From positions 876,034 through 940,033 of the forward strand of contig CP070842.1 in the NCBI GenBank assembly GCA_020342155.1: a DNA stretch of 64,000 bases. Direction: 5' to 3'. Shown piece by piece: positions 1-64,000 of the stretch (the first letter of the stretch is position 1; each line of letters opens with the position of its first letter). The stretch is from Dehalococcoidales bacterium. Lineage in GTDB: Bacteria > Chloroflexota > Dehalococcoidia > Dehalococcoidales > Fen-1064. The translations under genes were made by a program, and so were the position numbers. The notes under the pieces are model-generated. The model ran no database searches. It had not been told where the DNA came from and saw only the letters and a list, made by a program, of their open reading frames with translations.

Positions 1-1907
1 AGCTGTAGCGCCTTGGAGGGGCAATTCACTGTACAGGCACCGCATCCCTTGCAGAGTGCCTCATTAACTACGGCCAGTCTCTTCTTTGGGTCGACCTCGA
101 TGGCATTGTAGGCGCAGATGGCTTCGCAGAAACCGCAAGCACTGCATACTTCCTCGTCAACCGATGCGGTAGCCGCTTCCATCTCTACCCGACCTTTGGA
201 TATCAATTCTATCGCCCGGGCAGCCGCTCCGGTAGCCTGGGCTACTGTATCTGAGATATCCTTGGGGCCCTGGCAACAGCCGACAGCAAAGACACCATCC
301 AGCATTGTACCCACTGGGTCGAGCTTGGGATGCCGCTCGAGGAAAAAGCCATCGGCGCTACAACCCAGCAGGAATACACGCGAAATTTTATCCGTTTCGG
401 CGCGTGGCTGCATAGCTACGCTGAGGATAATCATGTCTACCGGTATTCGTATCAACGTCCCCAGCAGCGTATCTTCACCGACCACTATTAGCTTGCCCTT
501 CTCTTCGTCTTCCTGGGTTATATCAGTGACCTGGGCTACCTTACCCCGGACGAAATTTACACCGGCATCCGACGCCTCTTTGTAAAACTCCTCATGCCCC
601 TTACCGAAGCAGCGCATATCAATATACATCTGGTAGACATCGGCATCCAGTGTTTCCTTGAGGAAGCGGGCATACTTGAGGCTGTACATGCAGCACACCC
701 GTGAGCAGTATTGGCGGTAGTTTTCGTCCCGACTGCCAACGCAGTGGATGATGGCAACACTCTTGGGAGTAGAGCTATCCTTGAGGACGATATTACCACC
801 GGTTGGTCCGCTGGCACTGGCCATCCTCTCGAACTCGGGACTGGTAATAACATTATCGAATTTACCATAGCCGTACTGGGTGATTGGAGTGGGATCGAGG
901 GTATCATAACCGGTGGCGACGATGACAGCACCAGCCTCCACCTCTATTTCCTCATCTTCCTGCTCGTAATCAATCGCCTTGACCGGGCATGCCTCCTGGC
1001 AGATGGTGCAATCACCACTGAGAAAGTGATTACAGTGCTCGTGGTCAATGACGGGTATGTTGGGTACAGCTTCGGGGAACGGTCGGTAGATTGCCTTACG
1101 CTTGCTCAACCCGTGGTCGAACTCGCTGTCTACCTCGACAGGACATTTCTCCCAACAGGCACCGCAGCTATCGCACTTGGCCGCGTCGACATTACGGGCT
1201 TTTTTATTGATTATCGCTTTAAAGTTCCCGATATAGCCCGATAACTCGGTCACCTCGCTATAGGTCATCAGTTCGACGTACTCACTAGCGACCATCTGCT
1301 TCATCCTGGGGGCAAGAATGTCCATGGCCGGTTCCAGATACGGGAAAGTCTTGCCCAGCTGGGCCATACGGCCGCCGATGCTGGGTTCTTTCTCTACCAG
1401 AAATACTTTGTGCTCGGAGTCGGCTATTTCCAAGGCAGTCTGTATCCCGGCGATACCACCACCGACAACGAGGGTGTTGGGATTGACCGGGGCAAATCTG
1501 GTCTCCAGTGGGTCGCGGTAAAGAACACGCCTCACTCCGGCGGCTACCAGCGCCATCGCCTTCTCAGTAGCTGCCTGCTCGTCATGGCTATGCACCCACG
1601 AGCAAATCTCACGGATGGTGGCCATTTCACAGAGGTGCGGGTTCAGTCCGGCAGCCTGGCAGGCTTCCCGGAAAGTGCGGAGGTGCAGGGTGGGAGAGCA
1701 GGAACAGACCAGTACCCGGTTGAGGTCGAGTTCGCGGATATCGTCCTTTATCATATCCTGTCCCGGGTCGGAACACATGAAAGCATAGTGACGTGCCACG
1801 ACTACTGAATCAAGGCTCTGGGCGTATTCGGTTAGTTTCTCAACATCAAGGTAACCGGCAATGTTTGACCCGCAGTGACATATATATACTCCGACTCTTT
1901 TTTCCAT
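1..1907 (-). CDS. hdrA: HdrA-like heterodisulfide-reductase flavoprotein (paralogue 2). The 3' end runs off the window and the ORF is absent from the supplied track.
   Basis: Hand translation of the minus strand. ATG at 1907-1905 follows AAGGAAAGCGGG. I checked every codon from 1907 down to position 3 (635 codons) and found no in-frame stop. The product starts MEKRVGVYICHCGSNIAGYLD...VLVCSCSPTLH (HdrA N-terminal Cys domain). It continues with VVGGGIAGIQTAL (FAD), CDSCGACWEKCP and GDCTICQEACP (inserted ferredoxin), CVGSRDENYRQYCSRVCCMY, then CSACGFCEAICAYNAI / CKGCGACTVNCP (C-terminal ferredoxin). Confidence 0.85.
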   Translation of the reverse strand, partial: MEKRVGVYICHCGSNIAGYLDVEKLTEYAQSLDSVVVARHYAFMCSDPGQDMIKDDIRELDLNRVLVCSCSPTLHLRTFREACQAAGLNPHLCEMATIREICSWVHSHDEQAATEKAMALVAAGVRRVLYRDPLETRFAPVNPNTLVVGGGIAGIQTALEIADSEHKVFLVEKEPSIGGRMAQLGKTFPYLEPAMDILAPRMKQMVASEYVELMTYSEVTELSGYIGNFKAIINKKARNVDAAKCDSCGACWEKCPVEVDSEFDHGLSKRKAIYRPFPEAVPNIPVIDHEHCNHFLSGDCTICQEACPVKAIDYEQEDEEIEVEAGAVIVATGYDTLDPTPITQYGYGKFDNVITSPEFERMASASGPTGGNIVLKDSSTPKSVAIIHCVGSRDENYRQYCSRVCCMYSLKYARFLKETLDADVYQMYIDMRCFGKGHEEFYKEASDAGVNFVRGKVAQVTDITQEDEEKGKLIVVGEDTLLGTLIRIPVDMIILSVAMQPRAETDKISRVFLLGCSADGFFLERHPKLDPVGTMLDGVFAVGCCQGPKDISDTVAQATGAAARAIELISKGRVEMEAATASVDEEVCSACGFCEAICAYNAIEVDPKKRLAVVNEALCKGCGACTVNCPSKALQ

Positions 1908-1931
1908 ATTGCCGCTCAGTACCCGCTTTCC

Positions 1932-4688
1932 TTAATTTCCTCCAGCCGCTACAGCTTCGGTTTTGGCACCGATTTCACCTCTGGCAACCAGGGCGAGAGC
2001 CTTGGCAGCCGCTCCTATCGCCTGCGCTACTGTATCCGGGATGTCCTTCGGTCCCTGGCAGCACCCGGCCATGAAAATACCATCGGTTGCAGTACCCATA
2101 AGGTCGAGCTTATAGTGTTTCTCCTCGAAGAAACCGTCCTTATCCTGCTCCAGTCCGAAGAGTTTAGCAATATCGCCGGCGTCGGCGCGCGGTTCGATGG
2201 CGATGCTAAGAATCACCATATCCACAGGCACACGTACTATCTGACCGAGCAGGGTATCCTCGCAGACCACAACCAGTTTGCCCTTCTCCTCGTCATTCTG
2301 AGCGATATCGGTGACCTGGGCAACCTTGCCACGGATGAAGTTGACGCCCTCTTCTGAGATGCGTTTATAGAATTCTTCATAGCCCTTACCAAAACAACGC
2401 ATGTCGATGTACATCTGGTAGACAGTGGCACCGGTCTTTTCCTCTATCAGGTGGGCGTGTTTGAGACCGTACATACAACATACGCGTGAGCAGTACTCGT
2501 GGTAGTTCTCATCACGGCTGCCGACGCAATTAATAATGGCAACACTCTGGGGGGTTGAACCGTCCTTCAGCATTACCTGTCCTTCAGTGGGTCCGGTGGA
2601 GCTTATCATCCGCTCCATTTCAAGGCTGGTAAATACGTTGTCAAACTTCCTATAACCGTACTGGGTCATCGGGGTGGGGTCGAAAAGATCGAAACCGGTG
2701 GTGACTATAATAGCTCCGACCTCTACATCCCGGTATTCGTCCTTCATGTTATGGTCAATAGCTTCACGTTCGCATGAAGCAATACAGGCTAAACATTCCG
2801 AGCACACGCCACAGTTGAGGCAGCGCTTGGCCTCTTCAATGGCTGTTTCCTCGGTGAAGCCGAGTTCGACTTCGGGGGAAGGTTTCCGTTGGGCTGCTTC
2901 GAGCACGGGCATTATTGCTCGGGCCTTCTTGACTACCCCTTCCGTGGGAACGTCTTTCACCCTTTCCCGGTGTTCCGGTCGGCCCTTGGACAGGTCCAGT
3001 TCTCCCCTGAGATAGCGGTCGATAGATATCGCCGCTTCCTTACCGGTAGCGACCACGCCGATAACATCGGCGGGTCCGGAAACGACATCTCCACCAGCAA
3101 AGACACCATCGATATTGGTATGAAGGGTAACCTGGTCAACAGAGACAGTTCCCCAGCTGGTGAACTCAAGCTGCTCGGGTAGCGTCTCTTTATTGACAGC
3201 CTGGCCGATAGCCATGATGACATTGTCAACATCTATCGTATACTCGGAGCCCTCGACTGGTACCGGGCGTCGGCGTCGGGAGGCATCAGCCTCACCGAGT
3301 TCCATCCGGATGCATTCGATACCGGTTACTTTACCATTGTCAGCCAGCACCTTGACCGGTGCTGCCAGTATATTGAAGACGATGCCTTCTTGTTCGGCCT
3401 CGTGAAGCTCCTCAGCAGCTGCGGGCATTTCATCCCGGGAGCGACGGTAGATGATGTTGACCTCTTTGGCTCCGAGGCGGTAAGCGACTCTGGCAGAGTC
3501 TATAGCCGCATTGCCCCCGCCGATTACGGCTACCCTGTTACCGATTTTGACTTTCCCTCCGGCATTGGCCTGTCTTAGAAAGTTGAGGGCGTTTAGCACA
3601 CCCTCCGCATCTTCTCCGGGTATGCCCATTTTCTGGCCGAGACCAGCACCGGCAGCGAGGAAGATGGCCTTGTAGCCATCGTTAAACAGGTCTTCCAGAT
3701 TTACTACCGTGCTGTTGCACTTGATTTCAACACCAAGCTCCTGTACGTAGGCAATCTCTTCGTCAACTATCTGGTTTGGTAATCTGTACTCGGGGATGCC
3801 ATAGCGTAATAGCCCGCCCGGCTCTGGTGCCGCTTCGAAGACAGTTACCGGGTAGCCTATCCGGACGAGGTCATAGGCACAGGCGATACCCGCCGGTCCG
3901 GAGCCAACAATAGCCACCTTTTCCTCGTGGGTTGGTTCTATTGTAGTCGCCTTCTCTCTGCCCACCGAGAGTTCATAGTCGGCCATGAAACGCTTCAGAT
4001 AACGGATGGCAATCGGTTCGTCTACCTTGCCTCTTTCGCACTCCGATTCACAGGGATGCATACACACCCGTCCGCAGACTCCGGCGAAAGGCATCGTTCT
4101 CCTCAGTACTTCCAGGGCCTCCTTGTATCTTCCCTGTGAGATGAGGGCAACGTAGCCTTGGGCATTGACACCTGCCGGGCACGCGACGCGGCATGGTGGC
4201 AGACCACGTTTGTCTATGGTGAAGACATTCGGTACTGCCTGGGCGAAGGGACGGTAGGCTGCCTGACGGTCGGCGAGACCAAGCTGCCATTCACTGGGTA
4301 CGAAAACGGGACAGACCTTGGCGCACTCGCCGCAGCCGGTGCATTTACTGCTATCGATGAACTTGGCCTTGTTGCGAATCCTGACCTTAAAATTACCCGC
4401 CGAGCCGGAGATATTGTCCACCTCGCTGCAGGTTATCAGCTCGATGTTCTTGTTGGAACCCACCTGGCTCATCTTGGGTGTGCCGATGCAGGAGGCACAG
4501 TCCAGTGTTGGGAATGTCTTGTCCAGTTGCATCATGCGCCCGCCGACTGTGGGCGACCTCTCTACCAGATAGACCTGGTGTTCAGCATCGGCTACCTCCA
4601 GGGCAGCCTGCATACCGGCAATGCCAGCACCAACTACGAGGACTCCAGGCTTGGTTTGGCCTCCGCTCTTTCCAGTTCTTTCAGCCAC
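1932..4688 (-). CDS. HdrA-like flavoprotein with an inserted GltD/NfnB-like NAD(P)H:FAD oxidoreductase module (918 aa chimera)
   Basis: The ends are HdrA-like: VVGAGIAGMQAAL, KTFPTLDCASCIGTPKM, CTGCGECAKVCP near the N-terminus and CVGSRDENYHEYCSRVCCMY, GCCQGPKDIPDTV near the C-terminus. Residues ~163-625 look like glutamate synthase small subunit / NfnB: CPAGVNAQGY, CGRVCMHPCESECERG, VAIVGSGPAGIACAYDL, GGLLRYGIPEYRLP, VAVIGGGNAAIDSAR, VFAGGDVVSGPADVI. It shares nucleotide-level similarity with the downstream paralogue, e.g. 2390-2420 vs 615-645. Confidence 0.85.
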   Translation of the reverse strand: MAERTGKSGGQTKPGVLVVGAGIAGMQAALEVADAEHQVYLVERSPTVGGRMMQLDKTFPTLDCASCIGTPKMSQVGSNKNIELITCSEVDNISGSAGNFKVRIRNKAKFIDSSKCTGCGECAKVCPVFVPSEWQLGLADRQAAYRPFAQAVPNVFTIDKRGLPPCRVACPAGVNAQGYVALISQGRYKEALEVLRRTMPFAGVCGRVCMHPCESECERGKVDEPIAIRYLKRFMADYELSVGREKATTIEPTHEEKVAIVGSGPAGIACAYDLVRIGYPVTVFEAAPEPGGLLRYGIPEYRLPNQIVDEEIAYVQELGVEIKCNSTVVNLEDLFNDGYKAIFLAAGAGLGQKMGIPGEDAEGVLNALNFLRQANAGGKVKIGNRVAVIGGGNAAIDSARVAYRLGAKEVNIIYRRSRDEMPAAAEELHEAEQEGIVFNILAAPVKVLADNGKVTGIECIRMELGEADASRRRRPVPVEGSEYTIDVDNVIMAIGQAVNKETLPEQLEFTSWGTVSVDQVTLHTNIDGVFAGGDVVSGPADVIGVVATGKEAAISIDRYLRGELDLSKGRPEHRERVKDVPTEGVVKKARAIMPVLEAAQRKPSPEVELGFTEETAIEEAKRCLNCGVCSECLACIASCEREAIDHNMKDEYRDVEVGAIIVTTGFDLFDPTPMTQYGYRKFDNVFTSLEMERMISSTGPTEGQVMLKDGSTPQSVAIINCVGSRDENYHEYCSRVCCMYGLKHAHLIEEKTGATVYQMYIDMRCFGKGYEEFYKRISEEGVNFIRGKVAQVTDIAQNDEEKGKLVVVCEDTLLGQIVRVPVDMVILSIAIEPRADAGDIAKLFGLEQDKDGFFEEKHYKLDLMGTATDGIFMAGCCQGPKDIPDTVAQAIGAAAKALALVARGEIGAKTEAVAAGGN

Positions 4689-4949
4689 AGCAGAACCTCC
4701 TGGCCAGTTGCCGAACCTATTTTATACTAACGCGCACCAGCCGTGCAATGCCCTCAGGATGGGCTGTGCTTTAGAGGTGAGCCGCTGACACAAGAAAACA
4801 GGGCACTCTTATTATACAGGGCACCCTGCCTCTTCCTCGGCTCTATCCTATCTCATTATAACCTAGTTCCTGTCAGCACGTAAAGTCACTTTCTCGAATA
4901 TTGTTTCAGCCGTCAGAACGAGGCTGTTTTCACATCAGGCACAGTGGGA

Positions 4950-4987
4950 GTAACAATTGTGTTACAATTTGATAGCTATTTGATAGC
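4950..4987. promoter_or_regulatory. Candidate operator: perfect 6-4-6 inverted repeat followed by two 10-bp direct repeats
   Basis: GTAACA-ATTG-TGTTAC lies at 4950-4965. ATTTGATAGC occurs at 4967-4976 and again at 4978-4987, an 11-bp phase. The site is in the divergent intergenic region between the hdrA chimera (start 4688) and the GNAT gene (start 5017). Confidence 0.2.
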
Positions 4988-5016
4988 CATAGTCCAAATA
5001 CCTGAGATAGTGTGAA

Positions 5017-5508
5017 GTGATGTTTACCACAAGAGCGGCTACGGTTGAAGATATCAAGGCAATTACGGATATTTATAACGAGGCTGTCCTGACAACCGAT
5101 GCCACCTTTGACCTTGAGCCGAAGACAGAGGAGGAACAGAGAGCTTGGTTAGACAGCCACGACTCAATGCACCCTGTTCTTATGGCTGAACAGGACGGTG
5201 CCGTTATTGGTTGGGCATCCCTCAGCGAGTGGTCGTCACGCTTTGCCTATGTTGCCACCGCCGAGATTTCTCTATACGTGAAGGAAGAGTTCCGGGGAAA
5301 GGGTGCCGGTCGGAAACTGATGGAGGATATTATGCGGGAGGGGGAGAGGGTTGGTCTTCACACAGTACTGGCCAGGATAGTTACTGGAAACGCCGTCAGC
5401 ATCCATCTTCATGAGTCAGTGGGATTTGAGCGTGTGGGTATCATGCGAGAGGTAGGGGAGAAGTTCGGCAGGACGCTGGACGTGCTCCTGATGCAAAGAA
5501 TATATTAG
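5017..5508 (+). CDS. GNAT N-acetyltransferase, phosphinothricin/L-amino-acid acetyltransferase-like
   Basis: 163 aa. The N-terminus RAATVEDIKAITDIYNEAVLTTDATFDLEPKTEEEQRAWL is typical of the PAT/YncA family. GNAT motif A is RGKGAGRKLM. Confidence 0.8.
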   Translation: MMFTTRAATVEDIKAITDIYNEAVLTTDATFDLEPKTEEEQRAWLDSHDSMHPVLMAEQDGAVIGWASLSEWSSRFAYVATAEISLYVKEEFRGKGAGRKLMEDIMREGERVGLHTVLARIVTGNAVSIHLHESVGFERVGIMREVGEKFGRTLDVLLMQRIY

Positions 5509-5571
5509 CCCGCGAATGATAATTCTTCAGAGAAGGCGTGGAGTGGCCATCGACCTACTTCTTCCCGGCCT

Positions 5572-6387
5572 TTACTTCAATACCATCCGCGCTACCAGCA
5601 CCGGCGGCATTGTGGGCATGTTGTCGAAGGATAACAGTATTCTTGACTGACCTTTTAATTCTTCGGGTAAGGTCGGCTCTTCCAGGCCGTCAAGGGCGAA
5701 GCCGTGATTGAAGCAGGTATTGAAGAGCAGGCTGATGGGCCGGTGGAAATAGTACTGTGGAACGGGCTGCCCGTAGATACCCAGACCCATGTAGGCATAA
5801 GGTCTGGCGTAATCAGTTATGGTGACACCGTAACTGATTACTATCTTGCCATCCTGCTGGTGTTGCTCGGCCACCATGTGTGAACTTCCGGAGTTAAATA
5901 CAGGGTGGGTAACCGAGAAAACAAACCGTCCACCCGGCTTGAGCAGCTTCGGCAGGGTCGAGATAAGCGGTTCGATTGAGGACATATCCATCAGGGCCAT
6001 GGTGCAGACGGCGGCATCGAACCTTGCCTGACCGAGTGAAGCTAATGCCGAGGGGTCGGTGGCACTAAGGACCAGATACTCGATTCTGTCGGCGTTCTCG
6101 GTGGTGCGCTCGCGGGCCCGCTTGATGAATTTCTCCGAGTGGTCAATAGCGGTGAGAGAAGCACCCAGGGCAGCCATGCGACGGGTAAAGCGCCCCGCCC
6201 CGCAGGCGATATCCAGCACCTTTTCGCCGGACTGTAGCGCCAGCAGGCGTTCCGTGGCCGGCTCTATCAGGTAATTTTGAAAGTCATTGCCGTCACCAAT
6301 CTTATCGTCCCACCACTCGGCGAGCTGGTCCCAGACCTTAGCGGTCTGGTTGTCATACTCGGGGAAATCAGGGGAAATCTCTCCCAT
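5572..6387 (-). CDS. Class I SAM-dependent methyltransferase
   Basis: Motif I is VLDIACGAGRFTRRMAALGA and the post-I region is LKPGGRFVF. I placed the start at the internal ATG (MGEISPDF...) rather than the track start at 6453. Confidence 0.7.
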   Translation of the reverse strand: MGEISPDFPEYDNQTAKVWDQLAEWWDDKIGDGNDFQNYLIEPATERLLALQSGEKVLDIACGAGRFTRRMAALGASLTAIDHSEKFIKRARERTTENADRIEYLVLSATDPSALASLGQARFDAAVCTMALMDMSSIEPLISTLPKLLKPGGRFVFSVTHPVFNSGSSHMVAEQHQQDGKIVISYGVTITDYARPYAYMGLGIYGQPVPQYYFHRPISLLFNTCFNHGFALDGLEEPTLPEELKGQSRILLSFDNMPTMPPVLVARMVLK

Positions 6388-6781
6388 CTGAAAAGCCTCC
6401 TCTATGTAAACGTGGCTGCGAATAATGTTAAACCCGGGGGCTCTCTGTGTCAAACGAGGTTAATTCCTGATGGGAGGTTTCGTCACTTTACTGGAGTATG
6501 GAAAAAGTCTTGACAATACCTTGCATCGGCTGGCATTATGGGACAGTTCCCGATAGTTAAAGGTAGGTTGTCTGACTGCTTCAGACGGTCTGAGAGGGGT
6601 GTGTGGTGTCCAATTTCGGTCTTCGTAAAGCTATATTAATATCCGTTGTTACATTGCTGAACTTGGTGCTACTGGACAGCAGGTGATGGCTGCTATGGAA
6701 GGTCATATCCTCGGTCAGGCAGAACTGGTTGGTACCTATCAAGGGTAGCCCACGAAGAACTCTCGATAAAGGAGATAAAAA

Positions 6782-7513
6782 ATGGGACGCTTTTTGAAAT
6801 GGATGGGCATAACGCTGGGAGTCCTGATTATTATTATCGTGCTGGTAGGTGGTTATTTCGGTCTGGTGCCCGGCGTGTCGAATCTTTTCGGCTCCCACAA
6901 GCCAAAAGACCTCGGGATAACGTACACCGAGGCAGACAGGCTGTCCGGACGTGCTAAGGCGGGGTGGGAGGTGATAGACCTCCCTTCGGACTTGCCGCCT
7001 GAAGAGAGCTTTAGCTATTCTGGGCAAAACGCTGTTGATGCTACTTTCAGCAATGCAGAATTGACGGCATGGGCGAATGATCCCTGGACCTATTTCCCGC
7101 TTTCGGATTGTCAACTAAGAGTGAACGACGATAACACGGTAGAGTTCTCCGGCAAGCTGAATATTGGCGTATTGCGGGATTGGATTGATGCCATGGGGGT
7201 GGCTGACGAGTATTCCGAGCTTATCGACGATTACCTGAGGTGGTTCATCTGGGGTAATCCGCCGGTATACGTCAAGTTGAGTGTTAACGTAGTTAATGGT
7301 CAGATACTGAATCCCCAGATACACGAGGCAAAAGTCGGGAGAATTTCTATCCCGGACAGTCTGATTCAGGACAACCTTTACAGGCTGGTCGATTATGCCG
7401 AGTGGCAGATGAACCATATCCCCGGGTTCTCTGTAGAGTCACTGGAATTTGTTGATGGGGGAGTAAGGTTCGTTGGTACCATGCCGGCGGTCGTTTCCCG
7501 GTCTGTCGAATGA
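6782..7513 (+). CDS. Membrane-anchored hypothetical protein (N-terminal TM helix)
   Basis: The ATG follows AAAGGAGATAAAAA. The N-terminal hydrophobic helix is ITLGVLIIIIVLVGGYFGLV, followed by a soluble domain. I recognise no family. Confidence 0.6.
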   Translation: MGRFLKWMGITLGVLIIIIVLVGGYFGLVPGVSNLFGSHKPKDLGITYTEADRLSGRAKAGWEVIDLPSDLPPEESFSYSGQNAVDATFSNAELTAWANDPWTYFPLSDCQLRVNDDNTVEFSGKLNIGVLRDWIDAMGVADEYSELIDDYLRWFIWGNPPVYVKLSVNVVNGQILNPQIHEAKVGRISIPDSLIQDNLYRLVDYAEWQMNHIPGFSVESLEFVDGGVRFVGTMPAVVSRSVE

Positions 7514-7541
7514 AGTCAGGTAGATTAACAATTATAGCCTA

Positions 7542-8306
7542 CTAGTCACTATGGTCCGTTGACTCTGAGTCAGGCTGGTTTTCGTCCTCTGATGGCTCCG
7601 GTTCCGTCTCTTTCTCTACTTCCGCGTCTTCCAAGCCTTGCCTTTCCTGGCCAGACTCCAGCAGGTGGCGGGCAATCATCTCGTAACACTCCCACTGTTC
7701 TCGGGATGGTGCCGTCCTCCTCGATTCCTGACCGAGTCCACTCTCCTGGTAGCTTCCTGATGATATTGCCCAGCACCAGAAATTGGGAACACTGCGTACC
7801 ATGATATCCTCGTTAAGCCTGATCAGGCTCTCTTTCAGCGGCGTGTCATTGTTCAGCCGGTCGAGGAGGTTCTCCTCCATATCTTCATCCCACTCTTCGT
7901 TCGGAGCGGCGATAACTCGTGTCCCCACGAAGTTAGCTGTCCAGTACAGGTCAATCACTCGCCCATACACAGACGCGTTTCTTTGTCGAGTTGACCGCAG
8001 TTCCAGATAACCGCCGCTGCGTACCCGGTGGTCAGGTACTACATAGACGTTAGTAAAGGTGGTTGACGCATACCGGCTTGCCGGGTGTTCAAGCATGTTA
8101 ATCCATTGTATCGGACTCTCGTGCACTTCTAGCAGGCCGAGAGAAGTACCAATAAGACCACCGGAGATACCCTCTTCATGCAAGCCTCGTTCTGACACCT
8201 GGACATTTAGACCTATGGTGCGTAGATGGGTACAGAGCCTATGCCTCGTCTTATCTTTGAATCTTCCTACTAATATCCTGTCGATTATCCTACCGAACAG
8301 GCTCAT
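7542..8306 (-). CDS. Hypothetical protein with acidic C-terminal tail
   Basis: 254-aa ORF convergent with 6782-7513. The C-terminus is EDAEVEKETEPEPSEDENQPDSESTDHSD. I recognise no family. Confidence 0.5.
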   Translation of the reverse strand: MSLFGRIIDRILVGRFKDKTRHRLCTHLRTIGLNVQVSERGLHEEGISGGLIGTSLGLLEVHESPIQWINMLEHPASRYASTTFTNVYVVPDHRVRSGGYLELRSTRQRNASVYGRVIDLYWTANFVGTRVIAAPNEEWDEDMEENLLDRLNNDTPLKESLIRLNEDIMVRSVPNFWCWAISSGSYQESGLGQESRRTAPSREQWECYEMIARHLLESGQERQGLEDAEVEKETEPEPSEDENQPDSESTDHSD

Positions 8307-8684
8307 TTAACGCTGCTCCTCATGTTCGGATTACATCACCGCTACAGATTATCTCGCATGCTCGCATTCGGAGTATAGTACTCCCTTGATGACCGTGTCA
8401 ACAAAGTAGGATGAGTTAATCTCGGGGAATGAGAAGGCAGTATTTATCTGTGCCAGAGTCATGTAACAAGAGTACTTGTTGACCCAACAACTTCGTGTCT
8501 TAATCCACTGGACAAACATCGCGATGTCTGTCCAGCTATACGTATAGTTATTTGATACATTTTCCCTTTTCTGTGGGATGATACGCACAAAAAATGAAAC
8601 TATTTCAAATGGGCAGAAACATTTTAACAACTGAATGGGCTATTAGTCAGTGAAGTATATTTCTTATGTCCACCATGCAACTCT

Positions 8685-8837
8685 CTAATAATCCACAGAG
8701 CTGTTGGCAAGGTTTAACGGATTGAAGCCATCGGTGTCCATTATATCAATCTCAGATTTACCATCCCTGTCGGATCTGAAAGCAATTCTACCACTCAACG
8801 TAGTAGTCATACTTGGATTGCGACAACTAACAACCAT
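8685..8837 (-). pseudogene. Orphan single PD40 (TolB-type beta-propeller) repeat fragment, 50 codons
   Basis: Hand-translated sub-threshold ORF: MVVSCRNPSMTTTLSGRIAFRSDRDGKSEIDIMDTDGFNPLNLANSSVDY. The core GRIAFxSDRDGxxEIxxMDxDGxNxxxL matches the PD40 repeat pattern. It is far too short to be a propeller. Confidence 0.3.
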
Positions 8838-9148
8838 GGCTATTAGTCGTGAAAGAGTAATTGCATAGGTGAACAGTTACGATTTAATCACATATCTGTT
8901 ATCAGCTATATTTTGATGTCATTCATGTACTGGAACTCAAGTTCAGTTCTATAACTCAGGGCTGTCAATGTAGAGTAAAGGGGACTTTTTTAGCGTGAGA
9001 ATGCACAAATTACCTAATCACCGAATCCGCTAGGTGTACTCACTAAGATGAGCAAGCTGGCGGGTGTAAGACATTCTTACCAGTTTTAGTATAGTAATGA
9101 GAAGAACAGTTTTATATCTCGGTTCTTTTTTAAAAAGGAGGTGTCGAG

Positions 9149-9400
9149 ATGGCAGAGATTCCACAGAATATAAAGTTTTTACTTTTTGGATTCGGCCCCA
9201 AAATGCATGCGCAAATGGCATTAATTGCCAATCTCCTGGGTATCGTTACAACTGTACTGGGGATCATCAGTGCTGCCACGAAGAATCCACTTTGCCTGGG
9301 TACAACTAGCTGGTTTCTTTTAACCATTATTTTCTTCATATGGGGCCTATCATTTTGGTTTGCTGCGTATTTCGGGACAAAGGAGGGATATACCAAATAG
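9149..9400 (+). CDS. Small integral membrane protein (2-3 TM), unknown function
   Basis: A strong SD, AAAGGAGGTGTCGAG, precedes the ATG. The 83 aa include hydrophobic stretches ALIANLLGIVTTVLGIISAA and WFLLTIIFFIWGLSFWFAAYF. Confidence 0.6.
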   Translation: MAEIPQNIKFLLFGFGPKMHAQMALIANLLGIVTTVLGIISAATKNPLCLGTTSWFLLTIIFFIWGLSFWFAAYFGTKEGYTK

Positions 9401-9520
9401 TATTAACTCAACAGATTTTACTGGAATCTAGCGCTCTATTCATACCGCTTATTCCTGCCTGTTGTTGATTAGAGCATATTCATCTATTCCATTTGCTATA
9501 TTGGAGGAAGAGAGGAAGAA

Positions 9521-10711
9521 ATGACTAAAAACATAGCAATATCAGGTTTTGCCAAGCAAGGATTTAAAGCAGTGCAGGAAGCATTCATCAAGAATTTCGA
9601 GCGTTACCATGAGCTTGGAGCTGCCTGTTGTATCTACTACCGGGGTGAGAAAGTGGTCGACCTGTGGGGCGGCGTCCGTAACAAGGCGAAAAACGAACCC
9701 TGGGAAGAGAATACGATGGCTCTCGTCGCATCAACCACCAAGGGACTCGCCGGCCTATCAATGGCACTTGCTCACTCCCGCAAGTTATTTGATTACGACG
9801 AGCGTGTCTCGAAGTACTGGCCGGAGTTTGCACAGCAAGGGAAGGAAATGATTACAATACGACAACTACTTTCACACCAGGCTGGATTGTATGCATTGGA
9901 TGTGCTTCTGGACAAGAGTCTGGTTGCCAACCTTGACCAGCTGGCTGTTGTACTAGCGCAGCAGAAACCGGAATGGGAGCCGGGCACAAGACAAGCATAC
10001 CACGCCATCACACTTGGTTTCTACGAAAGCGAGTTGCTTCGTCGAGTCGATCCTGAACATCGCTCTCTAGGACAATTCTTCCAAGAGGAAATAGCTAGTC
10101 CACTGGGTCTTGATTTCTATATTGGGCTCCCTGAAGAGATTCCCAACGCCAGACTTGCAACACTTCATAGGGCTAATCTGGCAGGTGCGTTTTTCACCAT
10201 GCCTATCCCATTAGCGCTCTCGGCTATGAATCCGCGCTCACGGTTCCGCCGCTCGTTGTTGGGATCGTTGCCAGAAGAAAGAGATCATATCTACGCTCGA
10301 AATTTAGAGGTGCCGGCAGGAGGGGGTGTTGGAACCGCCCGCGCCATTGCTCAGGCGTATAGCGTATTCGCAACGGGCGGTCAAGAACTTGGTATACGTG
10401 AGGAAACACTACAACAGTTAATGGCATCTGCAGTTCCACCACTTCATGGATTCTATGATGAATGCCTGAAAGTAGAGATTGCTTTCTCACTTGGTTTCAT
10501 GAAACCAAGCCCTGAGAACACCTTCGGTCATCCAACCTCGTTTGGAGCCCCGGGAACAGGGGGGTCCTTTGGTTTTGCTGACCCCCATGCCAGGATTGGT
10601 TACGCGTACATCCCAAATCGGGTTCAATTCTACTTGACAGACCCAAGAGAAAAAGCCTTACGGACTGCAATGTATCATTCGGTTGGCGAGAAAGATCCAT
10701 ACCATGCTTAA
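9521..10711 (+). CDS. Serine hydrolase, beta-lactamase/esterase (class C / EstB-like) family
   Basis: The SxxK nucleophile motif is ASTTKGLAG. Length and overall layout fit the PF00144-type fold. SD is GGAGGAAGAGAGGAAGAA. Confidence 0.85.
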   Translation: MTKNIAISGFAKQGFKAVQEAFIKNFERYHELGAACCIYYRGEKVVDLWGGVRNKAKNEPWEENTMALVASTTKGLAGLSMALAHSRKLFDYDERVSKYWPEFAQQGKEMITIRQLLSHQAGLYALDVLLDKSLVANLDQLAVVLAQQKPEWEPGTRQAYHAITLGFYESELLRRVDPEHRSLGQFFQEEIASPLGLDFYIGLPEEIPNARLATLHRANLAGAFFTMPIPLALSAMNPRSRFRRSLLGSLPEERDHIYARNLEVPAGGGVGTARAIAQAYSVFATGGQELGIREETLQQLMASAVPPLHGFYDECLKVEIAFSLGFMKPSPENTFGHPTSFGAPGTGGSFGFADPHARIGYAYIPNRVQFYLTDPREKALRTAMYHSVGEKDPYHA

Positions 10712-10853
10712 GGAGAGTAACCCAACGATAGCAATTAGGTAAATTAGTCTTGGTAGCAACTACAGAGAGATTAAGAGATTACTTACTCACCTGCGGCATC
10801 ATCATTTTGCCGCTTCATGGTAGAATCGAATAATTGGAACGGAATACAGACAA

Positions 10854-10946
10854 ATGAAGAAGTGGCAAAAGATACTGATTATAGTACTCGGTCTTTCCAT
10901 TTTGCTTTTCGCCATTGGGTATATCTTCTGTGAAATCATTTTTTAA
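10854..10946 (+). CDS. Possible 30-aa hydrophobic micropeptide
   Basis: Hand-read ORF MKKWQKILIIVLGLSILLFAIGYIFCEIIF, below the track cutoff. TGGTAGAAT (extended -10-like) lies ~35 nt upstream. Speculative. Confidence 0.2.
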   Translation: MKKWQKILIIVLGLSILLFAIGYIFCEIIF

Positions 10947-11279
10947 TGTGACCTAACAAATATTGTCTGGGCTAACCTTGACATTACTCTGTTGTTCGCA
11001 ATCTCCTCATCAGGTCATACCAGCCTACAGCTCCTGAGAATATCATGACTGAGATAATTACTTAAAGGGTAGTATTTTTTATGGGAGCAGGTCGTATAGT
11101 CTCAGGAGGATGCAGAGATAGTAGTGCATACGTAAGAAGCCAATGCATAGAAAAGGAACATCTTCTTGAACAAACATCGGGATGACGATGTGGATGTGAA
11201 TATTAAAGACTTACACTTGTATCAAGTGTATCAAGGTCAATTGAAAAGGTATACATTCTGTACTAGAGTATGACGGTAA

Positions 11280-11609
11280 TTAGCAGGACCGCATAATCAG
11301 GACGGTTGAGACTATCGCCAGCGCGACCAGAAGTAATGCGATTAATGCCGCTCCCATAAATACATACCGTATTGGCAGGCGCAACTGTACCGTGTCTCTT
11401 GGCTTTGGGATCTTTGGAAGTTGTCTTTGCAGGGCCTCTCTAAGGGTGAGGTCTCCATTTATGGACTGGTCTTCCAGTCTTTCGTGCTCATCAATACGTC
11501 GTGAGGCAGTGTTTTCGACAGATGGGATATCCTTCTCCAGCCAGTATTCATAAAGTCTCTGGAATGTTCTTCTTGCCCCTCTTTTCCGCAGGTTATCGAG
11601 TATCTTCAT
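11280..11609 (-). CDS. Small tail-anchored membrane protein, unknown function
   Basis: 109 aa. The N-terminal part is soluble and charged. A single C-terminal TM is YVFMGAALIALLLVALAIVSTVLIM. It is divergent from the tubulin-like gene. Confidence 0.55.
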   Translation of the reverse strand: MKILDNLRKRGARRTFQRLYEYWLEKDIPSVENTASRRIDEHERLEDQSINGDLTLREALQRQLPKIPKPRDTVQLRLPIRYVFMGAALIALLLVALAIVSTVLIMRSC

Positions 11610-11775
11610 GTGGCATTTCCCCCCGGTAACGGAACTGTAGTTTCACTCAGTGTATCTAAGCCGACTGTTCCTGTCAATGCTTTATTGCGCTGGCAAAGAC
11701 TATGTATGAGGCTGGTTAACCGTGACTTCAATACTGGCTCACTAGTACTTTCGGGCTAATTTCTAGTATAAAGTA

Positions 11776-11804
11776 TTGACACCAGGTGTAGTTATGTATA
11801 GAAT
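11776..11804 (+). promoter_or_regulatory. Near-consensus sigma-70 promoter for the tubulin-like gene
   Basis: TTGACA (11776-11781), a 17-nt spacer, then TAGAAT (11799-11804). It lies ~58 nt upstream of the TTG start at 11863. Confidence 0.5.
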
Positions 11805-11862
11805 ACGCATATATAGTAAGTAAAGTGGAGCTGGTAAGATAAAGCCGGTAATGGAGTGACGT

Positions 11863-13038
11863 TTGAAATTACTGGTAATTGGTTGTGGGCAGTGCGGTGG
11901 TCGACTTGCTGATGAGTTCGCACGACGTGACAAAAGAGCACGCACAGATCGCGGCACTGAGATAGTTACAGAAGCCCTGGCTATCAACACGGATGTTGCG
12001 GATCTAAGCGGGCTGACCTTTATCAAACCCGACCACCGTCACCGGGTTCTCATCGGAGGTCGAAAGTCGGGTGGTCACGGTGTTGGCAAGATAAACGAAC
12101 TGGGCGCTGAGATAGCCAGGGAAGAAGGTGACCGGGTTTTAGATGGTGTAGCGCGGGCACAACAGCGCTCGGATACCGATGCCTTTTTAATGATTGCTGG
12201 TGCTGCCGGTGGCACTGGCTCCGGGGCGATTGCCGAGCTGGCGCAGCAGGTAAAGGAACGTTACGTAGACAAGCCGGTATATGCGCTTGTTGTTCTTCCT
12301 TTCCGCTACGAGGAGTTGACAGAGGATAGGTCTATCTACAATGTAGGGACATGCCTCAAGTCAATCTATCTGGTAGCGGATGCCGTATTTCTGGTGGATA
12401 ATCAGAGGTACGTCACGGACAAGGATTCCATCAGAAATAACCTGGCCCGGATTAATGCTCACGTGGTTGATCCGTTTTATAACTTGCTCTGTGCTGGCGA
12501 AGAAACGGACTCCAAGTTCATCGGCTCAAAGGTTCTGGATGCCGGCGATATAATTCAGACCCTATCAGGGTGGTCTGTTATCGGGCATGGTAGAGCATCG
12601 GTCTCACGAAGCAAACTCCCCTTCGGAGGGAAGTTGGATTTCAGGAATGCGGTTGCTGAAACCGACAAAGGAATTCATGCTATGAATCAGGCCAAGTCGG
12701 CTTTATCGCTGAAATGCCGACCTGACGATGCACGGCGAGCACTCTACCTCCTGACGGCACCTCATGAGCAAATGAGTATGGACCTGATAAGAGACCTGTC
12801 CTCATCCCTGAGAAGCATTGCCACCGATGCTACAATACGTAGTGGTGATTATCCCAGGGGGAAGGATTTTCTTGATGTTACCCTGGTACTATCTGAGCTG
12901 ACCAACTCGACGAAAATCTCGGATTACTTTAGCAGGACTCTCAGGTATATTTATCTTAAGAAGCGCAGGCGAGGAGAGATTGGAGAGCAGCAGGTCGGAT
13001 TTGACGAAGCCCTCCGTGATATCCCTCTGCTACTGTAA
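11863..13038 (+). CDS. Tubulin/FtsZ-superfamily GTPase, CetZ-like
   Basis: TTG start after GGAGTG. MKLLVIGCGQCGG is the T1 loop. GGHGVGKINELGAEIAREEGD matches my memory of the CetZ block KGHGVGxxNELGAEIAEED. MIAGAAGGTGSGA is the tubulin signature GGGTGSG. PVYALVVLP, FLVDNQ, VLDAGDIIQTL (T7-like acidic loop) and RSGDYP near the C-terminus also fit. The protein is collinear with haloarchaeal CetZ1 as I recall it. Confidence 0.8.
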   Translation: MKLLVIGCGQCGGRLADEFARRDKRARTDRGTEIVTEALAINTDVADLSGLTFIKPDHRHRVLIGGRKSGGHGVGKINELGAEIAREEGDRVLDGVARAQQRSDTDAFLMIAGAAGGTGSGAIAELAQQVKERYVDKPVYALVVLPFRYEELTEDRSIYNVGTCLKSIYLVADAVFLVDNQRYVTDKDSIRNNLARINAHVVDPFYNLLCAGEETDSKFIGSKVLDAGDIIQTLSGWSVIGHGRASVSRSKLPFGGKLDFRNAVAETDKGIHAMNQAKSALSLKCRPDDARRALYLLTAPHEQMSMDLIRDLSSSLRSIATDATIRSGDYPRGKDFLDVTLVLSELTNSTKISDYFSRTLRYIYLKKRRRGEIGEQQVGFDEALRDIPLLL

Positions 13039-13087
13039 GTTGCGTCTCCCCATCTGCCGGTGAACATTACCTCAGCCGAGCTGAGCG

Positions 13088-13564
13088 TTACTTGGCTACC
13101 TTCTCTCCCTGAAAGATACCCCAGGCTTCTTCTCGTGCATCAAGACATTTCGTCCAGGCCTGTTCTACGGTTGTCTTGTGGGCTTTCATGGCTTCTGCGG
13201 TACTCTTTTGATAGGCTACCTCAGCCCTCGCCAGCGCATCTCTGAATTCCTCTTCTGCTTGCTGTTCGGCCTGCTCCCGAGCTTTACGAGCCCTGTCCAG
13301 CGCCCTATCAAGAGCTTCGCTTGCCCGCTTCTCGGCCTCTCTATAGTCCTTCTCTAGCTGCTGTTCTTGCGTTTTATACCCGTTGGCTACCTCCTTCTGA
13401 GCCTGCCGGTACATTGTGTAGGCATTTTCTGCCTGGCTCAGAAGTTCTGCTAAATAGTTGCCGGCTTGCTCGGGAGAGCCTGCTTGTGGTTCGGCAGCCG
13501 TTTCTACAGCTTTTTCCTCAGCCTGTTTGGCAGCCTTCTCGGCTTGCCCCTTTTTGTTCATCAA
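13088..13564 (-). CDS. Coiled-coil protein (158 aa), unknown function
   Basis: Almost entirely A/E/K/Q/R-rich helical sequence, e.g. EKDYREAEKRASEALDRALDRARKAREQAEQQAEEEFRDALARAEVAY. It lies directly downstream of the repeat protein on the same strand, with an 81-bp gap. Confidence 0.65.
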   Translation of the reverse strand: MMNKKGQAEKAAKQAEEKAVETAAEPQAGSPEQAGNYLAELLSQAENAYTMYRQAQKEVANGYKTQEQQLEKDYREAEKRASEALDRALDRARKAREQAEQQAEEEFRDALARAEVAYQKSTAEAMKAHKTTVEQAWTKCLDAREEAWGIFQGEKVAK

Positions 13565-13645
13565 GAATACCCCCTCTATTTGTTGGTTTCCTTGTTATCC
13601 GTTTTTGCCAATAATACGCTTTTGTGAGTGACTGTTAAAGTGGTG

Positions 13646-15340
13646 CTAGTCTGTTTCGTCTTCCTCTTCTTCGGTTTCGTCGTCAGTCTGTCGTGTCTGG
13701 CCTGCTGCATACATTCTCGTAAGGGACTCCAGGCGGTCCTCGATATTAGCCTGCCTTCTACTCTTTTTCGATGTGGTTTTAGCAGCTTTACGTTCTGTCT
13801 TCTTGCTGGTGGCCTCAGAGACGTCGCCGACGTCTTCGAGGGCATCGCTAATCTCGTCGGCCTGGCTGTCAGAGGGTTGTTTTACCATCTCCAATTCTTC
13901 GGCGATATGGCTGACCTCCTGCCCAAGACTGACTGACTGTCCACCACGCCCCAGCAGCTTCTCGAATGCTCCTAACCATGCCTGGGCGGCTTCTTCGGCT
14001 CCCCTCTTGGATGCTTCGGTAGCTTCTCTGGCGGCTTGCAGAGATGCCTCGGCGGCTTTTTTAGCTGATTGACTTACTTCTTGTGCCCGACTGATAGCTT
14101 CCTGCGACGCTTGTGCCGATGTCTCAGCGGCCTCTCTAGCCGTTTCACTAGCTCTCCGGGCCATCTCCACGGACTCTTTCGACGCTGCCACCCACGAAGC
14201 AACTGTTTCAATGGCTGATTTGCTTATTTCCTCAACCTGTTTTATCGCGTCCTGTGATGCTCTTTTTGATTCCTCAACTGCTTCCCAGACTGATTTGCCC
14301 ATCTCCTCAGCCTTGCTTATCGCCTCCTGTGATACTCTTCGCGCCTCCTCGGCCGCTGTTTCGGCAACCTTGGAGGTTTCCGTAGCCTTGTCTATCGCTT
14401 CCTGCGAGGCTTGTCTGGACTCCTCAATGGCTGTTTCAGCAGTCCTGGTCATCTCTTCCGCCTTGCCCATCACTTCTTGGGACATCTTCTTTGATTCCTC
14501 AACGGTTGTCTCGGCAGCCCTGGTCATATCTTCCACCTTACTCATCACCTCCTGGGATGCCTTTGCCGATTCCTCAATGGCCGTCTCGACTGTTCTTGTC
14601 AGCTCTTCTGCCTTGTCTGTTGCCTGTTGAGACACCCTCTTTGATTCCTCGATTGCTTCCTCGGATGACCTGGTAGCACTTATTGCCTTCTCGAAGGCCC
14701 CGGTGTATGTCCTGGTCGCCTCCTCGGCTGATCTGGCGATGCTCTCAGCCTTACGCACCGCTTCCTGTGATGCCTGTACCGACGTCTCGACAGCCATCCG
14801 GGTTGTTCTACCTATGTCCTCGGCTCGGCCTACTGCTTCCTGAGAAGTGGCTACTGCCTGCTCGGCGGTCTCCAGGGCCATCTGAGCTGTTTTCTCTGCT
14901 TTTTCGCTAGCTTCTTGTGAAGTTTTTGTAGCTACCTCGGCGGCTTCTTTGGCCAGCCTGATTGCATCCTCTGCCCGGCTTATCGTCTTCTGTGACGTGT
15001 CTTTTGCCTCCTCAGCCGCATTTAGTGCTTTGCCAAAAGCCCTATTAGATGCGTCTAGCTCCTCTTTAGCTGCTTGGCTTGCTTCTTCTGCCTTGCTTAT
15101 TGCCTCCTGCGAGGCAAGCGATGCTACCTCAGCGGCTTCTTTGGCCTGCTGGCTGATCTCTTCAGCCCTGGCAATCATCTGCTGGGATATTTTTACTGAC
15201 TCCGCTGCAGCTTCCTTGGCCATTCGACCCAGCTTGTCGGCCTTGGCCACCACCTCCTCAAAGTCCCAGGTATCAGCAGGTGTGGGCGAGGGTTCGTCTA
15301 GTCGCTCGATTTCCGATGGCTCCATTTTCTTGCCTGTCAT
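13646..15340 (-). CDS. Large repeat coiled-coil protein (564 aa) with a basic segment and an acidic tail
   Basis: About 16 units of a 25-aa repeat (xxEESxxASQEAIxKAEExxxxAxx) span aa ~41-450. A basic stretch TSKKTERKAAKTTSKKSRRQ follows, then the acidic tail TDDETEEEEDETD. Confidence 0.75.
   Translation of the reverse strand: MTGKKMEPSEIERLDEPSPTPADTWDFEEVVAKADKLGRMAKEAAAESVKISQQMIARAEEISQQAKEAAEVASLASQEAISKAEEASQAAKEELDASNRAFGKALNAAEEAKDTSQKTISRAEDAIRLAKEAAEVATKTSQEASEKAEKTAQMALETAEQAVATSQEAVGRAEDIGRTTRMAVETSVQASQEAVRKAESIARSAEEATRTYTGAFEKAISATRSSEEAIEESKRVSQQATDKAEELTRTVETAIEESAKASQEVMSKVEDMTRAAETTVEESKKMSQEVMGKAEEMTRTAETAIEESRQASQEAIDKATETSKVAETAAEEARRVSQEAISKAEEMGKSVWEAVEESKRASQDAIKQVEEISKSAIETVASWVAASKESVEMARRASETAREAAETSAQASQEAISRAQEVSQSAKKAAEASLQAAREATEASKRGAEEAAQAWLGAFEKLLGRGGQSVSLGQEVSHIAEELEMVKQPSDSQADEISDALEDVGDVSEATSKKTERKAAKTTSKKSRRQANIEDRLESLTRMYAAGQTRQTDDETEEEEDETD
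13991..15220. repeat. Intragenic 75-bp tandem periodicity (25-aa repeat array)
   Basis: The plus-strand motif GAYTCCTCRA recurs at 14268, 14418, 14493, 14568 and 14643, in exact 75-bp phase. SQEA-type motifs occur at aa 52, 77, 141, 166, 191, 237, 262, 287, 312, 337, 362, 387 and 412. Confidence 0.7.
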
Positions 15341-15416
15341 CCTTTGCCTATTCTAAAACAGGCGGATTACTTTATCAATAGTTTTTTACAGGGTGTTTTA
15401 TCTGTGATAATGGTGC

Positions 15417-15425
15417 ATTATATCA
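15417..15425 (-). promoter_or_regulatory. Possible extended -10 element (TGATATAAT) for the coiled-coil operon
   Basis: The minus strand reads TGATATAAT ~77 nt upstream of the ATG at 15340. I saw no good -35. Confidence 0.25.
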
Positions 15426-15696
15426 CTCTTGCCCAGCGGAAGCCAGTTTATACAAACAAGCATTACGGTTCGGGATAATACTCACCGAACCCGCGTCTAG
15501 AGGGCATACTGCTGCCGATGTTTCACATTCGTAGGATTTACGCCTTACAGTATCTAAGTATCACTTAATAATATTGTATTTCACCAGTATGCGGAGTCAC
15601 ATCCACCAAAAGTACTAGTCTCTCTAGCCGATTAGTAACCTTTTTCGTTTGCACGCGCTGAAGGCAGTGGTTACAATTGTCTGTGGGAAATCTGTA

Positions 15697-17301
15697 ATGT
15701 CAGATATAAGCAAGTACCGGTTGATTTTAATGGCAGTCCTGGTGCCCATGACGGCAGTAGTCAGCGGGTTATACTGGGGTAGCTGGTGGAAAGAAGCATC
15801 AGCGCAGACAGATGGGACTTTGCAGTCGGATATTAGTAGTTTCATCTCCGAAAGAATGGCGGTTGAGAATATTCCCGGTGTGGCGGTGGTCGTTGTTCAG
15901 GACGCTAAGGTTATCTATCTGGAGGGATTCGGCACAGCCAGTCTCAAGGATCCGTCCCCGGTGACTCCCCAAACTGTGTTTGACTTGGCTTCGTGTAGTA
16001 AGTCATTCACCGCACTGGCGGTGCTTCTTCTTAGAGATGATGGACTGGTGGACCTGGACTTGCCTGTCAGCCACTATCTACCAGACTTCAAAACGGCTGA
16101 CCCTGAAACTGCTGAAGAGATTACGGTACGTTACCTGTTACATCATACGAGTGGTTTACCGGGAACGTTTGCCGAGCCTCTGGCCTTTCATTCGGGTGAT
16201 GATGCTATGGATAAGCTGGTGGCATCGCTGGACAGGGTACACCTGAATCGTGCTCCCGGGTTATTATTTGAATACAGTAATCTGAATTACAGCTTGCTTG
16301 GTGCTGTCATCGATGAAGTGTCCGGGGTCAGCTTTGAAGAATATCTGGAGCAGCGGGTCTTTGTCCCTCTGGGTATGATGCGTACCACTATGATTCCTAG
16401 CGAAGCTGATGTGATGGACAGGGCAGATGGTCACCAGCTCCTGTTCGGGCATGTTGTCACCAGAAATATTCCCGTCTATCGCAGTGTTGTCCCGGCAGGC
16501 TGGGTCATGTCTACCGCGGAGGATATGGGGAAGTGGCTCATCGTGCAACTGAGTGGTGGACGTATTGATGGTCGGCAGGTGGTACCATCGGAAACCATTA
16601 TGGAACTGCACACTCCAGGTGTGAGTTACGAGCAGAAGGGTGAGGAAGTTGGCTATGGTATGGGCTGGTTCATCGGTCTTTCTGATGCCGACTTGTCGCT
16701 CGTCTGGCACGGCGGGGATACGTCAAATTTCGCTGCCGACATGGTCATGGTACCTGAACATCAACTGGGAGTGGCTGTACTGGTGAACAGTCAGAATAGC
16801 TCTAGGGTGCATAGTCTTGCGCCTGATGTTGCCAGCCTGATTCTGGGGAAGGAATTGGTGCTGCCGACGGCTCCGTGGTGGGGCTCCTGGCGGAGTGCGG
16901 ACACTATGGCGATAGCTGCGGCAGCAACTTCCGTGGCGGCTTTCATTGCTTTGGTAGTTTACTTCTGGTGGCGTTGGCGGCGATTTCGCCTTTGGCGGAC
17001 TGCCTATCTGAGGACCATGCGCAGGAGAACGCTGAGGATATGGCGGATGGCACTGCCACTGACACCTCTGGTACTACTGGCAACCGCGGTGACCGCTATA
17101 TGGGTAGTTGTATGGTTGTTGTTTGGCTTTAACCTGTTCCGGGTGTTGATGCGGTTTGGCAGCTTTGCCCCTCCCGGTGTCTGGATTGCGGGGTGGATGA
17201 CTTTTGGCGTTATCAGTATATGGGCGCTCGCTCTGGCTGGTCAGACGCTCTTTCGGTACTGGATAAGACACAGGGTCCGAAGGTTGCGTTCTCAGAGCTG
17301 A
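15697..17301 (+). CDS. Beta-lactamase-fold serine hydrolase with N-terminal anchor and C-terminal polytopic membrane domain
   Basis: SxxK motif is ASCSKSFTALAV, with YSNLNY and HGGDT boxes. The C-terminal ~140 aa have 4 hydrophobic helices separated by W/R-rich linkers (WWRWRRFRLWRTAYLRTMRRRTLRIWRM). I preferred the ATG at 15697 over the TTG at 15649. Confidence 0.8.
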   Translation: MSDISKYRLILMAVLVPMTAVVSGLYWGSWWKEASAQTDGTLQSDISSFISERMAVENIPGVAVVVVQDAKVIYLEGFGTASLKDPSPVTPQTVFDLASCSKSFTALAVLLLRDDGLVDLDLPVSHYLPDFKTADPETAEEITVRYLLHHTSGLPGTFAEPLAFHSGDDAMDKLVASLDRVHLNRAPGLLFEYSNLNYSLLGAVIDEVSGVSFEEYLEQRVFVPLGMMRTTMIPSEADVMDRADGHQLLFGHVVTRNIPVYRSVVPAGWVMSTAEDMGKWLIVQLSGGRIDGRQVVPSETIMELHTPGVSYEQKGEEVGYGMGWFIGLSDADLSLVWHGGDTSNFAADMVMVPEHQLGVAVLVNSQNSSRVHSLAPDVASLILGKELVLPTAPWWGSWRSADTMAIAAAATSVAAFIALVVYFWWRWRRFRLWRTAYLRTMRRRTLRIWRMALPLTPLVLLATAVTAIWVVVWLLFGFNLFRVLMRFGSFAPPGVWIAGWMTFGVISIWALALAGQTLFRYWIRHRVRRLRSQS

Positions 17302-17329
17302 ACTACGCAGTTTGATATGGTAGAAGATA

Positions 17330-17403
17330 TGGGCGGTAGAGGACTTGAACCTCTGACCCCCTGCGTGTAAAGCAGGTGCTCTAACCAACTGAGCTAACCG
17401 CCC
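17330..17403 (-). tRNA. tRNA-Val (anticodon TAC)
   Basis: Folded by hand. Acceptor GGGCGGT/ACCGCCC, D stem GCTC/GAGC, anticodon stem CCTGC/GCAGG with loop TTTACAC, T arm AGAGG-TTCAAGT-CCTCT. CCA is not encoded. Confidence 0.9.
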
Positions 17404-17407
17404 ATAA

Positions 17408-17484
17408 TGGCGCGCTTGGCGGGGCTCGAACCCACGGCCTCAGCCTCCGCAGGGCTGCGCTCTATCCAACTGAGCTACAAGCGC
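17408..17484 (-). tRNA. tRNA-Arg (anticodon GCG)
   Basis: Acceptor GCGCTTG/CAAGCGC, D stem GCTC/GAGC, anticodon stem CAGCC/GGCTG with loop CTGCGGA, T arm GTGGG-TTCGAGC-CCCGC. The 3' GCCA is encoded. Confidence 0.88.
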
Positions 17485-17495
17485 TAAAATAAAAG

Positions 17496-17582
17496 TGGTG
17501 CCGAAGGTGAGATTTGAACTCACACGCCCTCAAAGGACACTACGCCCTGAACGTAGCGCGTCTGCCATTCCGCCACTTCGGC
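17496..17582 (-). tRNA. tRNA-Leu (anticodon CAG), long variable arm
   Basis: Acceptor GCCGAAG/CTTCGGC, anticodon stem CTACG/CGTAG with loop TTCAGGG, long variable arm, T arm GTGAG-TTCAAAT-CTCAC. ACCA is encoded. Confidence 0.9.
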
Positions 17583-17640
17583 ACAGTCTTCACATAACTT
17601 TAACCCATCCCGACAAAGTCGTCAATAGTCGTCTTGTGCT

Positions 17641-19179
17641 TCAAAAACCGGTGGGCCAGGGCTGAAGATTTTTCTTGCTGATGAAGCCGTTCTTGCGTTC
17701 ATGCATTATTTCCAGGCAGTCAATGATATACTTCCTGGTGTCTCGAGGGTCAATGACGTCTTCAAGCAATCCAACACTGGCGGCATCCCAGGGGGTACTT
17801 CCCAACTCCATCTGCCTTATGTACTTCTGTCTCTCCGCCTCGGGGTCTTCTGCTTCCTCTATCCTGTTGCGAAAAGCCACGTTGGCGGCCGATTCCGGTG
17901 ACATGAAGCTGATTTCACCGGTAGTCATCGATACTAGAAAGTCGGCACCACAATTGGAGCCACACATGTTGGAAATGGCCATACCGTAGGCTTTACGCAC
18001 GATTACCGTTATCTTGGGAACGCTGGCCAGTGCCAGGGCTTCCATCCAGGTCATTATCTTTAGAGAAATCTTACGTCGCTCTGCTGGCCGGCCCACGAGG
18101 AAGCCGGGAGTATCAGCCAGGTGGATTAGTGGAATGTTATAGGTATCGCAGAGGCAGATGAAGCTGGCAGCCTTTTCGCACTCGTCAGCACCGGCGGCTC
18201 CGGCGTTATGCATTGTCTGGCTGGCGATAATGCCCACGACTCTTCCATTCATACGGGCGAGACATGTAATCAGTGCCTTGCCAAAGAACGGCTTCAGCTC
18301 GAAGAACTTGCCATCATCGACTACTTCCTTGATGACCTGGTGCATGTCATAGACACGGTTTGCCTTGTCCGGGATAATCTTTAGCAGTTTCTCTGACTTT
18401 CGGTCGAGAGGGTCATTAGTTATTACACGAGGTGGTTCTTCGTCGCAGGTCTGGGGCATATAGCTCAACATTTCACGAATAATCTGCATACAGTGCTCGT
18501 CATCTTCGGCGAAGGCGTCCACCAGGCCGGTGACTTCTGCGTGCAGCTGCCAGCCGCCGAGCTCCTCCGGGGTTGTCTTCTCTTCCAGGGCTACTTCGAG
18601 TACCCTTGGTCCCGAAACGGCCATGCAGGTTCCTTTGACCATCACCACTAGGTCGGAGATAGCTGCCGTCCACGTAGGGTCACCGAAGCAGTTGCCCATG
18701 ATGGCGGTGATATGGGGTGTCCGCCTGGGGTGGAGCAGGTTCTGGGCAGGGTAGGTGACTGCTAGCACGCCAATAGAGCCTTGGACAGTCTGCATATTGA
18801 CACCGCCGCTCTCACCGAGCCGGATGACCGGGAAGTTTTGCTCCTGGGTCAATTCGGGGTATAGTCCCCTGGAGCGGCCCCTGACATTGCCGCTACCGGC
18901 GAGGATGGTGTTGTCATCGGCACGGACAATAACAGTTCGACCATCTATCTTACCGTACCCATTTACCTTATTAGCAGGCATTTCCCGTCCATCGGGAGAA
19001 CGTAACTGCCGCAGGAGGCCCTCCTCCATCCATGTCCCCGGGTCGACTAGTTTCTCTATCCGCTCCCTGACAGTGATGTGGCCACGCTCGCGGTGTCGGG
19101 CTATCCGTTCCGGGCTCCCCATCTGGAGGCCTATTTCCTGGCGCCTCTTAAGCTCGTCTAGTGCAGCCTGTTTGTCCAT
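17641..19179 (-). CDS. Acyl-CoA carboxyltransferase (propionyl-CoA carboxylase beta / methylmalonyl-CoA decarboxylase alpha family)
   Basis: Two-domain crotonase-like carboxyltransferase pattern: GKIDGRTVIVRADDNTILAGS, ITAIMGNCFG, PLIHLADTPGFLVG, VIVRKAYG. The start is set at the ATG (MDKQAALDEL) 8 nt after GGAGG. The track's 118-aa N-terminal extension is rejected. Confidence 0.85.
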   Translation of the reverse strand: MDKQAALDELKRRQEIGLQMGSPERIARHRERGHITVRERIEKLVDPGTWMEEGLLRQLRSPDGREMPANKVNGYGKIDGRTVIVRADDNTILAGSGNVRGRSRGLYPELTQEQNFPVIRLGESGGVNMQTVQGSIGVLAVTYPAQNLLHPRRTPHITAIMGNCFGDPTWTAAISDLVVMVKGTCMAVSGPRVLEVALEEKTTPEELGGWQLHAEVTGLVDAFAEDDEHCMQIIREMLSYMPQTCDEEPPRVITNDPLDRKSEKLLKIIPDKANRVYDMHQVIKEVVDDGKFFELKPFFGKALITCLARMNGRVVGIIASQTMHNAGAAGADECEKAASFICLCDTYNIPLIHLADTPGFLVGRPAERRKISLKIMTWMEALALASVPKITVIVRKAYGMAISNMCGSNCGADFLVSMTTGEISFMSPESAANVAFRNRIEEAEDPEAERQKYIRQMELGSTPWDAASVGLLEDVIDPRDTRKYIIDCLEIMHERKNGFISKKNLQPWPTGF

Positions 19180-19300
19180 TTCTACGCCTCCCATACTAAT
19201 TTCTGCGTTTAGACTGAAAGTATACCGCCTTTGACTTACTGTCTTCAAATTGACCTTCGCCAAGTATGGCATTAGAATGATAATAGGTTGGAGAAGTGAG

Positions 19301-20566
19301 ATGTTGTTTGAGAAGACTACCCTGAATAATGGGCTGCGTCTTATTACCCATGCCATGCCCCACACCCGCTCGGTGTCTATCTGCATCTTCCTTGCGGTAG
19401 GCTCCCGGTACGAGACGGGGGCGGAGGCTGGTATCTCACACTTTATTGAGCACCTCTGTTTTAAGGGTACACCGAAACGGGCTACACCCAAGGATATTGC
19501 AGCTGCAATAGAGGGAGTAGGTGGTATCCTCAACGCTGCTGCTGATAGGGAGTTGACCCTCTACTGGTGTAAGGTAGCCCAGCCCCACTTCCTGCTGGCT
19601 CTCGATGTGCTGGCGGATATTCTGCTGAATTCCAAGCTTGACCCGGCAGATATCGAACGAGAGCGCCAGGTTATCATTGAGGAAATCCATGCGATAAAAG
19701 ACTCTCCTTACCAGCGGGTAAGCATGCTGACTGACGAGCTTCTCTGGCCAGACCATCCCCTGGGGCGTGATGTCGCAGGAAATGAGGAATCGGTTCTCTC
19801 GATTACTCAGGATATGATAACAGGTTTCCTGGCGGGCAGGTACCTGCCTGCCAGCACTGTCGTTGCTATTGCCGGTGATATCCAGCATGAGGGAGTTGTT
19901 GGTGCGGTCAATGAGGCTTTCGGTGGTTGGAGCGGTCAGCAGCCAGCCGGTGGATACCTGGCACATGAGGAGAGACCAAATCCACGGTTGGGGATGGAGG
20001 TTCGAGACACCGAACAAACACACCTGTGTCTGGCGCTGCCGGGGCTGCCCTTGCTACATCCGAAACGCTATGCCCTCGACCTGCTCAATACTATCCTGGG
20101 CGAGGGTATGAGCAGTCGGTTGTTTGTTGAAATACGTGATAACCTCGGCTTAGCCTACAGTATACACAGTTACGTCGAACACCTTCACGACACCGGGGCA
20201 ATGATTATCTACGCTGGGGTGGAGCATGAGAAGCTGCCTGTAGCTATCAAGGCCATACTGGAGCAACTGGCATCACTTTATAAGCCCGTCTCTAACTCCG
20301 AGCTCACCAAGGTAAAGGAGTTGTCCAAGGGACGGCTGTTGCTGCGGATGGAAGATAGTCGCAGTGTCGCTGGATGGGCGGGTGGACAGGAAATTCTCAC
20401 CAACAGGATTCTCAGTGTTGACCAGGTGGTGTCTATTATTGATGCTATTACTGCTGAGCAGGTAGTGGAGGTTGCGCAGGAACTGATAGTTGAGGACCGG
20501 CTCCGTCTGGCAGTGGTCGGGCCGGTAAAGGATGGTGATGAGCTGAAGGGATTGCTCAGACTGTAA
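19301..20566 (+). CDS. M16-family zinc peptidase (pitrilysin-like)
   Basis: The inverted zinc motif HxxEH appears in GISHFIEHLCFKG, with the typical N-terminus LNNGLRLIT. The start is at ATG 19301 after GGAGAAG. Confidence 0.85.
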   Translation: MLFEKTTLNNGLRLITHAMPHTRSVSICIFLAVGSRYETGAEAGISHFIEHLCFKGTPKRATPKDIAAAIEGVGGILNAAADRELTLYWCKVAQPHFLLALDVLADILLNSKLDPADIERERQVIIEEIHAIKDSPYQRVSMLTDELLWPDHPLGRDVAGNEESVLSITQDMITGFLAGRYLPASTVVAIAGDIQHEGVVGAVNEAFGGWSGQQPAGGYLAHEERPNPRLGMEVRDTEQTHLCLALPGLPLLHPKRYALDLLNTILGEGMSSRLFVEIRDNLGLAYSIHSYVEHLHDTGAMIIYAGVEHEKLPVAIKAILEQLASLYKPVSNSELTKVKELSKGRLLLRMEDSRSVAGWAGGQEILTNRILSVDQVVSIIDAITAEQVVEVAQELIVEDRLRLAVVGPVKDGDELKGLLRL

Positions 20567-20591
20567 TCGGTCGTCTTGGTGGATGAAAAGG

Positions 20592-20621
20592 GAAAGCCGT
20601 GGCGCTGAAGCCACGGCTTTC
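20592..20621. terminator. Bidirectional intrinsic terminator hairpin between the M16 peptidase gene and groEL
   Basis: GAAAGCCGTGG (20592-20602) pairs with CCACGGCTTTC (20611-20621), an 11-bp stem with an 8-nt loop. T/A-rich flanks are present on both sides. Confidence 0.6.
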
Positions 20622-20644
20622 GGCGTATTTCTATTAAGGGCTGA

Positions 20645-22261
20645 TTACATCATGCCCATGTCTGGTGATGGCATTGCTGGGGCCTGTTCTTTCTCAGGAA
20701 TATCGGTTACTAGTGAATCGGTTATCAGAACCATAGCGGCAATACTGGCGGCATTTTGAAGAGCCGACCTGACTACCTTGGTGGGGTCGATGATACCCTT
20801 CTCTACCATGCTACCAAACTCATCGTTCTCGGCATCATAACCGACACCGACCTTGCTCTTCTTAACGGCGTCTACGATTACCGAACCGTCCTTGCCGGCG
20901 TTATTGGCAATGGCCCGAATCGGCTCTTCAACGGCCTTACGAATGATGTCGACACCGGTGGCTGCATCGCCTTTGACCCCCAGTTTCTTCAAGACGGGCA
21001 AGGCGTTGAGCAGGGCAACACCGCCACCGGGCAGAATACCCTCTTCAACGGCGGCTCGTGTAGCCGAAAGTGCGTCCTCAACACGGTGCTTTCTCTCTTT
21101 GAGCTCGACCTCAGTGGCAGCACCGACCTTAATGACAGCGACTCCGCCGACCAGCTTAGCCTGCCGTTCCTGGAGTTTCTCACGGTCGAAGTCGGAGGTT
21201 GTCTCTTCTATCTGTGCCCTGATTTGCTTGATTCTTGCCGTAATCTCATCATCCGAACCTCTGCCCTCAACGATGGTGGTATTGTCTTTGTCAGCGGTTA
21301 CACGACGGGCTCTCCCCAGGTCCTCGATAGCAACTGAATCGAGCTTGCGACCAATCTCTTCGGAGATAACGGTCCCACCGGTCAGAACGGCGATGTCTTC
21401 TAGCATTGCCTTTCGCCGGTCGCCGAATCCGGGTGCTTTGACTGCCAGGACGTTGAGAGTTCCTCGCAGCTTGTTGACTACCAGAGTGGCTAATGCCTCA
21501 CCGTCGACGTCCTCGGCAATTATCAGCAGGTTCTTCGATGCCTGTAGTATCTTCTCCAGAGCCGGGAGAAAGTCAGATACGGCTGAGATTTTCTTATCGG
21601 TGATAAGGATATAGGGGTCCTCGATGACTGTTTCCATTTTCTCAGTGTTGGTGACGAAGTAGGCACTGATATAACCACGGTCAAACTGCATGCCCTCGAC
21701 GAACTCGGTCTCGTACTCGAGGCCCTTGGACTCCTCAACCGTAATAACACCGTCCTTACCAACCTTCTCAAAAACCTCGGCAATCAGGTCACCAATCTTG
21801 TGATCGACCGCTGTCATGGTGGCTACCTGGGCAATTTGCTCTTTACCCTTGACCTCGGTAGAAACCTTCTTCAGCTGGTCAATTATCGCCTCGGTTGCCA
21901 TCTCGATACCCTTCTTGAGCTCCATCGGTTCGGCACCGGCGGCGATGTTTTTGAAGCCATTGGTAATAATCGCGTGTGCCAGAATGGTTGACGTCGTTGT
22001 GCCGTCACCGCAGGCGTCATTGGTCTTGGTAGCGGCTTCCTTGACTAACTGGACACCCATGTTTTCGAATGGGTCGGGGAGTTCGATGTCCTTGGCGATG
22101 GTAACACCATCATCAATTACCGACGGTGCTCCCCACTTCTTGTCCAGGGCCACACAATGTCCTCTGGGCCCGAGGGTCACCCTGACGGAATCGGCCAGGG
22201 TATCAATCCCTCTCTTCAGAGCATGCCTGACCTCTTCATCGAATACTATCTGTTTTGCCAT
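20645..22261 (-). CDS. groL: Chaperonin GroEL
   Basis: [34 protein letters not shown]..., AGDGTTT-type motif (CGDGTTTST), C-terminal PDMGMM tail. Confidence 0.97.
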
Positions 22262-22290
22262 TTACTCTCCTCCTTACATCCTGTCTCGAC

Positions 22291-22590
22291 CTATTTTTTC
22301 GGTTTCTTGGCGAGGATATCGCTCTCTCGCAATATCACCAGCTCTTCATCGTCTATCTTTATCTCAGTGCCGCCATATTTAGCATAGATAACAATATCAC
22401 CCACACTGACATCCATCGCCAGCCGTTTGCCGTCGTCAGACAGTCGCCCCGGGCCTACAGCCAGAACCTTTCCCTCCTGGGGTTTCTCTTTGGCAGTGTC
22501 GGGCAGGACAATGCCTCCTTTGGTCACTTCCTCCTTCTCGATAGGCTTAACGACTAAGCGGTCGGCCATCGGTTGAAGCTTAATTGCCAT
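22291..22590 (-). CDS. groS: Co-chaperonin GroES
   Basis: [48 protein letters not shown]. The start is the ATG at 22590 after GGAGAGGAGA. It lies immediately upstream of groEL. Confidence 0.95.
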
Positions 22591-22621
22591 TCTCCTCTCC
22601 TCTCTCCAGTATATCACAATT

Positions 22622-22648
22622 TTAGCAGTCTCACACTTAGACTGCTAA
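22622..22648. promoter_or_regulatory. CIRCE (HrcA operator) variant upstream of groES
   Basis: TTAGCAGTC-N9-GACTGCTAA is a perfect inverted repeat. The consensus is TTAGCACTC-N9-GAGTGCTAA. It sits 32 nt upstream of the groES start. Confidence 0.8.
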
Positions 22649-22653
22649 GTAAT

Positions 22654-22682
22654 ATAATAGCTTAGTCAGGAATATGTCGCAA
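22654..22682 (-). promoter_or_regulatory. Putative groESL promoter
   Basis: The minus strand reads TTGCGA, 17 nt, TATTAT, ending 5 nt before CIRCE. Confidence 0.45.
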
Positions 22683-22829
22683 ATCAATGGAGGGGAATTT
22701 ATAGGTAATGATAGCCATTGAGAGGCTCTTATCACTTGATAGCTGGCACTATCTATCGAGAGTAACAGCCGAATGTTGGTTTTAGAATGTTTTCTTAGAG
22801 GAATTGTTTGCTCCAAGGAGTGTACTGGC

Positions 22830-22858
22830 TTGCAAGGGGGGAGGGTGCTTGCTATAAT
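22830..22858 (+). promoter_or_regulatory. Sigma-70-type promoter placed for a leaderless transcript of the amidohydrolase gene
   Basis: TTGCAA (22830-22835), 17 nt, TATAAT (22853-22858). The ATG at 22865 lies 7 nt after the -10 element, with no SD in between. Confidence 0.45.
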
Positions 22859-22864
22859 CGGGCG

Positions 22865-23704
22865 ATGGTTATCGACTTTCACGCGCACGTTTTTTCACCA
22901 CAGATAATGGAGAACCGCGACAGGTATATTGAGCGTGACCCCTGCTTTGCCTCACTTTACTCTTCTCCCAAGGCAAAACTGGCCACGGTGGAAGACCTGA
23001 TTGAGAGCATGGACCGGGAAGGGGTCGATGTAGCGGTGATACTGAACGGTGGCTGGACTACCCATGAGCTCTGTGTGGAAACCAATAACTATATACTGGA
23101 GTCTGTAGCCCGCTACCCGAAACGCCTGGTTGGCTTTTGCACTGTCCAGCCTCACTCGGTTAAGCCCGCCGTTGCTGAGATTGAACGCTGTGTCCGCGGG
23201 GGAGCAAAGGGTCTCGGTGAGATGAGGCCGGACACACAATCGTTCGACGCAGAGACACTGGTACCCATAATCGAGGTCATCAGGGAGCATAATCTCATCC
23301 TGTTGACTCACGCATCAGAGCCGGTGGGCCACCAGTATGCAGGTAAGGGGAATGTAACGCCGGAGCGACTTTATGCCCTGATTACGGCGTATCCGGAGAT
23401 TACTCATGTCTGTGCCCATTGGGGAGGTGGTCTGCCCTTCTACGCCCTGATACCTGAGGTAAAGGAAGCTTTGGAAAACGTCTTTTTCGACAGCGCGGCT
23501 TCAACCTTTCTCTATGTTCCTGAGGTATACCATCGGGTCAGCGAGCTTGTCGGTGTTGACAGGATTCTTTTTGGCAGTGACTATCCGCTGCTGCCGCAGG
23601 GCCGACTCCTGAGAGAGATTAATTCCCTGGACTTGGCAGCAGAAACGAAAGAGCAGATTCTATCCGGCAATGCCCGGAGGTTGCTGGGTATTGCCGAGGG
23701 TTGA
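22865..23704 (+). CDS. Metal-dependent amidohydrolase (TIM-barrel, amidohydrolase_2-like)
   Basis: The N-terminus MVIDFHAHVF carries the HxH metal motif. Later motifs are HASEP, CAHWGGG and LFGSDYPL. The start is set at 22865, not the TTG at 22808. Confidence 0.75.
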   Translation: MVIDFHAHVFSPQIMENRDRYIERDPCFASLYSSPKAKLATVEDLIESMDREGVDVAVILNGGWTTHELCVETNNYILESVARYPKRLVGFCTVQPHSVKPAVAEIERCVRGGAKGLGEMRPDTQSFDAETLVPIIEVIREHNLILLTHASEPVGHQYAGKGNVTPERLYALITAYPEITHVCAHWGGGLPFYALIPEVKEALENVFFDSAASTFLYVPEVYHRVSELVGVDRILFGSDYPLLPQGRLLREINSLDLAAETKEQILSGNARRLLGIAEG

Positions 23705-23744
23705 GGCAGCAGGTATCCCTGTGACAAATTCGAGGTCTTGAGTT

Positions 23745-24329
23745 ATGGAGCAGGTACGGTCATTCGTCGCCATTGAGCTTCCAGAAGGACTGAAGGAAGA
23801 GCTGGTGGGACTTAGTGAGCGCTTGAAGTCCAGCGGTCATTCCGGGGTGAGGTGGGTTGACCCGAGAGGCATTCACCTGACACTGAAATTCCTGGGCGAT
23901 GTGGCTGTAGATCAACTCGATGATATCACCGCAGCGCTGACAGAGGCCACCCGCGAGATTTCTACTTTTCGGCTGGAGGTTGGGGGACTGGGTGTCTTCC
24001 CCAATCCGAGGCGGGTCCGGGTAGCCTGGGTGGGGGTGTCCGGGGAGACGGACAAGCTCCAGCAGTTGCAGCAGCGGGTTGAGTCCAGCATGGCTGTGCT
24101 TGGATTTGCTGTAGAATCGAGAGGGTTTACACCGCATTTAACACTGGCCCGGGTTCGAGACCAGGTATCACCGGAGGAACGGCAGCGGTTCGGGCAGGTC
24201 ATTGAGAGCACCAATTTCAAAGCAAGGCATGATATCGAGGTCAATACGGTTTACCTGATGAGGAGCCAGCTTACCAGACAGGGTGCTATTTACAGTAGTA
24301 TTAGTTCGGTCAGTTTGGACAGAAACTAG
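23745..24329 (+). CDS. thpR: RNA 2',3'-cyclic phosphodiesterase (2H family, ThpR/LigT)
   Basis: Two HxT/Sx motifs: IHLTLKFLG and PHLTLARV. Confidence 0.85.
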   Translation: MEQVRSFVAIELPEGLKEELVGLSERLKSSGHSGVRWVDPRGIHLTLKFLGDVAVDQLDDITAALTEATREISTFRLEVGGLGVFPNPRRVRVAWVGVSGETDKLQQLQQRVESSMAVLGFAVESRGFTPHLTLARVRDQVSPEERQRFGQVIESTNFKARHDIEVNTVYLMRSQLTRQGAIYSSISSVSLDRN

Positions 24330-24346
24330 CCAATAAGGAGGTAGAT

Positions 24347-24697
24347 GTGAAAGTAGTTAGCATTAGAGATGTTGCCGCTCAGGAAGCAAGTGATAATACG
24401 ATTTTCAGGGGTAAGGTCAGCGTGCAACGTCTTATTGGCGATAGTAATGAAGAACTTCGGGTCTCGGTTGTCAATTTCAGTCCCGGGGCCGTAAACGTAT
24501 TTCATACACATACCTTCGACCAGGTCCTGTACGTCACCGAGGGAGAGGGAATCGTGGCTACGGAAGAGAAAGAGGTAAAGGTCACACCGGGTACGGTAAT
24601 CTTTATCCCGGCCGGAGAGAACCACTGGCATGGGGCTACCAAGAATTCTGCATTTTCGCATATTGCCATCATGCCACCGGGCGACACCAGCTTCTGA
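24347..24697 (+). CDS. Cupin-domain protein
   Basis: 116 aa with a GTG start. Cupin motifs are FHTHTFDQVLYVTEGEG and IPAGENHWHGA. Confidence 0.7.
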   Translation: MKVVSIRDVAAQEASDNTIFRGKVSVQRLIGDSNEELRVSVVNFSPGAVNVFHTHTFDQVLYVTEGEGIVATEEKEVKVTPGTVIFIPAGENHWHGATKNSAFSHIAIMPPGDTSF

Positions 24698-24795
24698 AGT
24701 GGGTTACGGCTTTGTTGACTTGTCAGGTAAGGAAAGCTCTTGTCAAGTCTGGGTGTTTAGTGTATACTGGGTGAAGTTTTTATTTAGGCTGGGAG

Positions 24796-25017
24796 GTGGC
24801 CCCGTTGGAACAGTTCAATTTCCCTAAGTGTCAGAAATGCAAGACTGGTGACCTGGTGCCCCTATCTGATTTCGGTTCTCAAGGAGCAACCATTTGCTAC
24901 AAAGCCTGGGTGTGCACCAATCCTTCATGTGGATTCAACCTGAAGATACGGAATGGTGACGTCTACATTGACGAACCCATCATGAGTGGCGCTATGCATA
25001 GCGCCCGTGCCCGCTGA
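24796..25017 (+). CDS. Small zinc-ribbon protein
   Basis: CQKC...CTNPSC gives two CxxC-type pairs in a 73-aa ORF. The exact start is uncertain (GTG 24796 or TTG 24805). Confidence 0.45.
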   Translation: MAPLEQFNFPKCQKCKTGDLVPLSDFGSQGATICYKAWVCTNPSCGFNLKIRNGDVYIDEPIMSGAMHSARAR

Positions 25018-25052
25018 TTCTCATCGGGTTTATCTCAGCCTGTCCTTCAAGG

Positions 25053-25763
25053 ATGACCAGCGTGCTCCCTAAGTTGACCAAGCTCAAGGGGATGGCACTG
25101 GACCTTTTATTCCCCCAGTGGTGTATCGGGTGTGGTGGCGAGGGGAGTTTTCTATGCCAGGCGTGTCAGCGTAATTTATCCCGGATTAGTCCCCCAATTT
25201 GTCCCAGGTGCGGCAAGCCCCAGTCTAACGGACAACTCTGTTCCGGCTGTATCGAGTGGTCAGCCACAATTGACGGAATTCGCTCTCCGTTCCGATTCGA
25301 GGGCGTAATTCGTGAGGCGGTACATCAGTTGAAATACCGGAACCTGCGTGCTATAGTTCCGTCTCTGGCTGTGCTGCTGAACGATTACATCAGAACTTTA
25401 ACTTTACCTGCGGATGTTCTGGTACCGGTACCACTACACCGGAAACGACTCCGGGAGCGTGGTTATAATCAGTCTCTTCTGCTGGCTAAGGGACTGGGTA
25501 GATTGAATGGTTTGCCGATAATTGATAGTTGTCTCGTTCGGCAGAAAGATACCCCACCCCAGGCGAGAACATCGACGGTGGAGGAAAGACGGGACAATGT
25601 CATCGGCGTATTCAGCTGCCGTGACGACCAGCTTCGTGACAGGAAGGTGCTGTTAATCGATGATGTCGCCACCTCAGGGGCAACCCTTGATGCCTGTGCG
25701 ACGGTGTTAAAAGCATCCGGAGCAGCCTCCGTGTGGGCGTTGGTGCTAGCACGGGAGATATAA
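25053..25763 (+). CDS. ComF-family phosphoribosyltransferase (ComFC-like)
   Basis: N-terminal double zinc ribbon: CIGCGGEGSFLCQACQ...CPRCGKP...CSGC. C-terminal PRTase motif VLLIDDVATSGATL. Confidence 0.8.
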   Translation: MTSVLPKLTKLKGMALDLLFPQWCIGCGGEGSFLCQACQRNLSRISPPICPRCGKPQSNGQLCSGCIEWSATIDGIRSPFRFEGVIREAVHQLKYRNLRAIVPSLAVLLNDYIRTLTLPADVLVPVPLHRKRLRERGYNQSLLLAKGLGRLNGLPIIDSCLVRQKDTPPQARTSTVEERRDNVIGVFSCRDDQLRDRKVLLIDDVATSGATLDACATVLKASGAASVWALVLAREI

Positions 25764-25817
25764 AATTCGTATTATTCAGGGTAGTATTTGAATTTATGAG
25801 ATGAGGTCTGGTGAGTT

Positions 25818-26420
25818 ATGAAGGTAATCGGTCTTACTGGTGGTATTGGCAGCGGCAAGAGCACCGTCTCCCAGGTCCTGGCTGAGCTGGGGGCGATGGT
25901 GATAGACGCGGACACGGTCGGACACCAGGCCTATCAACCGGGAACTGAGACCTGGAAGGATGTGGTGGCTGCCTTCGGGCAGGAGGTTGTGGCTGCTGAT
26001 GGTAGTATCGACCGCAAGAAGCTGGGTGCAATTGTCTTCGGTGAAGCCGGGGCGCTGGAACGTCTCAACCGGATAGTGCATCCGCGGATGTATGACATGA
26101 TGGCGGAACAGATTGAGGAATATCGCCGGCAGGAGGTGAAGGTGGTAGTACTGGATGCCGCCATTCTGATAGAGGCCAACTGGACACCACTGGTCGATGA
26201 GGTCTGGCTGACCGTGGCCTCCGAGCCAATAGTAGTTCAGAGGGCTAGGGAACGGACTGGCCTGCCCGAAGAGCAAATCCGGTCGCGTATCCGCTCTCAG
26301 TTATCCAATGAGGAGCGGATGAAGCATTCGAGCGTTGTCATCAATAACGACGGCAGTCTCGATCAACTGCGGACCAAGGTGATGGAGTTATGGGAGGGGC
26401 TACAGCATTCTAATAATTAA
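25818..26420 (+). CDS. coaE: Dephospho-CoA kinase
   Basis: MKVIGLTGGIGSGKSTVS (P-loop), VIDADTVGHQ, IVHPRM. Confidence 0.9.
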   Translation: MKVIGLTGGIGSGKSTVSQVLAELGAMVIDADTVGHQAYQPGTETWKDVVAAFGQEVVAADGSIDRKKLGAIVFGEAGALERLNRIVHPRMYDMMAEQIEEYRRQEVKVVVLDAAILIEANWTPLVDEVWLTVASEPIVVQRARERTGLPEEQIRSRIRSQLSNEERMKHSSVVINNDGSLDQLRTKVMELWEGLQHSNN

Positions 26421-26480
26421 TAACTTCATGCTGAAAGCTGATTTTGCTGATATTCGATAAAAGGTTCTCAGGAAAGAAGA

Positions 26481-26912
26481 ATGAAAGACGACACAATATC
26501 TGTACAGGAACTAGAGGAGGGAAAAGAACTCCGACTGGATTTTCAGAAGATGCAACAGGTAGTAGCAGAGAATCCGGGTGTAATCCCGGTGGCTGTTCAG
26601 AATGCCAGTACAAAAGAGGTGATACTCATTGCCTACACTAACAAAGAGGCGTTCGAAAAGAGTATCCAGACCCGTATTGCGACATTCTGGAGTACGTCCA
26701 GAAACGAATTATGGATCAAGGGAGAGACATCGGGGAATGTCTTTGAATTAGAGGAAGTGTATGTTAACTGCGAGCAGAACTCACTTGTCTATCTTGTGAA
26801 TCCCAAAAAAGAAGGCATTTGCCATACATATAATTCCAGGGGTGAAGCCCGTAACTGCTTCTATCGTCGACTCAACCTTGCAACGGGTGTTCTAGAAAAC
26901 ACGAATCCTTAG
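26481..26912 (+). CDS. Phosphoribosyl-AMP cyclohydrolase-like protein (divergent HisI paralogue)
   Basis: IPVAVQNASTKEVILIAYTNKEAFEKSIQTRIATFWSTSRNELWIKGETSGN...VNCEQNSLVYLV...GICHT. It is collinear with the canonical HisI at 29728-30045 but has a longer Cys spacing. Confidence 0.6.
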   Translation: MKDDTISVQELEEGKELRLDFQKMQQVVAENPGVIPVAVQNASTKEVILIAYTNKEAFEKSIQTRIATFWSTSRNELWIKGETSGNVFELEEVYVNCEQNSLVYLVNPKKEGICHTYNSRGEARNCFYRRLNLATGVLENTNP

Positions 26913-26982
26913 TATCAAGAATCCTTTGATAGTTCCTTTTCAGTTCGTGTGCAAAGAATATTACTGTGAACTTGGGGAGTTA

Positions 26983-27053
26983 AAGAGGGGCGCAGCCCCT
27001 CTTTCCATATCTTCCCCTTCCCCTCTGGGGAATGGGATACAGGGGATGGGGCC
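26983..27053. repeat. REP-like GC-rich double-hairpin element, copy 1
   Basis: AAGAGGGGC-GCA-GCCCCTCTT is a 9-bp stem with a 3-nt loop. TTCCCC-TCT-GGGGAA and ...GGGATACAGGGGATGGGGCC follow. A reverse-complement copy lies at 54065-54136. Confidence 0.6.
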
Positions 27054-27202
27054 AACGCTACAAAAGCTACAAAATAGGTAGATAAGTGATATTGATTTTG
27101 AGGACATTTGAGTTTTCCCAGAAATAACCTTCATACGCCCAGTTATTCATCCCCATGTTTATTGTATAATAAGCCAACACGAGACTGAAATGTCGATTTG
27201 GA

Positions 27203-27730
27203 GTGTATCAATTGGATATTAATTCTGATTCTGCTGAAGCTTATATCCGAGAGATAATCCCTAATCTTAAGAAAGAAGGTTTTCGAATTAATGATAACGT
27301 TGCCTATAAGAACCAGCATTTCGAATATATTGCTAAGAAAACGAGCCTAGAAATTGACAAGAGTGGATTTGTTACCACCGCTTATCTGTTTTCTATTCTC
27401 CCTTCAATAAGTAGAGAATCATTACAGGAATTCTCAAAGATAGCATTTAAATATACAACAAGAAAAGTCGGCAGATTTATATGGCCGAGGTCGCTTTTTT
27501 ATAGCATAGTGTGTTTTCCTGTTGCTATCGTTAATCACATAGACACTGATGTTGCACACTTCATCCAAAATAATGTACGTAAACATTGGGCAGCTTGTGA
27601 AATGCCTGTAATCTATAGCTTGGAATCTAGAGAGCTATACTACTTCGAATTAACACCATTTTGGGGCAAGTTTTATTGGGAACAGATGAGAACAACTATC
27701 TGCTATATGCTCTTACCAAGAATTCCTTAG
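27203..27730 (+). CDS. Hypothetical protein in an AT-rich patch
   Basis: 175-aa ORF with a GTG start and lower GC than its surroundings. I recognise no family. Confidence 0.4.
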   Translation: MYQLDINSDSAEAYIREIIPNLKKEGFRINDNVAYKNQHFEYIAKKTSLEIDKSGFVTTAYLFSILPSISRESLQEFSKIAFKYTTRKVGRFIWPRSLFYSIVCFPVAIVNHIDTDVAHFIQNNVRKHWAACEMPVIYSLESRELYYFELTPFWGKFYWEQMRTTICYMLLPRIP

Positions 27731-27901
27731 CCTGAAACATAGTATTCAGTCATTACTACATACACTTGGCTGGACGAACATCACATATGTATCCACTTAT
27801 GAGTAAGCATTCTTCCGTGATAATGCGAAGCCTACTAACGAGGCACGCTTGACGCTCCACACTGACAATTGGTACAATGATTAGTTGGTGGAGGTAAGAA
27901 G

Positions 27902-28285
27902 ATTTACGCGATAGTTGAAACCGGAGGCAAGCAGTACCGGGTGACCCAGGGCCAGGTGCTGGACGTTGACCGGATTGATGTGGTCGAGGGTGCTACCGTC
28001 GAGCTGGACCGGGTACTGGTTGTCGGTGAAGGTGATAAGGTATCCGTGGGTACGCCTACTGTCGAGGGGGCAAAGGTTGTTGCTACTTCGAAGGGTGATG
28101 GTAAAGCCCCGAAAATTATCGTCTTCAAGTATAAACCAAAGGTACGCTATCGCCGGAAAACGGGGCACCGACAGGCATATACCAGACTGACTATCGAAGA
28201 GATAGTGGCGCCGGGGATTACACCCGAGAAACCTGCCCGGAAGCGGACCCGCCGCAAGAAAGAGGAAAGCGAAGATGGCGCATAA
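27902..28285 (+). CDS. rplU: 50S ribosomal protein L21, probable ATT start
   Basis: From 27902 the frame reads (I/M)[24 protein letters not shown], the canonical L21 N-terminus. GGAGG lies 7 nt upstream. An in-frame TGA at 27878-27880 leaves no ATG/GTG/TTG before the conserved residues. The track's GTG at 27941 would remove 13 conserved aa. Confidence 0.85.
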
Positions 28286-28529
28286 AAAGGGTGGCGGCCG
28301 CACCAAGAACGGTCGTGATAGCCAGGGGAAGAGGCTTGGTGTTAAACGCTACGCCGGGCAGAATGTCCGCGCCGGGACGATACTGGTCCGACAGCGCGGC
28401 ACACGGATTCATCCCGGCAATAATGTGGGCGTTGGCAGAGACTACACCCTTTTCTCTCTTATTGATGGTGTCGTTAAATACGAACCAACCACTAATAACC
28501 GGAGAAAGGTCAGTGTCTACGCAGGCTAG
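28275..28529 (+). CDS. rpmA: 50S ribosomal protein L27
   Basis: [52 protein letters not shown]. Confidence 0.95.
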
Positions 28530-28555
28530 GGCCTGCAGGGCATGTATAATATCAA

Positions 28556-28762
28556 ATGAAAGAGGATATTCACCCCACCTATTATCCCGATGCAAAGGCG
28601 ACCTGCTCCTGTGGCAATACCTTTACGCTTGGTTCCACCAAGAAGGAGATAAAGGTGGAGCTTTGCAGCAAATGCCATCCGTTTTTTACCGGAGAGCAAA
28701 GGGTGGTTGATACTGCCGGACGTGTTGAGCGCTTTCGGCGACGCTACGGCAGGCAGAGTTAG
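28556..28762 (+). CDS. rpmE: 50S ribosomal protein L31 (zinc-ribbon type)
   Basis: [10 protein letters not shown]...CSCGNTF...[29 protein letters not shown]. Confidence 0.95.
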
Positions 28763-28782
28763 ATTCATGATAGAATAGCTTG

Positions 28783-28811
28783 GGAGCGGCTATGCTAAGC
28801 CGCTCCTTTTT
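28783..28811 (+). terminator. Intrinsic terminator after rpmE
   Basis: GGAGCGGC-tatgctaa-GCCGCTCC followed by TTTTT. Confidence 0.65.
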
Positions 28812-28837
28812 GTTTGCTGGGAAATAGTGAGTTGGTA

Positions 28838-29731
28838 ATGGCAGAGTTTTACTACGGTGGGCAGGCGGTCATCGAGGGAGTGATGATGAGGGGCCGTAAG
28901 CATACGGCCACCGTGGTGCGTCGTCCCAATGGTGAACTGATAGAGGACACGCAGCCAGTGCCTTCACTTTACACTGGCCGACTACGCTCCGTACCTCTGT
29001 TGCGGGGCATTATTGTCCTGATTGAGACGCTCGTGCTTGGTGTTAAGACACTTATGTACTCGGCCAATGTTTCTCTGGAAGAAGAGGGAGAGAAAGCCGA
29101 GGGCTGGTGGATTTGGGTGACACTGGCTCTGGCTCTGGTGGCGGCTGTTGCCATTTTCTTTTTAGCTCCTTTTTTTATCACCGACCAGATTAAGATAGGG
29201 TCAACGGTGCTGTTCCACGTGATTGAGGGCGTTATCCGTCTGGGTATGTTTATTGCTTATCTTAAATTGATTTCTCTGATGCCTGATATCAAGCGAGTCT
29301 TCGCCTATCACGGCGCCGAGCACAAGACGGTAAATGCATACGAAGCCGGCGTACCACTGGAAGTAGAGGCGGTGAAGGAGTATAGCAAAGCTCATGTCCG
29401 TTGCGGCAGCAGCTTTATATTCATGGTGCTGGTGTTGGCCATAATTGTCTTTTCCCTGGTGGGGATGGCTGAACCGGCACGGTGGGTGGAATTGCTATCA
29501 CGAATCGTTCTCGTGCCATTGATAGCAGCACTCGGCTATGAAATAATCTATTTTGGCACCAGGCACGCCAGAAATCCTCTCATAAGGGCGGTTCTGGCAC
29601 CAGGGCTGTGGCTGCAGTCAATGACGACCCGTGAGCCTGATGACGACCAGATTGAAGTAGCCATAATGGCGTTGAACAGGGTAATGGAGGCGGAGCAGGC
29701 GGAGGAAACACCCGCTGAAGCTGCTAGCTAG
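28838..29731 (+). CDS. DUF1385-family membrane protein (YqhQ-like)
   Basis: The N-terminus MAEFYYGGQAVIEGVMMRG plus YHGAEHKTVNAYE are hallmark motifs. Several TM helices are present. Confidence 0.8.
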   Translation: MAEFYYGGQAVIEGVMMRGRKHTATVVRRPNGELIEDTQPVPSLYTGRLRSVPLLRGIIVLIETLVLGVKTLMYSANVSLEEEGEKAEGWWIWVTLALALVAAVAIFFLAPFFITDQIKIGSTVLFHVIEGVIRLGMFIAYLKLISLMPDIKRVFAYHGAEHKTVNAYEAGVPLEVEAVKEYSKAHVRCGSSFIFMVLVLAIIVFSLVGMAEPARWVELLSRIVLVPLIAALGYEIIYFGTRHARNPLIRAVLAPGLWLQSMTTREPDDDQIEVAIMALNRVMEAEQAEETPAEAAS

Positions 29732-30045
29732 GAACCATCCTGCCGGGGGAACTCCGTAAAGAAACAGGTCTGGTTGCCGGTGTGGCATGTAGGACCCATG
29801 GGGCGTGCCTTTACAAGGAGGCTGTTGTCCTCGCAGTTCTTCCAGACAGACTGCACCTTGAGGTAGTTGCCTGAAGTGGCTCCCTTGTGCCACATCTCCT
29901 CACGGCTGCGACTGTAGAACCAGACGTCTTCGCCGGAGAGTGTCTTGTTCAACGCTTCCTCGTTCATATAACCCAGCATGAGTACCTCGCCGGTGTCGGC
30001 GTTCTGGATTACGGCGGGAACAAGCCCCTTCTCATCGAATTCGAT
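29728..30045 (-). CDS. hisI: Phosphoribosyl-AMP cyclohydrolase, probable non-canonical (ATC or ATA) start
   Basis: The track ORF starts at MLGYMNEEAL. The frame stays open 24 codons further upstream: IDIEFDEKGLVPAVIQNADTGEVL, the conserved HisI N-terminus. It is bounded by TAG at 30054-30052. Only ATA (30051) and ATC (30045) are available as starts, and GGTGAGG lies just upstream. C-terminal motif is GPTCHTGNQTCFF. Confidence 0.8.
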   Translation of the reverse strand: MEFDEKGLVPAVIQNADTGEVLMLGYMNEEALNKTLSGEDVWFYSRSREEMWHKGATSGNYLKVQSVWKNCEDNSLLVKARPMGPTCHTGNQTCFFTEFPRQDGS

Positions 30046-30099
30046 GTCTATCTACCTCACCCCCTCAGTTACCTTAAGTAACAGAAACTCTGAAGCGTA

Positions 30100-30660
30100 T
30101 TATACTGCTTCTTCTCTCGTGATTGCCAAGTCATAGCTAAATCTGGCTTTTCTTCCTGGTGACTCCTCAGTTTTGGCGATGACCCTGTACCCTGCATTCT
30201 GGAAAGCTTTCAAACTGCGTGGATTATGGTCGCCAATGCTAACACCGCAGATGACATCGGCCTTCTCTTGCTCAAAACCGAATCTGGTCAGAGTGCGAAT
30301 TACATCGGTACCAAGTCCCTGTCCCCAGAATCCTTTCTCACCTATTATTAAGTCAATACGGCGGCAATCCATCCCTGGATATTGCTCCAGGATCCGTTCC
30401 AGATTCATTTCTTGAAGCCAGCAATCACCAATGACGTTGCCATCAAACTCAATAATGAAACAGAAGGCCTTTTGCGATACTCCCCGATAGATTTGCTGGA
30501 CCTGTTCCAGGTCATAAGCAACGACGTCATCGCCTTCAGAGAAGTAGAGTACCGCGGGGTCGCTGTTCCACTTCAGCAGGATATCCCAATCGTCCTCGTT
30601 CATCGGACGCAAGACGACTCTGTCTCCTTGGAGTGTCCATGTGTGCTCTCTGAGTTGCAT
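30100..30660 (-). CDS. GNAT acetyltransferase (RimJ/RimL or AAC(6')-like)
   Basis: LRPMNEDDWDILLKWNSDP and the motif A region WGQGLGTDVIRTL. Confidence 0.75.
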   Translation of the reverse strand: MQLREHTWTLQGDRVVLRPMNEDDWDILLKWNSDPAVLYFSEGDDVVAYDLEQVQQIYRGVSQKAFCFIIEFDGNVIGDCWLQEMNLERILEQYPGMDCRRIDLIIGEKGFWGQGLGTDVIRTLTRFGFEQEKADVICGVSIGDHNPRSLKAFQNAGYRVIAKTEESPGRKARFSYDLAITREEAV

Positions 30661-30703
30661 TGACGAAAAATCCCTGGAGTGTATGTACTATGCAGATGGC
30701 GAT

Positions 30704-31417
30704 TCAACCAACCGTCTCAATGGCTTCTTTGAGGTTGATGTCCTCGGAGTAAAGTGCCCGGCCGAGTATTGCTCCCTCAACGCCGAGTTGCTTCAGCATC
30801 TTGAGGTGGAGTATCGAGGAAATGCCGCCAGCGGCGATGACTGGTAGGCCGGTAACATTAACCAGTTCGGTGATGGCGGTGAAGTTCGGTTCGGTGAGGG
30901 TGCCGTCGCGGATGATGTCGGTGTATATCAGGCGTTGTACACCCAGTTGAGCCATTGACCGGCCAAAGTCTACGGCTCTGATTCCCGTGTCCTGCTGCCA
31001 ACCGTGTGTGGCCACCAGCCCTTCGCGGGCGTCGATACTTATAACTACATAGTCTCCGTATTTGCGGCAGGCCTGTTTGAGCATGTCCGGGTCTTCAATC
31101 GCAGCCGTGGTCAGGATTACGCGCTCAATTCCGGCGGTGAGTACCTCTTTGATTGTCTCCAGCGTGCGGATACCCCCGCCCATCTGGGTGGGCAGCAGGG
31201 TAGCCGCGGCTATCTGCCGGGCAATCTCAAGGTTCTGTGGTTCACTACCGGCAGCACCGTCAAGGTCGATAATGTGGAGTCGGGGTGCACTCTGAGACTG
31301 CCACTTGAGAGCTACCTGCAGCGGGTCGTCAGAGAACCTCATTTCACGGCTATAGTCACCCTGATAAAGGCGAACACAGCGGCCACCCCGGAGATCAATC
31401 GCTGGGATTATCTCCAT
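30704..31417 (-). CDS. hisA: ProFAR isomerase HisA
   Basis: MEIIPAIDLRGGRCVRLYQGDY..., LHIIDLDGA, GGGIRT, IAAGGISS. Confidence 0.9.
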   Translation of the reverse strand: MEIIPAIDLRGGRCVRLYQGDYSREMRFSDDPLQVALKWQSQSAPRLHIIDLDGAAGSEPQNLEIARQIAAATLLPTQMGGGIRTLETIKEVLTAGIERVILTTAAIEDPDMLKQACRKYGDYVVISIDAREGLVATHGWQQDTGIRAVDFGRSMAQLGVQRLIYTDIIRDGTLTEPNFTAITELVNVTGLPVIAAGGISSILHLKMLKQLGVEGAILGRALYSEDINLKEAIETVG

Positions 31418-31428
31418 TCTCTCCTACC

Positions 31429-33000
31429 TCACAGATTAATGTTGGCGAACTTCTTCCACGTCTTGGCGTTGTGGGCTTTATTGTCTTTATTTTTATCTTT
31501 AAGAATGTCCAGTGAACGATTTATCACCTTCCTGGTGTCACTGGGCATTATAATGTCATCGATATAGCCCCGCTCGGCGCCATGATAGGGGTTCTCATAG
31601 AGGTCGCTGAACTCCTGTACACGACGTTCGCGGGTCTCGTCCGGATTGTCCGACTCCCTTATCTCCCGTGCGAAGATAACGCTGGCGGCAGTGTCGGCGC
31701 CAACGATGGTGACGCGGGCGGTTGGCCAGGCAAACACGAAATCGGCACCGATGCTTTTGTCCAACATACCATAGTGCGCCCCGGCGTATGACTTCCTGAC
31801 CATGATTGAGATAAGGGGTATGGTCGCTTCGGCCCAGGCGAAGAGCAGCTTTGAGCCGTGGCGCAGGATACCCTTCCAGTCCTGCTCAGAGCCAATCATG
31901 TAACCGGGGCAGTCTCCCAGTGTAATCATCGGGATATTAAAGAGGTCGCAGAACCGGATGAACCGGGCGGCTTTATCGGCGGCATCGATGTTAATCACCC
32001 CGGCAGCGTGCATCGGCTGGTTAGCAAAGATGCCCACCGGGCACCCGTTGAAGCGGGCAAAGCCGGTTATTACGCTCCGGGCATGGAGAGCGTGCGATTC
32101 GCAGAATTGGCCGTCATCAACAATTGCCCTGATGACCTTCATCATGTCATAGGGGCGGGTTGGCTGGTCAGGGATGATGGTGTTCAACTCGGGTATCTCC
32201 CGTTCAGGGTCGTCGTCGGTCTCAAGTCGTGGCGGCGTCTCCCGGTTATTGGACGGGAAGAAGGACAACAGTTCTTTGGCCTTATCAATGGCGTCTTTGT
32301 CATCGTCGACCACGAAGTGCGTACAGCCCGATTTCACTGCGTGTGCCTTGTAGCCGGAGAGCTCTTCGAGCGTGATTTTCTCACCGAGCTGGGTCTCGAC
32401 GAAAGCAGAACCGGCAATACCCATGAAACCGGTATCCTTGCACTGGATAAGGAAGTCCTGCATCACGGGGTGATAAGCCTGCCCGCCGAGGCAGGGGCCC
32501 ATGAGCAGGGCGATTTGCGGCACCACTCCTGAAGCCAGGATTTGTGACCTGAAGGTCCAGCCGTAGCCTTCCAGCGTATCTATCCCTTCCTGGAGTCGGG
32601 CGCCTCCGGAGTCGTTCATGCCGATGAATGGCCAGCCTTTTTCCCGGGCGAGATTGAGGGTATTTGAGAGCTTCCGGCCATGCTGCTCGCCGAAGGTCCC
32701 GGCCATGGATGTGTAGTCCTCGGCCATGGCGACCACATAACGACCGTTTACCTTGCCGAAACCGGTAATAATGCCGTCAGCCGGGATTTCCCGCTTGTCC
32801 AGCCCGAAAGCAGTCGTGCGGTGCTTGGCGAATAGACCAATTTCGGTGAAAGTACCGAGGTCAAAGAGGTAGTCGATTCTTTCCCGCGCGGAAAGTTGCC
32901 CGCCCTCGTGTCGTCTCTCAATGGCAGCGACGCCACCCATCTCCATTATCTTTTGTCGTTTCTGTTTATACTGTTCAATCAGGTCTTCTGTCGATGACAT
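31429..33000 (-). CDS. Acyl-CoA carboxyltransferase (propionyl-CoA carboxylase beta / methylmalonyl-CoA carboxyltransferase family), paralogue 2
   Basis: GGQLSARERIDYLFD, GKVNGRYVVAMAEDYTSMAGT, ALLMGPCLGG, PMITLGDCPGYMIG, IMVRKSYG. The start is the ATG at 33000 (MSSTEDLIEQ) after AGGGGGG. Confidence 0.85.
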   Translation of the reverse strand: MSSTEDLIEQYKQKRQKIMEMGGVAAIERRHEGGQLSARERIDYLFDLGTFTEIGLFAKHRTTAFGLDKREIPADGIITGFGKVNGRYVVAMAEDYTSMAGTFGEQHGRKLSNTLNLAREKGWPFIGMNDSGGARLQEGIDTLEGYGWTFRSQILASGVVPQIALLMGPCLGGQAYHPVMQDFLIQCKDTGFMGIAGSAFVETQLGEKITLEELSGYKAHAVKSGCTHFVVDDDKDAIDKAKELLSFFPSNNRETPPRLETDDDPEREIPELNTIIPDQPTRPYDMMKVIRAIVDDGQFCESHALHARSVITGFARFNGCPVGIFANQPMHAAGVINIDAADKAARFIRFCDLFNIPMITLGDCPGYMIGSEQDWKGILRHGSKLLFAWAEATIPLISIMVRKSYAGAHYGMLDKSIGADFVFAWPTARVTIVGADTAASVIFAREIRESDNPDETRERRVQEFSDLYENPYHGAERGYIDDIIMPSDTRKVINRSLDILKDKNKDNKAHNAKTWKKFANINL

Positions 33001-33035
33001 TCTAGACCCCCCTTTTTTCCCCATTGGGTTCTCTA

Positions 33036-34016
33036 TCAAAGCTGGACAAGCCCCATATTCTGCTTGACTTCACCGAGGGTTTCCCGGGCAATAACCCGGG
33101 CACGTTGAGCGCCGTCAGCGAGTACTTCGGCTATGTGCTGTGGCTTAGCGGCCAGTTCAGCCCTCTTCTCACGCAGGCCTTGAAGACTGGCGTTGAGGTG
33201 TTCGGCCAGCAATTTTTTACAGTCGACGCACCCGATATCGGCGGAACGGCACTGCTGGGAAATATCGGCCAGTTGTGCTTCACTGAAGTAGCCGTGGAGG
33301 GAGTAGATGTTGCATACTTCTGGGTGACCGGGGTCATTCCTGTAGCGGCGGGCGGGGTCGGTGACCGCCGTCATGATACGCTCCTCTGTTTCCTCGGGGG
33401 TGGCTGCCAGTTCGATAGCATTGCCGGTCGATTTCCCCATCTTGTCACTTCCGTCCAGACCAACAATCCGTGGGAAGGAGGTGAGCTTGGCGACTGGCTC
33501 GATAAGGGTCTCACCAAACTGGTTATTGAAACGGCGGACAATCTCCCGGGCAAGTTCAAGATGCGGTAGCTGGTCTTCACCAATCGGCACTACCTCACCC
33601 TTGTAAAGGGTAATATCGGCTGTCTGCAGGACAGGGTAGCCGACTAGCCCATAGTTAACGTTCTCCGGTTGCTGTTTCACTTTTTCTTTGAAGGTGGGAA
33701 CACGCATCAGCCAGCTTATTGGGGTTACCATGCTGAGCAGGGTGTGCAGCTCCATCACTTCAGGTACGTGGGACTGGATAAAGATAATGCTTCTCTCCGG
33801 ATCCATGCCCGCTGCCAGCCAGTCGATCACTATCTCCCGGATGTATTCCTGGAGCTGGCTGGTATCCTCCATTGAGGTCAGGGCATGAATATCGACAACG
33901 CAGTAGATGCAGTCGTATTCGTCCTGTAGGGCAACGTAGTTCTGTATTGCCCCAAGATAGTTACCGATGTGTTGCTTAGCGGTGGGCCGGGCTCCCGAAA
34001 AGACACGCTTTTTCAT
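33036..34016 (-). CDS. trpS: Tryptophanyl-tRNA synthetase
   Basis: RVFSGARPTAKQHIGNYLGA carries the HIGH-type motif, and KMGKS is the KMSKS-type motif. The start is set at MKKRVF (34016). Confidence 0.9.
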   Translation of the reverse strand: MKKRVFSGARPTAKQHIGNYLGAIQNYVALQDEYDCIYCVVDIHALTSMEDTSQLQEYIREIVIDWLAAGMDPERSIIFIQSHVPEVMELHTLLSMVTPISWLMRVPTFKEKVKQQPENVNYGLVGYPVLQTADITLYKGEVVPIGEDQLPHLELAREIVRRFNNQFGETLIEPVAKLTSFPRIVGLDGSDKMGKSTGNAIELAATPEETEERIMTAVTDPARRYRNDPGHPEVCNIYSLHGYFSEAQLADISQQCRSADIGCVDCKKLLAEHLNASLQGLREKRAELAAKPQHIAEVLADGAQRARVIARETLGEVKQNMGLVQL

Positions 34017-34174
34017 CTGAATACCTCGTGAAAAGTGTAGCACAAAGCAGCAGCCCTCTCAAGAAGATGTACCGGAGATTGCTTCTTCGCAAGGCTCCTC
34101 GTAATGACAGGGCAGCATGGTTAGTTTGACTGGTAAAGGCGCCAGCAGCTAGTATAGGCGGTCGGAGGAGAAAT

Positions 34175-34681
34175 ATGATAAGAAGTTTTGGGGATAAGAC
34201 GCCGGTCATTGCAGAGTCGGCCTTTGTAAGTGAAGCCGCCTACGTTATCGGCGATGTCGAGATTGGTGAGGGTTCCGGGATTTTCCCCGGGGCAGTAATA
34301 CGGGGCGACTTTGCTAGCATCAAGATTGGCCGTAACACTATGGTGGAGGACAACTCGGTGATACACTCCGGGGGACCGGTGGAAATTGGTGATAACGTGA
34401 CCATTGGTCACAGCGTGGTGGTGCACTGCTCTAAGATTGGCAATAACTGCCTCATTGGAAACAACTCAACAGTACTGGACAATGCTGTGGTTGGTAGCTT
34501 CTGTATAGTGGGGGCGGGGTGTGTGGTGAGTCAGGGGATGGAGATACCCGACAATTCTTTCGTGGTGGGGGTGCCGGCCAAGATAAAGGGACAGGTGCCG
34601 ACAGAACGATGGCAGAGAAGGCGGAGTGGACGTGGTGGTTATTCAGAGCTGCTTAAGCGCTACAAGGAGCAAGGGTTGTAG
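34175..34681 (+). CDS. Gamma-carbonic-anhydrase-like left-handed beta-helix protein (YrdA/PaaY family)
   Basis: PVIAESAFVSEAAYVIGDVEIGEGSGIFPGAVIRGD...IKIGRNTMVEDNSVIH. Confidence 0.8.
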   Translation: MIRSFGDKTPVIAESAFVSEAAYVIGDVEIGEGSGIFPGAVIRGDFASIKIGRNTMVEDNSVIHSGGPVEIGDNVTIGHSVVVHCSKIGNNCLIGNNSTVLDNAVVGSFCIVGAGCVVSQGMEIPDNSFVVGVPAKIKGQVPTERWQRRRSGRGGYSELLKRYKEQGL

Positions 34682-34797
34682 TAGTAGGGTTGTTATCAAG
34701 CATTTCATTTGAGTTGCATTGACAAGTCGTCAGTAGAGCAATACAATTCCGCTAATTGGTACGACAGTATAGAAGGTAATGGCCTGCGAGTAGAATA

Positions 34798-35241
34798 ATG
34801 CCTGCGCCAGTGACACCAAATGTCGGAGCGGATACGATCGTAGTGAACGACAGAAAAGAAGTCTGTCTTGTGCGGCGGTCTGACAATGGACTATGGGCAC
34901 TTCCAGGCGGGGCGCAGGATCTTGGCGAAACCCCGGAAGAATGCGCCCGCCGCGAGTTCGAAGAAGAAACGGGGCTTCAGGTTCGTATTACCAGGTTACT
35001 CGGCGTATTCAGTTCACTTCGATATGATGCCATAACGAACGTAAATCGTGGTCGAGAGGTAACTCATATCCTTTTCGCTGGTGAAATTGTCGGCGGGAAA
35101 CAAAAAACATCAGTTGAGACACTGGAAATCGGCTGGTTTGGTCAGGAACACCTGCCAGCTTTGTCAGACGGTCATGCGTTAAGAGTCGACTTTGGATTCC
35201 GAGCACTGGAAAATCCCCGCAAGGATGTTTATTTTGAATAA
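34798..35241 (+). CDS. NUDIX hydrolase
   Basis: Nudix box GGAQDLGETPEECARREFEEETGL. Confidence 0.8.
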   Translation: MPAPVTPNVGADTIVVNDRKEVCLVRRSDNGLWALPGGAQDLGETPEECARREFEEETGLQVRITRLLGVFSSLRYDAITNVNRGREVTHILFAGEIVGGKQKTSVETLEIGWFGQEHLPALSDGHALRVDFGFRALENPRKDVYFE

Positions 35242-35329
35242 CACAGAATCACAAAGCAATCGTATGCTGCGGACAGAACCAAGGATGCATAACGTTATCT
35301 TATCCAACTAAGTAGGCAGGAGGGATTCG

Positions 35330-36016
35330 ATGTCAACAGAAGAGTCTGGTATCAGTGGTATTGATACGCGTGTTATCCAAACAGAAACCCTGAAAAAAGA
35401 TGACCTTGACAAGGTACATCAGTTGTTTGACCTGTCATACCGTCAGGCCAATCATTCATATCTGGAAAAGTCTTTATCGAAATTGAGACACTTAGCATTA
35501 GCCACATCGGGGGAGACGCCGGTGGGATTTGCGTTGGCTGATACAGTAAAAACTCAAATTCCCCGTTTGCCCGAGCCGCAAATTGTTACCCTGGCCGGTA
35601 TCTGCTGTATTTCTCCGAATTATCGCCGTATGGGTCTATTTAGAAAACTGGAAGGCCTGGCGGCAAGTGCCAGCGGTATTTTATTGCCTGTAGAAAGACG
35701 TGTCCTGACGTGTGGTCGGATGGCACACCCGGCCAGCTTTCGTACTATCAGTCGGTCACCGGCGGTCATCCCGAAATACGGGGTGCCCTTATCCGATTGG
35801 CAGAAAGAGGTCGGGCTCAGGATTGCCGAGTTGTACGGGATCAACCTTGACCTGGAGACGATGGTGGTGATTGGTGAGGGAGTGCCAATCGGGTACCCGA
35901 TTATCGAGCAGGAGGTCACCGAGGAGGAGTGGTTGCCTTTTGAGGCGGTCAACCGCGACCGTGGGGACAGTCTACTCGGCATCACCTGGAGTCCGGATGC
36001 ACCGGAGGGGTGGTGA
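35330..36016 (+). CDS. Hypothetical protein, possibly GNAT-fold
   Basis: 228 aa. A weak acetyl-CoA-binding-like segment is NYRRMGLFRKLEGLA. Confidence 0.45.
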   Translation: MSTEESGISGIDTRVIQTETLKKDDLDKVHQLFDLSYRQANHSYLEKSLSKLRHLALATSGETPVGFALADTVKTQIPRLPEPQIVTLAGICCISPNYRRMGLFRKLEGLAASASGILLPVERRVLTCGRMAHPASFRTISRSPAVIPKYGVPLSDWQKEVGLRIAELYGINLDLETMVVIGEGVPIGYPIIEQEVTEEEWLPFEAVNRDRGDSLLGITWSPDAPEGW

Positions 36017-36035
36017 GGATAAAATTGGTATAAAG

Positions 36036-37022
36036 ATGGTTGACAGCTACCAGGAAGATGAAATCCAGGCTTTGATAGTGCTGGCCGAACTAACCGAGCC
36101 AGCTGAAACTGCCAACAACAATTTCTACAAATTCTACCCGAAAAGTATGGAGGAGGCCCAAACATACTTCAGACGATTTGCCCTCAACCTATCAACGGCT
36201 TTTGAGACCCTGGCAGAAAAAGGGCTCTTGCATAAAGAAGACGACAACTGGTCTTTAACTCGTGCAGGTAAGTCTACCGCTGATGATATCAGAAGACTTC
36301 GACCACCAATCTGGTACTGGTACAAGGATTTCTACATAGCAAATGAGCACAGCCAGGCTTTCTCGGAATACTGCCGGCTTGTTTTCGGCAAAGATTTGGG
36401 ACAGCATGGTTTCAGCGATATTGACCAAATAAACAGGATGCTCGAGATAGTAAAACCTGATGAGACGTTACAGGTGCTTGATATCGGATGCGGTAACGGA
36501 GGGATAGCCGAGTATATATCCGACTTAACTCAAGCCTCAGTGACCGGTGTCGACTATATTGCTGAGGCTATTGACCAGGCTCTAGAACGAACAGAAGATA
36601 AAAGGAACCGGTTGCATTTTATAGTCGGTAACATAGAGGCGTTGGATTTTGAAGACGACTCATTTGATATTATCCTGTCGATTGACTCGATATTCTTCGG
36701 CAGAGACTTGAAGACAACACTGGCGGGCCTGAGAAAAATAATCAAACCTGATGGACAAATAGCCATCTTCTGTGAAGAAGACCTGTCATCTGCCCTAAAA
36801 GAGAATGGTCTGGCATACAGAGTTTATGATTTCAGCGAAGAGCATTACGTTCATATGCAACTAAAGCACCAAATTGCCAGCGGGATGCAGCAAGCGTTCG
36901 CAGACGAGGGAAATACCTTCATCTGGGAGAACCTGATGAGAGAATCTATTGCCAGCCCAGAGCCCTATAATCGGGACACGTCTTCGACATCACGATACCT
37001 GTATCATGTCAAGAAGGATTAA
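36036..37022 (+). CDS. SAM-dependent methyltransferase with N-terminal helical (possibly wHTH) domain
   Basis: Motif I is VLDIGCGNGGIAEYI, with FDIILSIDSIFF and IKPDGQIAIF. The start is the ATG at 36036. The track extension back to 35871 overlaps the previous gene. Confidence 0.7.
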   Translation: MVDSYQEDEIQALIVLAELTEPAETANNNFYKFYPKSMEEAQTYFRRFALNLSTAFETLAEKGLLHKEDDNWSLTRAGKSTADDIRRLRPPIWYWYKDFYIANEHSQAFSEYCRLVFGKDLGQHGFSDIDQINRMLEIVKPDETLQVLDIGCGNGGIAEYISDLTQASVTGVDYIAEAIDQALERTEDKRNRLHFIVGNIEALDFEDDSFDIILSIDSIFFGRDLKTTLAGLRKIIKPDGQIAIFCEEDLSSALKENGLAYRVYDFSEEHYVHMQLKHQIASGMQQAFADEGNTFIWENLMRESIASPEPYNRDTSSTSRYLYHVKKD

Positions 37023-37635
37023 CCTTTATCAAGTTGTTGGCCAGGGGCCGGTTTTAGCAGGAGAACCGAAAAGGAGAATAGCTTTGCCGGAAAAGAACCC
37101 ACAAGACGCACAGGAAATTGAAGAGGCAGTTGTTTTTCTGGTGACCCGAATGATGGAGTCGGGGCACAATCCCAAGCCGGTTGTTTTACACAGTGTACGT
37201 ATGGGTATGTATTTATACAATTACAGCTACGAGCCTGATATTGTTAAAGCTGCCATCCTGCATGACATCACAGAAGACTCGGATACCAGTATCGATGAGA
37301 TTAAAGAACGGTTCGGGGAGAGGGTGGCTCAGCTGGTACAGGCGAATACCTTTGATAGTACTGCTGGTGATAGGGCTGTTCAGGGTGAGGAGTGTCTACA
37401 ACGGTGCTTGGAGTACGGAATGGACGCTTTCATTGTAAAGGCAGCCGACAAATTAGAAAATAGCTTTTACGTTGTGGATCCGGTGGCTGCCAGGGATTGG
37501 TCTGAGTTCTGGGTTGCCGAGATGCGGCATATGCTTGATGTCGCACAGCCCGTAATTGGGAGTGAACCGATTTGGCAGGAACTCAATCAGCAGTGTCATA
37601 AATTAGAAGCTGCTATTAAGCAACTTGAGGCCTGA
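37006..37635 (+). CDS. HD-domain protein, RelA/SpoT-hydrolase-like (small alarmone hydrolase-like)
   Basis: HSVRMGMYL...AAILHDITEDSDTSIDEIKERFGERVAQLV resembles the HD_4 (p)ppGpp hydrolase signature. The start is uncertain. Confidence 0.55.
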   Translation: MSRRINLYQVVGQGPVLAGEPKRRIALPEKNPQDAQEIEEAVVFLVTRMMESGHNPKPVVLHSVRMGMYLYNYSYEPDIVKAAILHDITEDSDTSIDEIKERFGERVAQLVQANTFDSTAGDRAVQGEECLQRCLEYGMDAFIVKAADKLENSFYVVDPVAARDWSEFWVAEMRHMLDVAQPVIGSEPIWQELNQQCHKLEAAIKQLEA

Positions 37636-37658
37636 CGACTAGTTGTGGTTTATGTACC

Positions 37659-39317
37659 TTACATCCTGTCCGGTGCTGTCATCCCCATGAGATGAAGAGT
37701 CCTGGCGAGCACAATCTTAGTGGCCCCCACCAGCTTAAGTCTGGACTTGGTCAGTGTCTGGTCATCGGAGATGACACGGCACAGTTTATAGAAGCTATGG
37801 AACGTGGTGGCCAGGGTCTGGGCATAGTAAGTGAGGTGGTGCGGCTCAAGGGTCTGGACGACCACCTCGACCATCTCCGGCAGGAGCAACAGCTTTCGGA
37901 TAAGGGTCAGCTCGGGCTCACTGGTAAGGAGAGATACGTCTCCGTCGGCATGAGTTATTCCCCGTTCTCCGGCGACACGCAGGATACTGGCGATACGGGC
38001 GTGGGCGTACTGGACGTAGTAGACTGGATTATCTGGGGCCTCTTTCTTGGCTAGTTCCAGGTCGAAGTCCATCTGGCTGTCAGCCGAGCGGGACAGGAAG
38101 AAGTAGCGGCAGGCATCCGTCCCTACCTCATCGATTACCTCACGCAGAGTAATGATATCCCCGCTGCGCTTGGAGACGCGCATTAGTTCACTACCTCGGC
38201 GGAGGGTGACCATCTGATGGATTATCAGCTCCAGCCGGTCAGGGTCGATACCCAGGGCACCAATAACCGCCTTCAGTCGTGAGACGTGGCCCTGGTGGTC
38301 GGCCCCCCAGATGTCGATAACACGGTCGAACTTACGCTCGATGAACTTGTTGTAGTGATAGGCGATATCGGCGGCAAAATAGGTAGGCAAGCCATCACCA
38401 CGCACGACCACATTGTCCTTGTCCTCGCCGAGGGCAGTGGAAACGAACCATGTAGCATTCTCCTTTTCTGCCAGGTAACCGCCTTCACGGAGTAGCGACA
38501 TCACTTTTTCGAACTGCCCGTTTTCATAGAGGCTCTGCTCGCTGAACCAGGCATCGAAGTCTACTCGAAGCAGCTTGAGGTCTTCCCGCATCTGGCTCAG
38601 AATCCTCTCAAAACCGAGCCTGCCCAGTGCGGACATGGCCTCTACTTCGGGTATGGTCAGGAAACGGTCGCCTACCTCATTAATGAGCTCCTTGGCGAGG
38701 TCGACCATGTAGTTACCGAGGTAGCCCTCGGAGGGCATCTCAGCGTCTTTGCCGAGGTATTGCTGGTAACGCGCGAACAGGGAGCGTCGGAAGGCCTCCA
38801 TCTGGCTACCGGCATCGTTGAAATAGTATTCTTTCTCCACCTGATAGCCACCGGCGGTGAGGGTGTTGGAAAGGGTACTACCGAGGATGGCGCCGCGTCC
38901 GTGCCCGACGTGCAGCGGCCCGGTTGGGTTGATGCTGACAAACTCCACCTGTACCCGGCTGCCATGACCGAGGTCGATATTGCCAAAAGTCTCTCCAGCA
39001 TTGAGGATAGATTCGACCTGCTGTGCCAGCCAGTTGTCCTTGAGGGTGAAGTTGATAAATCCGGGTGGGGCGGCCGTGATATTTTCGATTTCCGCGGTGG
39101 CCGGAATCAGACTGACCATCTCACGGGCAATATCCAGCGGGTTGGTGCCAGCCGAGCGTGCCAGTTTAAGGGGTAAACTGGAGGCATAGTCGCCATGCTC
39201 GGGGTTCTGTGGGCGCTCGATGGTTACCGGCGGTAGGGTTACCGAGGGCAGCTTACCCGACTGCTGGGCTTGTGCCGCCGCCTGTGTCAGCAGGTCAATC
39301 AGTATTTCTTTAAGCAT
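37659..39317 (-). CDS. argS: Arginyl-tRNA synthetase
   Basis: [16 protein letters not shown] carries the HIGH motif. The DALR anticodon-binding C-terminus ends in ...GMTAPDRM. Confidence 0.95.
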
Positions 39318-39433
39318 CTATCTCTTGGTTTAGAACTAGAGTACGTCTGAATTATAACATAACAAAGGTGATAACGTGAGGACGTGAGACCACCGGACTT
39401 GCGAGTAGTAATCAGGGTCAGATATGGGACCAG

Positions 39434-40159
39434 CTAACTCTCTTTAGCCGTATCTGGCCGCTGCCTAGAGCCCCGGTTGCCTCTGTTCAAATAGTCTTCC
39501 ATTGACATCAGGTCACGGCTCACTATCTCGAGTGTCTGATGTGATATTTCGTCTTGCCGGATTAATTGTCGACCGGCATCACGGGCGGCTTCAATAACAT
39601 CATCGACCAGACCTGGAATTTGAAGCATCCGCTTTAAGGCCGGTCCGTGGGGCCGTAGTAACGCTCCCTTAAACCTCATTTTTGTATTCTTGCAGATTGC
39701 CTGGACATGTACAAGCAGGGCATTGAAATTGTCCTTTTCCCAGAAACCACAGTTTGAGACCAGCACCATCCTGGATGCTCGGCTCTGACCTCGCCCCGGG
39801 TGCCGGATATGGCCGTCACGTAATTCGAAGGAAGGTCGAGCATTCGGAATGATTCGGTCGATGAGGTTCTTCATCGGCCCGGACATGCCATCAACATAGA
39901 GCGGCGTGGCCAGGACCCAGATTTTGGCCTCATTCATTTTAGGGAGGAGCCATTGCATGTCGTCCTTCTGGAAGCACTCCCCCGGTGTCTTGAACCAGCA
40001 GTTGAACTCGCCCTGGCAGGGGTTTATATTGAGTTTCTTGGTGTAGTAAAGGTCAACCTCCGCCCCGGCCTCCCTCATACCTTCGATAAAGGGATTGAGG
40101 ATAACGGCGGTGTTGCCTTTGTCCATATTGGGGCTGGAGTTGATAGCGACTACTTTCAT
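39434..40159 (-). CDS. Flavodoxin-fold NAD(P)H-dependent FMN reductase-like protein
   Basis: MKVVAINSSPNMDKGNT..., ATPLYVDGMSGPMKNLIDR. Confidence 0.7.
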   Translation of the reverse strand: MKVVAINSSPNMDKGNTAVILNPFIEGMREAGAEVDLYYTKKLNINPCQGEFNCWFKTPGECFQKDDMQWLLPKMNEAKIWVLATPLYVDGMSGPMKNLIDRIIPNARPSFELRDGHIRHPGRGQSRASRMVLVSNCGFWEKDNFNALLVHVQAICKNTKMRFKGALLRPHGPALKRMLQIPGLVDDVIEAARDAGRQLIRQDEISHQTLEIVSRDLMSMEDYLNRGNRGSRQRPDTAKES

Positions 40160-40243
40160 TAATGTTCTCTCCTGGTGCGGTTATAGGAGTGTGTAGAGTA
40201 CTAGCCCTCTTTCAATTCTACAACATTGACTTGGAGTTTTCCT

Positions 40244-42691
40244 CTAACTCCACTCCCCAGCCTCGGTTGTCCACACCCGCGTCATTTCTTTGAGCAGGGG
40301 GGCATGCTCCGGTTTCTCCAAGGCTCTATCTTCCTCGAAGAGCTTCAGGGCTTCGGTGCGGGCCATTTCCAGCAGGGGTACATCGGAGAGTTTGGCCATA
40401 CGCAGGTCGGGCAGGCCGCTCTGCCTCGTGCCGAAGAACTCCCCCGGCCCGCGTAATTTTAAATCTTCCTCGGCAAGCTTGAAGCCGTCCTGGGTGTTCT
40501 CGATGATGTCGAGTCGCATCCGGGCGACCTCCGAAGGCTCCTGTGCCATGAGCATGCAGTAGCTCTGCTCTTTACCCCGTCCCACCCGGCCGCGGAACTG
40601 GTGAAGCTGGGAAAGCCCGAAGCGGTCAGCGCTCTCCACCATCATCACGGTGGCATTGGGCACATCAATGCCGACCTCCACAACCGCTGTCGAGACCAGA
40701 ATATCCAGCTCGTCGTTGTAGAAGCGGCGCATTACCTTTTCTTTATCTGCCGCCGAGAGACGACCGTGCAGTAAGCCCAGCTTGAGGTCGGGGAAGACCT
40801 CGCGGGAGAGGTGCTCGTGCTCAATCGTGGCGGCTCTTGCCTGGACTACCTCCGATTCTTCAATCAGCGGGCAGATAATGAAGGCCTGGCGACCAGCAGA
40901 TATCTCGCGGCGCAGGAAGGCATAAGCACTCTCGCGCTGCGATGGTTTGAGCCACTTCGTCTTGATTTCCTGTCGGCCCGGTGGCAGCTCGTCGATGACC
41001 GATAAGTCGAGGTCACCGTAGAGGGTCAGGGCCAGTGTCCGGGGGATGGGGGTAGCCGTCATTACGAGCACATGGGGATTATGTCCCTTCTGGCGCAGGG
41101 TAGAGCGCTGGGCGACGCCGAAACGGTGCTGTTCATCGATTACGGTCAGGCCCATGCGTTGGAACTCTACTTCCTTCTGAATAAGGGCGTGGGTGCCGAT
41201 AACGATGTCGATATCACCATCCTGAATTTGCCGGTGGAGTTCCCGTTTCCGGGCTGCCGGGGTGGCGCCCATCAAGAGGGCGACGGTGATGGGCCGGGAC
41301 AGGATGCCGGAGTAGGTGTTTATGTGATTTTCCTGCTCCCCGGTCTGTCCGGTTGCCGAGAGCAACTGGCAGATGGTACCGAAGTGCTGCTCCGCCAGTA
41401 TTTCGGTGGGTGCCATTAGTGCTCCCTGGCAGTCGTTGGCAGCGGCCATGAGCAGCCCGGCGGTGGCCACCACTGTTTTACCACTGCCGACCTCTCCCTG
41501 TAGCAGCCGCGACATCGACTTTGATTTCTCGAGGTCGGCTAACAACTCCTTAAGTACCCTATCCTGAGCGGCGGTCAGCTGGAAGGGTAGCGATTTTATA
41601 AATTTGTCGAGCACTTCTATCTGGGTACCTAGGGGATTTGCTGCCTGGTCTTCCTGCCATTCCCGCTTCTTGTTCAGTACACCGAGCTGGAGGAGGAAAA
41701 GCTCGTCAAAGGCCAATCTAACCCGGGCCCGGTCTTTCAGAGCTTCATCATCCGGGTAGTGTGCGTGGTAAATTGCCTGGGGTAGTTCCAGCAGGTCGCG
41801 GTGTTGTTTTATCGCCTCTGGTAAGAAATCGGGCACCTGCCACGCCCACTGGTCGGTGACCTGCTTCATCAGCTTTCGTACCTGCCGTGGGCGCAGTCCC
41901 TGAGTGAGGGGGTAGACGGGGACGAGACGTCCGGTGTGGATCAGGTCTGTCTCCTGCACCGGTTCCCACTCAGGGGACTCAAAGACATAACGTCCCTGGA
42001 AGAGCTTTACCCGACCGCTTAGGACTATCCGGGTATTGGTCGTGAGCTGACGGACGAGATAGGGATTGTTGAACCATACCGCCCTGACATTACCCGTCTC
42101 ATCACCGACGATAGCCTCAGTGCTGCGTCGTCCGCCCGGTCTCGTCTCGGTTGCCTGCCACACATTGGCTACGATGGTCTCCTCTTCACCTTCGGTAAGC
42201 TGCGAGACGGTCTTTATCCGGCTGTAGTCGAGGTGGCGGTGTGGAAATAAATATAGCAGGTCGCGGATAGTCCTGACACCCAGCTTTTCGAACCTGGTGG
42301 CGGTACTGGCACTGATACCTTTCACAACCGTTATCGGGGAATCGAGGGAACCAGCGACCGGACCGGGTTGTCTGGCCCTTGGTGTCGGGTGGCTGGTTCG
42401 CGGGGCCGACTTTGGTCCTGGCTTCTTTTCTGCCTCTGCCAGTATTTCTTCGAGGAGATTCAGAACTTCCGCCGCCCACTGTTGTCGTTGCTCTCTGGTC
42501 AGTGTTGCGTAGTGGGGTTTATCAAGACCGAGCTTACGAAAGCGACCGAGCAGCCGGCGATTACTTATCGATGCTATTGCCGGGCCACTCCAGTTCTGGA
42601 GAAATCTGTCCAGACCACCGATTACGGCTGTATCCGCATAGCCCTTGCTTAGTTCGAGTTTGAGGATTTTACGCAGAGACTCGAAATCCAT
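40244..42691 (-). CDS. recG: ATP-dependent DNA helicase RecG
   Basis: LQGEVGSGKTVVA (Walker A), DEQHRFGV, VMTATPIPRTLAL, QLHQFRGRVGRG. The wedge domain lies upstream. Confidence 0.95.
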   Translation of the reverse strand: MDFESLRKILKLELSKGYADTAVIGGLDRFLQNWSGPAIASISNRRLLGRFRKLGLDKPHYATLTREQRQQWAAEVLNLLEEILAEAEKKPGPKSAPRTSHPTPRARQPGPVAGSLDSPITVVKGISASTATRFEKLGVRTIRDLLYLFPHRHLDYSRIKTVSQLTEGEEETIVANVWQATETRPGGRRSTEAIVGDETGNVRAVWFNNPYLVRQLTTNTRIVLSGRVKLFQGRYVFESPEWEPVQETDLIHTGRLVPVYPLTQGLRPRQVRKLMKQVTDQWAWQVPDFLPEAIKQHRDLLELPQAIYHAHYPDDEALKDRARVRLAFDELFLLQLGVLNKKREWQEDQAANPLGTQIEVLDKFIKSLPFQLTAAQDRVLKELLADLEKSKSMSRLLQGEVGSGKTVVATAGLLMAAANDCQGALMAPTEILAEQHFGTICQLLSATGQTGEQENHINTYSGILSRPITVALLMGATPAARKRELHRQIQDGDIDIVIGTHALIQKEVEFQRMGLTVIDEQHRFGVAQRSTLRQKGHNPHVLVMTATPIPRTLALTLYGDLDLSVIDELPPGRQEIKTKWLKPSQRESAYAFLRREISAGRQAFIICPLIEESEVVQARAATIEHEHLSREVFPDLKLGLLHGRLSAADKEKVMRRFYNDELDILVSTAVVEVGIDVPNATVMMVESADRFGLSQLHQFRGRVGRGKEQSYCMLMAQEPSEVARMRLDIIENTQDGFKLAEEDLKLRGPGEFFGTRQSGLPDLRMAKLSDVPLLEMARTEALKLFEEDRALEKPEHAPLLKEMTRVWTTEAGEWS

Positions 42692-42820
42692 TGATAGAAC
42701 CTTGCCTTCATAGCTTACGCAATAGTCGATAGAGGAGCGAATCGCAGCCTAGTCGTGGTGATTGAATGCACCACTCTAAATGACCGGTCAGTGGTACTGC
42801 GTTAACGACCGTCAGCAGCA

Positions 42821-43666
42821 TTAAATGCCCGTGCCTTCTAACACGGTTACGGCGATGGCATTCGGACCAGCGTAGGTCCCTAGTACTGGACTGACCACAG
42901 ACCGCACAATCGGCACATTGGGAACGGAAACACTCAAACGGTCAACCAGTCTATCGGCTATCTCAGGCTGGGTGCTGTGCTCAACAGCTAATGCTTCGAC
43001 GTGTTGGAAGCTGGTGATGAAGTTGTACAGGTATTCGGTTCCAGCCGCCTGTGACCGTAATCGGGTTACTGGGGAGATTTCCCCTTCCTTAATGGTGAGT
43101 ATCGGCTTGATTGACAGCATTGAGCCCAGCATGCCCTGGGCCTTACCGATGCGTCCGCCCTTGGCCAGGTACTTAAGGGTATCAAAGTAGACGAGGAAAT
43201 GTGCTCGGGATAGTGCTTGGTGCACGAAATCAACCAGTGCGTCCAGCTTCATCCCCTCCTGGGCTGCTCTGGTCGCAGCAAGGACTACCAACCCCAGTGC
43301 CATGGCCACTGTTTGTGAGTCAATTACCTCTACACTGCACTTCTTCTCCATCATCTCGATAGCACCCATCGCAGACTGATAGGTGCCGCTGAGTTTTGAA
43401 GATAGGGTGATGACCAGAATTTCGTCGGTCTCTTCGGCCAGCCTGTTATAGACATCAGCGAAGGCCTGGGGAGTGGGCTGAGTGGTTGTGGGTACGATGT
43501 CTTGAGTGGTCAGTCGGTGATAGAACTCCTCGGTGGTGATAGTGACCCGGTCGAGATAGGTCTCACGACCGAACAGCACTGTCAGTGGCACAATTGTGAT
43601 GTCCAGGCCCCCAGAGTTGTCCTCGGTTATATCTGACAGGCTATCAGTGACAATCTTAACTGTCAT
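42821..43666 (-). CDS. DegV-family fatty-acid-binding protein
   Basis: MTVKIVTDSLSDI..., with length and layout typical of DegV. Confidence 0.88.
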   Translation of the reverse strand: MTVKIVTDSLSDITEDNSGGLDITIVPLTVLFGRETYLDRVTITTEEFYHRLTTQDIVPTTTQPTPQAFADVYNRLAEETDEILVITLSSKLSGTYQSAMGAIEMMEKKCSVEVIDSQTVAMALGLVVLAATRAAQEGMKLDALVDFVHQALSRAHFLVYFDTLKYLAKGGRIGKAQGMLGSMLSIKPILTIKEGEISPVTRLRSQAAGTEYLYNFITSFQHVEALAVEHSTQPEIADRLVDRLSVSVPNVPIVRSVVSPVLGTYAGPNAIAVTVLEGTGI

Positions 43667-43681
43667 CGCTAGAGTCCTCCC

Positions 43682-45316
43682 TCATTCTATGGAGACAATA
43701 TAGTGGTAGTGAGGCTGGTCGCCTCGGACCACCTCAACTTGAAGCTGGGTATGCTGCTCGCGGATGGTAGCACTGGCCTGCTCGGCCTCCGTCTGTTCCG
43801 TGTCGGCGCCAAAGTATATCGTAACTATCTCCTGATTATCCAGGTCCAGTTTGGCCAGGGTATCGTAGAGGACACTGGTAGTATCATCCCCTACTGTCAC
43901 CAGTTCACCATCGAGGAGACCGATGGCCTGTTTACGCTTGATTTTAATACCGTTTATCTTGGTGGAGCGTACCGCTCGTGTAATCTCTACTGACCTGACC
44001 GACGGTAATGCCTGCTTCATCAGCCGGGCATTGGTCGTGAGGTCAGCCTCGAAGTCGAAGGCTAGGAGAGCGGCCACGCCTTGTGGTATTGTTTCCGTGG
44101 CCACAATCTCAACATTTTTATCTGTTATGGATGTGACCTGCTCGGCGGCAAGCACAATGTTCTTGTTGTTGGGTAGGACAATAACCTTATCGGATGCGGT
44201 TGATTCGATGGCGTGCAGTATGTCCTTGGTACTGGGATTCATCGTCTGTCCGCCAGGGACAATGGCAGTCACACCGAGACTGGAAAAAACCTCGGCGAGT
44301 CCATTGCCGGAGACCACAGCCACGATAGCCATATCAACCGCTGGAGCCTTGTCCTTCTGCATGTCGAGAAAGTCGCGGTGCTGCTCGTCCATGTTGCGGA
44401 TGGAAATCTGGTGCATTGTCCCCAGCGAGGCGGCATAGTGGATGACATCACCGGGGTCTAGGGTATGGATGTGAATGCGGGTGGTCGTGTCATCACCGAC
44501 CACAATCAGGGATTCTCCCCTCTTCTCTAGCTTCGTTCTAATCTTGTCCGGCTTAAGCTTCTGGCCTTTAACCATGAACTCGGTACAGTAGCCGAAGGGC
44601 ACTTCGTCGGCGGCAATCATCTCTGGGGGTCTGGCCGTTAAGGGTATACTGCTGGCGACAATCTGAGGCTTGCGAAACTGTATCTGTTCCGCCTCTCCCC
44701 GCAGATAATGGAGAGCACCCTCGAGGAGGGTATAGAGGCCCTGCCCCCCGGCATCTACCACTCCGGACTCTTTCAGGATCGGGAGCAATGCCGGGGTATT
44801 GGCTACTGACGCGTTGGCGGCATTAACAACTGCCTCCATTACGGAAGTCAGGTTAGTGTCCCCCTCACTTACCAGTTTCTGTGCAGCTGAGGAAGCATCC
44901 TTGATAACGGTTAGAATTGTTCCCTCTACCGGGTTACTCAGCCCTTTGTAGGCCATCCGTGATGCTTCCGCTAAAGCGTCGGCCAAATCGGCTCCAGTCA
45001 ACGATTCCTTGCCGGCCACATCCTGTGCTAGACCTCTCAGTATCTGTGATAGTATCACGCCGCTGTTGCCCCTTGCCCCCATCAAGGCACCCTTGCCGAT
45101 AGCCTGTGCTATTGCTGAGGTGCTGTTGTCGGGAGCACGATAGGCCTCCTCCATGCAGGAGTGCATCGTCAGCAGCATATTGGTTCCGGTATCACCATCG
45201 GGCACGGGGAAGACGTTTAGAGCATCAATTTCTGAGGCGCTCTTCTCGAGCCAGGCAGTGGCGCAAGTAAACATCTCACGGAAATCCTGTCCGGTGATAA
45301 CTTCGCTTTGCCTCAT
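43682..45316 (-). CDS. DAK2-domain fusion protein (YloV-like)
   Basis: DGDTGTNM and GARGNSGVILSQ are DhaL/DAK2 motifs. The C-terminal domain is YloV-type. Synteny rpmB | yloV-degV-recG matches other bacteria. I preferred the ATG at 45316 to the TTG at 45358. Confidence 0.85.
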   Translation of the reverse strand: MRQSEVITGQDFREMFTCATAWLEKSASEIDALNVFPVPDGDTGTNMLLTMHSCMEEAYRAPDNSTSAIAQAIGKGALMGARGNSGVILSQILRGLAQDVAGKESLTGADLADALAEASRMAYKGLSNPVEGTILTVIKDASSAAQKLVSEGDTNLTSVMEAVVNAANASVANTPALLPILKESGVVDAGGQGLYTLLEGALHYLRGEAEQIQFRKPQIVASSIPLTARPPEMIAADEVPFGYCTEFMVKGQKLKPDKIRTKLEKRGESLIVVGDDTTTRIHIHTLDPGDVIHYAASLGTMHQISIRNMDEQHRDFLDMQKDKAPAVDMAIVAVVSGNGLAEVFSSLGVTAIVPGGQTMNPSTKDILHAIESTASDKVIVLPNNKNIVLAAEQVTSITDKNVEIVATETIPQGVAALLAFDFEADLTTNARLMKQALPSVRSVEITRAVRSTKINGIKIKRKQAIGLLDGELVTVGDDTTSVLYDTLAKLDLDNQEIVTIYFGADTEQTEAEQASATIREQHTQLQVEVVRGDQPHYHYIVSIE

Positions 45317-45509
45317 CTTATTATGTCCTTTCGGGTTCCTTGTGGGTTGCTCAGACAATCTCTGCTGAGCTTGCGGGCAACTAGCCCTTAATTGATGCTT
45401 GCCACGTAATCAATATTGCTGCTCCACGTTTGTCAAGTTTATTTTGCTATGGTAAGATAGTATACAATAAAATACTGCAATCTTACGCAATAGTCAAGGA
45501 GACATAATA

Positions 45510-45713
45510 TTGAAGTGCGATTTGTGTGACAAAACACCCCAGTTCGGCCACAACGTCAGTCATTCCAAGCGTCACACCAAACGGCGATGGCTGCCGAACA
45601 TTCACCCAGTCACTATTGTTGTTGACGGTAAGAAGAAACGACTAAACCTCTGTACGAGGTGCCTGCGTACACAGCACAAGGTAACCAAAATACAGACCTC
45701 TACCTCAGGCTAG
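45510..45713 (+). CDS. rpmB: 50S ribosomal protein L28
   Basis: TTG start. MKCDLCDKTPQFGHNVSHSKRHTKRRWLPNIHPV. Confidence 0.9.
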   Translation: MKCDLCDKTPQFGHNVSHSKRHTKRRWLPNIHPVTIVVDGKKKRLNLCTRCLRTQHKVTKIQTSTSG

Positions 45714-46368
45714 CCCTTATTTTTTCCAGGGATTCTTTCACAGATAGTTCCGTCGCAAATACGGCGGCACCGGCTACTAATACTCTGGCCCCGGCTTCCA
45801 CTACTCTGGCGGCGTTACCGGCGTGGATACCGCCATCCACTTCAAGCTCAGTGGTTAGACCACGGCTGTCGAGCACCATCCGGAGTCGCTTTATCTTGTC
45901 ACACATTGATTCAATAAATTTTTGTCCACCGAAACCAGGATTGACTGTCATCACCAATACCAGGTCGACCTCTGAAAGAATCTCTTCTAGGGAGATAATT
46001 GGTTTGCCCGGACTGAGGGCGACTCCGGCCTTTACTCCCAGTTCCTTAATGTACTGTATTGTCCGATGAATGTGGGTGCAGGCCTCGACATGGACGGTGA
46101 TGATGTCTGCCCCGGCCTGTGCAAACTGGTCAATCTGGTCCTCGGGTGCTTCCACCATCAGGTGGACATCCAAAGGCAGGTTGGTTCGCGAACGGAGTGC
46201 GGCCGCTGTCTGCGCTCCGATGGTTATCGGTGGCACGTAACGTCCATCCATTACATCCACATGAATGTAATCGGCACCGGCGCTGGTCGCTTCGGTGACC
46301 GCATCGCCAAGGTGAGCGTAGTCGGCTGAGAGGATAGACGGAGCAATCTTGACCAGGTCACTTTTCAT
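45700..46368 (-). CDS. rpe: Ribulose-phosphate 3-epimerase
   Basis: IAPSILSADYAHLG..., HVDVMDG, MTVNPGFGGQKF. Confidence 0.93.
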   Translation of the reverse strand: MKSDLVKIAPSILSADYAHLGDAVTEATSAGADYIHVDVMDGRYVPPITIGAQTAAALRSRTNLPLDVHLMVEAPEDQIDQFAQAGADIITVHVEACTHIHRTIQYIKELGVKAGVALSPGKPIISLEEILSEVDLVLVMTVNPGFGGQKFIESMCDKIKRLRMVLDSRGLTTELEVDGGIHAGNAARVVEAGARVLVAGAAVFATELSVKESLEKIRASLR

Positions 46369-47744
46369 GTTGAGCTCTCCTCGAGTGCTTTTCGGGCATT
46401 GGCCAGGGCTTGCGCCACTCGCTTCGGGGCAGTACCACCAATGTTGTCCCTGGCGGCCAGTGATGACTCTACGGTGATTGAATAGACATCCTCGCCGAAG
46501 CGGGGAGAGAACTGTTTGTATGCTTCGAGACTAAGCATATCAAGGGTCTTGTCCTGACTGACTGCGTAGCCTATCAGACGGGCGATAATATCGTGGGCGG
46601 TACGAAATGACTCTCCTTTTTTCACGAGGTAGTCGGCGAGGTCGGTCGCCAGTAGATAGCCCCGCCGAACAGCCTTGGTCGTATTATCTGTCTTGATGTG
46701 GAGTGTAGCCACTATGCTGGCCATTACTTCCAGTGTAGCCAGCAATGTATCTACGGTGTCAAAGAATCCTTCTTTATCTTCCTGCATATCCTTGTTATAG
46801 GCTAGCGGTAGGCCTTTCATGGTGGTCAATAGTGCCATGAGGTTGCCGTAGATCCGTCCCGTCTTGCTCCGAGCAAGCTCGGCGACATCCGGGTTCTTCT
46901 TCTGGGGCATGATACTCGAACCGGTGGCGTAGGTGTCGTCGAGCTCGATAAAGTCAAACTCTGCCGAAGACCACAAAATAACCTCCTCAGCCAGCCGCGA
47001 GACATGCATCATACAGAGGCTGGTGGCAACCTCATACTCTATCACGAAGTCACGGTCGGATACGGCGTCAAGGCTGTTCTGGCTTATCCGGTCGAAGCCC
47101 AGTTCCCGGGCAAGGAATTCACGGTCGATGTTATAGGCGACACCAGCCAGTGCCCCGCTACCGAGGGGCAGGATGTCCGTCCGTTTACGACAGCATTTGA
47201 ACCGGTCGGCATCTCGCTGGAGCATCTCGAAGTAGGCCAGGAGATGATGGGCAAGCAGTACTGGTTGTGCCTGCTGCAGGTGCGTGTAACCGGGAATGAC
47301 GGTGTCCTTGTTGGCTTCCGCCAGGTCAACGAGTGCCTTCTGCAGTCCCCGGATTTCCGCAATCGATTGAGCAATTGCATCCCGCGTGAACAACCGCATA
47401 TCAACGGCTATCTGGTCGTTTCTGGAGCGAGCGGTGTGGAGCTTGCCTCCGATTTCTCCGACCTTCTCAATGAGGCGGGCCTCAATATTCATGTGGATAT
47501 CTTCAAGCTCTGGTTTGAACTCGAATTTACCCTGCTCGATTTCTTTCTTAATGGAGTTCAAGCCACCGATGATGGTCTGGGCCTCTTGCTCCGAGATTAT
47601 ACCCTGCTTTGCCAGCATCCGTGCGTGGACGATGCTACCAGTAATATCGTATGGGTAAAGGCGCTTGTCAAACTGTATCGAGGCAGTATAGGTCTCCGCC
47701 AGCTTATCGGCGTCCTTATTAAAACGTCCGCGTATCTGACTCAT
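46365..47744 (-). CDS. argH: Argininosuccinate lyase
   Basis: GGKLHTARSRNDQ, the signature GSSIMPQKKNPD, and a 4-nt overlap with argG. Confidence 0.95.
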   Translation of the reverse strand: MSQIRGRFNKDADKLAETYTASIQFDKRLYPYDITGSIVHARMLAKQGIISEQEAQTIIGGLNSIKKEIEQGKFEFKPELEDIHMNIEARLIEKVGEIGGKLHTARSRNDQIAVDMRLFTRDAIAQSIAEIRGLQKALVDLAEANKDTVIPGYTHLQQAQPVLLAHHLLAYFEMLQRDADRFKCCRKRTDILPLGSGALAGVAYNIDREFLARELGFDRISQNSLDAVSDRDFVIEYEVATSLCMMHVSRLAEEVILWSSAEFDFIELDDTYATGSSIMPQKKNPDVAELARSKTGRIYGNLMALLTTMKGLPLAYNKDMQEDKEGFFDTVDTLLATLEVMASIVATLHIKTDNTTKAVRRGYLLATDLADYLVKKGESFRTAHDIIARLIGYAVSQDKTLDMLSLEAYKQFSPRFGEDVYSITVESSLAARDNIGGTAPKRVAQALANARKALEESST

Positions 47745-48991
47745 GGCTCTTCCTCTGGCTCCTCCGGGGCAAGAAGACTGAGCGGTCCTTCGATATCGGC
47801 TAGTAGCTGTGTCTGTGCCTGGGTCTGTGCTGGTAAGCCCCAGAGGTGAATGAAGCCAGCTGCGGCACTCTGGTCGAACTGGTCGCCCTTGTCATAGGTG
47901 GCCAGGCCGAGATTGTATAGTGATTTGGGTGCCCGGCGACCGACGACGTTGGTATGTCCCTTGAACAATTTCATCCTGACTGTCCCGGTGACGAAGCGTT
48001 GTGTGCTGAGGATATAGGCTGAGAGGTCCCGGTTGAGGGCACTGAACCATAGTCCATTATAGATGAGGTCGGCATATTCTGTGGCCACCTTCTGCTTAAA
48101 ACGGAGTTGGTCCTTGGATAATGTCATCGCTTCGAGGGCCTGGTGTGCCTGTAATAGTACCGTGGCCGCTGGGGCTTCATAAATTTCACGTGATTTGATG
48201 CCGACGACGCGGTTCTCGATGTGGTCAATCCTGCCAATGCCGTGTTTTCCAGCGATTTCATTTAGTGTCTGGACAAGCTCAACCCCGTTCATCACTTCAC
48301 TATCGTAACTAGTGGGAGTGCCCTTCTCAAAACCTATCTCAATATAGGTCGGCTTATCCGGGGTTTTGTCCAGTGACTTCGTCCAGGTGAAGACGTCTTC
48401 TGGCGGTTCAGCCCAGGGGTCCTCGAGGATGCCGCACTCAATGGCCTTCCCCCAGAGACATTCATCAATCGAATAAGGGCTATTGACCGTAATCGGCACG
48501 GGTATGCCGTGCTGTTCGGCGTAGGTTATCGTCTCCTCTCGTGTCATACCCCATTCCCGGGCTGGGGCGATAATCTTGAGGTTGGGGGCCAGGGTCTTAA
48601 TACCGACGTCAAACCGTACTTGGTCATTTCCCTTGCCAGTGCAACCGTGGGCAATGGCGGTGGCGCCTTCTTCTGCTGCAGCATCTACCATCAGCTTCAC
48701 CATGAGCGGACGGGAGAGAGCGGTCGCCAGCGGATACTGTCCTTCGTAGAGGGCATTAGCCTGCAGGGCCGGGAAGACAAAGTAATCGATAAACAGCTGC
48801 TTGGCGTCGACCACGAGTGCCTTGATGGCACCCGTCTTTAGTGCCTTCTCCTTAACAGCAGCAAAATCACGCTCATTGCCGACATCAATCGTGAGCGTAA
48901 TCACGTCCAGGCCGTACTTCTCTTGTATCCATTTGATGGCTACGGATGTATCAAGACCTCCGCTATAAGCCAGTATCACCTTATCTGCCAC
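47741..48991 (-). CDS. argG: Argininosuccinate synthase
   Basis: VILAYSGGLDTSV, AHGCTGKGNDQVRF. It carries a short acidic C-terminal extension. Confidence 0.95.
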   Translation of the reverse strand: MADKVILAYSGGLDTSVAIKWIQEKYGLDVITLTIDVGNERDFAAVKEKALKTGAIKALVVDAKQLFIDYFVFPALQANALYEGQYPLATALSRPLMVKLMVDAAAEEGATAIAHGCTGKGNDQVRFDVGIKTLAPNLKIIAPAREWGMTREETITYAEQHGIPVPITVNSPYSIDECLWGKAIECGILEDPWAEPPEDVFTWTKSLDKTPDKPTYIEIGFEKGTPTSYDSEVMNGVELVQTLNEIAGKHGIGRIDHIENRVVGIKSREIYEAPAATVLLQAHQALEAMTLSKDQLRFKQKVATEYADLIYNGLWFSALNRDLSAYILSTQRFVTGTVRMKLFKGHTNVVGRRAPKSLYNLGLATYDKGDQFDQSAAAGFIHLWGLPAQTQAQTQLLADIEGPLSLLAPEEPEEEP

Positions 48992-49018
48992 TTCATATCT
49001 CCTTCAAGGTAACCAAGT

Positions 49019-50200
49019 TTAAACGGTTGACAGGGTCTTGTCCAGTATTCCTAGCGCCTCATCGACCTCACTCTTGCCGATATTCAGAGGTGGTATGAAA
49101 CGCAGGGCGTTGGGCTTCACCTGGTTCACCAGCAGCCCTTCCTTGAGGCAGGCCATGAGTATCGACTGTCCTATTTCGTTATCGAATTCTACCGCCACCA
49201 ACAGTCCACGCCCCCGCACTTCGGTAATGAACTGATATTTTCGTTGCAGTTGCTTCAAACCGTCAATAAGGTATTGTCCAACTTGTTTGGCATTCCCGGG
49301 AATATCATTCTCAATAACGTATTTTAGCGTGGCGTAGGCAGTGGCGCTGGTTACCGGATTACCTCCGAAGGTAGAGTTGTGATCTCCAACGGTAAAAACA
49401 GAGGCTTTTTCCTTGGCCAGAAACGCTCCGATAGGCATGCCACCACCCAGTCCCTTGGCAAGGGCCATAATATCAGGTTCAATGCCGTATGTTTGATAAC
49501 CGAACAGTGTGCCGAGTCGGCCAATCCCCGTCTGGACCTCATCAAGTATGAGCAGTATACCTTTCTGATCGCACCATTCCCGCACTTTTTTAGGGTAATC
49601 ATCGTCGGGTAAATTTACACCGGTCTCCGCCTGTATCAACTCCAACATGACAGCACATGTCTTCTCCGTGGTGGCGGATTTAATTGCCTCGATGTCGTTA
49701 TTTTCCACATTGATAAAGCCGACCGGTAGTGGCTTGTACGGTGTATGCATCTTTACCTGTCCGCTCGCTGCCGTCAGGGCGAGAGAACGGCCGTGAAAAG
49801 AATTATTAGTGGTGATAATCTCGTAGGCGCCGTTAAGATTTAGAGCACCGTAGCGTCGTGCCAGTTTAATAGCACCCTCATTGGCTTCAAGACCACTGTT
49901 ACAGATAAAAACTTTGTCCAGGCAGCTATTCTGAATCAGCAGTTCAGCCAGCTGTAGCATTGGGATGGTATAATACCAGAGTGAAGTCTGCATCAGGGTG
50001 CGTGCCTGCTCAGCTACAGCATCGGCAACTATTGGGTGGCAGTGCCCCAGACAATTGACTGCCAGACCACAGACGAAGTCCAGGTATTCTCTACCCTTAT
50101 CATCCCAGACCCGTACCCCCTCACCGCGTACCAGTGTTACCGGGACACGGACGATTGTCTGCATATAGTATTTGCTGTCCAGTTCCTGCCAGTCGGTCAT
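49019..50200 (-). CDS. argD: Acetylornithine aminotransferase
   Basis: Class III PLP aminotransferase: LILDEVQTGIGRLG, PDIMALAKGLGGG. It sits in the arg cluster. Confidence 0.9.
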   Translation of the reverse strand: MTDWQELDSKYYMQTIVRVPVTLVRGEGVRVWDDKGREYLDFVCGLAVNCLGHCHPIVADAVAEQARTLMQTSLWYYTIPMLQLAELLIQNSCLDKVFICNSGLEANEGAIKLARRYGALNLNGAYEIITTNNSFHGRSLALTAASGQVKMHTPYKPLPVGFINVENNDIEAIKSATTEKTCAVMLELIQAETGVNLPDDDYPKKVREWCDQKGILLILDEVQTGIGRLGTLFGYQTYGIEPDIMALAKGLGGGMPIGAFLAKEKASVFTVGDHNSTFGGNPVTSATAYATLKYVIENDIPGNAKQVGQYLIDGLKQLQRKYQFITEVRGRGLLVAVEFDNEIGQSILMACLKEGLLVNQVKPNALRFIPPLNIGKSEVDEALGILDKTLSTV

Positions 50201-50224
50201 GTCTGTTCTCCCTGTGCTAGGTGT

Positions 50225-51040
50225 TCAATCTTTTTCTATCGTTGTGCCGATCCTGTCTCCCTCGATTGCCTTGAGCAGAGCGTGGGGTATTTGACCGCCA
50301 ATGATTGAGGCGGTGCGACTTCCGGAAAGAGCCCTCAGGCAAGCTCGAAGTTTGGGAATCATTCCCCCCGAAGCTACGTCCGAAGATATCAATTCCTCAG
50401 CTTCAGCAGGGGAGAGGTGGGGGATTAGATTGCCCTGTTTATCATGAATGCCATCAACATCGGTGAGGAAGATAAGCTGTTCGGCAGCGATTGCCGCAGC
50501 AATTTCACCAGCGACGGTATCTCCATTAACATTTAGTATCTGCGGTTCACCATCTGACCTGCCAGACGAGTGAATACTAAGAGGAGCGATAACGGGAATA
50601 AAACCTGAATTCAGCAGAGTATTAAGGATACCGATATTTACCTTCGTGACTGTGCCTACGAAACCCATTTCTTTTTCTCTGAGTTTGCCTTCAAGCAGAG
50701 AACCATCGACGCCGCTGATGCCAACAGCCTTACCTTTACGGCTATTTAGCAGGGTTACTATTTCCTTATTAGCCAGACCGGCCAGCACAGAAATCACTAC
50801 TTCCAGGGTTGGCCTGTCAGTCACTCTTTCACCATGGACGAAATGAGTGGTAATGGCTTGCTTCCCAAGCCATTCGGTTATCATTTTACCCCCTCCGTGC
50901 ACGATAACCATTGGTATACCGCGTCGCTGAAGCTCCACGATATCTTCAACGTCGCCAACATCCAGAACACTGGGTTCATGTTTGCCGAAGGTGCTGCCGC
51001 CTATCTTAACGACAATGATCCCGCTCAGTTGCTTACTCAC
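50225..51040 (-). CDS. argB: Acetylglutamate kinase
   Basis: IVVKIGGS, VIVHGGG, LNVNGDTVAGEIA. Confidence 0.93.
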   Translation of the reverse strand: MSKQLSGIIVVKIGGSTFGKHEPSVLDVGDVEDIVELQRRGIPMVIVHGGGKMITEWLGKQAITTHFVHGERVTDRPTLEVVISVLAGLANKEIVTLLNSRKGKAVGISGVDGSLLEGKLREKEMGFVGTVTKVNIGILNTLLNSGFIPVIAPLSIHSSGRSDGEPQILNVNGDTVAGEIAAAIAAEQLIFLTDVDGIHDKQGNLIPHLSPAEAEELISSDVASGGMIPKLRACLRALSGSRTASIIGGQIPHALLKAIEGDRIGTTIEKD

Positions 51041-51065
51041 GTCTCTCCCTGTATATATACCACAT

Positions 51066-52283
51066 TCAGGTGGTGTATTGACTGTTTATAGTAACGTATT
51101 TCTCGGTCAGGTCACAGCCCCAGGCTGTTGCTGAGGCGGTGCCCAGGTTTAAGTTCAACGTAACCGGCACCTCGTCCTTTTCCAGCACCCGGACGACACC
51201 AGCTTCATCGTATGATTGCGGGATGCCGCACTTCAGCACGAGGACGTCCCCAATGTGGAGGTCGAGGCTGTTTTCTATAACTTCGGCCCCGCTCCTCCCC
51301 AGTGCCGCCACCACCCGGCCCCAGTTGGGGTCACGACCGTAGACTGCTGCCTTCCACAGGGGAGAACTCACGATTGTCCGTGCTGCCAGAGCAGCATCGG
51401 CCTTGCTGGCTGCCCCGTTAACGGCAACCTCCAGTAACTTAGTCGCTCCCTCACCGTCGCGTGCCACTGCCTTTGCCAGGTGGATACAGACCCGGTTAAG
51501 GGCCTGCTGAAAAAGCTCCGCCGCCTGGCTTCCCGACGAGATTGGTGGGTTTCCTGCCATCCCGTTGGCCAGCAGCAGCAGGGTATCACTGGGACTGGTA
51601 TCGCCGTCGATGGAGACCATATTGAATGAGACATCGGCTGACCGGTGTAACGCTTCCTGCAAGAAATGGGGTTCTACAGCGGCATCAGTCGTAAGAAAGC
51701 ATAGCAGGGTTCCCAGGTTCGGGTGAATCATCCCCGAGCCCTTGGCTACGCCACCGATGGTGAACCGGAGCCCTTCGGCTGAGACAGCTACCGCTGTCTC
51801 CTTGGGAACAGTGTCCGTGGTCATCATCGCCCGGGCGAGGTCTTGGCCACCGTTATCGGACAGGCTGACGTGATTGAGGCCGTCCCTTATCCGCTCCATC
51901 GGTAGTCGTTGACCGATAACGCCGGTGCTGGCTACCAGGACTTCCTCGGTGTCTATTCCCAGCGCTTTGGCTGTCAGTGTTGCCATCTCGGCAGCATCGG
52001 CCAGGCCCTGCTTACCCGTGCTGGCGTTAGCGCAGCCACTATTTACAACGACGGCTACCGCCCGCCCTTTCTTTAATCGCTCCTGGCAAAGTAGCACCGG
52101 GGCGGACTTAATCCGGTTGGTGGTGAACAGGCCGGCAGTCACGCACGGCTCCTGTGAGAACAGGATGCCAAGGTCCTGCTTATCACCGCTGCCTTGCTTA
52201 ATTTCAGCAGCGGTAGCACCGGCGTGAAATCCCTGCGGAGAGGTTGCCGTGCCGTCGTTTACGGTGTCGATTTTGGTTTCCAT
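51066..52283 (-). CDS. argJ: Bifunctional ornithine acetyltransferase / N-acetylglutamate synthase ArgJ
   Basis: GFHAGATAAEIK, SGCANASTG, autoprocessing-site region MIHPNLGTLLCFLTTDA. The start is set at METKID (52283). Confidence 0.88.
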   Translation of the reverse strand: METKIDTVNDGTATSPQGFHAGATAAEIKQGSGDKQDLGILFSQEPCVTAGLFTTNRIKSAPVLLCQERLKKGRAVAVVVNSGCANASTGKQGLADAAEMATLTAKALGIDTEEVLVASTGVIGQRLPMERIRDGLNHVSLSDNGGQDLARAMMTTDTVPKETAVAVSAEGLRFTIGGVAKGSGMIHPNLGTLLCFLTTDAAVEPHFLQEALHRSADVSFNMVSIDGDTSPSDTLLLLANGMAGNPPISSGSQAAELFQQALNRVCIHLAKAVARDGEGATKLLEVAVNGAASKADAALAARTIVSSPLWKAAVYGRDPNWGRVVAALGRSGAEVIENSLDLHIGDVLVLKCGIPQSYDEAGVVRVLEKDEVPVTLNLNLGTASATAWGCDLTEKYVTINSQYTT

Positions 52284-52387
52284 AACAAGTCTAACTATAT
52301 CATACTGGTCGTAGCTAGGCAATTGGAGGTGGAGTGAGGTTAACTTCTTGCAATCCATTCTGGATGCCAGTAGACTGGACTCTGACG

Positions 52388-53155
52388 ATGAAGACAGTCC
52401 GTTTCGCTTCCGACCGGAGAACCAGGTACGGCATACTCAATGGTGACTCCATTCAGGCCATTCATGGCAACCCTTTTCGTTATATCAGACCTTCTAGTGA
52501 GAGATACCGATTGAGTGATGTAAGGCTCCTGGCGCCCTGCCTTCCATCTAAGATAGTGGCGGTTGGACTTAACTACCGAAGCCATGCCGAAGAGCTCGGC
52601 AGCCCGATACCCGAAGCCCCTCTGATATTCCTTAAGCCATCGACGTCCGTTATCGGGCCGGAGGATGATATCGTTTATCCACCGGTCTCGAACCGGGTCG
52701 ACTACGAGGGAGAGCTAGGGGTGGTAATGAAGAAAAAGGCCCGGCAGGTATCGTCAGAAGAGGCATTGGACTACGTGCTTGGTTATACCTGCTTTAACGA
52801 TGTCACTGCCCGTGACTTGCAGAATCGGGACGGACAGTGGACACGAGCCAAGGGTTTCGATACCTTTGCGGCTCTCGGTCCCTGTATCGAGACAGAGCTC
52901 GATCCGACCAGCGTTCCGGTTGAAACTTATCTCAATGGCGAACTGAAGCAACAGGGTAATACCAATGACCTTATATATTCTGTTGCCGAGATTATCAGTT
53001 TCGTTTCTGGCGTGATGACTTTGTTGCCGGGTGATGTTATTGCTACCGGCACCCCCGGCGGTATCGGACCGATGTCGGTAGGTGATACCGTTGAGATAAG
53101 GATAGCACCGATTGGTATATTGTGGAACTGCGTCGCTGGTAGTAGTGGAAGATAG
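52388..53155 (+). CDS. Fumarylacetoacetate hydrolase-family protein
   Basis: VDYEGELGVVM, GYTCFNDVTARDLQ, PGDVIATGTPGGIG. The start is set at MKTVRF (52388). Confidence 0.85.
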   Translation: MKTVRFASDRRTRYGILNGDSIQAIHGNPFRYIRPSSERYRLSDVRLLAPCLPSKIVAVGLNYRSHAEELGSPIPEAPLIFLKPSTSVIGPEDDIVYPPVSNRVDYEGELGVVMKKKARQVSSEEALDYVLGYTCFNDVTARDLQNRDGQWTRAKGFDTFAALGPCIETELDPTSVPVETYLNGELKQQGNTNDLIYSVAEIISFVSGVMTLLPGDVIATGTPGGIGPMSVGDTVEIRIAPIGILWNCVAGSSGR

Positions 53156-53163
53156 GTGATCTA

Positions 53164-53706
53164 ATGCATCATACCCTCAAGCTGTATAGTCGGCACCGCG
53201 AGTCTGCTCTCCGGTTCTATATGTTTTGGGCAAGGTGGACTAGAATTCCATTGATTGGTTGTTTAGTACGGCGGGTGGCTAATACCTGGGGTAATAATCT
53301 GGAGGGGGCATACGTGCTGACGACCGACGAAGCCGGTGAGATAGTGGATGCATGTGAAAAACTGGCACTCGGGCCGTGTAGCTGTCGTGAGCTGTATCAT
53401 AACTGCGATAACCCGGTCAATGTGGAGATAATGCTCAGGCTGAACGGCAATATGTTTATCGAAGAGCGCCCGGGCGATTACCACGAGATAAGCAAAGTGG
53501 AGGCTAAGGATATCCTGCGGGAGTGTCACCAGAGGGGCCTGATTCACAGTATTGTTAAGTGCCGCGAGGACTTTTACGCGATTTGTAACTGCTGTACTTG
53601 CTGCTGTGTGCCGCTGCAACTCCACAACCAGTACGGTATCGGCAGTGCCCTTACCAGGAAAGACGACATCATACGGGTCTTCCGGGAGCACCAGCACGCG
53701 GTTTGA
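53164..53706 (+). CDS. Cysteine-rich protein, putative Fe-S/metal-binding, family not recognised
   Basis: 180 aa with GPCSCRELYHNCDNP and a dense ICNCCTCCCVPL cluster. Confidence 0.5.
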   Translation: MHHTLKLYSRHRESALRFYMFWARWTRIPLIGCLVRRVANTWGNNLEGAYVLTTDEAGEIVDACEKLALGPCSCRELYHNCDNPVNVEIMLRLNGNMFIEERPGDYHEISKVEAKDILRECHQRGLIHSIVKCREDFYAICNCCTCCCVPLQLHNQYGIGSALTRKDDIIRVFREHQHAV

Positions 53707-53777
53707 CAGGGTAGGGGTTGTACCCTATCATGTCTGGGTACTGGTTGCGATGGTTAGTACGAGACAGGAGGCAGGAA

Positions 53778-53984
53778 ATGGCGTTAACGGCTGATTCGAC
53801 AATCGGAGAGATCCTGAAAGCACGATCCGATGCCAAGGACATTATCTCCAAACATGCCGGGCAGGCGGTCGACGAGTCCATGCTGTCGATGGCGATGGGC
53901 ATGACCATCAAGCAGGTGGCCGGTTTTGTCAACTGGGGTCCGGACAAGATAGAGGCCATTTTAAAAGACCTCAACGAGGACTAG
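53778..53984 (+). CDS. Small DUF1858-like protein (no cysteines)
   Basis: The ATG follows AGGAGGCAGGAA. MALTADSTIGEILKARSDAKDIISKH...IEAILKDLNED resembles the DUF1858 helical domain layout. Confidence 0.45.
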   Translation: MALTADSTIGEILKARSDAKDIISKHAGQAVDESMLSMAMGMTIKQVAGFVNWGPDKIEAILKDLNED

Positions 53985-54064
53985 TCCTTACTCTGCTGTT
54001 TTGAAATACATAGTATTCAGTCAGGTAGGTATTACTGTCTGCCTTGTTCCTGTCTGGTAGTGCT

Positions 54065-54136
54065 GGCCCCATCCCCTGTATCCCCTTCCCCATGGGGAAA
54101 GGGGACGAAATAATAAGAGGGGCTGCGCCCCTCTTC
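54065..54136. repeat. REP-like GC-rich double-hairpin element, copy 2 (inverted relative to copy 1)
   Basis: GGCCCCATCCCCTGTATCCCC...TTCCCCATGGGGAA...AAGAGGGGC-TGC-GCCCCTCTT. The reverse complement aligns with 26983-27053. Confidence 0.6.
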
Positions 54137-54318
54137 GATTCCCTCCTAAATCTTGGGGGCTGTGCTCCTCTTTAAATCCTCCTGAGAGTATTTAGAGACT
54201 TCGCCTCTCCCGTACTTTTCGTAATAGCATTTGTAGGTGCTGCATTTTCGCTCATAGTTACTGGTTCTCTCTAAGGTGCGAACGACACCTGCCTGAGAAC
54301 CAGCCCCCACACCGTTTT

Positions 54319-54485
54319 GGGGTGTCAAGAGGGGTGTAACCCCTTTTGGCGGGCGATTCCAAGGGGGTGTCCCCCTTGGGGACGGATTGCCGTGTCGCTC
54401 CGCCCTGCCCGCCGTCCCTCGGGATTATGGCGGGCGGGTCTCTCGCAATGACAGGTGCAGGGACAGCATGCCCCTCGCCCACCTT
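54319..54485. repeat. Cluster of GC-rich tri-loop hairpins and repeat debris in a convergent intergenic region
   Basis: Hairpins occur at 54327-54347 (AAGAGGGGT-GTA-ACCCCTTTT) and 54359-54379 (CCAAGGGGG-TGT-CCCCCTTGG). CGCAATGACAGG...CAGCATG at 54441-54471 resembles 34095-34120. Confidence 0.5.
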
Positions 54486-54512
54486 TGTATATCTTGTAGC
54501 TGGGGATTCTGC

Positions 54513-54905
54513 TCACTCCCTAGGCTTGATCTCAACCAGCTCGATGAGCACATTATCCGGGGCCCAGAAGAAGGTTATCTTCATACGCGACCCCAGCTCT
54601 GTAATATCGCCCCGGAATTCCACTCCCTTTCCCTTTAGATTGGACACGGTCGTTTCCAGGTCATCGGTCCTCAGCCCGAAGTGGTCCAGCCCGCTGCTGG
54701 CACCTGATGGTGCCGATTCCGTATCGGCTGGTCGCTGCATAATCAGGACAATTGAACCACCGAGGTCAAGCTCAACGGTGACACGCCCATCGGGGAGCTC
54801 CCTGGTGTTGGTTATCTCGGCATTGAACATGTCCTTGTAGAACTCGGCTGTCTTCTTCGGGTCGGTGCTGGCCAGGTGGATGTGGTGATACCAGTAGTTT
54901 GGCAT
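54513..54905 (-). CDS. VOC/glyoxalase-family protein
   Basis: HHIHLASTDPKKTAEFY and GLDHFGLRTDDLE are typical VOC beta-alpha-beta-beta-beta modules. SD is AGAAGGAGG. Confidence 0.8.
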   Translation of the reverse strand: MPNYWYHHIHLASTDPKKTAEFYKDMFNAEITNTRELPDGRVTVELDLGGSIVLIMQRPADTESAPSGASSGLDHFGLRTDDLETTVSNLKGKGVEFRGDITELGSRMKITFFWAPDNVLIELVEIKPRE

Positions 54906-54946
54906 TCGGATACCTCCTTCTTTCTAGACCGGGACTTTCTTATAAA

Positions 54947-55009
54947 TTACCCCTCTTTTGCCTTCTTTTGCAACTCATAAAGCTGCGTCAGGGCTTTCAG
55001 TAGTGTCAT
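54947..55009 (-). pseudogene. Orphan diverged copy of the mutS 3' end (last 20 codons plus stop)
   Basis: It encodes MTLLKALTQLYELQKKAKEG*. The true MutS C-terminus is MTPLEALTRLYELQKRARDGGR* (56302-56237). 14 of 20 aa are identical, and nucleotide identity is ~76% over the 42 nt I aligned by eye. Its ATG overlaps the stop of the upstream gene (ATGA). Confidence 0.5.
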
Positions 55010-56250
55010 GTAGCCCTTTGCAGTTCTCTTCGCGCTTTCGCCTGCAGACTCTTGGTTATTACGATGGGTAGGACTACTGAAGCCACGAGCACCGTAACTA
55101 AAGCCCAGGTATCGAGAGCAACAAGGCCGCCGACGGTTACCCATAGTATTGTGGAGAGGCCCATGCCTATGCCCATAATGATCGTCTTTCCAAGGAGTTT
55201 ATGTGTGATACCTTTGAGTTTCACCAGTTTCGCGTTGTGCAGCGCAGCCAGGACATCACTTGCCAGTGTATTACTGATATTCAACTCAGAGCTGAGCATG
55301 TCAAGCGTTTCCACCTCGCCACTGGCAATCAGCCTGGCTCCCTCCGCGGCAAGGGTGCTTACCTTATCAGCGTATTCATCCCGCACCTGCCTGGTCGTTT
55401 TCTGGCAGGTATAGCAGTGGCCGTGTTTTATGGGAGTATCACATAGGGGGCACCTGTCTTTTATTATCCGGCTTTTCGCTGCTTTGACAATGTTTGACGA
55501 TACCCGCCCCCTGGTTGTCGGTTCAAGGCGACCTCTCACGAAGTCAAGGAGACCTGAAGTGGACTTCGCGACTACGCTTCCCGGTATTGTGGTACCGGCC
55601 GCCACACTTGGAAACACCAATGATTTCAAAAACACTGCTGTAGCTATGACCGTTCCACCGGCTACTGCCGCTGCGGCTTTTCCTGCTGTGGTGTTCAACG
55701 GATTGCCCGGTATCTTCATGTTCCGTGACATCAGCCAGACAGTGCTCGGCCCGCCGGTAGTGTACCTCAGTTCAATCGTCACCCCGAAAACACCCGTGAT
55801 ATCGCGCAGGGAGCCGAACTCCAGGCCTTCGCCCGAACTGAATACAATCGTGTTTCTGTAGTACCCGCCTATCCCGATGTGGGCGTTGTCCAGGTCCTCA
55901 CTCAGCGTCGTGATGGTATGCCAGGCAAATCTTGATACCACCGACACGCTTTCAAGTGTTATTTCTCTGCTAACATCTGTTATGTATATCTCAACAATCA
56001 AGTCCTCTGTCGGATTAAAAACAATGGTTTCCTGGTACTGGATATCCGTGCCATTCACTCTCAACTCAAGCGTGAAGTCATTATCCACCCTTGTCGCGGC
56101 ATGCGCCACTAGAGGTAAAACTATTAGTGCTGTCATGAATAGAATAACTGCCACTGCACGAAACGGCCAGTGCAGACCTTGTCTCAGGCAGGGAGAGACG
56201 GCTGCGGTCGATATGTGGCGGTTATGCTCTCTTCTATTATCTTCCGCCAT
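55006..56250 (-). CDS. Polytopic membrane protein with extracytoplasmic domain and cytoplasmic zinc ribbon, unknown function
   Basis: The ATG at 56250 lies 6 nt after AGAGGG and overlaps the last 14 nt of mutS. A signal/TM segment is AVILFMTALIVLPLVAHA. A beta-rich domain follows, then a TM, CPLCDTPIKHGHCYTCQ, and two C-terminal TMs. Confidence 0.55.
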   Translation of the reverse strand: MAEDNRREHNRHISTAAVSPCLRQGLHWPFRAVAVILFMTALIVLPLVAHAATRVDNDFTLELRVNGTDIQYQETIVFNPTEDLIVEIYITDVSREITLESVSVVSRFAWHTITTLSEDLDNAHIGIGGYYRNTIVFSSGEGLEFGSLRDITGVFGVTIELRYTTGGPSTVWLMSRNMKIPGNPLNTTAGKAAAAVAGGTVIATAVFLKSLVFPSVAAGTTIPGSVVAKSTSGLLDFVRGRLEPTTRGRVSSNIVKAAKSRIIKDRCPLCDTPIKHGHCYTCQKTTRQVRDEYADKVSTLAAEGARLIASGEVETLDMLSSELNISNTLASDVLAALHNAKLVKLKGITHKLLGKTIIMGIGMGLSTILWVTVGGLVALDTWALVTVLVASVVLPIVITKSLQAKARRELQRAT

Positions 56251-58831
56251 CCCTCGCCCTCTTCTGCAATTCATAAAGCCTGGTGAGGGCTTCCAGCGGT
56301 GTCATCGAGTCGATTTCGAGCTTTTCCAACTCTTCTTGGATGGCTGACTTCTGTCCGAACATGGGTAGCTGCTGGGCTACCTCTTTTTCAGGTCTGCGGC
56401 CTTTCAGCCTGGGGGTGGAGCGGCGGCTGTCGCCTTCCAGCTCATCGAGCACCTCTTGGGCGCGGTGTACTACCGACCGGGGCAGTCCGGCCAGCTTGGC
56501 GACGTGTATGCCGTAGCTTTTATCGACCCCGCCGGGGACAATCCTTCGCAGGAAGATGACCTCGCCCTTTTCCTCAGCGACGGCGACATTAAAGTTTTTC
56601 ACTCGGGGTAGAGAATTGGCCAGTTCCACCATCTCGTGGTAGTGGGTGGCAAAGAGGGTCTTGGCCCCGAGGCGGGGGTGGTTGTGGATAAACTCGGCGA
56701 CGGCGCGGGCGATGGAGAGGCCGTCGTAGGTGCTGGTGCCCCGCCCGATTTCGTCGAGGATGAGCAGGGAGCGGGGGGTGGCGTTGTTGAGGATGTTGGC
56801 TGTCTCCACCATCTCTATCATAAAGGTGGACTGGCCGGCGGCGAGGTCGTCTCGTGCCCCAATGCGTGTAAAGATTCGGTCGACCAGCCCGATGTCGGCC
56901 GAATCAGTCGGGGTGAAGCTGCCTATTTGCGCGAGCAGCACAATCAAAGCCACCTGTCTCAGGTAGGTGGACTTGCCTGCCATATTGGGGCCGGTGAGGA
57001 CAATAAGCTGGGCATCGTCATTAGACAGGTAGGTGTCGTTGGGCACGAAACTGCTCTCGGTAAGCATCCGCTCCACCACCGGATGCCGTCCCTGCGTGAT
57101 GGTGATGGTGTTGTTATCTGTCAGATTGGGTCGGGTATAGCCGTAACGAACGGCGACCTCGCTCAGGCTGGAGAAGACATCGACGTTGGCGATGGTGCGG
57201 GCTACAGCCAGGACTGACTCGCTAACGGTTGACACCTGGCGGCAGACCCGCTGGAAGATGTTTGTTTCGAGTTCGCCGATGCGGTCGCGGGCATTGAGAA
57301 TCATCGATTCATACTCTTTAAGCTCCGGTGTGAAGAAGCGCTCGCCATTGACCAGCGTCTGCTTGCGGATGTAGCTGTCCGGCACTTGGGGGAGGTTGGC
57401 CTTGGAGATCTCGATGTAGTAGCCGAAGACACGGTTGTAGCCTATTTTCAACGACTTGATGCCGGTGCTTTCCTGTTCGTGACGCTCCATGTTAGCCAGG
57501 TACTGCCGGGCGTCACCGGCGACCTGTCTTAGGTTGTCCAGTTCCTCGGAGAAGCCGGGCTTGATGACACTACCTTCGCCAAGGGCGCCTGAGGGTTCGT
57601 CAACGATGGCCTCACCAATCAGAGCAACGACGTCTTTTCTGGGTTTTAGCTCCTCTTTGAGCCAGTCTATCGGACCGGCATCACGGCCACTTTCGATGGC
57701 TGTCTTGAGCTCGGGAATCATTTCCAGACTGCGACGGAGGGCGATGAGTTCGTGGGGGTGAGCGACACCGCTGCCTACCCGGTTAATCAGCCGCTCGAGG
57801 TCGGATACTTTTCCCAGCAGGGAGATGACCTGGTTGCGTGGCAGGGCGTTGGCCTGGAACCACTCGATGGCGTCCTGCCTTTTGGTCAGTTCCTCAATAT
57901 CGAGCAATGGCTGTCCCAGCCACCGCTTCAGGAGCCGGCTGCCCATTGACGTTTTTGTCATATCAATCACGGAGAGTAACGAGCCGTCGGTGCTGCCAGT
58001 AGCACTGCGGAAAAGCTCCAGGTTCTTCTGTGTCTGGACATCGAGCGCCATAAAGGTATCGGTGGAGTAGGTGGAGAGCCGTGTTAGCTGTCCCAGGGTA
58101 TTTTTCTGTGTCTCCTGGAGGTAGCGAATAATTGCCCCAACGGCCCTGATTGCCAGTGGCAGGTTGGTCAGGCCGAAGCCGTCGAGGGTACTCGTGCCGA
58201 AGTGGTCGAGCAGCGTCTGCTGGGCGGTTTCCTGGCTGAACCAGTACTCATCGACTGGTGTTACAGGGGCGTCCATTATCAGTTGGGAGAGCTCGGTGGG
58301 GTCATTGGTAATCAGCTCCGAAGGGCGGAGCCGTTCCAGTTCGGCGATAGCCCGCTGGCGGGGTAGCTGGGTGGTGGCGAACTCGCTGGTGGTGATGTCT
58401 ACATAGGCGATGCCTGCTTCTTCATCACCAAGAACAAGGCTGGTCAGATAGTTGTTCATCTTGCTGTCAAGCAGACCGGGCTCGACGACTGTACCGGGAG
58501 TAACGACACGGACGACCTCGCGCTCGACAATACCTCCAGTCTCACCGGGACGGGTCATCTGTTCGCAGATAGCTACTTTATGGCCGTTGTTGATAAGCCG
58601 GGCGAGATAGTTATCGAGGGCGTGATAAGGGATACCGGCCATCGGCACCTTGTTCCCCTTGCCCATCTCACGCGAGGTCAGGACAATTTCTAGCTCGTTG
58701 GCCACGACCCGGGCGTCTTCATCAAAGGTCTCGTAGAAGTCCCCCAGACGAAAGAGGACAATGGCCTGGGGGTACTGACGCTTTATTCTGAGGTATTGCC
58801 GTCGAATCGGGGTGGGGCCTGCTTTATCCAT
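56237..58831 (-). CDS. mutS: DNA mismatch repair protein MutS
   Basis: TPIRRQYLRIKRQYPQAIVLFRLGDFYETF is the mismatch-binding domain. Walker A is GPNMAGKST, with LILDEIGRGTSTYDG and ATHYHE. A beta-clamp-like QLPMF lies near the C-terminus. Confidence 0.96.
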   Translation of the reverse strand: MDKAGPTPIRRQYLRIKRQYPQAIVLFRLGDFYETFDEDARVVANELEIVLTSREMGKGNKVPMAGIPYHALDNYLARLINNGHKVAICEQMTRPGETGGIVEREVVRVVTPGTVVEPGLLDSKMNNYLTSLVLGDEEAGIAYVDITTSEFATTQLPRQRAIAELERLRPSELITNDPTELSQLIMDAPVTPVDEYWFSQETAQQTLLDHFGTSTLDGFGLTNLPLAIRAVGAIIRYLQETQKNTLGQLTRLSTYSTDTFMALDVQTQKNLELFRSATGSTDGSLLSVIDMTKTSMGSRLLKRWLGQPLLDIEELTKRQDAIEWFQANALPRNQVISLLGKVSDLERLINRVGSGVAHPHELIALRRSLEMIPELKTAIESGRDAGPIDWLKEELKPRKDVVALIGEAIVDEPSGALGEGSVIKPGFSEELDNLRQVAGDARQYLANMERHEQESTGIKSLKIGYNRVFGYYIEISKANLPQVPDSYIRKQTLVNGERFFTPELKEYESMILNARDRIGELETNIFQRVCRQVSTVSESVLAVARTIANVDVFSSLSEVAVRYGYTRPNLTDNNTITITQGRHPVVERMLTESSFVPNDTYLSNDDAQLIVLTGPNMAGKSTYLRQVALIVLLAQIGSFTPTDSADIGLVDRIFTRIGARDDLAAGQSTFMIEMVETANILNNATPRSLLILDEIGRGTSTYDGLSIARAVAEFIHNHPRLGAKTLFATHYHEMVELANSLPRVKNFNVAVAEEKGEVIFLRRIVPGGVDKSYGIHVAKLAGLPRSVVHRAQEVLDELEGDSRRSTPRLKGRRPEKEVAQQLPMFGQKSAIQEELEKLEIDSMTPLEALTRLYELQKRARDGGR

Positions 58832-58935
58832 GCGCCTATTCTACCCGAACAGGTAGCAATATGGAAGGGTGTTGTGGGTGTGGTCGTTTTTCAGAGTATA
58901 ATGGGATACAATCGACTCCGAATGGGAGGTAGTAA

Positions 58936-59502
58936 ATGGGTTCTCTCGGCAGGAAAGCAGAGAAACAAAACGCGGAGAGGATGTCGGATATTTCCTTTAA
59001 GATGATGACCTTTCTCTTCAGGGTTATTGACTTTATTTATCCGCATATAAAGAAGCGTGTCAAAGGGTTTGGTGTCCAAGAGGGGATGACTGTGGTTGAC
59101 TACGGTTGTGGTCCGGGCAGGTATGCGACTGTGTTCGCTGATTTCGTAGGTGAAGAAGGGAAGGTCTACGCAATCGATATCCATGAACTGGCGATAGAGG
59201 CAGTGAAGAAAAGGATTGAAAAACACAATCTGCGAAACATCGAGCCAGTGCTAGCAGAGGGGTACAATAGTGGCTTGCCTGATAATATCGCCGATATGGT
59301 TTGCGCCATTGACATGTTTTTCGGTATCAGGAACCCGACCGAATTCCTGAAAGAACTGAAGAGAATAACTAAAAGTGGCGGTGTACTGGTAATCGACCAA
59401 GGTCACCAGCCTCGCAGTGTCGCCAAAGAGAAGATAGTGGGTTCGGGGTGCTGGGATATATTTGAAGAGAGTAAGGACCACATGAAATGCAGGCCACGTT
59501 AG
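58936..59502 (+). CDS. Class I SAM-dependent methyltransferase
   Basis: Motif I is VVDYGCGPGRYA, with a later GGVLVI. Confidence 0.75.
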   Translation: MGSLGRKAEKQNAERMSDISFKMMTFLFRVIDFIYPHIKKRVKGFGVQEGMTVVDYGCGPGRYATVFADFVGEEGKVYAIDIHELAIEAVKKRIEKHNLRNIEPVLAEGYNSGLPDNIADMVCAIDMFFGIRNPTEFLKELKRITKSGGVLVIDQGHQPRSVAKEKIVGSGCWDIFEESKDHMKCRPR

Positions 59503-59596
59503 TCCGCTCAGGTGTGAGTGGAATACTGCTCTTTGTTCGTGCAAGGCTGGCGATGCTATAATGGCATTTAGTCAGTGAGCGAGGAGGATGCTAAAA

Positions 59597-60211
59597 GTGA
59601 AGATTTTGGGCATTTCATGCAGTCCGAGAAAAGGGGGCAACACCGAGACGCTGATGGTCGAGGCGCTCGAGGGGGCCCGCAGCGACGGCGCCGAGGTGGA
59701 ACTTCTCAGTGTCGCCGGTAAGGATATCAGGGGCTGTGACGGCTGCCAGGCATGTTTGAAAACAGGTGAGTGCCACATTGATGATGATGTACAGGAGATA
59801 CTAAAGGCCATGCTGGGGGCTAACGGTATTATATTTGGCACGCCGATATACTTCTACGGGATGACAGCACAGGCTAAGGCCATTATGGACCGGACCTATG
59901 CGATCGGCATGCGCGGAGCACAACTGAGCAATAAGGTAGGCGGGATTATTGCCGTGGCCGGTGGCGTCGGGCTGATGGATGCCATTAAAGACTGGTACTT
60001 CTACATTGCCATCAATCACATGGCGCCGGCCAGCTACATTGGTGCCTATGCCGGTGAACGGGGTGCCATCAAAGAAAAAAAGCGGGAGATGAAGATGGCC
60101 TGGGAGCTGGGTCGGCAGATGGTGCAGCTGGTCGACTCCGGCTGGCGATTTCCTGAGGAGTTTACCAAACGAGGGCTTGGCGCCTACGTGGCCAAGAAGT
60201 ACGGGTTGTAG
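59597..60211 (+). CDS. Iron-sulfur flavoprotein-like NADPH-dependent FMN reductase
   Basis: KILGISCSPRKGGNT, CDGCQACLKTGEC, GTPIYFYGMTAQAKAIMDR. The GTG at 59597 is better spaced from GAGGAGG than the ATG at 59588. Confidence 0.8.
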   Translation: MKILGISCSPRKGGNTETLMVEALEGARSDGAEVELLSVAGKDIRGCDGCQACLKTGECHIDDDVQEILKAMLGANGIIFGTPIYFYGMTAQAKAIMDRTYAIGMRGAQLSNKVGGIIAVAGGVGLMDAIKDWYFYIAINHMAPASYIGAYAGERGAIKEKKREMKMAWELGRQMVQLVDSGWRFPEEFTKRGLGAYVAKKYGL

Positions 60212-60262
60212 GGAATAAGACCGAGAGAGAGCGTAACTCCCTCTCTAAATTCAAACTAATTC

Positions 60263-61684
60263 TTACTCCAGATAATCCTTGAGCTTGCGGCTGCGGGAGG
60301 GGTGGCGGAGCTTGCGCAGGGCTTTCGCCTCAATCTGGCGGATACGCTCACGGGTTACCTTGAATTCCTGGCCGACCTCCTCGAGTGTCCGGCTGCGGCC
60401 ATCTTCAAGGCCGAACCTGAGCTGGAGGACACGTTGCTCACGGTGGGTTAGACTACCCAGGACCTCGTCAATCTGCTCTTTTAGTAGCTGTTTGGAGGCG
60501 GCATCAACGGGGGGTAGGGCGTTACGGTCCTCGATGAAGTCGCCCAGGTGGCTGTCTTCTTCTTCACCCATCGGTAGCTCCAGCGATATCGGTAACTGGG
60601 CTACCTTGACAATCTCCCTCACCTTCTCGGGTGACATTCCCATCTTGAGGCCAATCTCTCTTGAGGTAGGCTCGCGACCGTATTCCTGGGCAAGTCGGCG
60701 GCTGAGCCGGAGTAGTTTATTGATTGTCTCGATCATGTGGACGGGCACACGGATAGTGCGGGCCTGGTCGGCAATGGCACGCGTAATCGCCTGGCGAATC
60801 CACCAAGTGGCGTAGGTGCTGAACTTGTAACCTTTGTGGGGGTCGAACTTTTCCACGGCCCGTATAAGCCCGATATTGCCCTCCTGAATAAGGTCGAGAA
60901 GAGACATACCGTGCCCGATGTGCTTCTTGGCGACACTGACCACCAGGCGTAGATTGGCCTCGGTAAGGTGGTTCTTGGCCTTCTCCGCCTCTTCGTCGAT
61001 GGTAATCAGCTTGTCATTAATTAGCTGCTCGTGTTCAGCGATTTTCTCAATGAATGAGGGGTCATTTGTAAGCTCGTCTATATCAGCCAGGGAGACCTTC
61101 GCATCGATTGCTTCCAGTACCTCATCTGGAAGCAGGGCACAGTCTATTGAAAGGTTGATAACCGCCTGCTCCGTTTCCGGTAGTGACTTGTCCAAACGCA
61201 GGGCGATTGTCTGGACCAGTTGCTGGTCGATTACACCGTCGATGTTGCTGCGGAGCATGGCGGCGGAAGCACTCTCGGTGAAGCTGTCGGTGACGGTCAG
61301 GCCGAGTTCTTCCTGGAGGAGGTGTATCAGATTGGCCGCCTTTCCTATTTCCCTGGCCATAGTAAGCACTATCTCGGTTGCTGATGACGGTCTGCCGGAC
61401 TCATGTAAATACTGCTTGATATCATCAATCCGCTTGCCCTCTTCAATCTTCCGGGCCAGATATTTCTCGTCGTCGCCGGTGAGAAGGTGTACCTTGCCGA
61501 TTTCATGGAGGTAAAGGCGCACCGGGTCGTCACCGACCTCCTGGTCTTCCAATTCCTCCAACTGAGCTTCCGGTTCCAGGTCAACCGCTGATTGGGGCTT
61601 AACGGCCACTTCATCAGCAAGCTCTTCATCGTCCTTATCGTTCTCAGTGAACTGTGGCGGTTTCGAATAGCCTTCTATGTCCAT
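60263..61684 (-). CDS. rpoD: Primary RNA polymerase sigma factor (sigma-70 / SigA)
   Basis: Region 2 is [35 protein letters not shown]. Region 4 is [30 protein letters not shown]. It has an acidic N-terminal region and lies downstream of dnaG. Confidence 0.95.
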
Positions 61685-63549
61685 CCCTTCCTGCTCCTGT
61701 GGTCTCTACCCTTTTCCTTGAATATTTCCAGCAATCGGTTGTTGCCCTCGATATCTTCCTCGTCCAGTTTGGCACCAATCCCTTCTTCCTCAGCTGCAGC
61801 CGCAAGTACGGCGGCCCTCTCCTCTTTCTGGCCTCGCAGGTATTGCTCTCGAAGGCGGAGGACAACATTAGCTAATTTATCGTCGACTTTGTTGTCGATG
61901 ACATCCAGAGAAATAAGCGAATCCAGTTGCTCCCAGAGGGTGGGGTCGAGATTGTCCTTGAGTAATGACAGGTCCTTGACCTGTTGCCATGTAATAAATA
62001 TCTCGCGATTCTGGCTATCCTGAAAATACTCTGGCAGGAGACCCTCACTCATATTAATCAGTTCTGGGTAATGCAGTAATAGCCTTAGACAGTATTCTTC
62101 AAGGGGGTTAGATATAAGTAATTGCGTGGCCTGCGTAGTCGTTGGTTCTCTTTTCGGCTTACTCTGCCTTGAAGGTGCCATGTATTCCTTGACTATACCT
62201 TCTATTATATTATACCTCGTTTTAGTCAGGATTTCCAGTCTCCTGATGTAATGGTCGCGGCGAACAGCATCTTTCATACGGGCAATAATGGCTGCAAGCT
62301 CATGTACGGCCCGTGACTGGTCCCCGGCGGTGGTCATGTCTAGCCTGGCAGTCTTGGTACTGAAGGTAAAGTCGACCACCGGTACGGCGTCACTGAGCAG
62401 CCCCTGCCACTTCTGGGGGTCTTCCCTGATGACATCGTCCGGGTCGTTCCCGTCAGGGAGGAGAATGACCCGTATTTCGGCATCGAGAATGTTCTCATAG
62501 TCGACACAGCGGAGCATGGCTTCCTCACCGGCAGTGTCCGCATCGAGGGCGAGAATGACATTACGTGTTAATCTGCGTATTGTGTTGATTTGCCTTGTAC
62601 TAATGTTCTTGGTACGTTCTGATTCAATATCACCAGTTTCTATGCCAGCGGGTTTTCTGGGCTCATTGAACGTGCGCCAAGAATCTTTTGGTTGTTCTTC
62701 AGTAATAGAAGTCCCCATGGAAGCAACCACGTTGGTGAAACCGTTCTGGTGGGCCGTAATCACGTCCATGTAGCCTTCTACAATTATAACCCGGTCCTGT
62801 TTCCGAATGGCGGTGGCGGCCAGGTCAATGGCGTAGAGGGTACCGCTCTTGTCAAAGACAAGCGTCTGAGGTGAATTGGTGTACTTGGGCAGGGAGTCAT
62901 CCAGTGCCCTTGCCCCGAAACCAGTGGTGTGCCCTCGAGCATCGTGGATGGGGAACATGAGACGGCCACGAAAGCGGTCGCGGGTCCTGCCGTCATCGGC
63001 TTCTACAAGCAGACCGGCATCAAGGACTTCCTTCTCGGAGAATCCCCTTTCCTGGAGGTGACCTTTAAGGGCTTCGTAGCTATCGGGGCTGAATCCCAGC
63101 TGGAAGGCGGATACCGTATCTGTGGTGAAAGCCCGACCGCTTAAATAGTCCTGTGCTTTAGCGGCGGTTGTGGAATGGAGGAGCTGGTCTTGGAAGAACT
63201 TAGCGGTGGCTTCATTGACCTGATAAAGTCGCTCTCTTTCGTCTTTTCTGGTGTCACGCTCAATCCGGGAAGGGACAGTAACCCCTGCCTGCTGGGCGAG
63301 AAGACGCAGCGCCTCGCCGAAGTCCATTCCTTGCTGCTTCATGACAAACGAGAAGACATCGCCACCGGTGCCGCAGGCACCGAAACAGTGCCAGCTCTGC
63401 CGTTCCGGGAAGACAAAGAAAGAGGGGGTCCTTTCTTCGTGGAAGGGACAGCGGGCCTTGAAGTTGCGCCCTGCCTTGGTCAGCGTGACGTACTGGCTGA
63501 CGACCTCGACAATGTCCAGTTTCTGCTTAACTTCGTCGATAACGCTCAT
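61675..63549 (-). CDS. dnaG: DNA primase DnaG
   Basis: Zinc finger [46 protein letters not shown] and [10 protein letters not shown]. There is a 10-nt overlap with rpoD. Confidence 0.95.
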
Positions 63550-63615
63550 CTGCTGTCCAGCTGGCCTGCTAGATACTATACCGGGGGATATAGCATAGTA
63601 TAATAAATCTCGGGG

Positions 63616-64000
63616 TCAGTCAATTAATAGGGGTGGCTGTTTTATTCTGTTGTCGAGCAAGGACATCTCCTCGGCGGTTCTCAAGGCATAGCGGTCGGTC
63701 ATACCGGCTATGTGGTCAACTACCCTTCGTTCCCGGTCATCGTCGCCAAGGCGGTACTCTGGTGGCAGCTTGTTCTCGTTGGTAGTGAAATACTTATATA
63801 GCAGGCGGATGATTTCTCTGGCCTGCTCTGATTCATGTTGGGATGAGCGGACATCGTATACCCGGTTAAAAAGAAATTCCCGAAAGATGTTGGTTGCTTC
63901 GAGGACTTCGGGAGACATGGTGATATGGACTCCGGACGCTGTGTCCGGCGTTTCCGAGCCGCTGGCTGCCCACGATTGTCCTATAATATCGTTAACCATA
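63616..64000 (-). CDS. dgt: dGTP triphosphohydrolase-like protein, C-terminal part (5' end outside the window)
   Basis: FREFLFNRVY...RRVVDHIAGMTDRYAL is the dGTPase-family C-terminus. The ATG at 63999 is probably internal. Confidence 0.7.
   Translation of the reverse strand, partial: MVNDIIGQSWAASGSETPDTASGVHITMSPEVLEATNIFREFLFNRVYDVRSSQHESEQAREIIRLLYKYFTTNENKLPPEYRLGDDDRERRVVDHIAGMTDRYALRTAEEMSLLDNRIKQPPLLID

Follow-up and report, generated by a model that had tools for sequence, protein, structure and literature searches.

The locus and its genes

The window, as the whole 64,000-nt stretch of DNA analysed here is called, carries close to its left end a GTG-initiated open reading frame for a 918-aa HdrA/NfnB-like chimera (Table 1). 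The frame is preceded by a 328-nt non-coding stretch that holds a promoter match, and is followed, 24 nt past its stop codon, by a second hdrA-like gene, here HdrA', which runs into the window edge. Rfam and tRNA scans placed no element at the chimera locus.

Table 1. Features of the chimera locus, with positions counted from the first letter of the window
Feature	Position	Strand	Basis or remark
CDS of the 918-aa HdrA/NfnB-like chimera (trimmed HdrL-type, "type III HdrA A9-like")	1932..4688	(-)	ORF and domain searches
Shine-Dalgarno AGGAGG, 7 nt 5' of the chimera GTG	4696..4701	(-)	direct reading
Sigma-70-like promoter match TTTACG-18-TATAAT	4855..4884	(-)	consensus match only
TrxR-like FAD domain, first part (residues 13-110; GAGIAG at 20-25; = 5odc_A 146-240)	4359..4652	(-)	alignment
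D63-C64-A-S-C67 motif (= methanogen HdrA Cys194/Cys197)	4488..4502	(-)	constant alignment offset 130
Inserted-ferredoxin motif 1, C116-x2-C119-x2-C122-x3-C126-P	4308..4343	(-)	Pfam and alignment
GltD/NfnB-like NAD(P)H:Fe-S flavoprotein module (residues 162-628, 467 aa), circularly permuted, StnC-like	2805..4205	(-)	Pfam, phmmer, Foldseek
FAD Rossmann motif G262-S-G-P-A-G267	3888..3905	(-)	sequence/alignment
NAD(P)H Rossmann motif G390-G-G-N-A-A395, then Y414-R-R-S-R418 after beta-2	3435..3521	(-)	NADPH-type, cf. StnC, NfnB
Permuted NfnB N-terminal motif R622-C623-L-N-C626	2811..2825	(-)	insert residues 447-475 = TmNfnB 15-43
Inserted-ferredoxin motif 2, C629-x2-C632-x2-C635-x3-C639; HdrA homology restarts at 5odc_A residue 293	2772..2804	(-)	phmmer
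TrxR-like domain, second part (residues 640-905; C721/733/737/738; E692/K743)	1974..2771	(-)	alignment
Partner HdrA' (residues 1-635 of ~659)	1907..<1	(-)	truncated at the window edge, ~24 aa short of the full length

A database protein from a Dehalococcoidales MAG is 100% identical to the chimera and is annotated "FAD-dependent oxidoreductase". The chimera passes the cut-off of NCBIfam NF009410 (PRK12771, "NAD(P)-binding protein"; 527.3 bits against 516, with residues 158-658 aligned to positions 42-543 of the 566-position profile), which accounts for the uninformative public names, and it stays far below the cut-offs of the curated HdrA families NF040770 (517.8 against 1100), NF041778 (384.4 against 1400) and NF041891 (358.2 against 1300). 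Public annotation masks HdrL-type genes.

Anatomy of the chimera

In a phmmer comparison with the PDB, chimera residues 16-161 and 629-908 align with residues 146-291 and 293-572 of Methanothermococcus thermolithotrophicus HdrA (5odc_A), and Pfam places HdrA-type FAD and Fer4 matches on both sides of the intervening segment. The preliminary description had read both ends of the protein as HdrA and had placed the insertion between the first and second motifs of the inserted ferredoxin domain; the alignment bears out both points, since homology to 5odc_A breaks at chimera residues 161/629, between C116-C126 and C629-C639. Four cysteines of the TrxR-like domain (C721/733/737/738) align with the [4Fe-4S] ligands of 5odc_A (equivalents of Cys386/399/403/404), and E692/K743 align with E356/K409, the bifurcating-flavin signature of HdrA (Appel et al. 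2021, quoted after PMC9430772). All of these residues are invariant among 52 homologues, as is the pair at the Cys194/197 site, where the chimera reads LDC64ASC67I. In HdrA, Cys197 ligates or bridges the [4Fe-4S] cluster of the partner's N-terminal domain (PMC9012536, PMC13518236).

The chimera covers only the equivalents of HdrA residues ~143 to ~572. The N-terminal Cys-rich [4Fe-4S] domain is absent from it, as homology to 5odc_A begins at residue 146 and the DNA upstream is non-coding; so is the C-terminal 2x[4Fe-4S] ferredoxin domain, homology ending at residue 572 with the next gene immediately beyond. An AlphaFold2 monomer model (mean pLDDT 74, pTM 0.58), poor at the Cys64/67 loop and the ferredoxin linker, together with Foldseek bears out the folds of the protein.

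The reading of the middle segment as a full GltD/NfnB-like unit with two Fe-S and two Rossmann motifs also held. Domain parsing with Pfam finds Fer4_20 (residues 164-240, 3.3e-21) and Pyr_redox_2 (257-542, 7.4e-43), and residues 154-635 match the NADPH-binding GltD-like domain of 9bov_A (2.9e-133), NfnB 4ylf_B (1.1e-102) and StnC 8oh5_C. The body of the insert is modelled at pLDDT 85-94 (residues 240-560), and the insert superposes on 4ylf_B with a TM-score of 0.79 (normalised by target). The NfnB/GltD hallmarks, FAD and NADPH Rossmann motifs and two [4Fe-4S] motifs, are all present, the cysteine motifs being C166/C170, C205/209/213/217 and C623/C626. The linear NfnB/GltD order, with RCLxC at the N-terminus, is not kept: the insert begins with the equivalent of NfnB 46-463 and ends with that of NfnB 15-43 (EAxRCLxC), a circular permutation in which the first NfnB cluster motif is made up of C166/C170 and the R622-C626 motif from opposite ends of the insert. 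Because both ends supply ligands to this one motif, the clusters of the insert must neighbour the two HdrA ferredoxin clusters. Insertion of a plain NfnB was considered and dropped, on alignment, for a permuted StnC-type cassette.

Among proteins of solved structure the insert is nearest to StnC, a module that passes electrons from NADPH into a chain of clusters without bifurcating them (PMC10482914). The GGGNAA...YRRSR signature matches NADPH-binding StnC and NfnB, so that NADPH rather than NADH is the predicted nucleotide; in a subset of fused relatives an acidic ...CLE... replaces the YRRSR-type motif. A conserved arginine, R302, corresponds to NfnB R201 and StnC R239; it is unfit as a marker of bifurcation, the same residue being found at both bifurcating and non-bifurcating flavins (PMC10482914). 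Homologues of NfnA (PyrK-like) or GltB were found neither in the window nor in the operons of relatives.

HdrA' and the genomic survey of relatives

HdrA' aligns with 5odc_A from end to end (1.2e-203) and shares 82% identity with gene two of a related locus (L001). The N-terminal domain is present, as are the two C-terminal CxxCxxCxxxC motifs; the protein keeps the ligands of the TrxR-domain cluster and a flavin signature of its own (E360/K411, = E356/K409), and carries an inserted ferredoxin domain free of any insert; at the NDCSICIL site of HdrA it reads LEPAMDIL, Cys194/197 being lost. The domain losses of the chimera, their presence downstream and the reciprocal retention of DCxxC, all set out in the preliminary description, are thus as stated there.

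The survey covered 80 GTDB species genomes from more than 15 phyla, kept as best matches, and every one of them (80/80) has the insert. In about 45 of these best 80 a single ORF of ~1490 aa holds the order T1(CC)-insert-T2-N-T1(no Cys)-T2-CtermFd; 12 have a symmetric full-length form, and the remainder are two-gene forms, as in the window. Among the best 80, the half without the N-domain carries Cys-Cys without exception and the N-bearing half never does. In 13 fused loci the former half reads Cys-x2-TGA(Sec), with selenocysteine exactly at position 197. The rule of an asymmetric pair, after Chadwick et al. 2022, in which one copy has Cys197 and no N-domain and the other the reverse, holds for the window pair and for all split and fused relatives surveyed.

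On this sequence pattern the chimera and the adjacent HdrA' very probably form a pair, and a heterodimer of the two HdrA copies, as had been suggested earlier, is strongly supported, since the halves occur fused, in the same order, in most of the related genomes.

An eight-gene operon encoding the chimera, HdrA', a double HdrA of the fused, Moorella-like form, MvhD, an FrhB-like protein, HdrC, HdrB and an HdrD-like protein is conserved in 6 independent Dehalococcoidia contigs, with orthologues of the chimera and HdrA' at 80-82% identity to those of the window. Across 85 related loci, MvhD was found in 61, mostly directly downstream; the counts for HdrB, HdrC and the FrhB-like gene were 34, 29 and 27. 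As the window ends inside HdrA', MvhD and HdrBC are predicted for its own locus from the 6 Dehalococcoidia contigs, by orthologues of 73-80% identity.

Proposed mechanism and alternatives

HdrA complexes are central flavin-based electron-bifurcating machines of anaerobes. In a predicted bifurcating or confurcating complex, the 918-aa chimera is probably that half of an asymmetric HdrL/type III HdrA pair which binds NAD(P)H. Plugged into the tip of the HdrA inserted ferredoxin domain, the insert, with its FAD, NADPH-type site and two [4Fe-4S] clusters, would provide a one-electron wire from NAD(P)H to the HdrA flavin. HdrA' keeps the arm and lacks the cysteines at the 194/197 site, which points to a pseudo-heterodimer whose single junction would be formed by the HdrA' arm and the Cys197 equivalent of the chimera. 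The most likely activity would be flavin-based electron bifurcation or confurcation among NADPH, at mid potential, a disulfide-like acceptor at HdrB and ferredoxin at the free ferredoxin domain of the partner. Counting against this explanation, the inserted ferredoxin domain of canonical HdrA is the low-potential exit, with which entry of NAD(P)H electrons to the flavin by this route is not easily squared, and no heterodisulfide substrate is known from Dehalococcoidia. The choice of NADPH is weakened by the sole assayed relative, Moorella HdrA, which according to PMC9430772 uses NADH and not NADPH.

Electrons might also run the other way. If the module capped the low-potential exit, NAD(P)+ would be the terminal acceptor, and the complex would act, for instance, as an NADP+ reductase driven by thiols or by an FrhB substrate, or in confurcation only. 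The insert does sit where ferredoxin or polyferredoxin docks on methanogen HdrA (PMC13518236, PMC12054007), and confurcation from NADPH and thiols has been proposed for ANME-1 (PMC9012536). However, sequence does not give the direction of electron flow, the Moorella assay ran as NADH oxidation (PMC9430772), and the free inserted ferredoxin domain of the partner suggests that ferredoxin is still a substrate; this version is unlikely, if less so than the others considered.

A second bifurcation site, at which the NfnB-like FAD would split electrons as in NfnAB and the two flavins would be joined through their low-potential branches, appears more doubtful still. The insert is 43% identical to Thermotoga maritima NfnB and keeps R302, the counterpart of NfnB R201 (role discussed in PMC10482914), and two bifurcating flavins have been suggested for ANME-1 HdrA9-11 (PMC9012536). 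Against this, the NfnA/PyrK-like high-potential partner is encoded in no relative's operon, the insert resembles StnC and Bfu-type NfnA (1e-133) more than it does NfnB and has their permuted layout, and the FAD of StnC has been shown to be non-bifurcating despite the same arginine (PMC10482914).

It is improbable that the chimera works independently of HdrA', as a homodimer or monomer that simply passes electrons from NAD(P)H to ferredoxin or another acceptor, the complementarity being coincidental decay of paralogues. Both proteins retain FAD motifs and TrxR-domain clusters, and minimal sHdrA-like proteins without extra domains exist (6tjr_A, 349 aa); but across many phyla no split or fused form departs from the reciprocal pattern, which arose at least twice, the two genes lie 24 nt apart, and the invariance of Cys64/67 is hard to explain without the N-domain cluster of a partner. 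An assembly artefact, pseudogene or mis-joined ORF can be dismissed for practical purposes, for although the source assembly is a MAG, the frame is intact with a ribosome-binding site, more than 50 protein clusters (843-940 aa, 67-100% identity) from independent assemblies have the same ends, and synteny is identical across the 6 contigs.

Evolution and significance

The split form could be thought of as a fission of the fused one. This was rejected: in trees built by neighbour-joining only (220-872 columns, 80-87% bootstrap), the chimera falls among the full-length symmetric forms, and the TrxR domains of the chimera and of its own partner are sisters. Gene conversion between the neighbours before the Dehalococcoidia lineages diverged could also have produced this grouping. 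It is tempting, if tentative, to propose instead that in Dehalococcoidia the asymmetric HdrA dimer was invented anew, independently and more recently. Tandem duplication of a full-length, symmetric HdrA with the NfnB insert would have been followed by loss of the N- and C-terminal domains from one copy and of the insert and Cys194/197 from the other, this partner keeping its own inserted ferredoxin domain. Were the duplication scenario true, NADPH and ferredoxin sites would sit on one pseudo-dimer, unlike in the ancient fused Moorella/HdrL form, and together with the co-encoded Moorella-like double HdrA a supercomplex of two different asymmetric HdrA units would become possible. This apparent lineage-specific duplication with reciprocal losses, convergent with the ancient fused form, is the only fresh angle offered by the locus.

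The complementarity between Cys/Sec197 and the N-domain seems to have evolved more than once, and a rule without exceptions that apparently arose repeatedly argues for functional selection of one arm/Cys197 junction in each dimer. For the physiology of Dehalococcoidia, the operon suggests an Hdr complex linked to NADPH, bifurcating or confurcating, with some thiol/disulfide as its substrate. HdrA with an NAD(P)H plug extends over more than 15 phyla, including abundant subsurface Dehalococcoidia, beyond ANME-1 and sulfate reducers.

Comparison with known systems

The architecture of the chimera is real but not "unusual", as had been supposed: a search for the fusion in other genomes and in the literature places it in a widespread and already described family, variously called HdrL, type III HdrA or Moorella-type HdrA. 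[quoted passage not shown]

In the MetFV-HdrABC-MvhD complex of Moorella thermoacetica, HdrA has 1487 aa and the recombinant protein oxidises NADH (NADH:benzyl viologen), as cited in PMC9430772. [quoted passage not shown] The differences are that the fused form is one polypeptide and the window pair two genes, that its second half lacks the inserted ferredoxin domain which HdrA' retains, that its halves fall into two anciently separated clades whereas the window genes are each other's closest relatives, and that Moorella HdrA uses NADH, where the chimera has the NADPH-type YRRSR motif.

HdrL was described in sulfate reducers as a "heterodisulfide reductase/glutamate synthase fusion" (PMC2702500, 2009; proteomics in PMC5947623), and the proteins of Desulfobacterium autotrophicum and Syntrophobacter fumaroxidans combine HdrA with a GltD-like NAD(P)H unit as the chimera does. 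In the HdrABC/HdrL cluster Sfum_0819-0824, hdrABC is accompanied by mvhD and a gene for an FdhB/FrhB-like Fe-S protein (PMC2702500, PMC5947623). The Desulfobacterales relatives in the survey are symmetric and full-length, with N-domain and C-terminal ferredoxin domain, or fused selenoproteins with Sec at 197, whereas the chimera is trimmed and has Cys.

[quoted passage not shown] Class A9 derives from class A6, which lacks the N-domain and bears Cys197, the trimmed architecture of the chimera (PMC9012536, PMC12054007), and the argument for tandem-HdrA heterodimers from complementarity of Cys197 and the N-terminal domain has already been published (PMC9012536). These proteins are archaeal and lie in methane-metabolism clusters, whereas the window gene is bacterial; their published NADH assignment refers to GxGxxG, where the chimera has GxGxxA followed by YRR. 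The type III literature deals with only nine sequences (PMC9012536, PMC12054007), and in bacteria the HdrL/type III family is far larger.

StnC (8oh5_C) and the large subunits of Bfu-type NfnABC (9bov_A, 9n5u_A) match the insert best in both sequence and fold (E 1e-117 to 1e-133, 42-46% identity), with the same circular permutation (RCLxCG after the flavoprotein body), the same NADPH motifs and the same habit of being inserted into a host Fe-S domain (PMC10482914); there the module resides in the NuoG/FdhF-like subunit of a HydBC-type bifurcating enzyme, here in HdrA. [quoted passage not shown] Taken together, these comparisons extend the known picture of the family and do not change it.

Domain anatomy of the chimera and its partner

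The chimera is an HdrA/NfnB-like protein whose gene follows a 328-nt non-coding stretch containing a single promoter-like match. In Pfam the protein carries Fer4_20 (residues 164-240) and Pyr_redox_2 (257-542) between HdrA-like FAD and Fer4 matches. These two domains together characterise the small subunit of glutamate synthase, as well as NfnB and domain II of DPD. The GltD/NfnB-like identity first assigned to the segment is borne out by its matches to NADPH-binding GltD-like domains, namely the Bfu-type NfnABC large subunit (9bov_A, 2.9e-133), StnC (8oh5_C) and NfnB (4ylf_B, 1.1e-102). Two separate blocks of M. thermolithotrophicus HdrA (5odc_A), a solved structure, flank the segment in the alignment (146-291 to query 16-161, 293-572 to query 629-908), so the splice point falls one residue ahead of the second CxxCxxCxxxC of the HdrA inserted ferredoxin domain, between its two motifs as originally placed. 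In an AF2 model the insert is confident (pLDDT 85-94) and other regions are moderate. Foldseek with this model gave HdrA-like and GltD/NfnB-like structure sets that agree with those from the sequence search, and found no PDB entry spanning both modules.

Judged by HMMER alignment with T. maritima NfnB, the insert is circularly permuted: its residues 13-412 correspond to NfnB 46-463, and residues 447-475 to NfnB 15-43 (EAxRCLxC motif). StnC and Bfu-type NfnA subunits have the same permuted layout. As both ends of the insert supply one cluster site, the NfnB-type clusters must adjoin the HdrA ferredoxin clusters at the junction, a geometry well suited to electron entry through a plug-in cassette. 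A cassette of the same type sits in the NuoG-like host of StnC, where it admits electrons from NADPH without bifurcation (PMC10482914).

The downstream gene, HdrA', starts 24 nt past the chimera stop and leaves the window at base 1. [quoted passage not shown] At the HdrA site NDC194SIC197IL it reads LEPAMDIL, whereas the chimera keeps the cysteines (LDC64ASC67I); the reciprocal pattern of domains and cysteines noted in the preliminary description is real. Cys197 of one HdrA protomer (Sec197 in Methanococcus) touches the N-terminal-domain cluster of the other and lies on the path that joins FAD to the low-potential branch (PMC9012536, PMC13518236).

Features of the window, the chimera and related loci (T1 and T2, first and second parts of the TrxR-like FAD domain; L numbers, related loci in other genomes)
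Feature	Location	Strand	Description
Chimera ORF	window 1932..4688	minus	918 aa, GTG start, AGGAGG upstream of start
First NfnB cluster motif	C623/C626 + C166/C170		C-terminal and N-terminal ends of insert
Second NfnB cluster motif	C205/209/213/217		
Two HdrA ferredoxin motifs	C116/119/122/126 and C629/632/635/639		
Form A			symmetric full-length, N-T1(CC)-insert-T2-CtermFd
Form B			fused, commonest, T1(CC)-insert-T2-N-T1(no Cys)-T2-CtermFd, ~1490 aa
Form C			two-gene, arrangement as in window
Chimera	operon position 1		913-921 aa
HdrA'	operon position 2		657-662 aa
Double HdrA	operon position 3		1001-1005 aa
MvhD	operon position 4		144 aa
FrhB-like Fe-S protein	operon position 5		376 aa
HdrC	operon position 6		~195 aa
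HdrB	operon position 7		~288 aa
HdrD/TfrB-like protein	operon position 8		382 aa
Double HdrA	L001 14781-17798		equivalents in L004, L006, L086, L087; in window genome predicted beyond left edge of window
NuoE-like, NuoF-like, Fer2 genes	L004 6598-9672; L005; L042 6587-9700		directly 5' of chimera
Canonical HdrA + full-length insert-bearing HdrA	L007 2982-8320; L061 7584-12928		Dehalococcoidia; Hadarchaeota
In-frame TGA	L030, L031, L034, L035, L037, L044, L049, L051, L057, L064, L069, L074, L078		~98 codons 5' of insert
Three ORFs	window 6581-7114, 7115-7417, 7542-8306	minus	no family match
Beta-lactamase-family ORF	window 9521-10711		in low-GC stretch
CetZ-like gene	window 11863-13038	plus	391 aa
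564-aa ORF	window 13646-15340	minus	no Pfam or NCBIfam match
tRNA cluster	window 17329-17582	minus	three genes: Val(tac), Arg(gcg), Leu(cag)
Low-GC stretches	window 8001-12000, 26001-28000, 36001-38000		GC 0.44-0.48; remainder ~0.53

Family-wide forms and operon context

The family scan took one genome per GTDB species and kept the best 80 loci, which come from Chloroflexota, Desulfobacterota, Bacillota, Acidobacteriota, Aminicenantes, Gemmatimonadota, Spirochaetes, Thermotogae, Acetothermia, Bathyarchaeia, Hadarchaeota and others. Mapping five HdrA/insert segments to every ORF of the family loci yielded three forms (table). In forms B and C the insert-bearing half has the Cys-Cys pair and lacks the N and C-terminal domains; the other half has both domains and lacks both cysteines, with no exception among the mapped loci. 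An MvhD gene occurs in 61 of 85 loci, mostly immediately 3'. The two gene products of the window occur as one fused protein, in unchanged order, in dozens of genomes; this argues strongly, if indirectly, that the chimera and HdrA' would assemble together, and the pairing initially read from the two genes is well supported. The architecture had also been taken as unusual, which is wrong: HdrA with a GltD/NfnB-like insert is common, and is already described as HdrL, Moorella HdrA and type III HdrA.

In 13 Desulfobacteraceae-type fused HdrL loci an in-frame TGA lies exactly at position 197, in the context DKTFPTNDCAM-TGA-I/VISPK (e.g. DKTFPTNDCAM-TGA-IISPK). This points to selenocysteine at the residue touching the partner N-domain cluster, like U197 in Methanococcus HdrA (M. 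maripaludis).

A database protein 100% identical to the chimera (P0001), from a 2.3-Mb contig of a Dehalococcoidales MAG, is annotated as 'FAD-dependent oxidoreductase'. The trimmed architecture is common to more than 50 clusters (843-940 aa, 67-80% identity), and the eight-gene order is constant in six independent Dehalococcoidia contigs. Since the third gene encodes a self-complementary double HdrA (T1(CC)-T2-N-T1(no Cys)-T2-CtermFd, without the GltD insert), each operon holds two different asymmetric HdrA units. The NuoE-like, NuoF-like and Fer2 genes of some Dehalococcoidia relatives, of the HydBC/Bfu-type NADH module, would give pyridine nucleotides a second module of entry beside the Hdr operon; the window upstream of the chimera has no NuoE/NuoF/Fer2 genes, and GNAT and methyltransferase genes stand there instead.

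Origin of the Dehalococcoidia pair

In neighbor-joining trees, which are simple distance trees, the chimera clusters with the symmetric form A, beside a Dehalococcoidia form-A protein and outside the large form-B clade. In the tree of the second TrxR segment, a single clade unites Dehalococcoidia chimeras and partners (80% of 200 bootstraps), with the chimeras (100%) and the partners (96%) each monophyletic inside it. The second halves of fused proteins, among them that of the operon's 1005-aa double HdrA, fall into a separate and ancient clade (87%). Among N-domains, that of HdrA' is nearest to those of Dehalococcoidia canonical and form-A proteins (62-63%), with form-B second halves at 52% or less, and HdrA' has the inserted ferredoxin domain, whereas form-B second halves lack it. 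These relationships suggest that the pair arose when a gene was duplicated in tandem within this lineage and the two copies underwent reciprocal losses, in convergence with the ancient asymmetric form; old gene conversion is a possible alternative account of the same relationships.

Elsewhere in the family, a canonical Cys-Cys HdrA lies directly 5' of a full-length insert-bearing HdrA in one Dehalococcoidia and one Hadarchaeota locus. The TrxR segments of the neighbours are mutually closest relatives (100% bootstrap), suggesting that local duplication or gene conversion recurred in the family.

Predicted electron path and nucleotide preference

By homology, HdrA' would contribute the mobile arm and the chimera Cys67 beside its own flavin, giving a single arm/Cys197 junction per pseudo-dimer. 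The TrxR domains of both proteins retain the cluster toward HdrC and the E356/K409 flavin signature. Electrons from NAD(P)H would pass from the insert FAD through two [4Fe-4S] clusters to the chimera ferredoxin-domain clusters, and the HdrA' ferredoxin domain would remain free for ferredoxin. Most likely the complex would bifurcate electrons from NADPH to ferredoxin and to a disulfide bound at HdrB, or run this reaction backwards, its direction and substrate being inferred.

The nucleotide motif of the chimera, GGGNAA...YRRSR, matches that of StnC and NfnB, both of which use NADPH. Aligned to chimera residues 386-424, the Rossmann sites of loci L006-L085 come in two flavours, ...YRR(S/T)... 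or acidic ...C(L/I)E... (the latter in e.g. L056, L060, L062, L063, L066, L071-73, L080 and L084), and the family therefore seems divided in nucleotide specificity. The acidic CLE motif, found in part of the fused family, is typical of NADH sites. Specificity may thus have been switched or split within the family, with the chimera on the NADPH side.

Other genes in the window

The CetZ-like gene encodes a member of the tubulin/FtsZ superfamily whose C-terminal domain is of the CetZ type (PF00091, 1.3e-27; PF21011, 5.5e-17). Its best solved relatives, 4b46_A (1.6e-42), 4b45_A and 3zid_A, are archaeal CetZ structures; its 49 bits are far under the FtsZ cut-off of 295. The CetZ family is counted as archaeal; here the gene belongs to a Dehalococcoidales MAG and lies within a low-GC stretch (8001-12000) together with the beta-lactamase-family ORF. 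The low-GC stretches may be acquired DNA. AT skew is strong around the 564-aa ORF (-0.31 at 14001-16000). Other window genes are housekeeping (argJ/D/G/H, RecG, MutS, DnaG, ArgRS, GroEL, two carboxyltransferases, FakA/DegV).

Relation to known systems

The chimera belongs to the already known HdrL/type III HdrA family, and the only fresh point is the proposed origin of the Dehalococcoidia pair. The family is common and largely described already, with a single member assayed. In Syntrophobacter fumaroxidans grown on sulfate, an HdrABC/HdrL cluster that also comprises MvhD and an FdhB-like Fe-S protein is abundant (PMC5947623). For the Moorella MetFV-HdrABC-MvhD complex, a 1487-aa HdrA of precisely the form-B architecture was described, and the recombinant protein oxidizes NADH (PMC9430772). 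For HdrAs in tandem or fused, the heterodimer argument from Cys197/N-domain complementarity had already been made (PMC9012536). A 2025 survey with structure predictions named HdrAs of this kind 'type III HdrA', deriving class A9 from the N-less, Cys197-bearing class A6, with A9-TRX-C as its fused version (PMC12054007).

Follow-up and report, generated by a model that had tools for sequence, protein, structure and literature searches.

The window, a 64,000-nucleotide stretch of DNA whose source is a Dehalococcoidales MAG, contains four genes between positions 11280 and 15340, for which an earlier note had proposed a cytoskeletal module made of a tubulin homologue, a tail-anchored membrane protein and two coiled-coil proteins. 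The coordinates and strands of all four ORFs in that note were verified, and the features of the locus are as follows.

11280-11609, minus strand: gene for a 109-aa protein, ORF confirmed
11776..11804, plus strand: putative promoter TTGACA-17-TAGAAT, 11/12 matches, consensus match only, about 58 nt 5' of the tubulin-like gene
11863-13038, plus strand: tubulin-like gene (tubA), 391 aa, ORF confirmed
13071..13085, no strand assigned: hairpin CTCAGC-cga-GCTGAG, read from the sequence, within the 49-bp gap between convergent stop codons
13088-13564, minus strand: cc158 gene, 158 aa, ORF confirmed
13611..13638, minus strand: putative promoter, 10/12 matches, consensus match only, in the 81-bp gap between cc564 and cc158
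13646-15340, minus strand: cc564 gene, 564 aa, ORF confirmed
15350..15378, minus strand: putative promoter TTGATA-17-TAGAAT, 10/12 matches, consensus match only, directly 5' of the cc564 start codon

The geometry is as it had been described, with the 109-aa gene divergent from tubA and the cc158/cc564 pair convergent on it with stop codons 49 bp apart, and because tubA lies between these two units it is monocistronic by layout. The tubA start codon is TTG, which is fixed by the conserved N-terminus MKLLVIG common to the 391-aa homologues, and it is preceded, at a distance of about 5 nt, by a GGAG ribosome-binding site. The hairpin between the convergent stop codons may act as a bidirectional terminator element; it has no T-run and was left uncalled by the terminator scan. 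The promoter-like site between cc564 and cc158 means that cc158 may also be transcribed on its own. The bounding DNA upstream of tubA (10712-11862), which had been called AT-rich, has a GC content of 42.1% compared with 52.4% for the whole window.

By sequence, the 391-aa protein TubA is a CetZ-family tubulin/FtsZ GTPase and not a canonical FtsZ. It matches the Pfam Tubulin model PF00091 with 97.8 bits against a cut-off of 33 (1.3e-27), and residues 188-356 match CetZ_C (PF21011) with 62.2 bits against a cut-off of 21.6 (5.5e-17). The solved structures closest to it are those of CetZ1, CetZ2 and a methanogen CetZ, the best being 4B46 (H. volcanii CetZ1; 7.5e-54 over the full length, query residues 1-365, with 34% identity), followed by 4B45 (4.3e-36) and 3ZID (4.4e-20). 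The best FtsZ structure matches at 6.6e-11 over the N-terminal domain only, and the match to the FtsZ model TIGR00065, likewise confined to this domain, scores 49.3 bits against a cut-off of 295.2, compared with 413.9 bits for the true FtsZ of a relative. Assignment as a BtubA/B-type tubulin was rejected, BtubB and tubulins matching at about 3e-6 over about 100 residues of the N-terminal domain. The labels that NCBI gives to relatives are "cell division protein FtsZ" or "tubulin/FtsZ family protein".

The T1 loop GCGQCGG occupies residues 7-13 of TubA, the signature GGTGSG occupies residues 116-121 (nt 12208-12225) and is invariant in 21 homologues, and the T7 loop DAGD is encoded at nt 12538-12549. 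Both T7 residues, D226 and D229, are invariant in the homologues aligned, as is the G-box, with D226 aligning with D215 of CetZ1 and D229 with E218, which is the T7-loop catalytic residue of CetZ1 (bioRxiv 10.1101/2024.04.08.588506). The tubulin-like genes of Dehalococcoidia split into two orthologous clades, A and B, and the gene of the window belongs to clade A, whose products, like TubA itself (pI 8.2), are basic, with a median pI of 8.7. The presence of CetZ-like proteins in Dehalococcoidia has already been noted, their sequences being assigned to "CetZ-like" groups that fall outside the canonical node with support (PMC9871819), and so far bacterial sequences of this type have entered the literature only as "sparse" CetZ-like groups.

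The genes tubA, cc158 and cc564 form a real conserved module across dozens of related species, and this module is nowhere described in the literature that we found. The neighbourhood was surveyed in 80 Dehalococcoidia loci, and because all 80 belong to one bacterial class the conservation of gene order among them could be partly inherited rather than selected. Downstream linkage was counted for the 54 clade-A genes that are followed by 2.5 kb of sequence or more, and in 47 of them one or both cc genes lie immediately 3' of the tubulin-like gene, although TubA identity drops to about 55% over these loci; four of the seven apparent exceptions keep the cc genes, either one gene further away or hidden by ORF calling. 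Across the full survey, 48 of the 80 loci have a cc158 homologue adjoining the tubulin-like gene of clade A and 59 have a cc564 homologue, and one sub-clade (L004-L010, L020 and L024) has the cc564-like gene only. The cc genes are not co-transcribed with tubA, since they lie on the opposite strand. The upstream neighbours of the clade-A gene vary by lineage, and the loci lie on the chromosome with housekeeping genes on their flanks. Many genomes carry a second paralogue in the order gap, tubA→, ←cc158, ←cc564, tubB→, dnaX, with clade B adjoining dnaX-ybaB-recR, and when the two paralogues are separated, it is A that keeps the cc pair (L006 compared with L050, L004 with L074 and L019 with L079). 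The test of co-occurrence that the earlier note suggested is positive for cc158 and cc564, and it fails for the tail-anchored gene, which is found in the closest relatives only.

The cc158 protein is acidic and helical, with a disordered N-terminus followed by one predicted helix of 120 residues (residues 31-151), and its AlphaFold2 model is a long uninterrupted helix with a pLDDT of 86. The hydrophobic period is 3.67 residues (11/3), with a power of 104 compared with 8 +/- 7 in shuffled sequences, and a Tyr-rich segment, LLSQAENAYTMYRQAQKEVANGYKTQE (nt 13364-13444), is invariant in the family. No Pfam or NCBIfam model matched cc158 at E <= 0.01. The family is narrow, with 176 representatives (50% identity) in a set of 1.84 billion, and a reciprocal metagenome scan was made with the cc158 alignment (degenerate pattern; at least 5 loci). 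The linkage is thus seen from the side of cc158 as well: wherever flanking DNA is available the homologues adjoin a tubulin-like gene, with the single exception of the cc158-like P0135, which adjoins a PemK toxin gene and has no tubulin-like gene nearby.

The larger partner, cc564, is an acidic (pI 4.7), all-helical protein that has no membrane segment. It has a conserved N-terminal motif, FEEVVAKADKL, after which come some twelve or more arrayed repeats of 25 residues (about nt 14012-15211; consensus A-x-E-E-S-x-x-x-S-Q-E-A-I-x-K-A-E-E) and then a linker. The identity at lag 25 is 39%, this lag is the best one in 50 of 56 homologues, and the hydrophobic period is 3.57 residues (25/7), with a power of 574 compared with 8.7 +/- 8.5 in shuffled sequences. 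The length of the homologues, which are acidic rods with a median net charge of -33.5, varies through the number of repeats. The C-terminus had been described as basic and then acidic, which is correct, with a family-wide motif lying between the two: a basic stretch, TSKKTERKAAKTTSKKSRRQAN (nt 13745-13810), is followed by IEDRLESLTRMY (nt 13709-13744) and by the acidic tail AAGQTRQTDDETEEEEDETD (nt 13649-13708), and all 56 homologues terminate in a basic stretch, the RLxxLxxM[YF] motif and an acidic tail. These homologues were gathered from the retrieved loci with tblastn and iterated HMMs; a full-length search was dominated by low-complexity words and gave only two weak matches among 8000 candidates. 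As with cc158, no Pfam or NCBIfam model matched at E <= 0.01. The AlphaFold2 model, whose confidence is low to moderate (pLDDT 64), shows five long helices, and Foldseek found nothing significant for it in the PDB (best E 0.017, TM below 0.3); the top matches, long helical chains of axonemal doublet microtubules at TM 0.2-0.3, were read as generic long-helix similarity. The iterated cc564 profile was promiscuous (102 matches, 44 of them common to cc158), and this overlap was not taken as evidence of homology between the two families.

The description of both partners as coiled-coil proteins thus holds in that they are long-helical, and it does not hold for the heptad, given periods of 25/7 and 11/3. 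The charge pattern that had been called MAP-like is inverted, the tubulin-like protein being basic and the partners acidic, and the charges are complementary at the level of the family (median pI of 8.7 for TubA against the median net charge of the cc564 rods given above).

The genes outside these three are of a different kind. The 109-aa protein is basic (pI 10), has a single hydrophobic segment, IRYVFMGAALIALLLVALAIVSTVLIMRSC, at its extreme C-terminus and matches no protein family in Pfam or NCBIfam. Homologues in the 80 loci are confined to L001, L002 and L085, the closest relatives, and L085 seems to be identical in sequence to L001, so that this protein is a lineage-specific neighbour whose membership of the module is doubtful. 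It was rejected as a membrane anchor since it is not conserved. The two flanking proteins with a beta-lactamase fold (9521-10711 and 15697-17301) both belong to PF00144, as anticipated, and the second, whose start at 15697 is that annotated by NCBI, does carry the membrane domain ascribed to one of them, in the form of C-terminal membrane segments. Outside the window this membrane-bound protein is found in just those closest relatives, and the soluble one has one weak partial match, in L002. The link to the envelope that these neighbours had hinted at is therefore without comparative support, and they too were rejected as not conserved. The block running from the 109-aa gene to the membrane-bound beta-lactamase gene may be present in the source genome in a second copy.

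A short peptide closes the tubulin-like protein. In the window it is DIPLLL (nt 13018-13035), preceded by Arg to give RDIPLLL, and in most homologues the tail is KDIPSLL; 101 of 112 tubulin-like ORFs terminate in [DE][IV]Px[LFIM][LIVMF]. This DIPxLL tail is similar to the C-terminal peptide of FtsZ, D-[IV]-P-x-[FL]-L, and there is also a likeness to the tail of CetZ1, LESLF, a sequence that may serve self-assembly rather than the binding of an anchor. In the case of locus L015, the gene order is mraZ-rsmH-ftsA-ftsZ-cetZ-like, so that a canonical FtsZ, with the C-terminal end ELDVPSFLRK, coexists there with a CetZ-like gene.

We consider it probable that 11863-15340 is a conserved Dehalococcoidia cytoskeletal module in which the CetZ-family GTPase TubA works with two dedicated helical partners, cc158 and cc564. 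The module first proposed survives in the tubulin homologue and the two helical proteins, which are the conserved unit, and loses the tail-anchored protein and the hydrolases. What we infer for polymerisation, physical interaction, membrane attachment and cellular role is the following. With GTP, TubA would assemble into protofilaments, as the conservation of the nucleotide-binding loops and of both T7 acidic residues suggests. The DIPxLL peptide, which follows a short basic linker, would dock the filament onto a partner, most plausibly an anchor in the membrane that FtsZ would use as well (FtsA, for example) or else one of the helical proteins. The acidic cc564 rod and the short cc158 helix would bind the basic filament and bundle it, space it or scaffold it under the membrane. 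The function of the module would then be envelope shaping or an aid to division in cells that lack peptidoglycan and are covered by an S-layer, in parallel with haloarchaeal CetZ1. Dehalococcoidales are without dcw cell-wall genes and peptidoglycan, but have kept ftsA-ftsZ (PMC10608941). In D. mccartyi BTF08, btf_0551 ("FtsZ/tubulin GTPase"), FtsZ and a hypothetical protein encoded nearby were higher, or quantified only, in pure cultures, and co-culture cells were reported to be barrel-like as compared with the usual disc shape (PMC8163811). A more ambitious version, which we put forward only tentatively, is that a CetZ-based Dehalococcoidia cytoskeleton consists of one or two basic paralogues that polymerise beneath the membrane, are organised by two acidic non-heptad rods representing new tubulin-associated families, share the anchors of FtsZ by means of a peptide mimic, and so set the disc shape and aid division.

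An alternative that seems unlikely to us is that the CetZ-like filaments are a division accessory and not a shape system, joining the FtsZ/FtsA ring through the shared C-terminal peptide, with the helical proteins acting like Zap or EzrA as cross-linkers or regulators of the ring. The resemblance of the DIPxLL tail to the FtsZ peptide, the paralogue directly after ftsA-ftsZ in L015, the position of clade B beside dnaX-ybaB-recR and the change in abundance of the D. mccartyi protein together with FtsZ (PMC8163811) all favor this reading. The L015 order, however, is a single case and concerns a gene of clade B rather than the window's clade A, and in Pfam and NCBIfam neither cc158 nor cc564 shows sequence similarity to ZapA, ZapB, EzrA or SepF. 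Furthermore, CetZ1 and CetZ2, the closest characterized relatives, have roles in shape and motility, not in division. The linkage itself could also be an inherited gene order without functional coupling, the helical proteins being unrelated ones such as stress, LEA, phasin-like or nucleoid proteins. Such an origin is consistent with the restriction of the loci to one class, with the convergent genes that form no operon and with partners that contain no recognizable domain, and an 11/3 hydrophobic period is known also in lipid-surface-binding helices. It is nevertheless improbable, as the trio survives repeated exchange of the DNA on either side and persists also where tubB has another location, cc158 homologues hardly occur outside the tubulin-like context, and the terminal motifs are invariant over TubA identities of 55-97%.

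Least probable is DNA segregation of the TubZ type, in which the filament would move chromosomes by pushing or pulling, with the helical proteins serving as adaptors in the manner of TubY. TubZ is believed to descend from CetZ or from the FtsZ of archaea (PMC9871819), the 391-aa protein gives a weak match to Tubulin_2 (PF13809) of 18.6 bits, below the cut-off of 27, and clade B, as noted, adjoins dnaX-ybaB-recR. Against this, neither a TubR-like DNA-binding gene nor centromere-like repeats are found next to the module, the loci are chromosomal amid housekeeping genes, and the strongly acidic partners argue against DNA binding. A TubZ/TubR partition system was thus rejected, given the sub-threshold PF13809 match and neighbours that are helical proteins and housekeeping genes.

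Compared with known systems, the cytoskeletal module that we favor is close to archaeal CetZ (H. volcanii CetZ1 and CetZ2; 4B46 and 4B45), with which it shares the Tubulin and CetZ_C fold, similarity over the full length, the GTP loops, the T7 catalytic residue and a short hydrophobic tail at the extreme C-terminus, and in both cases the host is S-layered, lacks peptidoglycan and also has a canonical FtsZ. It differs in having a bacterial host, in that the protein is basic whereas CetZ is acidic, in a shorter M-loop without the long amphipathic protrusion of CetZ1, in the DIPxLL tail in place of LESLF, and in its linkage to two helical families and often to a second paralogue. We found no description of such linkage for canonical CetZs, nor of dedicated CetZ partners, in the literature. 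To our knowledge, CetZs are the only tubulin-superfamily proteins tied to the control of cell shape in prokaryotes, and a CetZ-like gene that is conserved across a bacterial class and fixed beside two helical proteins offers candidate partners and a testable model of a tubulin-type cytoskeleton in bacteria. The module is also relevant to archaeal-bacterial gene transfer in the tubulin superfamily, and to both the shape maintenance and the division of peptidoglycan-less Dehalococcoidia, including the disc-shaped bioremediation organism Dehalococcoides mccartyi.

The BtubA/BtubB and BtubC proteins of Prosthecobacter are likewise a bacterial tubulin-superfamily system that looks foreign to its domain, with two paralogous subunits encoded together with a helical accessory protein that stabilizes the filament (PMC9871819). 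BtubA and BtubB are, however, true tubulin relatives, BtubC is a TPR protein, and the genes form one co-directional operon; the window has one paralogue only. FtsZ and its partners (EzrA, ZapA/ZapB, SepF and FtsA) are similar in combining a globular GTPase, a linker and a short conserved C-terminal peptide (the docking peptide of FtsZ, which the DIPxLL tail resembles) with long helical regulators that are encoded separately, but the tubulin-like protein described here fails the FtsZ model, and cc564, unlike EzrA, has no membrane segment. Models for EzrA, ZapA, ZapB, SepF, DivIVA and other families gave no match to cc158 or cc564 at E <= 0.01 in Pfam or NCBIfam, which rules out the known FtsZ partner families for both proteins. 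Scy, FilP and crescentin, which are bacterial intermediate-filament-like proteins with non-heptad repeats, are long acidic helical rods, rich in Ala and Glu, that have unusual long-period repeats and serve as cytoskeletal scaffolds. In these respects cc564 would be like them, but no sequence similarity was detected, and here the rod has a tubulin-like gene as its linked neighbour. Its repeat of 25 residues (25/7) and its terminal motifs appear to be specific to the cc564 family.

The four open reading frames that the earlier note had combined into a candidate cytoskeletal module, namely a tubulin homologue, a tail-anchored membrane protein and two coiled-coil proteins, all matched exactly in coordinates, strand and length. 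Much of the accompanying description also held: the 109-aa protein has a single hydrophobic segment, at its extreme C-terminus, the 564-aa protein closes with a basic stretch followed by IEDRLESLTRMY and then an acidic tail, both genes flanking the block are beta-lactamase-fold genes by Pfam match (PF00144), and the stretch at 10712-11862 is AT-rich, with 42% GC vs 52% in the whole window. The layout is as follows.

9521-10711: gene for a soluble beta-lactamase-fold protein
11280-11609, minus strand: gene for the 109-aa tail-anchored protein
11776-11804, upstream of the tubulin-like gene: promoter-like site, near-consensus
11863-13038, plus strand: tubA, tubulin-like ORF of 391 aa, TTG start at 11863
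13088-13564, minus strand: cc158, gene for a 158-aa helical protein
13646-15340, minus strand: cc564, gene for a 564-aa helical protein
15697-17301: gene for a membrane-bound beta-lactamase-fold protein
17329-17582, minus strand: tRNA trio Val(TAC), Arg(GCG), Leu(CAG), just past the second beta-lactamase-fold gene

The TTG start of tubA is secure, because the N-terminus MKLLVIGCGQCGG is common to this ORF and its 391-aa homologues; GGAG lies just 5' of the start codon.

TubA belongs to a known family, previously noticed in this class. It matches the Pfam Tubulin family (97.8 bits) and PF21011, the C-terminal domain specific to CetZ (62.2 bits, cut-off 21.6), and in a family profile search the best solved relative was H. 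volcanii CetZ1 (4B46; 7.5e-54, full length), followed by CetZ2 and then a methanogen CetZ, with FtsZ, tubulins, BtubB and TubZ giving weak, partial matches only. TubA and CetZ1 are 34% identical over 370 residues, and D229 of TubA aligns with E218, the catalytic T7 residue of CetZ1 (bioRxiv 10.1101/2024.04.08.588506). Homologues show no variation in the T1 loop, the GGTGSG box or D226 and D229 of T7. The closest database proteins (64-97% identity, all 388-392 aa) originate from Dehalococcoidales, Chloroflexota or subsurface metagenomes and are named either "tubulin/FtsZ family protein" or "Tubulin-like protein CetZ". Identity as FtsZ was rejected, the protein scoring 49 bits on the equivalog model against a cut-off of 295. 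Three proteins from the flanks have exact database matches, by which the window belongs to a Dehalococcoidales MAG whose locus tags begin with JSV77.

A scan with one genome per species gave 80 loci, almost all of them in MAGs of Dehalococcoidia, and tblastn with the neighbours from the window found homologues of cc158 in 48 and of cc564 in 59. As in the window, most are encoded directly 3' of the tubulin-like gene and on the other strand. By gene maps and a tree, the 112 tubulin-like ORFs of these loci fall into two orthologous clades. In clade A, which includes tubA, the helical pair comes next; clade B (tubB) lies beyond cc564 and is transcribed divergently from it, with dnaX-ybaB-recR 3' of tubB, a common order being gap, tubA→, ←cc158, ←cc564, tubB→, dnaX, ybaB, recR. 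With clades assigned by a classification independent of neighbours, a cc gene is the immediate neighbour in 47 of the 54 clade-A genes with 2.5 kb or more of DNA downstream, and four of the seven exceptions retain one, either a gene farther away or masked by crude ORF calling. The co-occurrence that the earlier note had proposed to look for is thus present for the helical genes. The window itself has one tubulin-like gene and neither gap nor dnaX, and no second paralogue from MAGs of its closest relatives was found among the 80 loci. Two loci contain a third, divergent tubulin-like paralogue between gap and tubA (L041 4720-5898; L076 1283-2458), with ~39% identity to clades A and B and KNLPTLD as its C-terminal end. 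Taxon labels from outside Dehalococcoidia are attached to two of the 80 loci, L038 (PLLV01000041.1, Syntrophaceae) and L046 (Chloroflexia); their tubulin-like genes nest within Dehalococcoidia clades, and the labels probably reflect mis-binning or loose labelling.

In the reciprocal direction, the cc158 profile matched 176 proteins at E <= 1e-3 (71 at E <= 1e-10), mostly of 150-200 aa, among 1.84 billion cluster representatives. This is therefore a small family, with no wide distribution of its own. The homologues with sufficient flank adjoin a tubulin-like gene (loci L084, L085, L087 and L089), the sole exception being P0135, a cc158-like protein of 187 aa that is 44% identical. The P0135 loci (L081 6001-6564, L082, L083) are without a nearby tubulin-like gene; the P0135 gene overlaps the 5' end of a gene for a PemK-family toxin, a position expected for an antitoxin gene. 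The source genome also encodes, outside the window and ~94 locus tags from the module, a chimeric 188-aa cc158 paralogue (P0123; JSV77_04975, UCB43992.1), in which a 64-residue stretch, invariant motif included, is identical to residues 30-93 of cc158 and the remainder diverges into an unrelated Trp-rich C-terminus.

Neither helical protein matched any Pfam or NCBIfam family. The cc564 protein (19% Ala, 17% Glu; pI 4.7) is a 25-residue repeat array, with 39% identity at lag 25 and a hydrophobic period of 3.57 residues, equal to 25 residues per 7 turns (power 574 vs 8.7 +/- 8.5 in shuffles), and it has no signal at a period of 3.5. Among 56 homologues of 464-918 aa, 25 residues is the best lag in 50, most share an N-terminal FExAVAxAExL motif, and all have, close to the C-terminus, [IM]ExRL[ED]xL[AT][RK]M[YF] flanked by the basic stretch and the acidic tail. 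Single-sequence AlphaFold2 predicted five long helices (pLDDT 64), and a fold search with this model returned nothing significant. For cc158, AlphaFold2 predicted one helix spanning residues 31-151 (pLDDT 86), and the hydrophobic period is 11/3. Its segment LLSQAENAYxMYxQAQxEVxxGYK, with recurrent Ala-Tyr pairs, is invariant on every helix face, and conservation of this kind suggests a putative binding site as opposed to the core of a simple coiled coil. Compared with the pairing of acidic tubulin and basic MAP behind the earlier MAP-like comparison, the charges are reversed: clade A is basic, with a median pI of 8.7 (clade B is close to neutral), whereas the helical partners are acidic, with median net charges of -33.5 for cc564 and -5 for cc158.

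The C-terminal end of 101 of the 112 tubulin-like ORFs is [DE][IV]Px[LFIM][LIVMF], usually as KDIPSLL and in the window as RDIPLLL, which resembles the C-terminal peptide of FtsZ. FtsZ binds FtsA, ZipA and SepF through this peptide. By analogy, the TubA tail might dock onto a membrane anchor; as a caution, the hydrophobic tail of CetZ1, LESLF, is functional too and may serve self-assembly.

The locus is best read as a CetZ-type cytoskeletal system consisting of TubA and two dedicated acidic helical rods, in which the basic tubulin-like protein would form GTP-dependent filaments and the rods would organise them, most likely acting at the membrane to shape or divide wall-less cells. What the analysis establishes is the protein family, the conservation of the gene linkage and the structural features; polymerisation, contact between the proteins, anchoring at the membrane and the role in the cell are inferred. 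Dehalococcoidales are without dcw cell-wall genes and peptidoglycan and keep mraZ-mraW-ftsA-ftsZ (PMC10608941). In D. mccartyi BTF08, an "FtsZ/tubulin GTPase" (btf_0551), FtsZ and the hypothetical protein btf_0548, encoded near btf_0551, had higher abundance in pure cultures or could be quantified there only, and the authors report barrel-like co-culture cells, vs the usual disc shape (PMC8163811). CetZ-like genes are often neighboured by function-unknown genes with coiled-coil regions (Santana-Molina et al., PMC9871819); that study does not describe the present module, no description was found in the literature searched, and the conserved module, both families of partner proteins and the pairing of paralogues appear to be undescribed.

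Among rival explanations, an accessory role at the division ring is the most plausible. In a marine Dehalococcoidales MAG (L015 1811-7986), a clade-B paralogue lies within the remnant division cluster, in the order mraZ-rsmH-ftsA-ftsZ-cetZ-like-nrdR, adjoining an FtsZ that scores 414 bits on TIGR00065 and has ELDVPSFLRK near its C-terminus. Canonical FtsZ and the CetZ-like gene thus occur together. Synteny inherited without function is less plausible: the upstream neighbours of tubA vary from lineage to lineage, the pair stays with A where A and B are on separate contigs (L006 vs L050, L004 vs L074, L019 vs L079), and variants exist, one sub-clade having a cc564-like gene only (L004-L010, L020, L024) and L089 (5-1432) having a tubulin-like gene and cc158 co-directional, 183 bp apart and without cc564, all of which argues for selection. 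A TubZ-like role in DNA segregation is unlikely and ranks last, because a DNA-binding partner is absent and the partner proteins are acidic.

The CetZ-type module preferred here thus keeps the two helical proteins of the original proposal and loses the tail-anchored protein and the hydrolases. By tblastn across the 80 loci, the two closest loci alone gave matches to the 109-aa protein and to the membrane-bound hydrolase of beta-lactamase fold, and the soluble hydrolase gave a single weak partial match. The source MAG has a second, identical copy of the 109-aa protein and a second copy of the membrane-bound protein (533/534 identical), and the accessions (UCB43911.1, UCB43912.1 and UCB43915.1 vs UCB43032.1 and UCB43035.1) are equally spaced in both copies, suggesting that the whole block 9521-17301, module included, may be duplicated in the 2.3-Mb contig or through assembly; the protein collection has no entries for the tubulin-like protein, cc158 and cc564 of this genome. 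Finally, a 123-aa protein adjoins tubulin-like genes in two loci (L051 4441-4812 and L076 6338-6709; 54% identity between copies). It has a zinc ribbon (CxxC...CxxC) at its N-terminus and a single membrane segment at its C-terminus, and shares the tail-anchored layout of the 109-aa protein, to which it is unrelated.

Follow-up and report, generated by a model that had tools for sequence, protein, structure and literature searches.

The window, by which we mean the whole stretch of 64,000 nucleotides that was analysed, carries a gene for a CetZ-like member of the tubulin/FtsZ superfamily, preceded by a divergent gene for a small membrane protein and followed by two convergent genes for helical-repeat proteins, cc1 and cc2 (Table 1). 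The surrounding gene content is bacterial and includes dnaG-rpoD, mutS, recG, groEL and fakA/degV, which agrees with the earlier note's statement that the gene sits in a bacterial chromosome. We found no second CetZ-like gene, no ftsZ and no ftsA within the 64-kb window.

Table 1. Features of the CetZ-like locus, in coordinates of the window
Feature	Position	Strand	Remarks
109-aa tail-anchored membrane protein, divergent	11280-11609	-	internal EKDIPS motif
Sigma-70-like promoter candidate TTGACA-17-TAGAAT	11776-11804	+	11 of 12 positions; consensus match only
Shine-Dalgarno-like GGAG	11853-11856	+	7-10 nt 5' of the TTG start; read from sequence
CetZ-like tubulin-superfamily GTPase, A-type paralogue	11863-13038	+	391 aa from a TTG start; coordinates include the stop
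Tubulin/FtsZ GTPase domain (aa 3-182)	11869-12408	+	Pfam PF00091, E 1.3e-27
T1 loop GCGQCGG (aa 7-13)	11881-11901	+	
T4 signature AGGTGSG (aa 115-121)	12205-12225	+	
CetZ-type C-terminal domain (aa 188-356)	12424-12930	+	Pfam PF21011 CetZ_C
T7 (synergy) loop LDAGDIIQTL (aa 225-234)	12535-12564	+	predicted catalytic acid: D229
Extreme C-terminal peptide RDIPLLL (aa 385-391)	13015-13035	+	predicted adaptor-docking motif; variable linker before it
cc1, 158-aa Ala/Glu-rich helical protein, convergent with the CetZ-like gene	13088-13564	-	
cc2, 564-aa acidic helical-repeat protein	13646-15340	-	C-terminal IExRLESLxRMY block conserved

The T1, T4 and T7 motifs from which the protein had originally been recognized are all present in the product, as are the further blocks RVLIG, GHGVGKINELGAEIARE, DAFL, PVYALVVLP and GDYP and the DIPLLL end. 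A profile HMM search, which the earlier note had proposed as a check, places both domains above their Pfam cut-offs: Tubulin (PF00091) scores 97.8 bits with a cut-off of 33 bits, and CetZ_C (PF21011) scores 62.2 bits with a cut-off of 21.6 bits (E 5.5e-17). Neither an FtsZ_C nor a Tubulin_C domain was found in the protein with Pfam. We rejected an identity as FtsZ because the NCBIfam equivalog TIGR00065 reaches only 49.3 bits, far below its cut-off of 295.2, and does so over the N-terminal domain only; together with the CetZ_C match and the missing FtsZ_C domain, this upholds the original assignment of the protein as CetZ-like rather than FtsZ. The FtsZ-like Tubulin_2 family (PF13809) was likewise rejected, its match being confined to a stretch of 40 residues at 18.6 bits (cut-off 27 bits). 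A location in an ftsA-ftsZ/dcw cluster was also considered and discarded, the neighbours being cc1, cc2 and PF00144 hydrolases instead.

Comparison with proteins of known structure gives the same picture. In a phmmer search of the PDB the best sequence matches are to Haloferax volcanii CetZ1 (4b46; 1.6e-42, over the full length) and CetZ2 (6e-27), with FtsZ and tubulins reaching only ~1e-9 to 1e-4; weak matches include gamma-tubulin (4e-6), BtubB (2e-4) and RepX (3e-3). An AlphaFold2 model computed from a diverse alignment of 77 sequences has a pLDDT of 92.9 and a pTM of 0.92; it replaced an unusable model (pLDDT 58) obtained from a shallow alignment of homologues that are 63-97% identical. 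Foldseek ranks 1-4 for this model are taken by the CetZ structures 4b46, 4b45 and 3zid (target-normalised TM 0.92, 0.93 and 0.80, respectively), FtsZ structures follow from rank 5 (E ~1e-21 to 1e-19), and tubulin/TubZ-type structures rank under both. The structure prediction that had been suggested as a further check thus yields a model that resembles the CetZ crystal structures more than it does any FtsZ or tubulin, and the weak sequence matches and lower structural ranks also corroborate the claim that the protein is distinct from TubZ and BtubAB. An identity as a tubulin, BtubAB or Asgard tubulin was rejected given the missing Tubulin_C domain, tubulin matches of 4e-6 or weaker and a structural rank under FtsZ, and one as TubZ/PhuZ given that the gene has no TubR-type gene or centromere repeats next to it and lies in a core-chromosome setting.

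The residues expected to handle the nucleotide are strictly kept. Among 64 homologues G7, G9, Q10, C11, G12, G13 and G116-G121 are invariant, and the T7 residues D226, A227, G228, D229 and I230 are invariant in the family. In the phmmer alignment D229 stands opposite E218 of H. volcanii CetZ1, the position altered in the GTPase-dead mutant CetZ1 E218A. With a dN/dS of 0.03-0.07 relative to its two closest relatives (L001 and L002), the gene is under very strong purifying selection. We conclude that the open reading frame encodes an intact, strongly constrained GTPase of the CetZ family within the tubulin/FtsZ superfamily.

The TTG start proposed for the gene is borne out by 125 orthologues, which open with MKL(L/V)V(I/V)G at the same site, mostly with ATG; the two closest relatives also use TTG, and orthologues show a matching GGAG/GGTG spacing ahead of the start. 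The promoter proposed for it was located as described, and is the best candidate within 11200-15700. A 14-nt inverted repeat (11672-11685 / 11768-11781) holds its -35 box in one arm and spans the -35 of the divergent promoter candidate with the other. The divergent 109-aa protein has a C-terminal transmembrane segment (Kyte-Doolittle 19-residue maximum 2.97) and is the only exception to the absence of the motif [KR]DIP[STL] from 276,000 residues encoded by the non-CetZ ORFs of the loci. Outside the window only L001 and L002 keep it beside the CetZ-like gene, so we regard it as lineage-specific and its part in the CetZ-like system as uncertain.

Relatives of the CetZ-like gene were found at 79 genome loci, nearly all from Dehalococcoidia, among them a complete chromosome (L075; CP070693.1) and an assembled D. 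mccartyi genome (L087). In 64 of the 79 loci cc1 lies at position +1, and in 64 cc2 lies at position +2, each on the strand opposite to the CetZ-like gene; both genes occur together in 57, and at least two CetZ-like genes are present in 50. The module therefore consists of the CetZ-like gene A, convergent cc1 and cc2, and then, in most genomes, a paralogue B. Its ancestral slot lies between ligA-pth-eno-gap and dnaX-ybaB-recR. In the family tree the window gene groups with the A-type clade, and in its lineage the A-cc1-cc2 part lies outside that slot. In D. mccartyi a B-type member (P0428) is found in the gap|dnaX slot with neither cc1 nor cc2 alongside.

The two partner genes are linked to the CetZ-like protein by gene order. 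cc1 is built of about eleven 11-residue repeats (QAxxAYxxAEx) with a hydrophobic period of 3.68; it has no Pfam match and no PDB relative, and a word search returned only 15 homologues, all hypothetical proteins, one of them assigned to a Dehalococcoidales MAG. cc2 is built of about sixteen 25-residue repeats (SQEAIsKAEEis...), visible at the DNA level as a tandem repeat of period 75 at 14385-14618. Autocorrelation peaks at a lag of 25 in 56 of 59 cc2 homologues, and the hydrophobic period of 3.56-3.58 is near 25/7. There is no Pfam match to cc2, and its PDB matches are to designed helical bundles only, which are uninformative because they reflect composition and repeat similarity. The dN/dS values are 0.11-0.30 for cc1 and 0.13-0.16 for cc2.

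Dehalococcoidia homologues are 54-97% identical to the window protein and archaeal CetZ proteins 27-35%, the closest relatives all being bacterial. In a neighbour-joining tree with Kimura correction, rooted on FtsZ, the Dehalococcoidia sequences form one clade (89.5% bootstrap) apart from the group that holds CetZ1 and CetZ2; monophyly of the archaeal group is weak (14.5%), and the branching order among archaeal groups in this tree is not reliable. Published maximum-likelihood trees give the Dehalococcoidia clade 100% support and place it beside CetZ-like sequences of Altiarchaeota (PMC9871819). The published CetZ-C HMM matches Dehalococcoidales members at ~1e-19 to 1e-21, and the part of that search on which we draw has matches in Dehalococcoidales, GIF9 and UBA3495, with SAR202, Tepidiformales and UBA6077 yielding no match (PMC9871819). 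The basal representatives P0141 and P0286 are bacterial by gene context, and related Dehalococcoidales and GIF9 genomes encode FtsZ and the CetZ-like protein in one genome. The proteins constitute a bacterial clade across Dehalococcoidales and GIF9 that is separate from canonical FtsZ. Given its placement outside the canonical euryarchaeal CetZ clade, the safe label is 'CetZ-like' or 'bacterial CetZ subfamily'.

The novelty suggested in the earlier note was overstated, since the note itself had named an already described bacterial family as a ground for refutation. The protein falls in the group of CetZ-like proteins that Santana-Molina et al. 2023 reported from 'Chloroflexota-Dehalococcoidia' (PMC9871819), and members are already named in databases, the D. 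mccartyi copy as "Tubulin-like protein CetZ" in UniRef and others as 'tubulin/FtsZ family protein'. The gene is therefore not new as a kind, its group being in print, where it receives one sentence, as 'sparse paraphyletic groups', without analysis (PMC9871819). What we add is the conserved module, the near-invariant tail with its FtsZ-type core and the very strong purifying selection.

The extreme C-terminus was compared across 125 A and B paralogues. The consensus (K/R)DIP(S/T/L)L(L/I) is ~90-99% conserved, and the preceding linker (aa ~360-383) is variable. The hydrophobic tail had been proposed to serve as either a partner-binding or a membrane anchor; a near-invariant peptide behind a variable linker favours the former, and the latter can be set aside because seven residues are too few for a membrane anchor. 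Canonical FtsZ of Dehalococcoidales and GIF9 terminates in LDIPSFLR or LDVPSFLR, and two genomes with that FtsZ peptide also encode a CetZ-like protein; the E. coli FtsZ terminus is DIPAFLRKQAD. The likeness between the CetZ-like tail and the FtsZ peptide spans 5-6 residues only. Representatives of the archaeal-type CetZ clade carry acidic-hydrophobic tails as well (DPLF, DIDSLL), so the DIPSLL-type motif may be an ancestral trait of the family with a different partner. These comparisons support the prediction that the DIP(S/L)LL tail is a docking peptide.

Dehalococcoidales are without peptidoglycan and dcw genes, retaining mraZ-mraW-ftsA-ftsZ, and their wall is an archaeal-like S-layer (PMC10608941). 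In D. mccartyi BTF08 an 'FtsZ/Tubulin GTPase' distinct from FtsZ (btf_0551) and the hypothetical protein adjoining it are abundant in the disc-shaped cells of pure culture, and in the barrel-shaped cells of co-culture they are reduced or undetected (PMC8163811). We infer from annotation and gene order, rather than from sequence, that btf_0551 is P0428. The proteomic change affects FtsZ too, so a role in shape is not separable here from one in division.

From these observations, we hypothesize that the CetZ-like protein probably forms a GTP-dependent filament, tethered through an FtsZ-type adaptor, that shapes or constricts the envelope of peptidoglycan-free cells. The protein would bind GTP and polymerise head-to-tail into protofilaments, with the T7 residue D229 completing the active site of the neighbouring subunit; since the T7 acid is kept in both paralogues, both homo-polymers and co-polymers can be envisaged. 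The flexible linker and the DIPSLL-type peptide would dock the filament on a membrane adaptor. Given that Dehalococcoidales FtsZ terminates in DIPSFLR, this adaptor is most likely FtsZ's own, and FtsA is the leading candidate because it is kept beside ftsZ in these genomes. cc1 and cc2 may be filament-associated scaffolds or bundlers. The system as a whole would organise the shape of the envelope, and possibly its constriction, in cells with an S-layer-like wall that are devoid of peptidoglycan, a proposed parallel to CetZ-dependent shape control in haloarchaea with S-layer walls. We advance more tentatively a stronger version, namely that the two CetZ-like paralogues and cc1/cc2 make up a dedicated bacterial CetZ cytoskeleton, which shares the FtsZ adaptor by means of a mimicking DIPSLL tail and which, after the loss of peptidoglycan, took over morphogenesis (e.g. 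the disc shape) and/or aids constriction.

Much of the same evidence could be read differently, with the CetZ-like proteins serving as additional subunits within the FtsZ ring, for its constriction or its stability, comparable to the second FtsZ of wall-less archaea, rather than as a separate shape cytoskeleton. The tail core common to the Dehalococcoidales FtsZ peptide would allow one adaptor to recruit both proteins to one place, the module adjoins the replication and repair genes dnaX, recR and ligA in most genomes, the D. mccartyi tubulin/GTPase shifts together with FtsZ (PMC8163811), and two FtsZ homologues are apparently important in archaea without a pseudopeptidoglycan wall (work cited by Brown & Duggin 2023). 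However, the C-terminal domain and fold are of the CetZ and not the FtsZ type, the gene lies outside the mraZ-mraW-ftsA-ftsZ cluster, and its dedicated helical-repeat partners are not known as divisome proteins. Moreover, haloarchaeal CetZ1 is dispensable for division. On balance we regard a role as a ring subunit as possible but less likely.

We give very little credence to segregation of DNA in the manner of TubZ, in which the filament would move chromosomal or mobile DNA and the helical-repeat proteins would be adaptors. Members of the distant P0149/P0303 cluster, which come with a 324-327 aa partner, are indeed multi-copy and surrounded by resolvases, IS66/IS605 transposases and a group II intron. 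In the window lineage A-cc1-cc2 has left the ancestral slot, and its GC3 is 0.52-0.55 versus 0.59-0.71 in housekeeping genes; in addition, a published analysis links the C-termini of TubZ and CetZ (PMC9871819). Against this, no TubR-like DNA-binding gene lies alongside the module, the repeats around it are 2-copy families at chance level with no centromere-like iterons or arrays, the adjoining part of the window carries no phage or plasmid genes, and the module is stable, single-copy and part of the core chromosome across the order.

That the locus is an archaeal-bacterial assembly chimera joined at AT-rich flanks, or a decaying passenger of recent archaeal transfer, we consider practically excluded, even though GC is 0.44-0.48 at 8-12 kb versus ~0.53 elsewhere and a 2.8-kb upstream stretch (8460-11253) is missing from the closest relative: the order small-TM, cetZ, cc1, cc2, PF00144 recurs in the independent assemblies L001 (263-kb contig, ~85% nucleotide identity to the window) and L002, whose divergence from the window rules out a shared assembly error, orthologues exist in L075 and L087, and neither the low dN/dS nor the bacterial affinity of the closest relatives, with archaeal CetZ far less identical, suits a decaying archaeal gene.

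A large, vertically inherited clade of bacterial CetZ-like proteins exists in Dehalococcoidia, although reviews and recent papers call CetZ archaea-specific (the wording 'archaea-specific' is that of PMC9856176 and PMC11621097), a description to which the host of the window gene, a Dehalococcoidia (Chloroflexota) bacterium, is contrary. Dehalococcoides and Dehalogenimonas, organisms of bioremediation, belong to this lineage, which has lost peptidoglycan and possesses an archaeal-style S-layer envelope. Two paralogues, two helical-repeat partners and an FtsZ-like docking tail make a candidate system for form and division in wall-less bacteria, and since members occur in culturable strains, the predictions are testable. 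If true, a dedicated CetZ cytoskeleton would be a bacterial parallel to the haloarchaeal solution of S-layer plus CetZ. The clade also bears on how often tubulin-family cytoskeletons passed between the domains of life.

Among known systems, the closest in architecture are the archaeal CetZ proteins (Haloferax volcanii CetZ1/CetZ2, 4B46 and 4B45; Methanosaeta thermophila CetZ, 3ZID), which share the Tubulin GTPase and CetZ_C domains. They are collinear with the window protein over the full length, with MKLxxIGxGQxGG, RVLIG, GHGVGxxNELGAEIA, GGTGSG, PVYxLxxLP and GDYP in common, and the fold of the predicted model is alike (target-normalised TM 0.92-0.93, rmsd 2.3-2.5 Å). They too end in a short acidic-hydrophobic tail after a flexible linker, and their hosts likewise have an S-layer-type wall without murein. 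The window protein differs in being hosted by a bacterium and in belonging to a clade of its own outside the canonical archaeal groups. The tails differ as well, being DPLF/IDGLL in archaeal-type representatives and DIPSLL, as in bacterial FtsZ, in the window family. Archaeal cetZ genes have neighbourhoods of F420 biosynthesis, sugar epimerase and type IV pili, whereas those of the window family have two helical-repeat genes and a paralogue.

The published 'Chloroflexota-Dehalococcoidia' group (PMC9871819) is the one that contains the window protein. Its members include D. mccartyi WP_010936364.1 and WP_041331079.1 and Dehalogenimonas sp. WBC-2 AKG53714, AKG53596 and AKG53580, and identity between the family members in the loci and the D. 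mccartyi (including P0428) or Dehalogenimonas proteins is 56-72%. Group and window protein are alike in architecture, in their length of ~390 aa and in the KDIPSLL tail. The group was published as sparse, whereas we find it dense across Dehalococcoidales, split into A and B and equipped with a conserved module. cc1 and cc2 accompany the A-type window gene, while the D. mccartyi copy that we located is B-type and alone in its slot. Bacterial FtsZ has in common the superfamily fold, the GTPase motifs and a flexible linker followed by a C-terminal peptide with the core D-I-P-x-(F/L)-L, but the CetZ-like protein fails the FtsZ equivalog, has no FtsZ_C domain and is encoded outside dcw/ftsA-ftsZ, beside a canonical FtsZ in related genomes. 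TubZ/PhuZ, BtubA/B, tubulins and Tubulin_2 proteins belong to the same superfamily with weak sequence matches; they differ in that the window protein has no Tubulin_C domain, no TubR-like or centromere elements accompany its gene, and Tubulin_2 stays under its cut-off.

The open reading frame that the earlier note described as a CetZ-like gene is real, and its product contains every motif quoted for it (GCGQCGG at residues 7-13, AGGTGSG at 115-121, LDAGDIIQTL at 225-234, GDYP and the terminal DIPLLL). The proposed TTG start, preceded by a GGAG positioned 7-10 nt before it, lies at the position common to all orthologues, most of which use ATG and the nearest of which also use TTG. The TTGACA-17-TAGAAT sequence was likewise located upstream and is a candidate promoter. 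We observed that a 14-nt inverted repeat (11672-11685 and 11768-11781; TGTCAATGCTTTAT and ATAAAGTATTGACA, 93% complementary) puts one TTGACA -35 box on either strand, so that the promoter candidates of the CetZ-like gene and of a small membrane protein gene are mirror images, 82 nt apart. The dN/dS of the CetZ-like gene, calculated between the window and two related loci (L001 and L002), is 0.03-0.07, lower than for every neighbour gene; by every sequence criterion the gene is functional.

Both the Pfam Tubulin/FtsZ GTPase domain (E 1.3e-27) and CetZ_C (PF21011; E 5.5e-17, 62 bits against a cut-off of 21.6 bits) are found in the protein; Pfam Tubulin_2 scores under its cut-off, and the NCBIfam FtsZ equivalog, at 49 bits, is far under its 295-bit cut-off. 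When all PDB sequences were searched, three CetZ entries came first, H. volcanii CetZ1 (4B46; 1.6e-42, collinear across residues 1-354), CetZ2 (4B45; 6e-27) and M. thermophila CetZ (3ZID; 8e-16), behind which come FtsZ, gamma-tubulin, Asgard tubulin, BtubA/B and TubZ/RepX at 1e-9 to 1e-3. AlphaFold2 gave a poor model from a shallow alignment (pLDDT 58), and a diverse 77-sequence alignment was used instead (pLDDT 92.9, pTM 0.92). Foldseek against the PDB placed 4B46, 4B45 and 3ZID at the top for this predicted model (target-normalised TM 0.92, 0.93 and 0.80), with every FtsZ and tubulin structure ranking under them. The profile, sequence and structure comparisons thus agree with the earlier note that the protein is CetZ-like and distinct from FtsZ, TubZ and BtubAB.

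Features of the window and of related loci
Feature	Location	Strand	Remarks
AT-rich stretch	8460-11253		about 2.8 kb, GC 0.44-0.46
PF00144 "beta-lactamase" family serine hydrolase	9521-10711		396 aa, within the AT-rich stretch
Small membrane protein	11280-11609	-	109 aa, tail-anchored, divergent from CetZ-like gene
Promoter-like site TTGACA-17-TAGAAT	11776-11804		upstream of CetZ-like gene, sequence match
CetZ-like ORF	11863-13038	+	TTG start, 391 aa
cc1	13088-13564	-	Ala/Glu/Lys/Arg/Gln-rich, about eleven 11-residue repeats (QAxxAYxxAEx)
cc2	13646-15340	-	acidic (120 D+E vs 78 K+R), about sixteen 25-residue repeats
PF00144 (beta-lactamase/DD-peptidase-like) protein	15649-17301	+	550 aa
tRNA-Val(TAC), tRNA-Arg(GCG), tRNA-Leu(CAG) cluster	17329-17582	-	
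Carboxyltransferase-domain (PF01039) paralogue	17641-19533	-	630 aa
Carboxyltransferase-domain (PF01039) paralogue	31429-33039	-	536 aa
DUF2089 protein, 89-94 aa ORF, SHOCT-like DUF2089-C protein	L086/L087 (D. mccartyi loci) 11384-12480		between B-type CetZ-like gene and dnaX
P0149/P0303, distant CetZ_C relative	L081 2544-3800; L082 and L083 10001-11257		

A search with the window protein, exhaustive over 1.84 billion cluster representatives, reached 63 clusters at E ≤ 1e-30 and 699 at E ≤ 1e-3, only a few of which could be named (P0121 and P0130, Dehalococcoidia; P0155, Nitrososphaerales; P0169, Halogeometricum CetZ; P0192, Bathyarchaeia). A 202-sequence neighbour-joining tree with E. coli FtsZ as the root has the labelled archaeal sequences, CetZ1 and CetZ2 among them, all on one side. 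The Dehalococcoidia sequences are all on the other, together with several further cluster representatives, two of which have bacterial neighbour genes (MacB/FtsX, an RND adaptor and two FtsH genes for P0141; GntR and SBP_bac_5 for P0286). The bacterial clade is seen in 89.5% of bootstrap replicates, but monophyly of the archaeal side is weak (14.5%), and the bacterial clade may therefore be either sister to archaeal CetZ diversity or nested within it.

The group itself is already published. The CetZ C-terminal HMM of Santana-Molina et al. (PMC9871819) matches Chloroflexota sequences; the hits in their supplement include WP_010936364.1 and WP_011309103.1 of D. mccartyi, three Dehalogenimonas sp. 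WBC-2 proteins and a hit in D. lykanthroporepellens, and their trees, in which WP_041331079.1 is present, give a Dehalococcoidia clade with 100% support beside Altiarchaeota CetZ-like sequences. Family members bear the database names "tubulin/FtsZ family protein", "cell division protein FtsZ" and "Tubulin-like protein CetZ"; CetZ-focused papers still call the family archaea-specific (PMC9856176, PMC11621097), and our literature search found no functional study of any bacterial member. The earlier note was correct in its observation and identification. The protein is not of a new kind: the window gene is an addition to a known, essentially unstudied group, and its interest lies in a conserved module of two paralogues and two candidate partners, a tail like the FtsZ docking peptide and a possible link to peptidoglycan loss. 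Bacterial CetZ-like genes seem to be of more than one origin, since, in the supplement to PMC9871819, the Dehalococcoidia order UBA3495 forms a second, separate group (CetZ-C HMM about 1e-37) placed with Hydrothermarchaeota CetZ, and some Patescibacteria are also matched (e.g. PIQ91898.1, 6e-13). A single sample also yielded a distant CetZ_C-bearing relative (P0149/P0303; 418 aa, 38% identical), present on at least 9 contigs. The next ORF is in every case one of 324-327 aa that matches nothing in Pfam, and resolvases, transposases of IS66 and IS605/TnpB and the reverse transcriptase of a group II intron surround it; the whole looks like a mobile-element-borne tubulin system.

The bacterial setting of the gene is unmistakable, the window also encoding DnaG primase, sigma-70 RpoD, MutS, RecG, GroEL, FakA/DegV, ArgJ/B/D/G/H, TrpS, ArgS and three tRNAs. 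Scanning one genome per species, we found relatives at 79 loci, nearly all in Dehalococcoidia or Dehalococcoidales MAGs and including contigs of 1.56 and 2.3 Mb, a complete 1.12-Mb chromosome (L075, CP070693.1) and the 263-kb contig L001, whose protein is 97% identical to that of the window. An assembly chimera, which the earlier note wished to see excluded, was rejected: the DNA of L001 matches that of the window at only about 85% identity, the order small membrane protein, CetZ-like gene, cc1, cc2, PF00144 protein is common to the window, L001 and L002, and diverged independent assemblies cannot have one chimeric joint in common.

Clustering the ORFs of all 79 loci defined a conserved module. 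Two helical-repeat genes, cc1 (about 150-190 aa) and cc2 (about 560-910 aa), are each found in 64 loci, directly downstream of the CetZ-like gene on the opposite strand; 57 loci have the two together and 71 have one or both, most exceptions being contigs that break off. A second CetZ-like gene, found in 50 of the 79, mostly follows cc2 directly, so that the genes run A, cc1, cc2, B (in L003, L004 and L075 it stands in tandem before A), and the A and B paralogues form distinct clades in the neighbour-joining tree. The module is usually bordered by housekeeping genes of the bacterial core: ligA, pth, a SLOG protein gene, eno, (MBL, HGD-D) and gap upstream, and dnaX, ybaB, recR, recO and lysS downstream. 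In D. mccartyi assemblies the slot between gap and dnaX holds one B-type copy, and the DUF2089, small ORF and SHOCT-like trio replaces cc1, cc2 and the second paralogue. The window gene is of type A and belongs to a divergent subclade whose A-cc1-cc2 block lies outside this slot, where its neighbours are PF00144 serine-hydrolase genes and a cluster of tRNAs; neither a second CetZ-like paralogue nor ftsZ is found within the 64-kb window. GC3 of the three genes (11863-15340) is 0.52-0.55, that of groEL, recG, mutS, rpoD, argS and argH 0.59-0.71. The relocation and the low GC3 suggest that the block may have moved within the class; codon bias could also explain the latter.

Around the block, the AT-rich stretch is probably a small insertion: L001 lacks it, positions 8459 and 11254 of the window being joined directly there, and, by gene order, so does L002. 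The 550-aa PF00144 gene directly after cc2 is conserved in the window, L001 and L002; in its product the hydrophobic C-terminal region is long, multi-span and Trp/Arg-rich. The protein is an odd neighbour, given a lineage reported to be without peptidoglycan. Nucleotide similarity to L001 ends at 17376, inside tRNA-Val, so that synteny breaks at a tRNA gene. The two PF01039 paralogues are separated by 12 kb; the first, in its listed form, shares about 280 nt with the beginning of an M16 peptidase ORF (19250-20566), and the true start of this paralogue is therefore probably further downstream.

The two candidate partner proteins are associated with the CetZ-like genes by gene order. cc1 has a conserved C-terminal block (EQAW...EQAWQIY) and a hydrophobic period of 3.68, which indicates predicted helices of the hendecad type. 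For cc2, autocorrelation is best at lag 25 in 56 of 59 homologues, the hydrophobic period is 3.56-3.58, near 25/7, a DNA tandem repeat of period 75 lies at 14385-14618, and a C-terminal IExRLESLxRMY block is conserved. Neither has a Pfam match or a transmembrane segment, and searches for solved-structure relatives gave only designed helical bundles, for cc2. The 15 detectable homologues of cc1 are all hypothetical proteins, the only organism-named one coming from a Dehalococcoidales MAG. dN/dS values of 0.11-0.30 place both genes under purifying selection.

The T7 acidic residue (D229, aligned with E218 of CetZ1 and invariant in the family) and the loops that bind GTP are intact and are kept in both A and B, which should therefore hydrolyse GTP as polymers. 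Physiological data on the family come only from D. mccartyi BTF08 and concern a candidate member: Kruse et al. 2021 (PMC8163811) found an "FtsZ/Tubulin GTPase", btf_0551, distinct from FtsZ (btf_0595), to be abundant with the nearby hypothetical protein btf_0548 in pure culture, where cells are disc-shaped, and both to be reduced or undetected in co-culture, where cells are barrel-shaped. By the gene order of L086/L087, btf_0551 fits the B-type copy, and btf_0548 may be the SHOCT-like ORF. We favour a membrane-tethered CetZ-like cytoskeleton that would shape the envelope of wall-less cells; the main rival is that the protein supports division, and the BTF08 proteomic data fit either role. A TubZ-like role in segregation is unlikely for the chromosomal module, beside which there is neither a DNA-binding partner nor iterons, although distant multi-copy relatives on mobile elements may act in this way.

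Tethering of an envelope-shaping cytoskeleton could involve the C-terminus, where the earlier note had suggested a partner or membrane anchor. The last residues, (K/R)-D-I-P-(S/T/L)-L-(L/I), show about 90-99% conservation across 125 full-length sequences of types A and B, and the roughly 20 residues before them are variable, which is the pattern of a predicted docking peptide on a flexible linker. The 109-aa membrane protein, kept beside the CetZ-like gene only in the window, L001 and L002, has an internal EKDIPS with the same KDIPS; the non-CetZ ORFs of all loci, about 276,000 residues, contain no other (K/R)DIP(S/T/L), with roughly 0.8 expected. This protein could serve as an anchor or a competitor specific to the lineage, or the motif could be due to chance. 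Dehalococcoidales are reported to have no peptidoglycan or dcw genes, to keep mraZ-mraW-ftsA-ftsZ and to have an S-layer-like wall (Wiegand et al. 2023, PMC10608941). In Dehalococcoidales and GIF9 genomes, the canonical FtsZ proteins of UBA1222 (...ELDIPSFLRTQSS), MGML01 (...ELDVPSFLRHEALS) and GIF9 UBA5629 (...SLDVPSFLRRSASK) have ends closely resembling the CetZ-like tail, and the last two genomes also encode a CetZ-like protein. E. coli FtsZ has a similar end (...DIPAFLRKQAD), and the FtsZ C-terminal peptide binds FtsA, ZipA, SepF and other partners. Given this resemblance and the retention of ftsA-ftsZ, CetZ-like filaments may use the adaptor of FtsZ, most likely FtsA; as a caveat, representatives of the archaeal-type CetZ clade also have related acidic-hydrophobic ends (DPLF, DIDSLL, DIPPLL), and the motif may be ancestral to the CetZ family.
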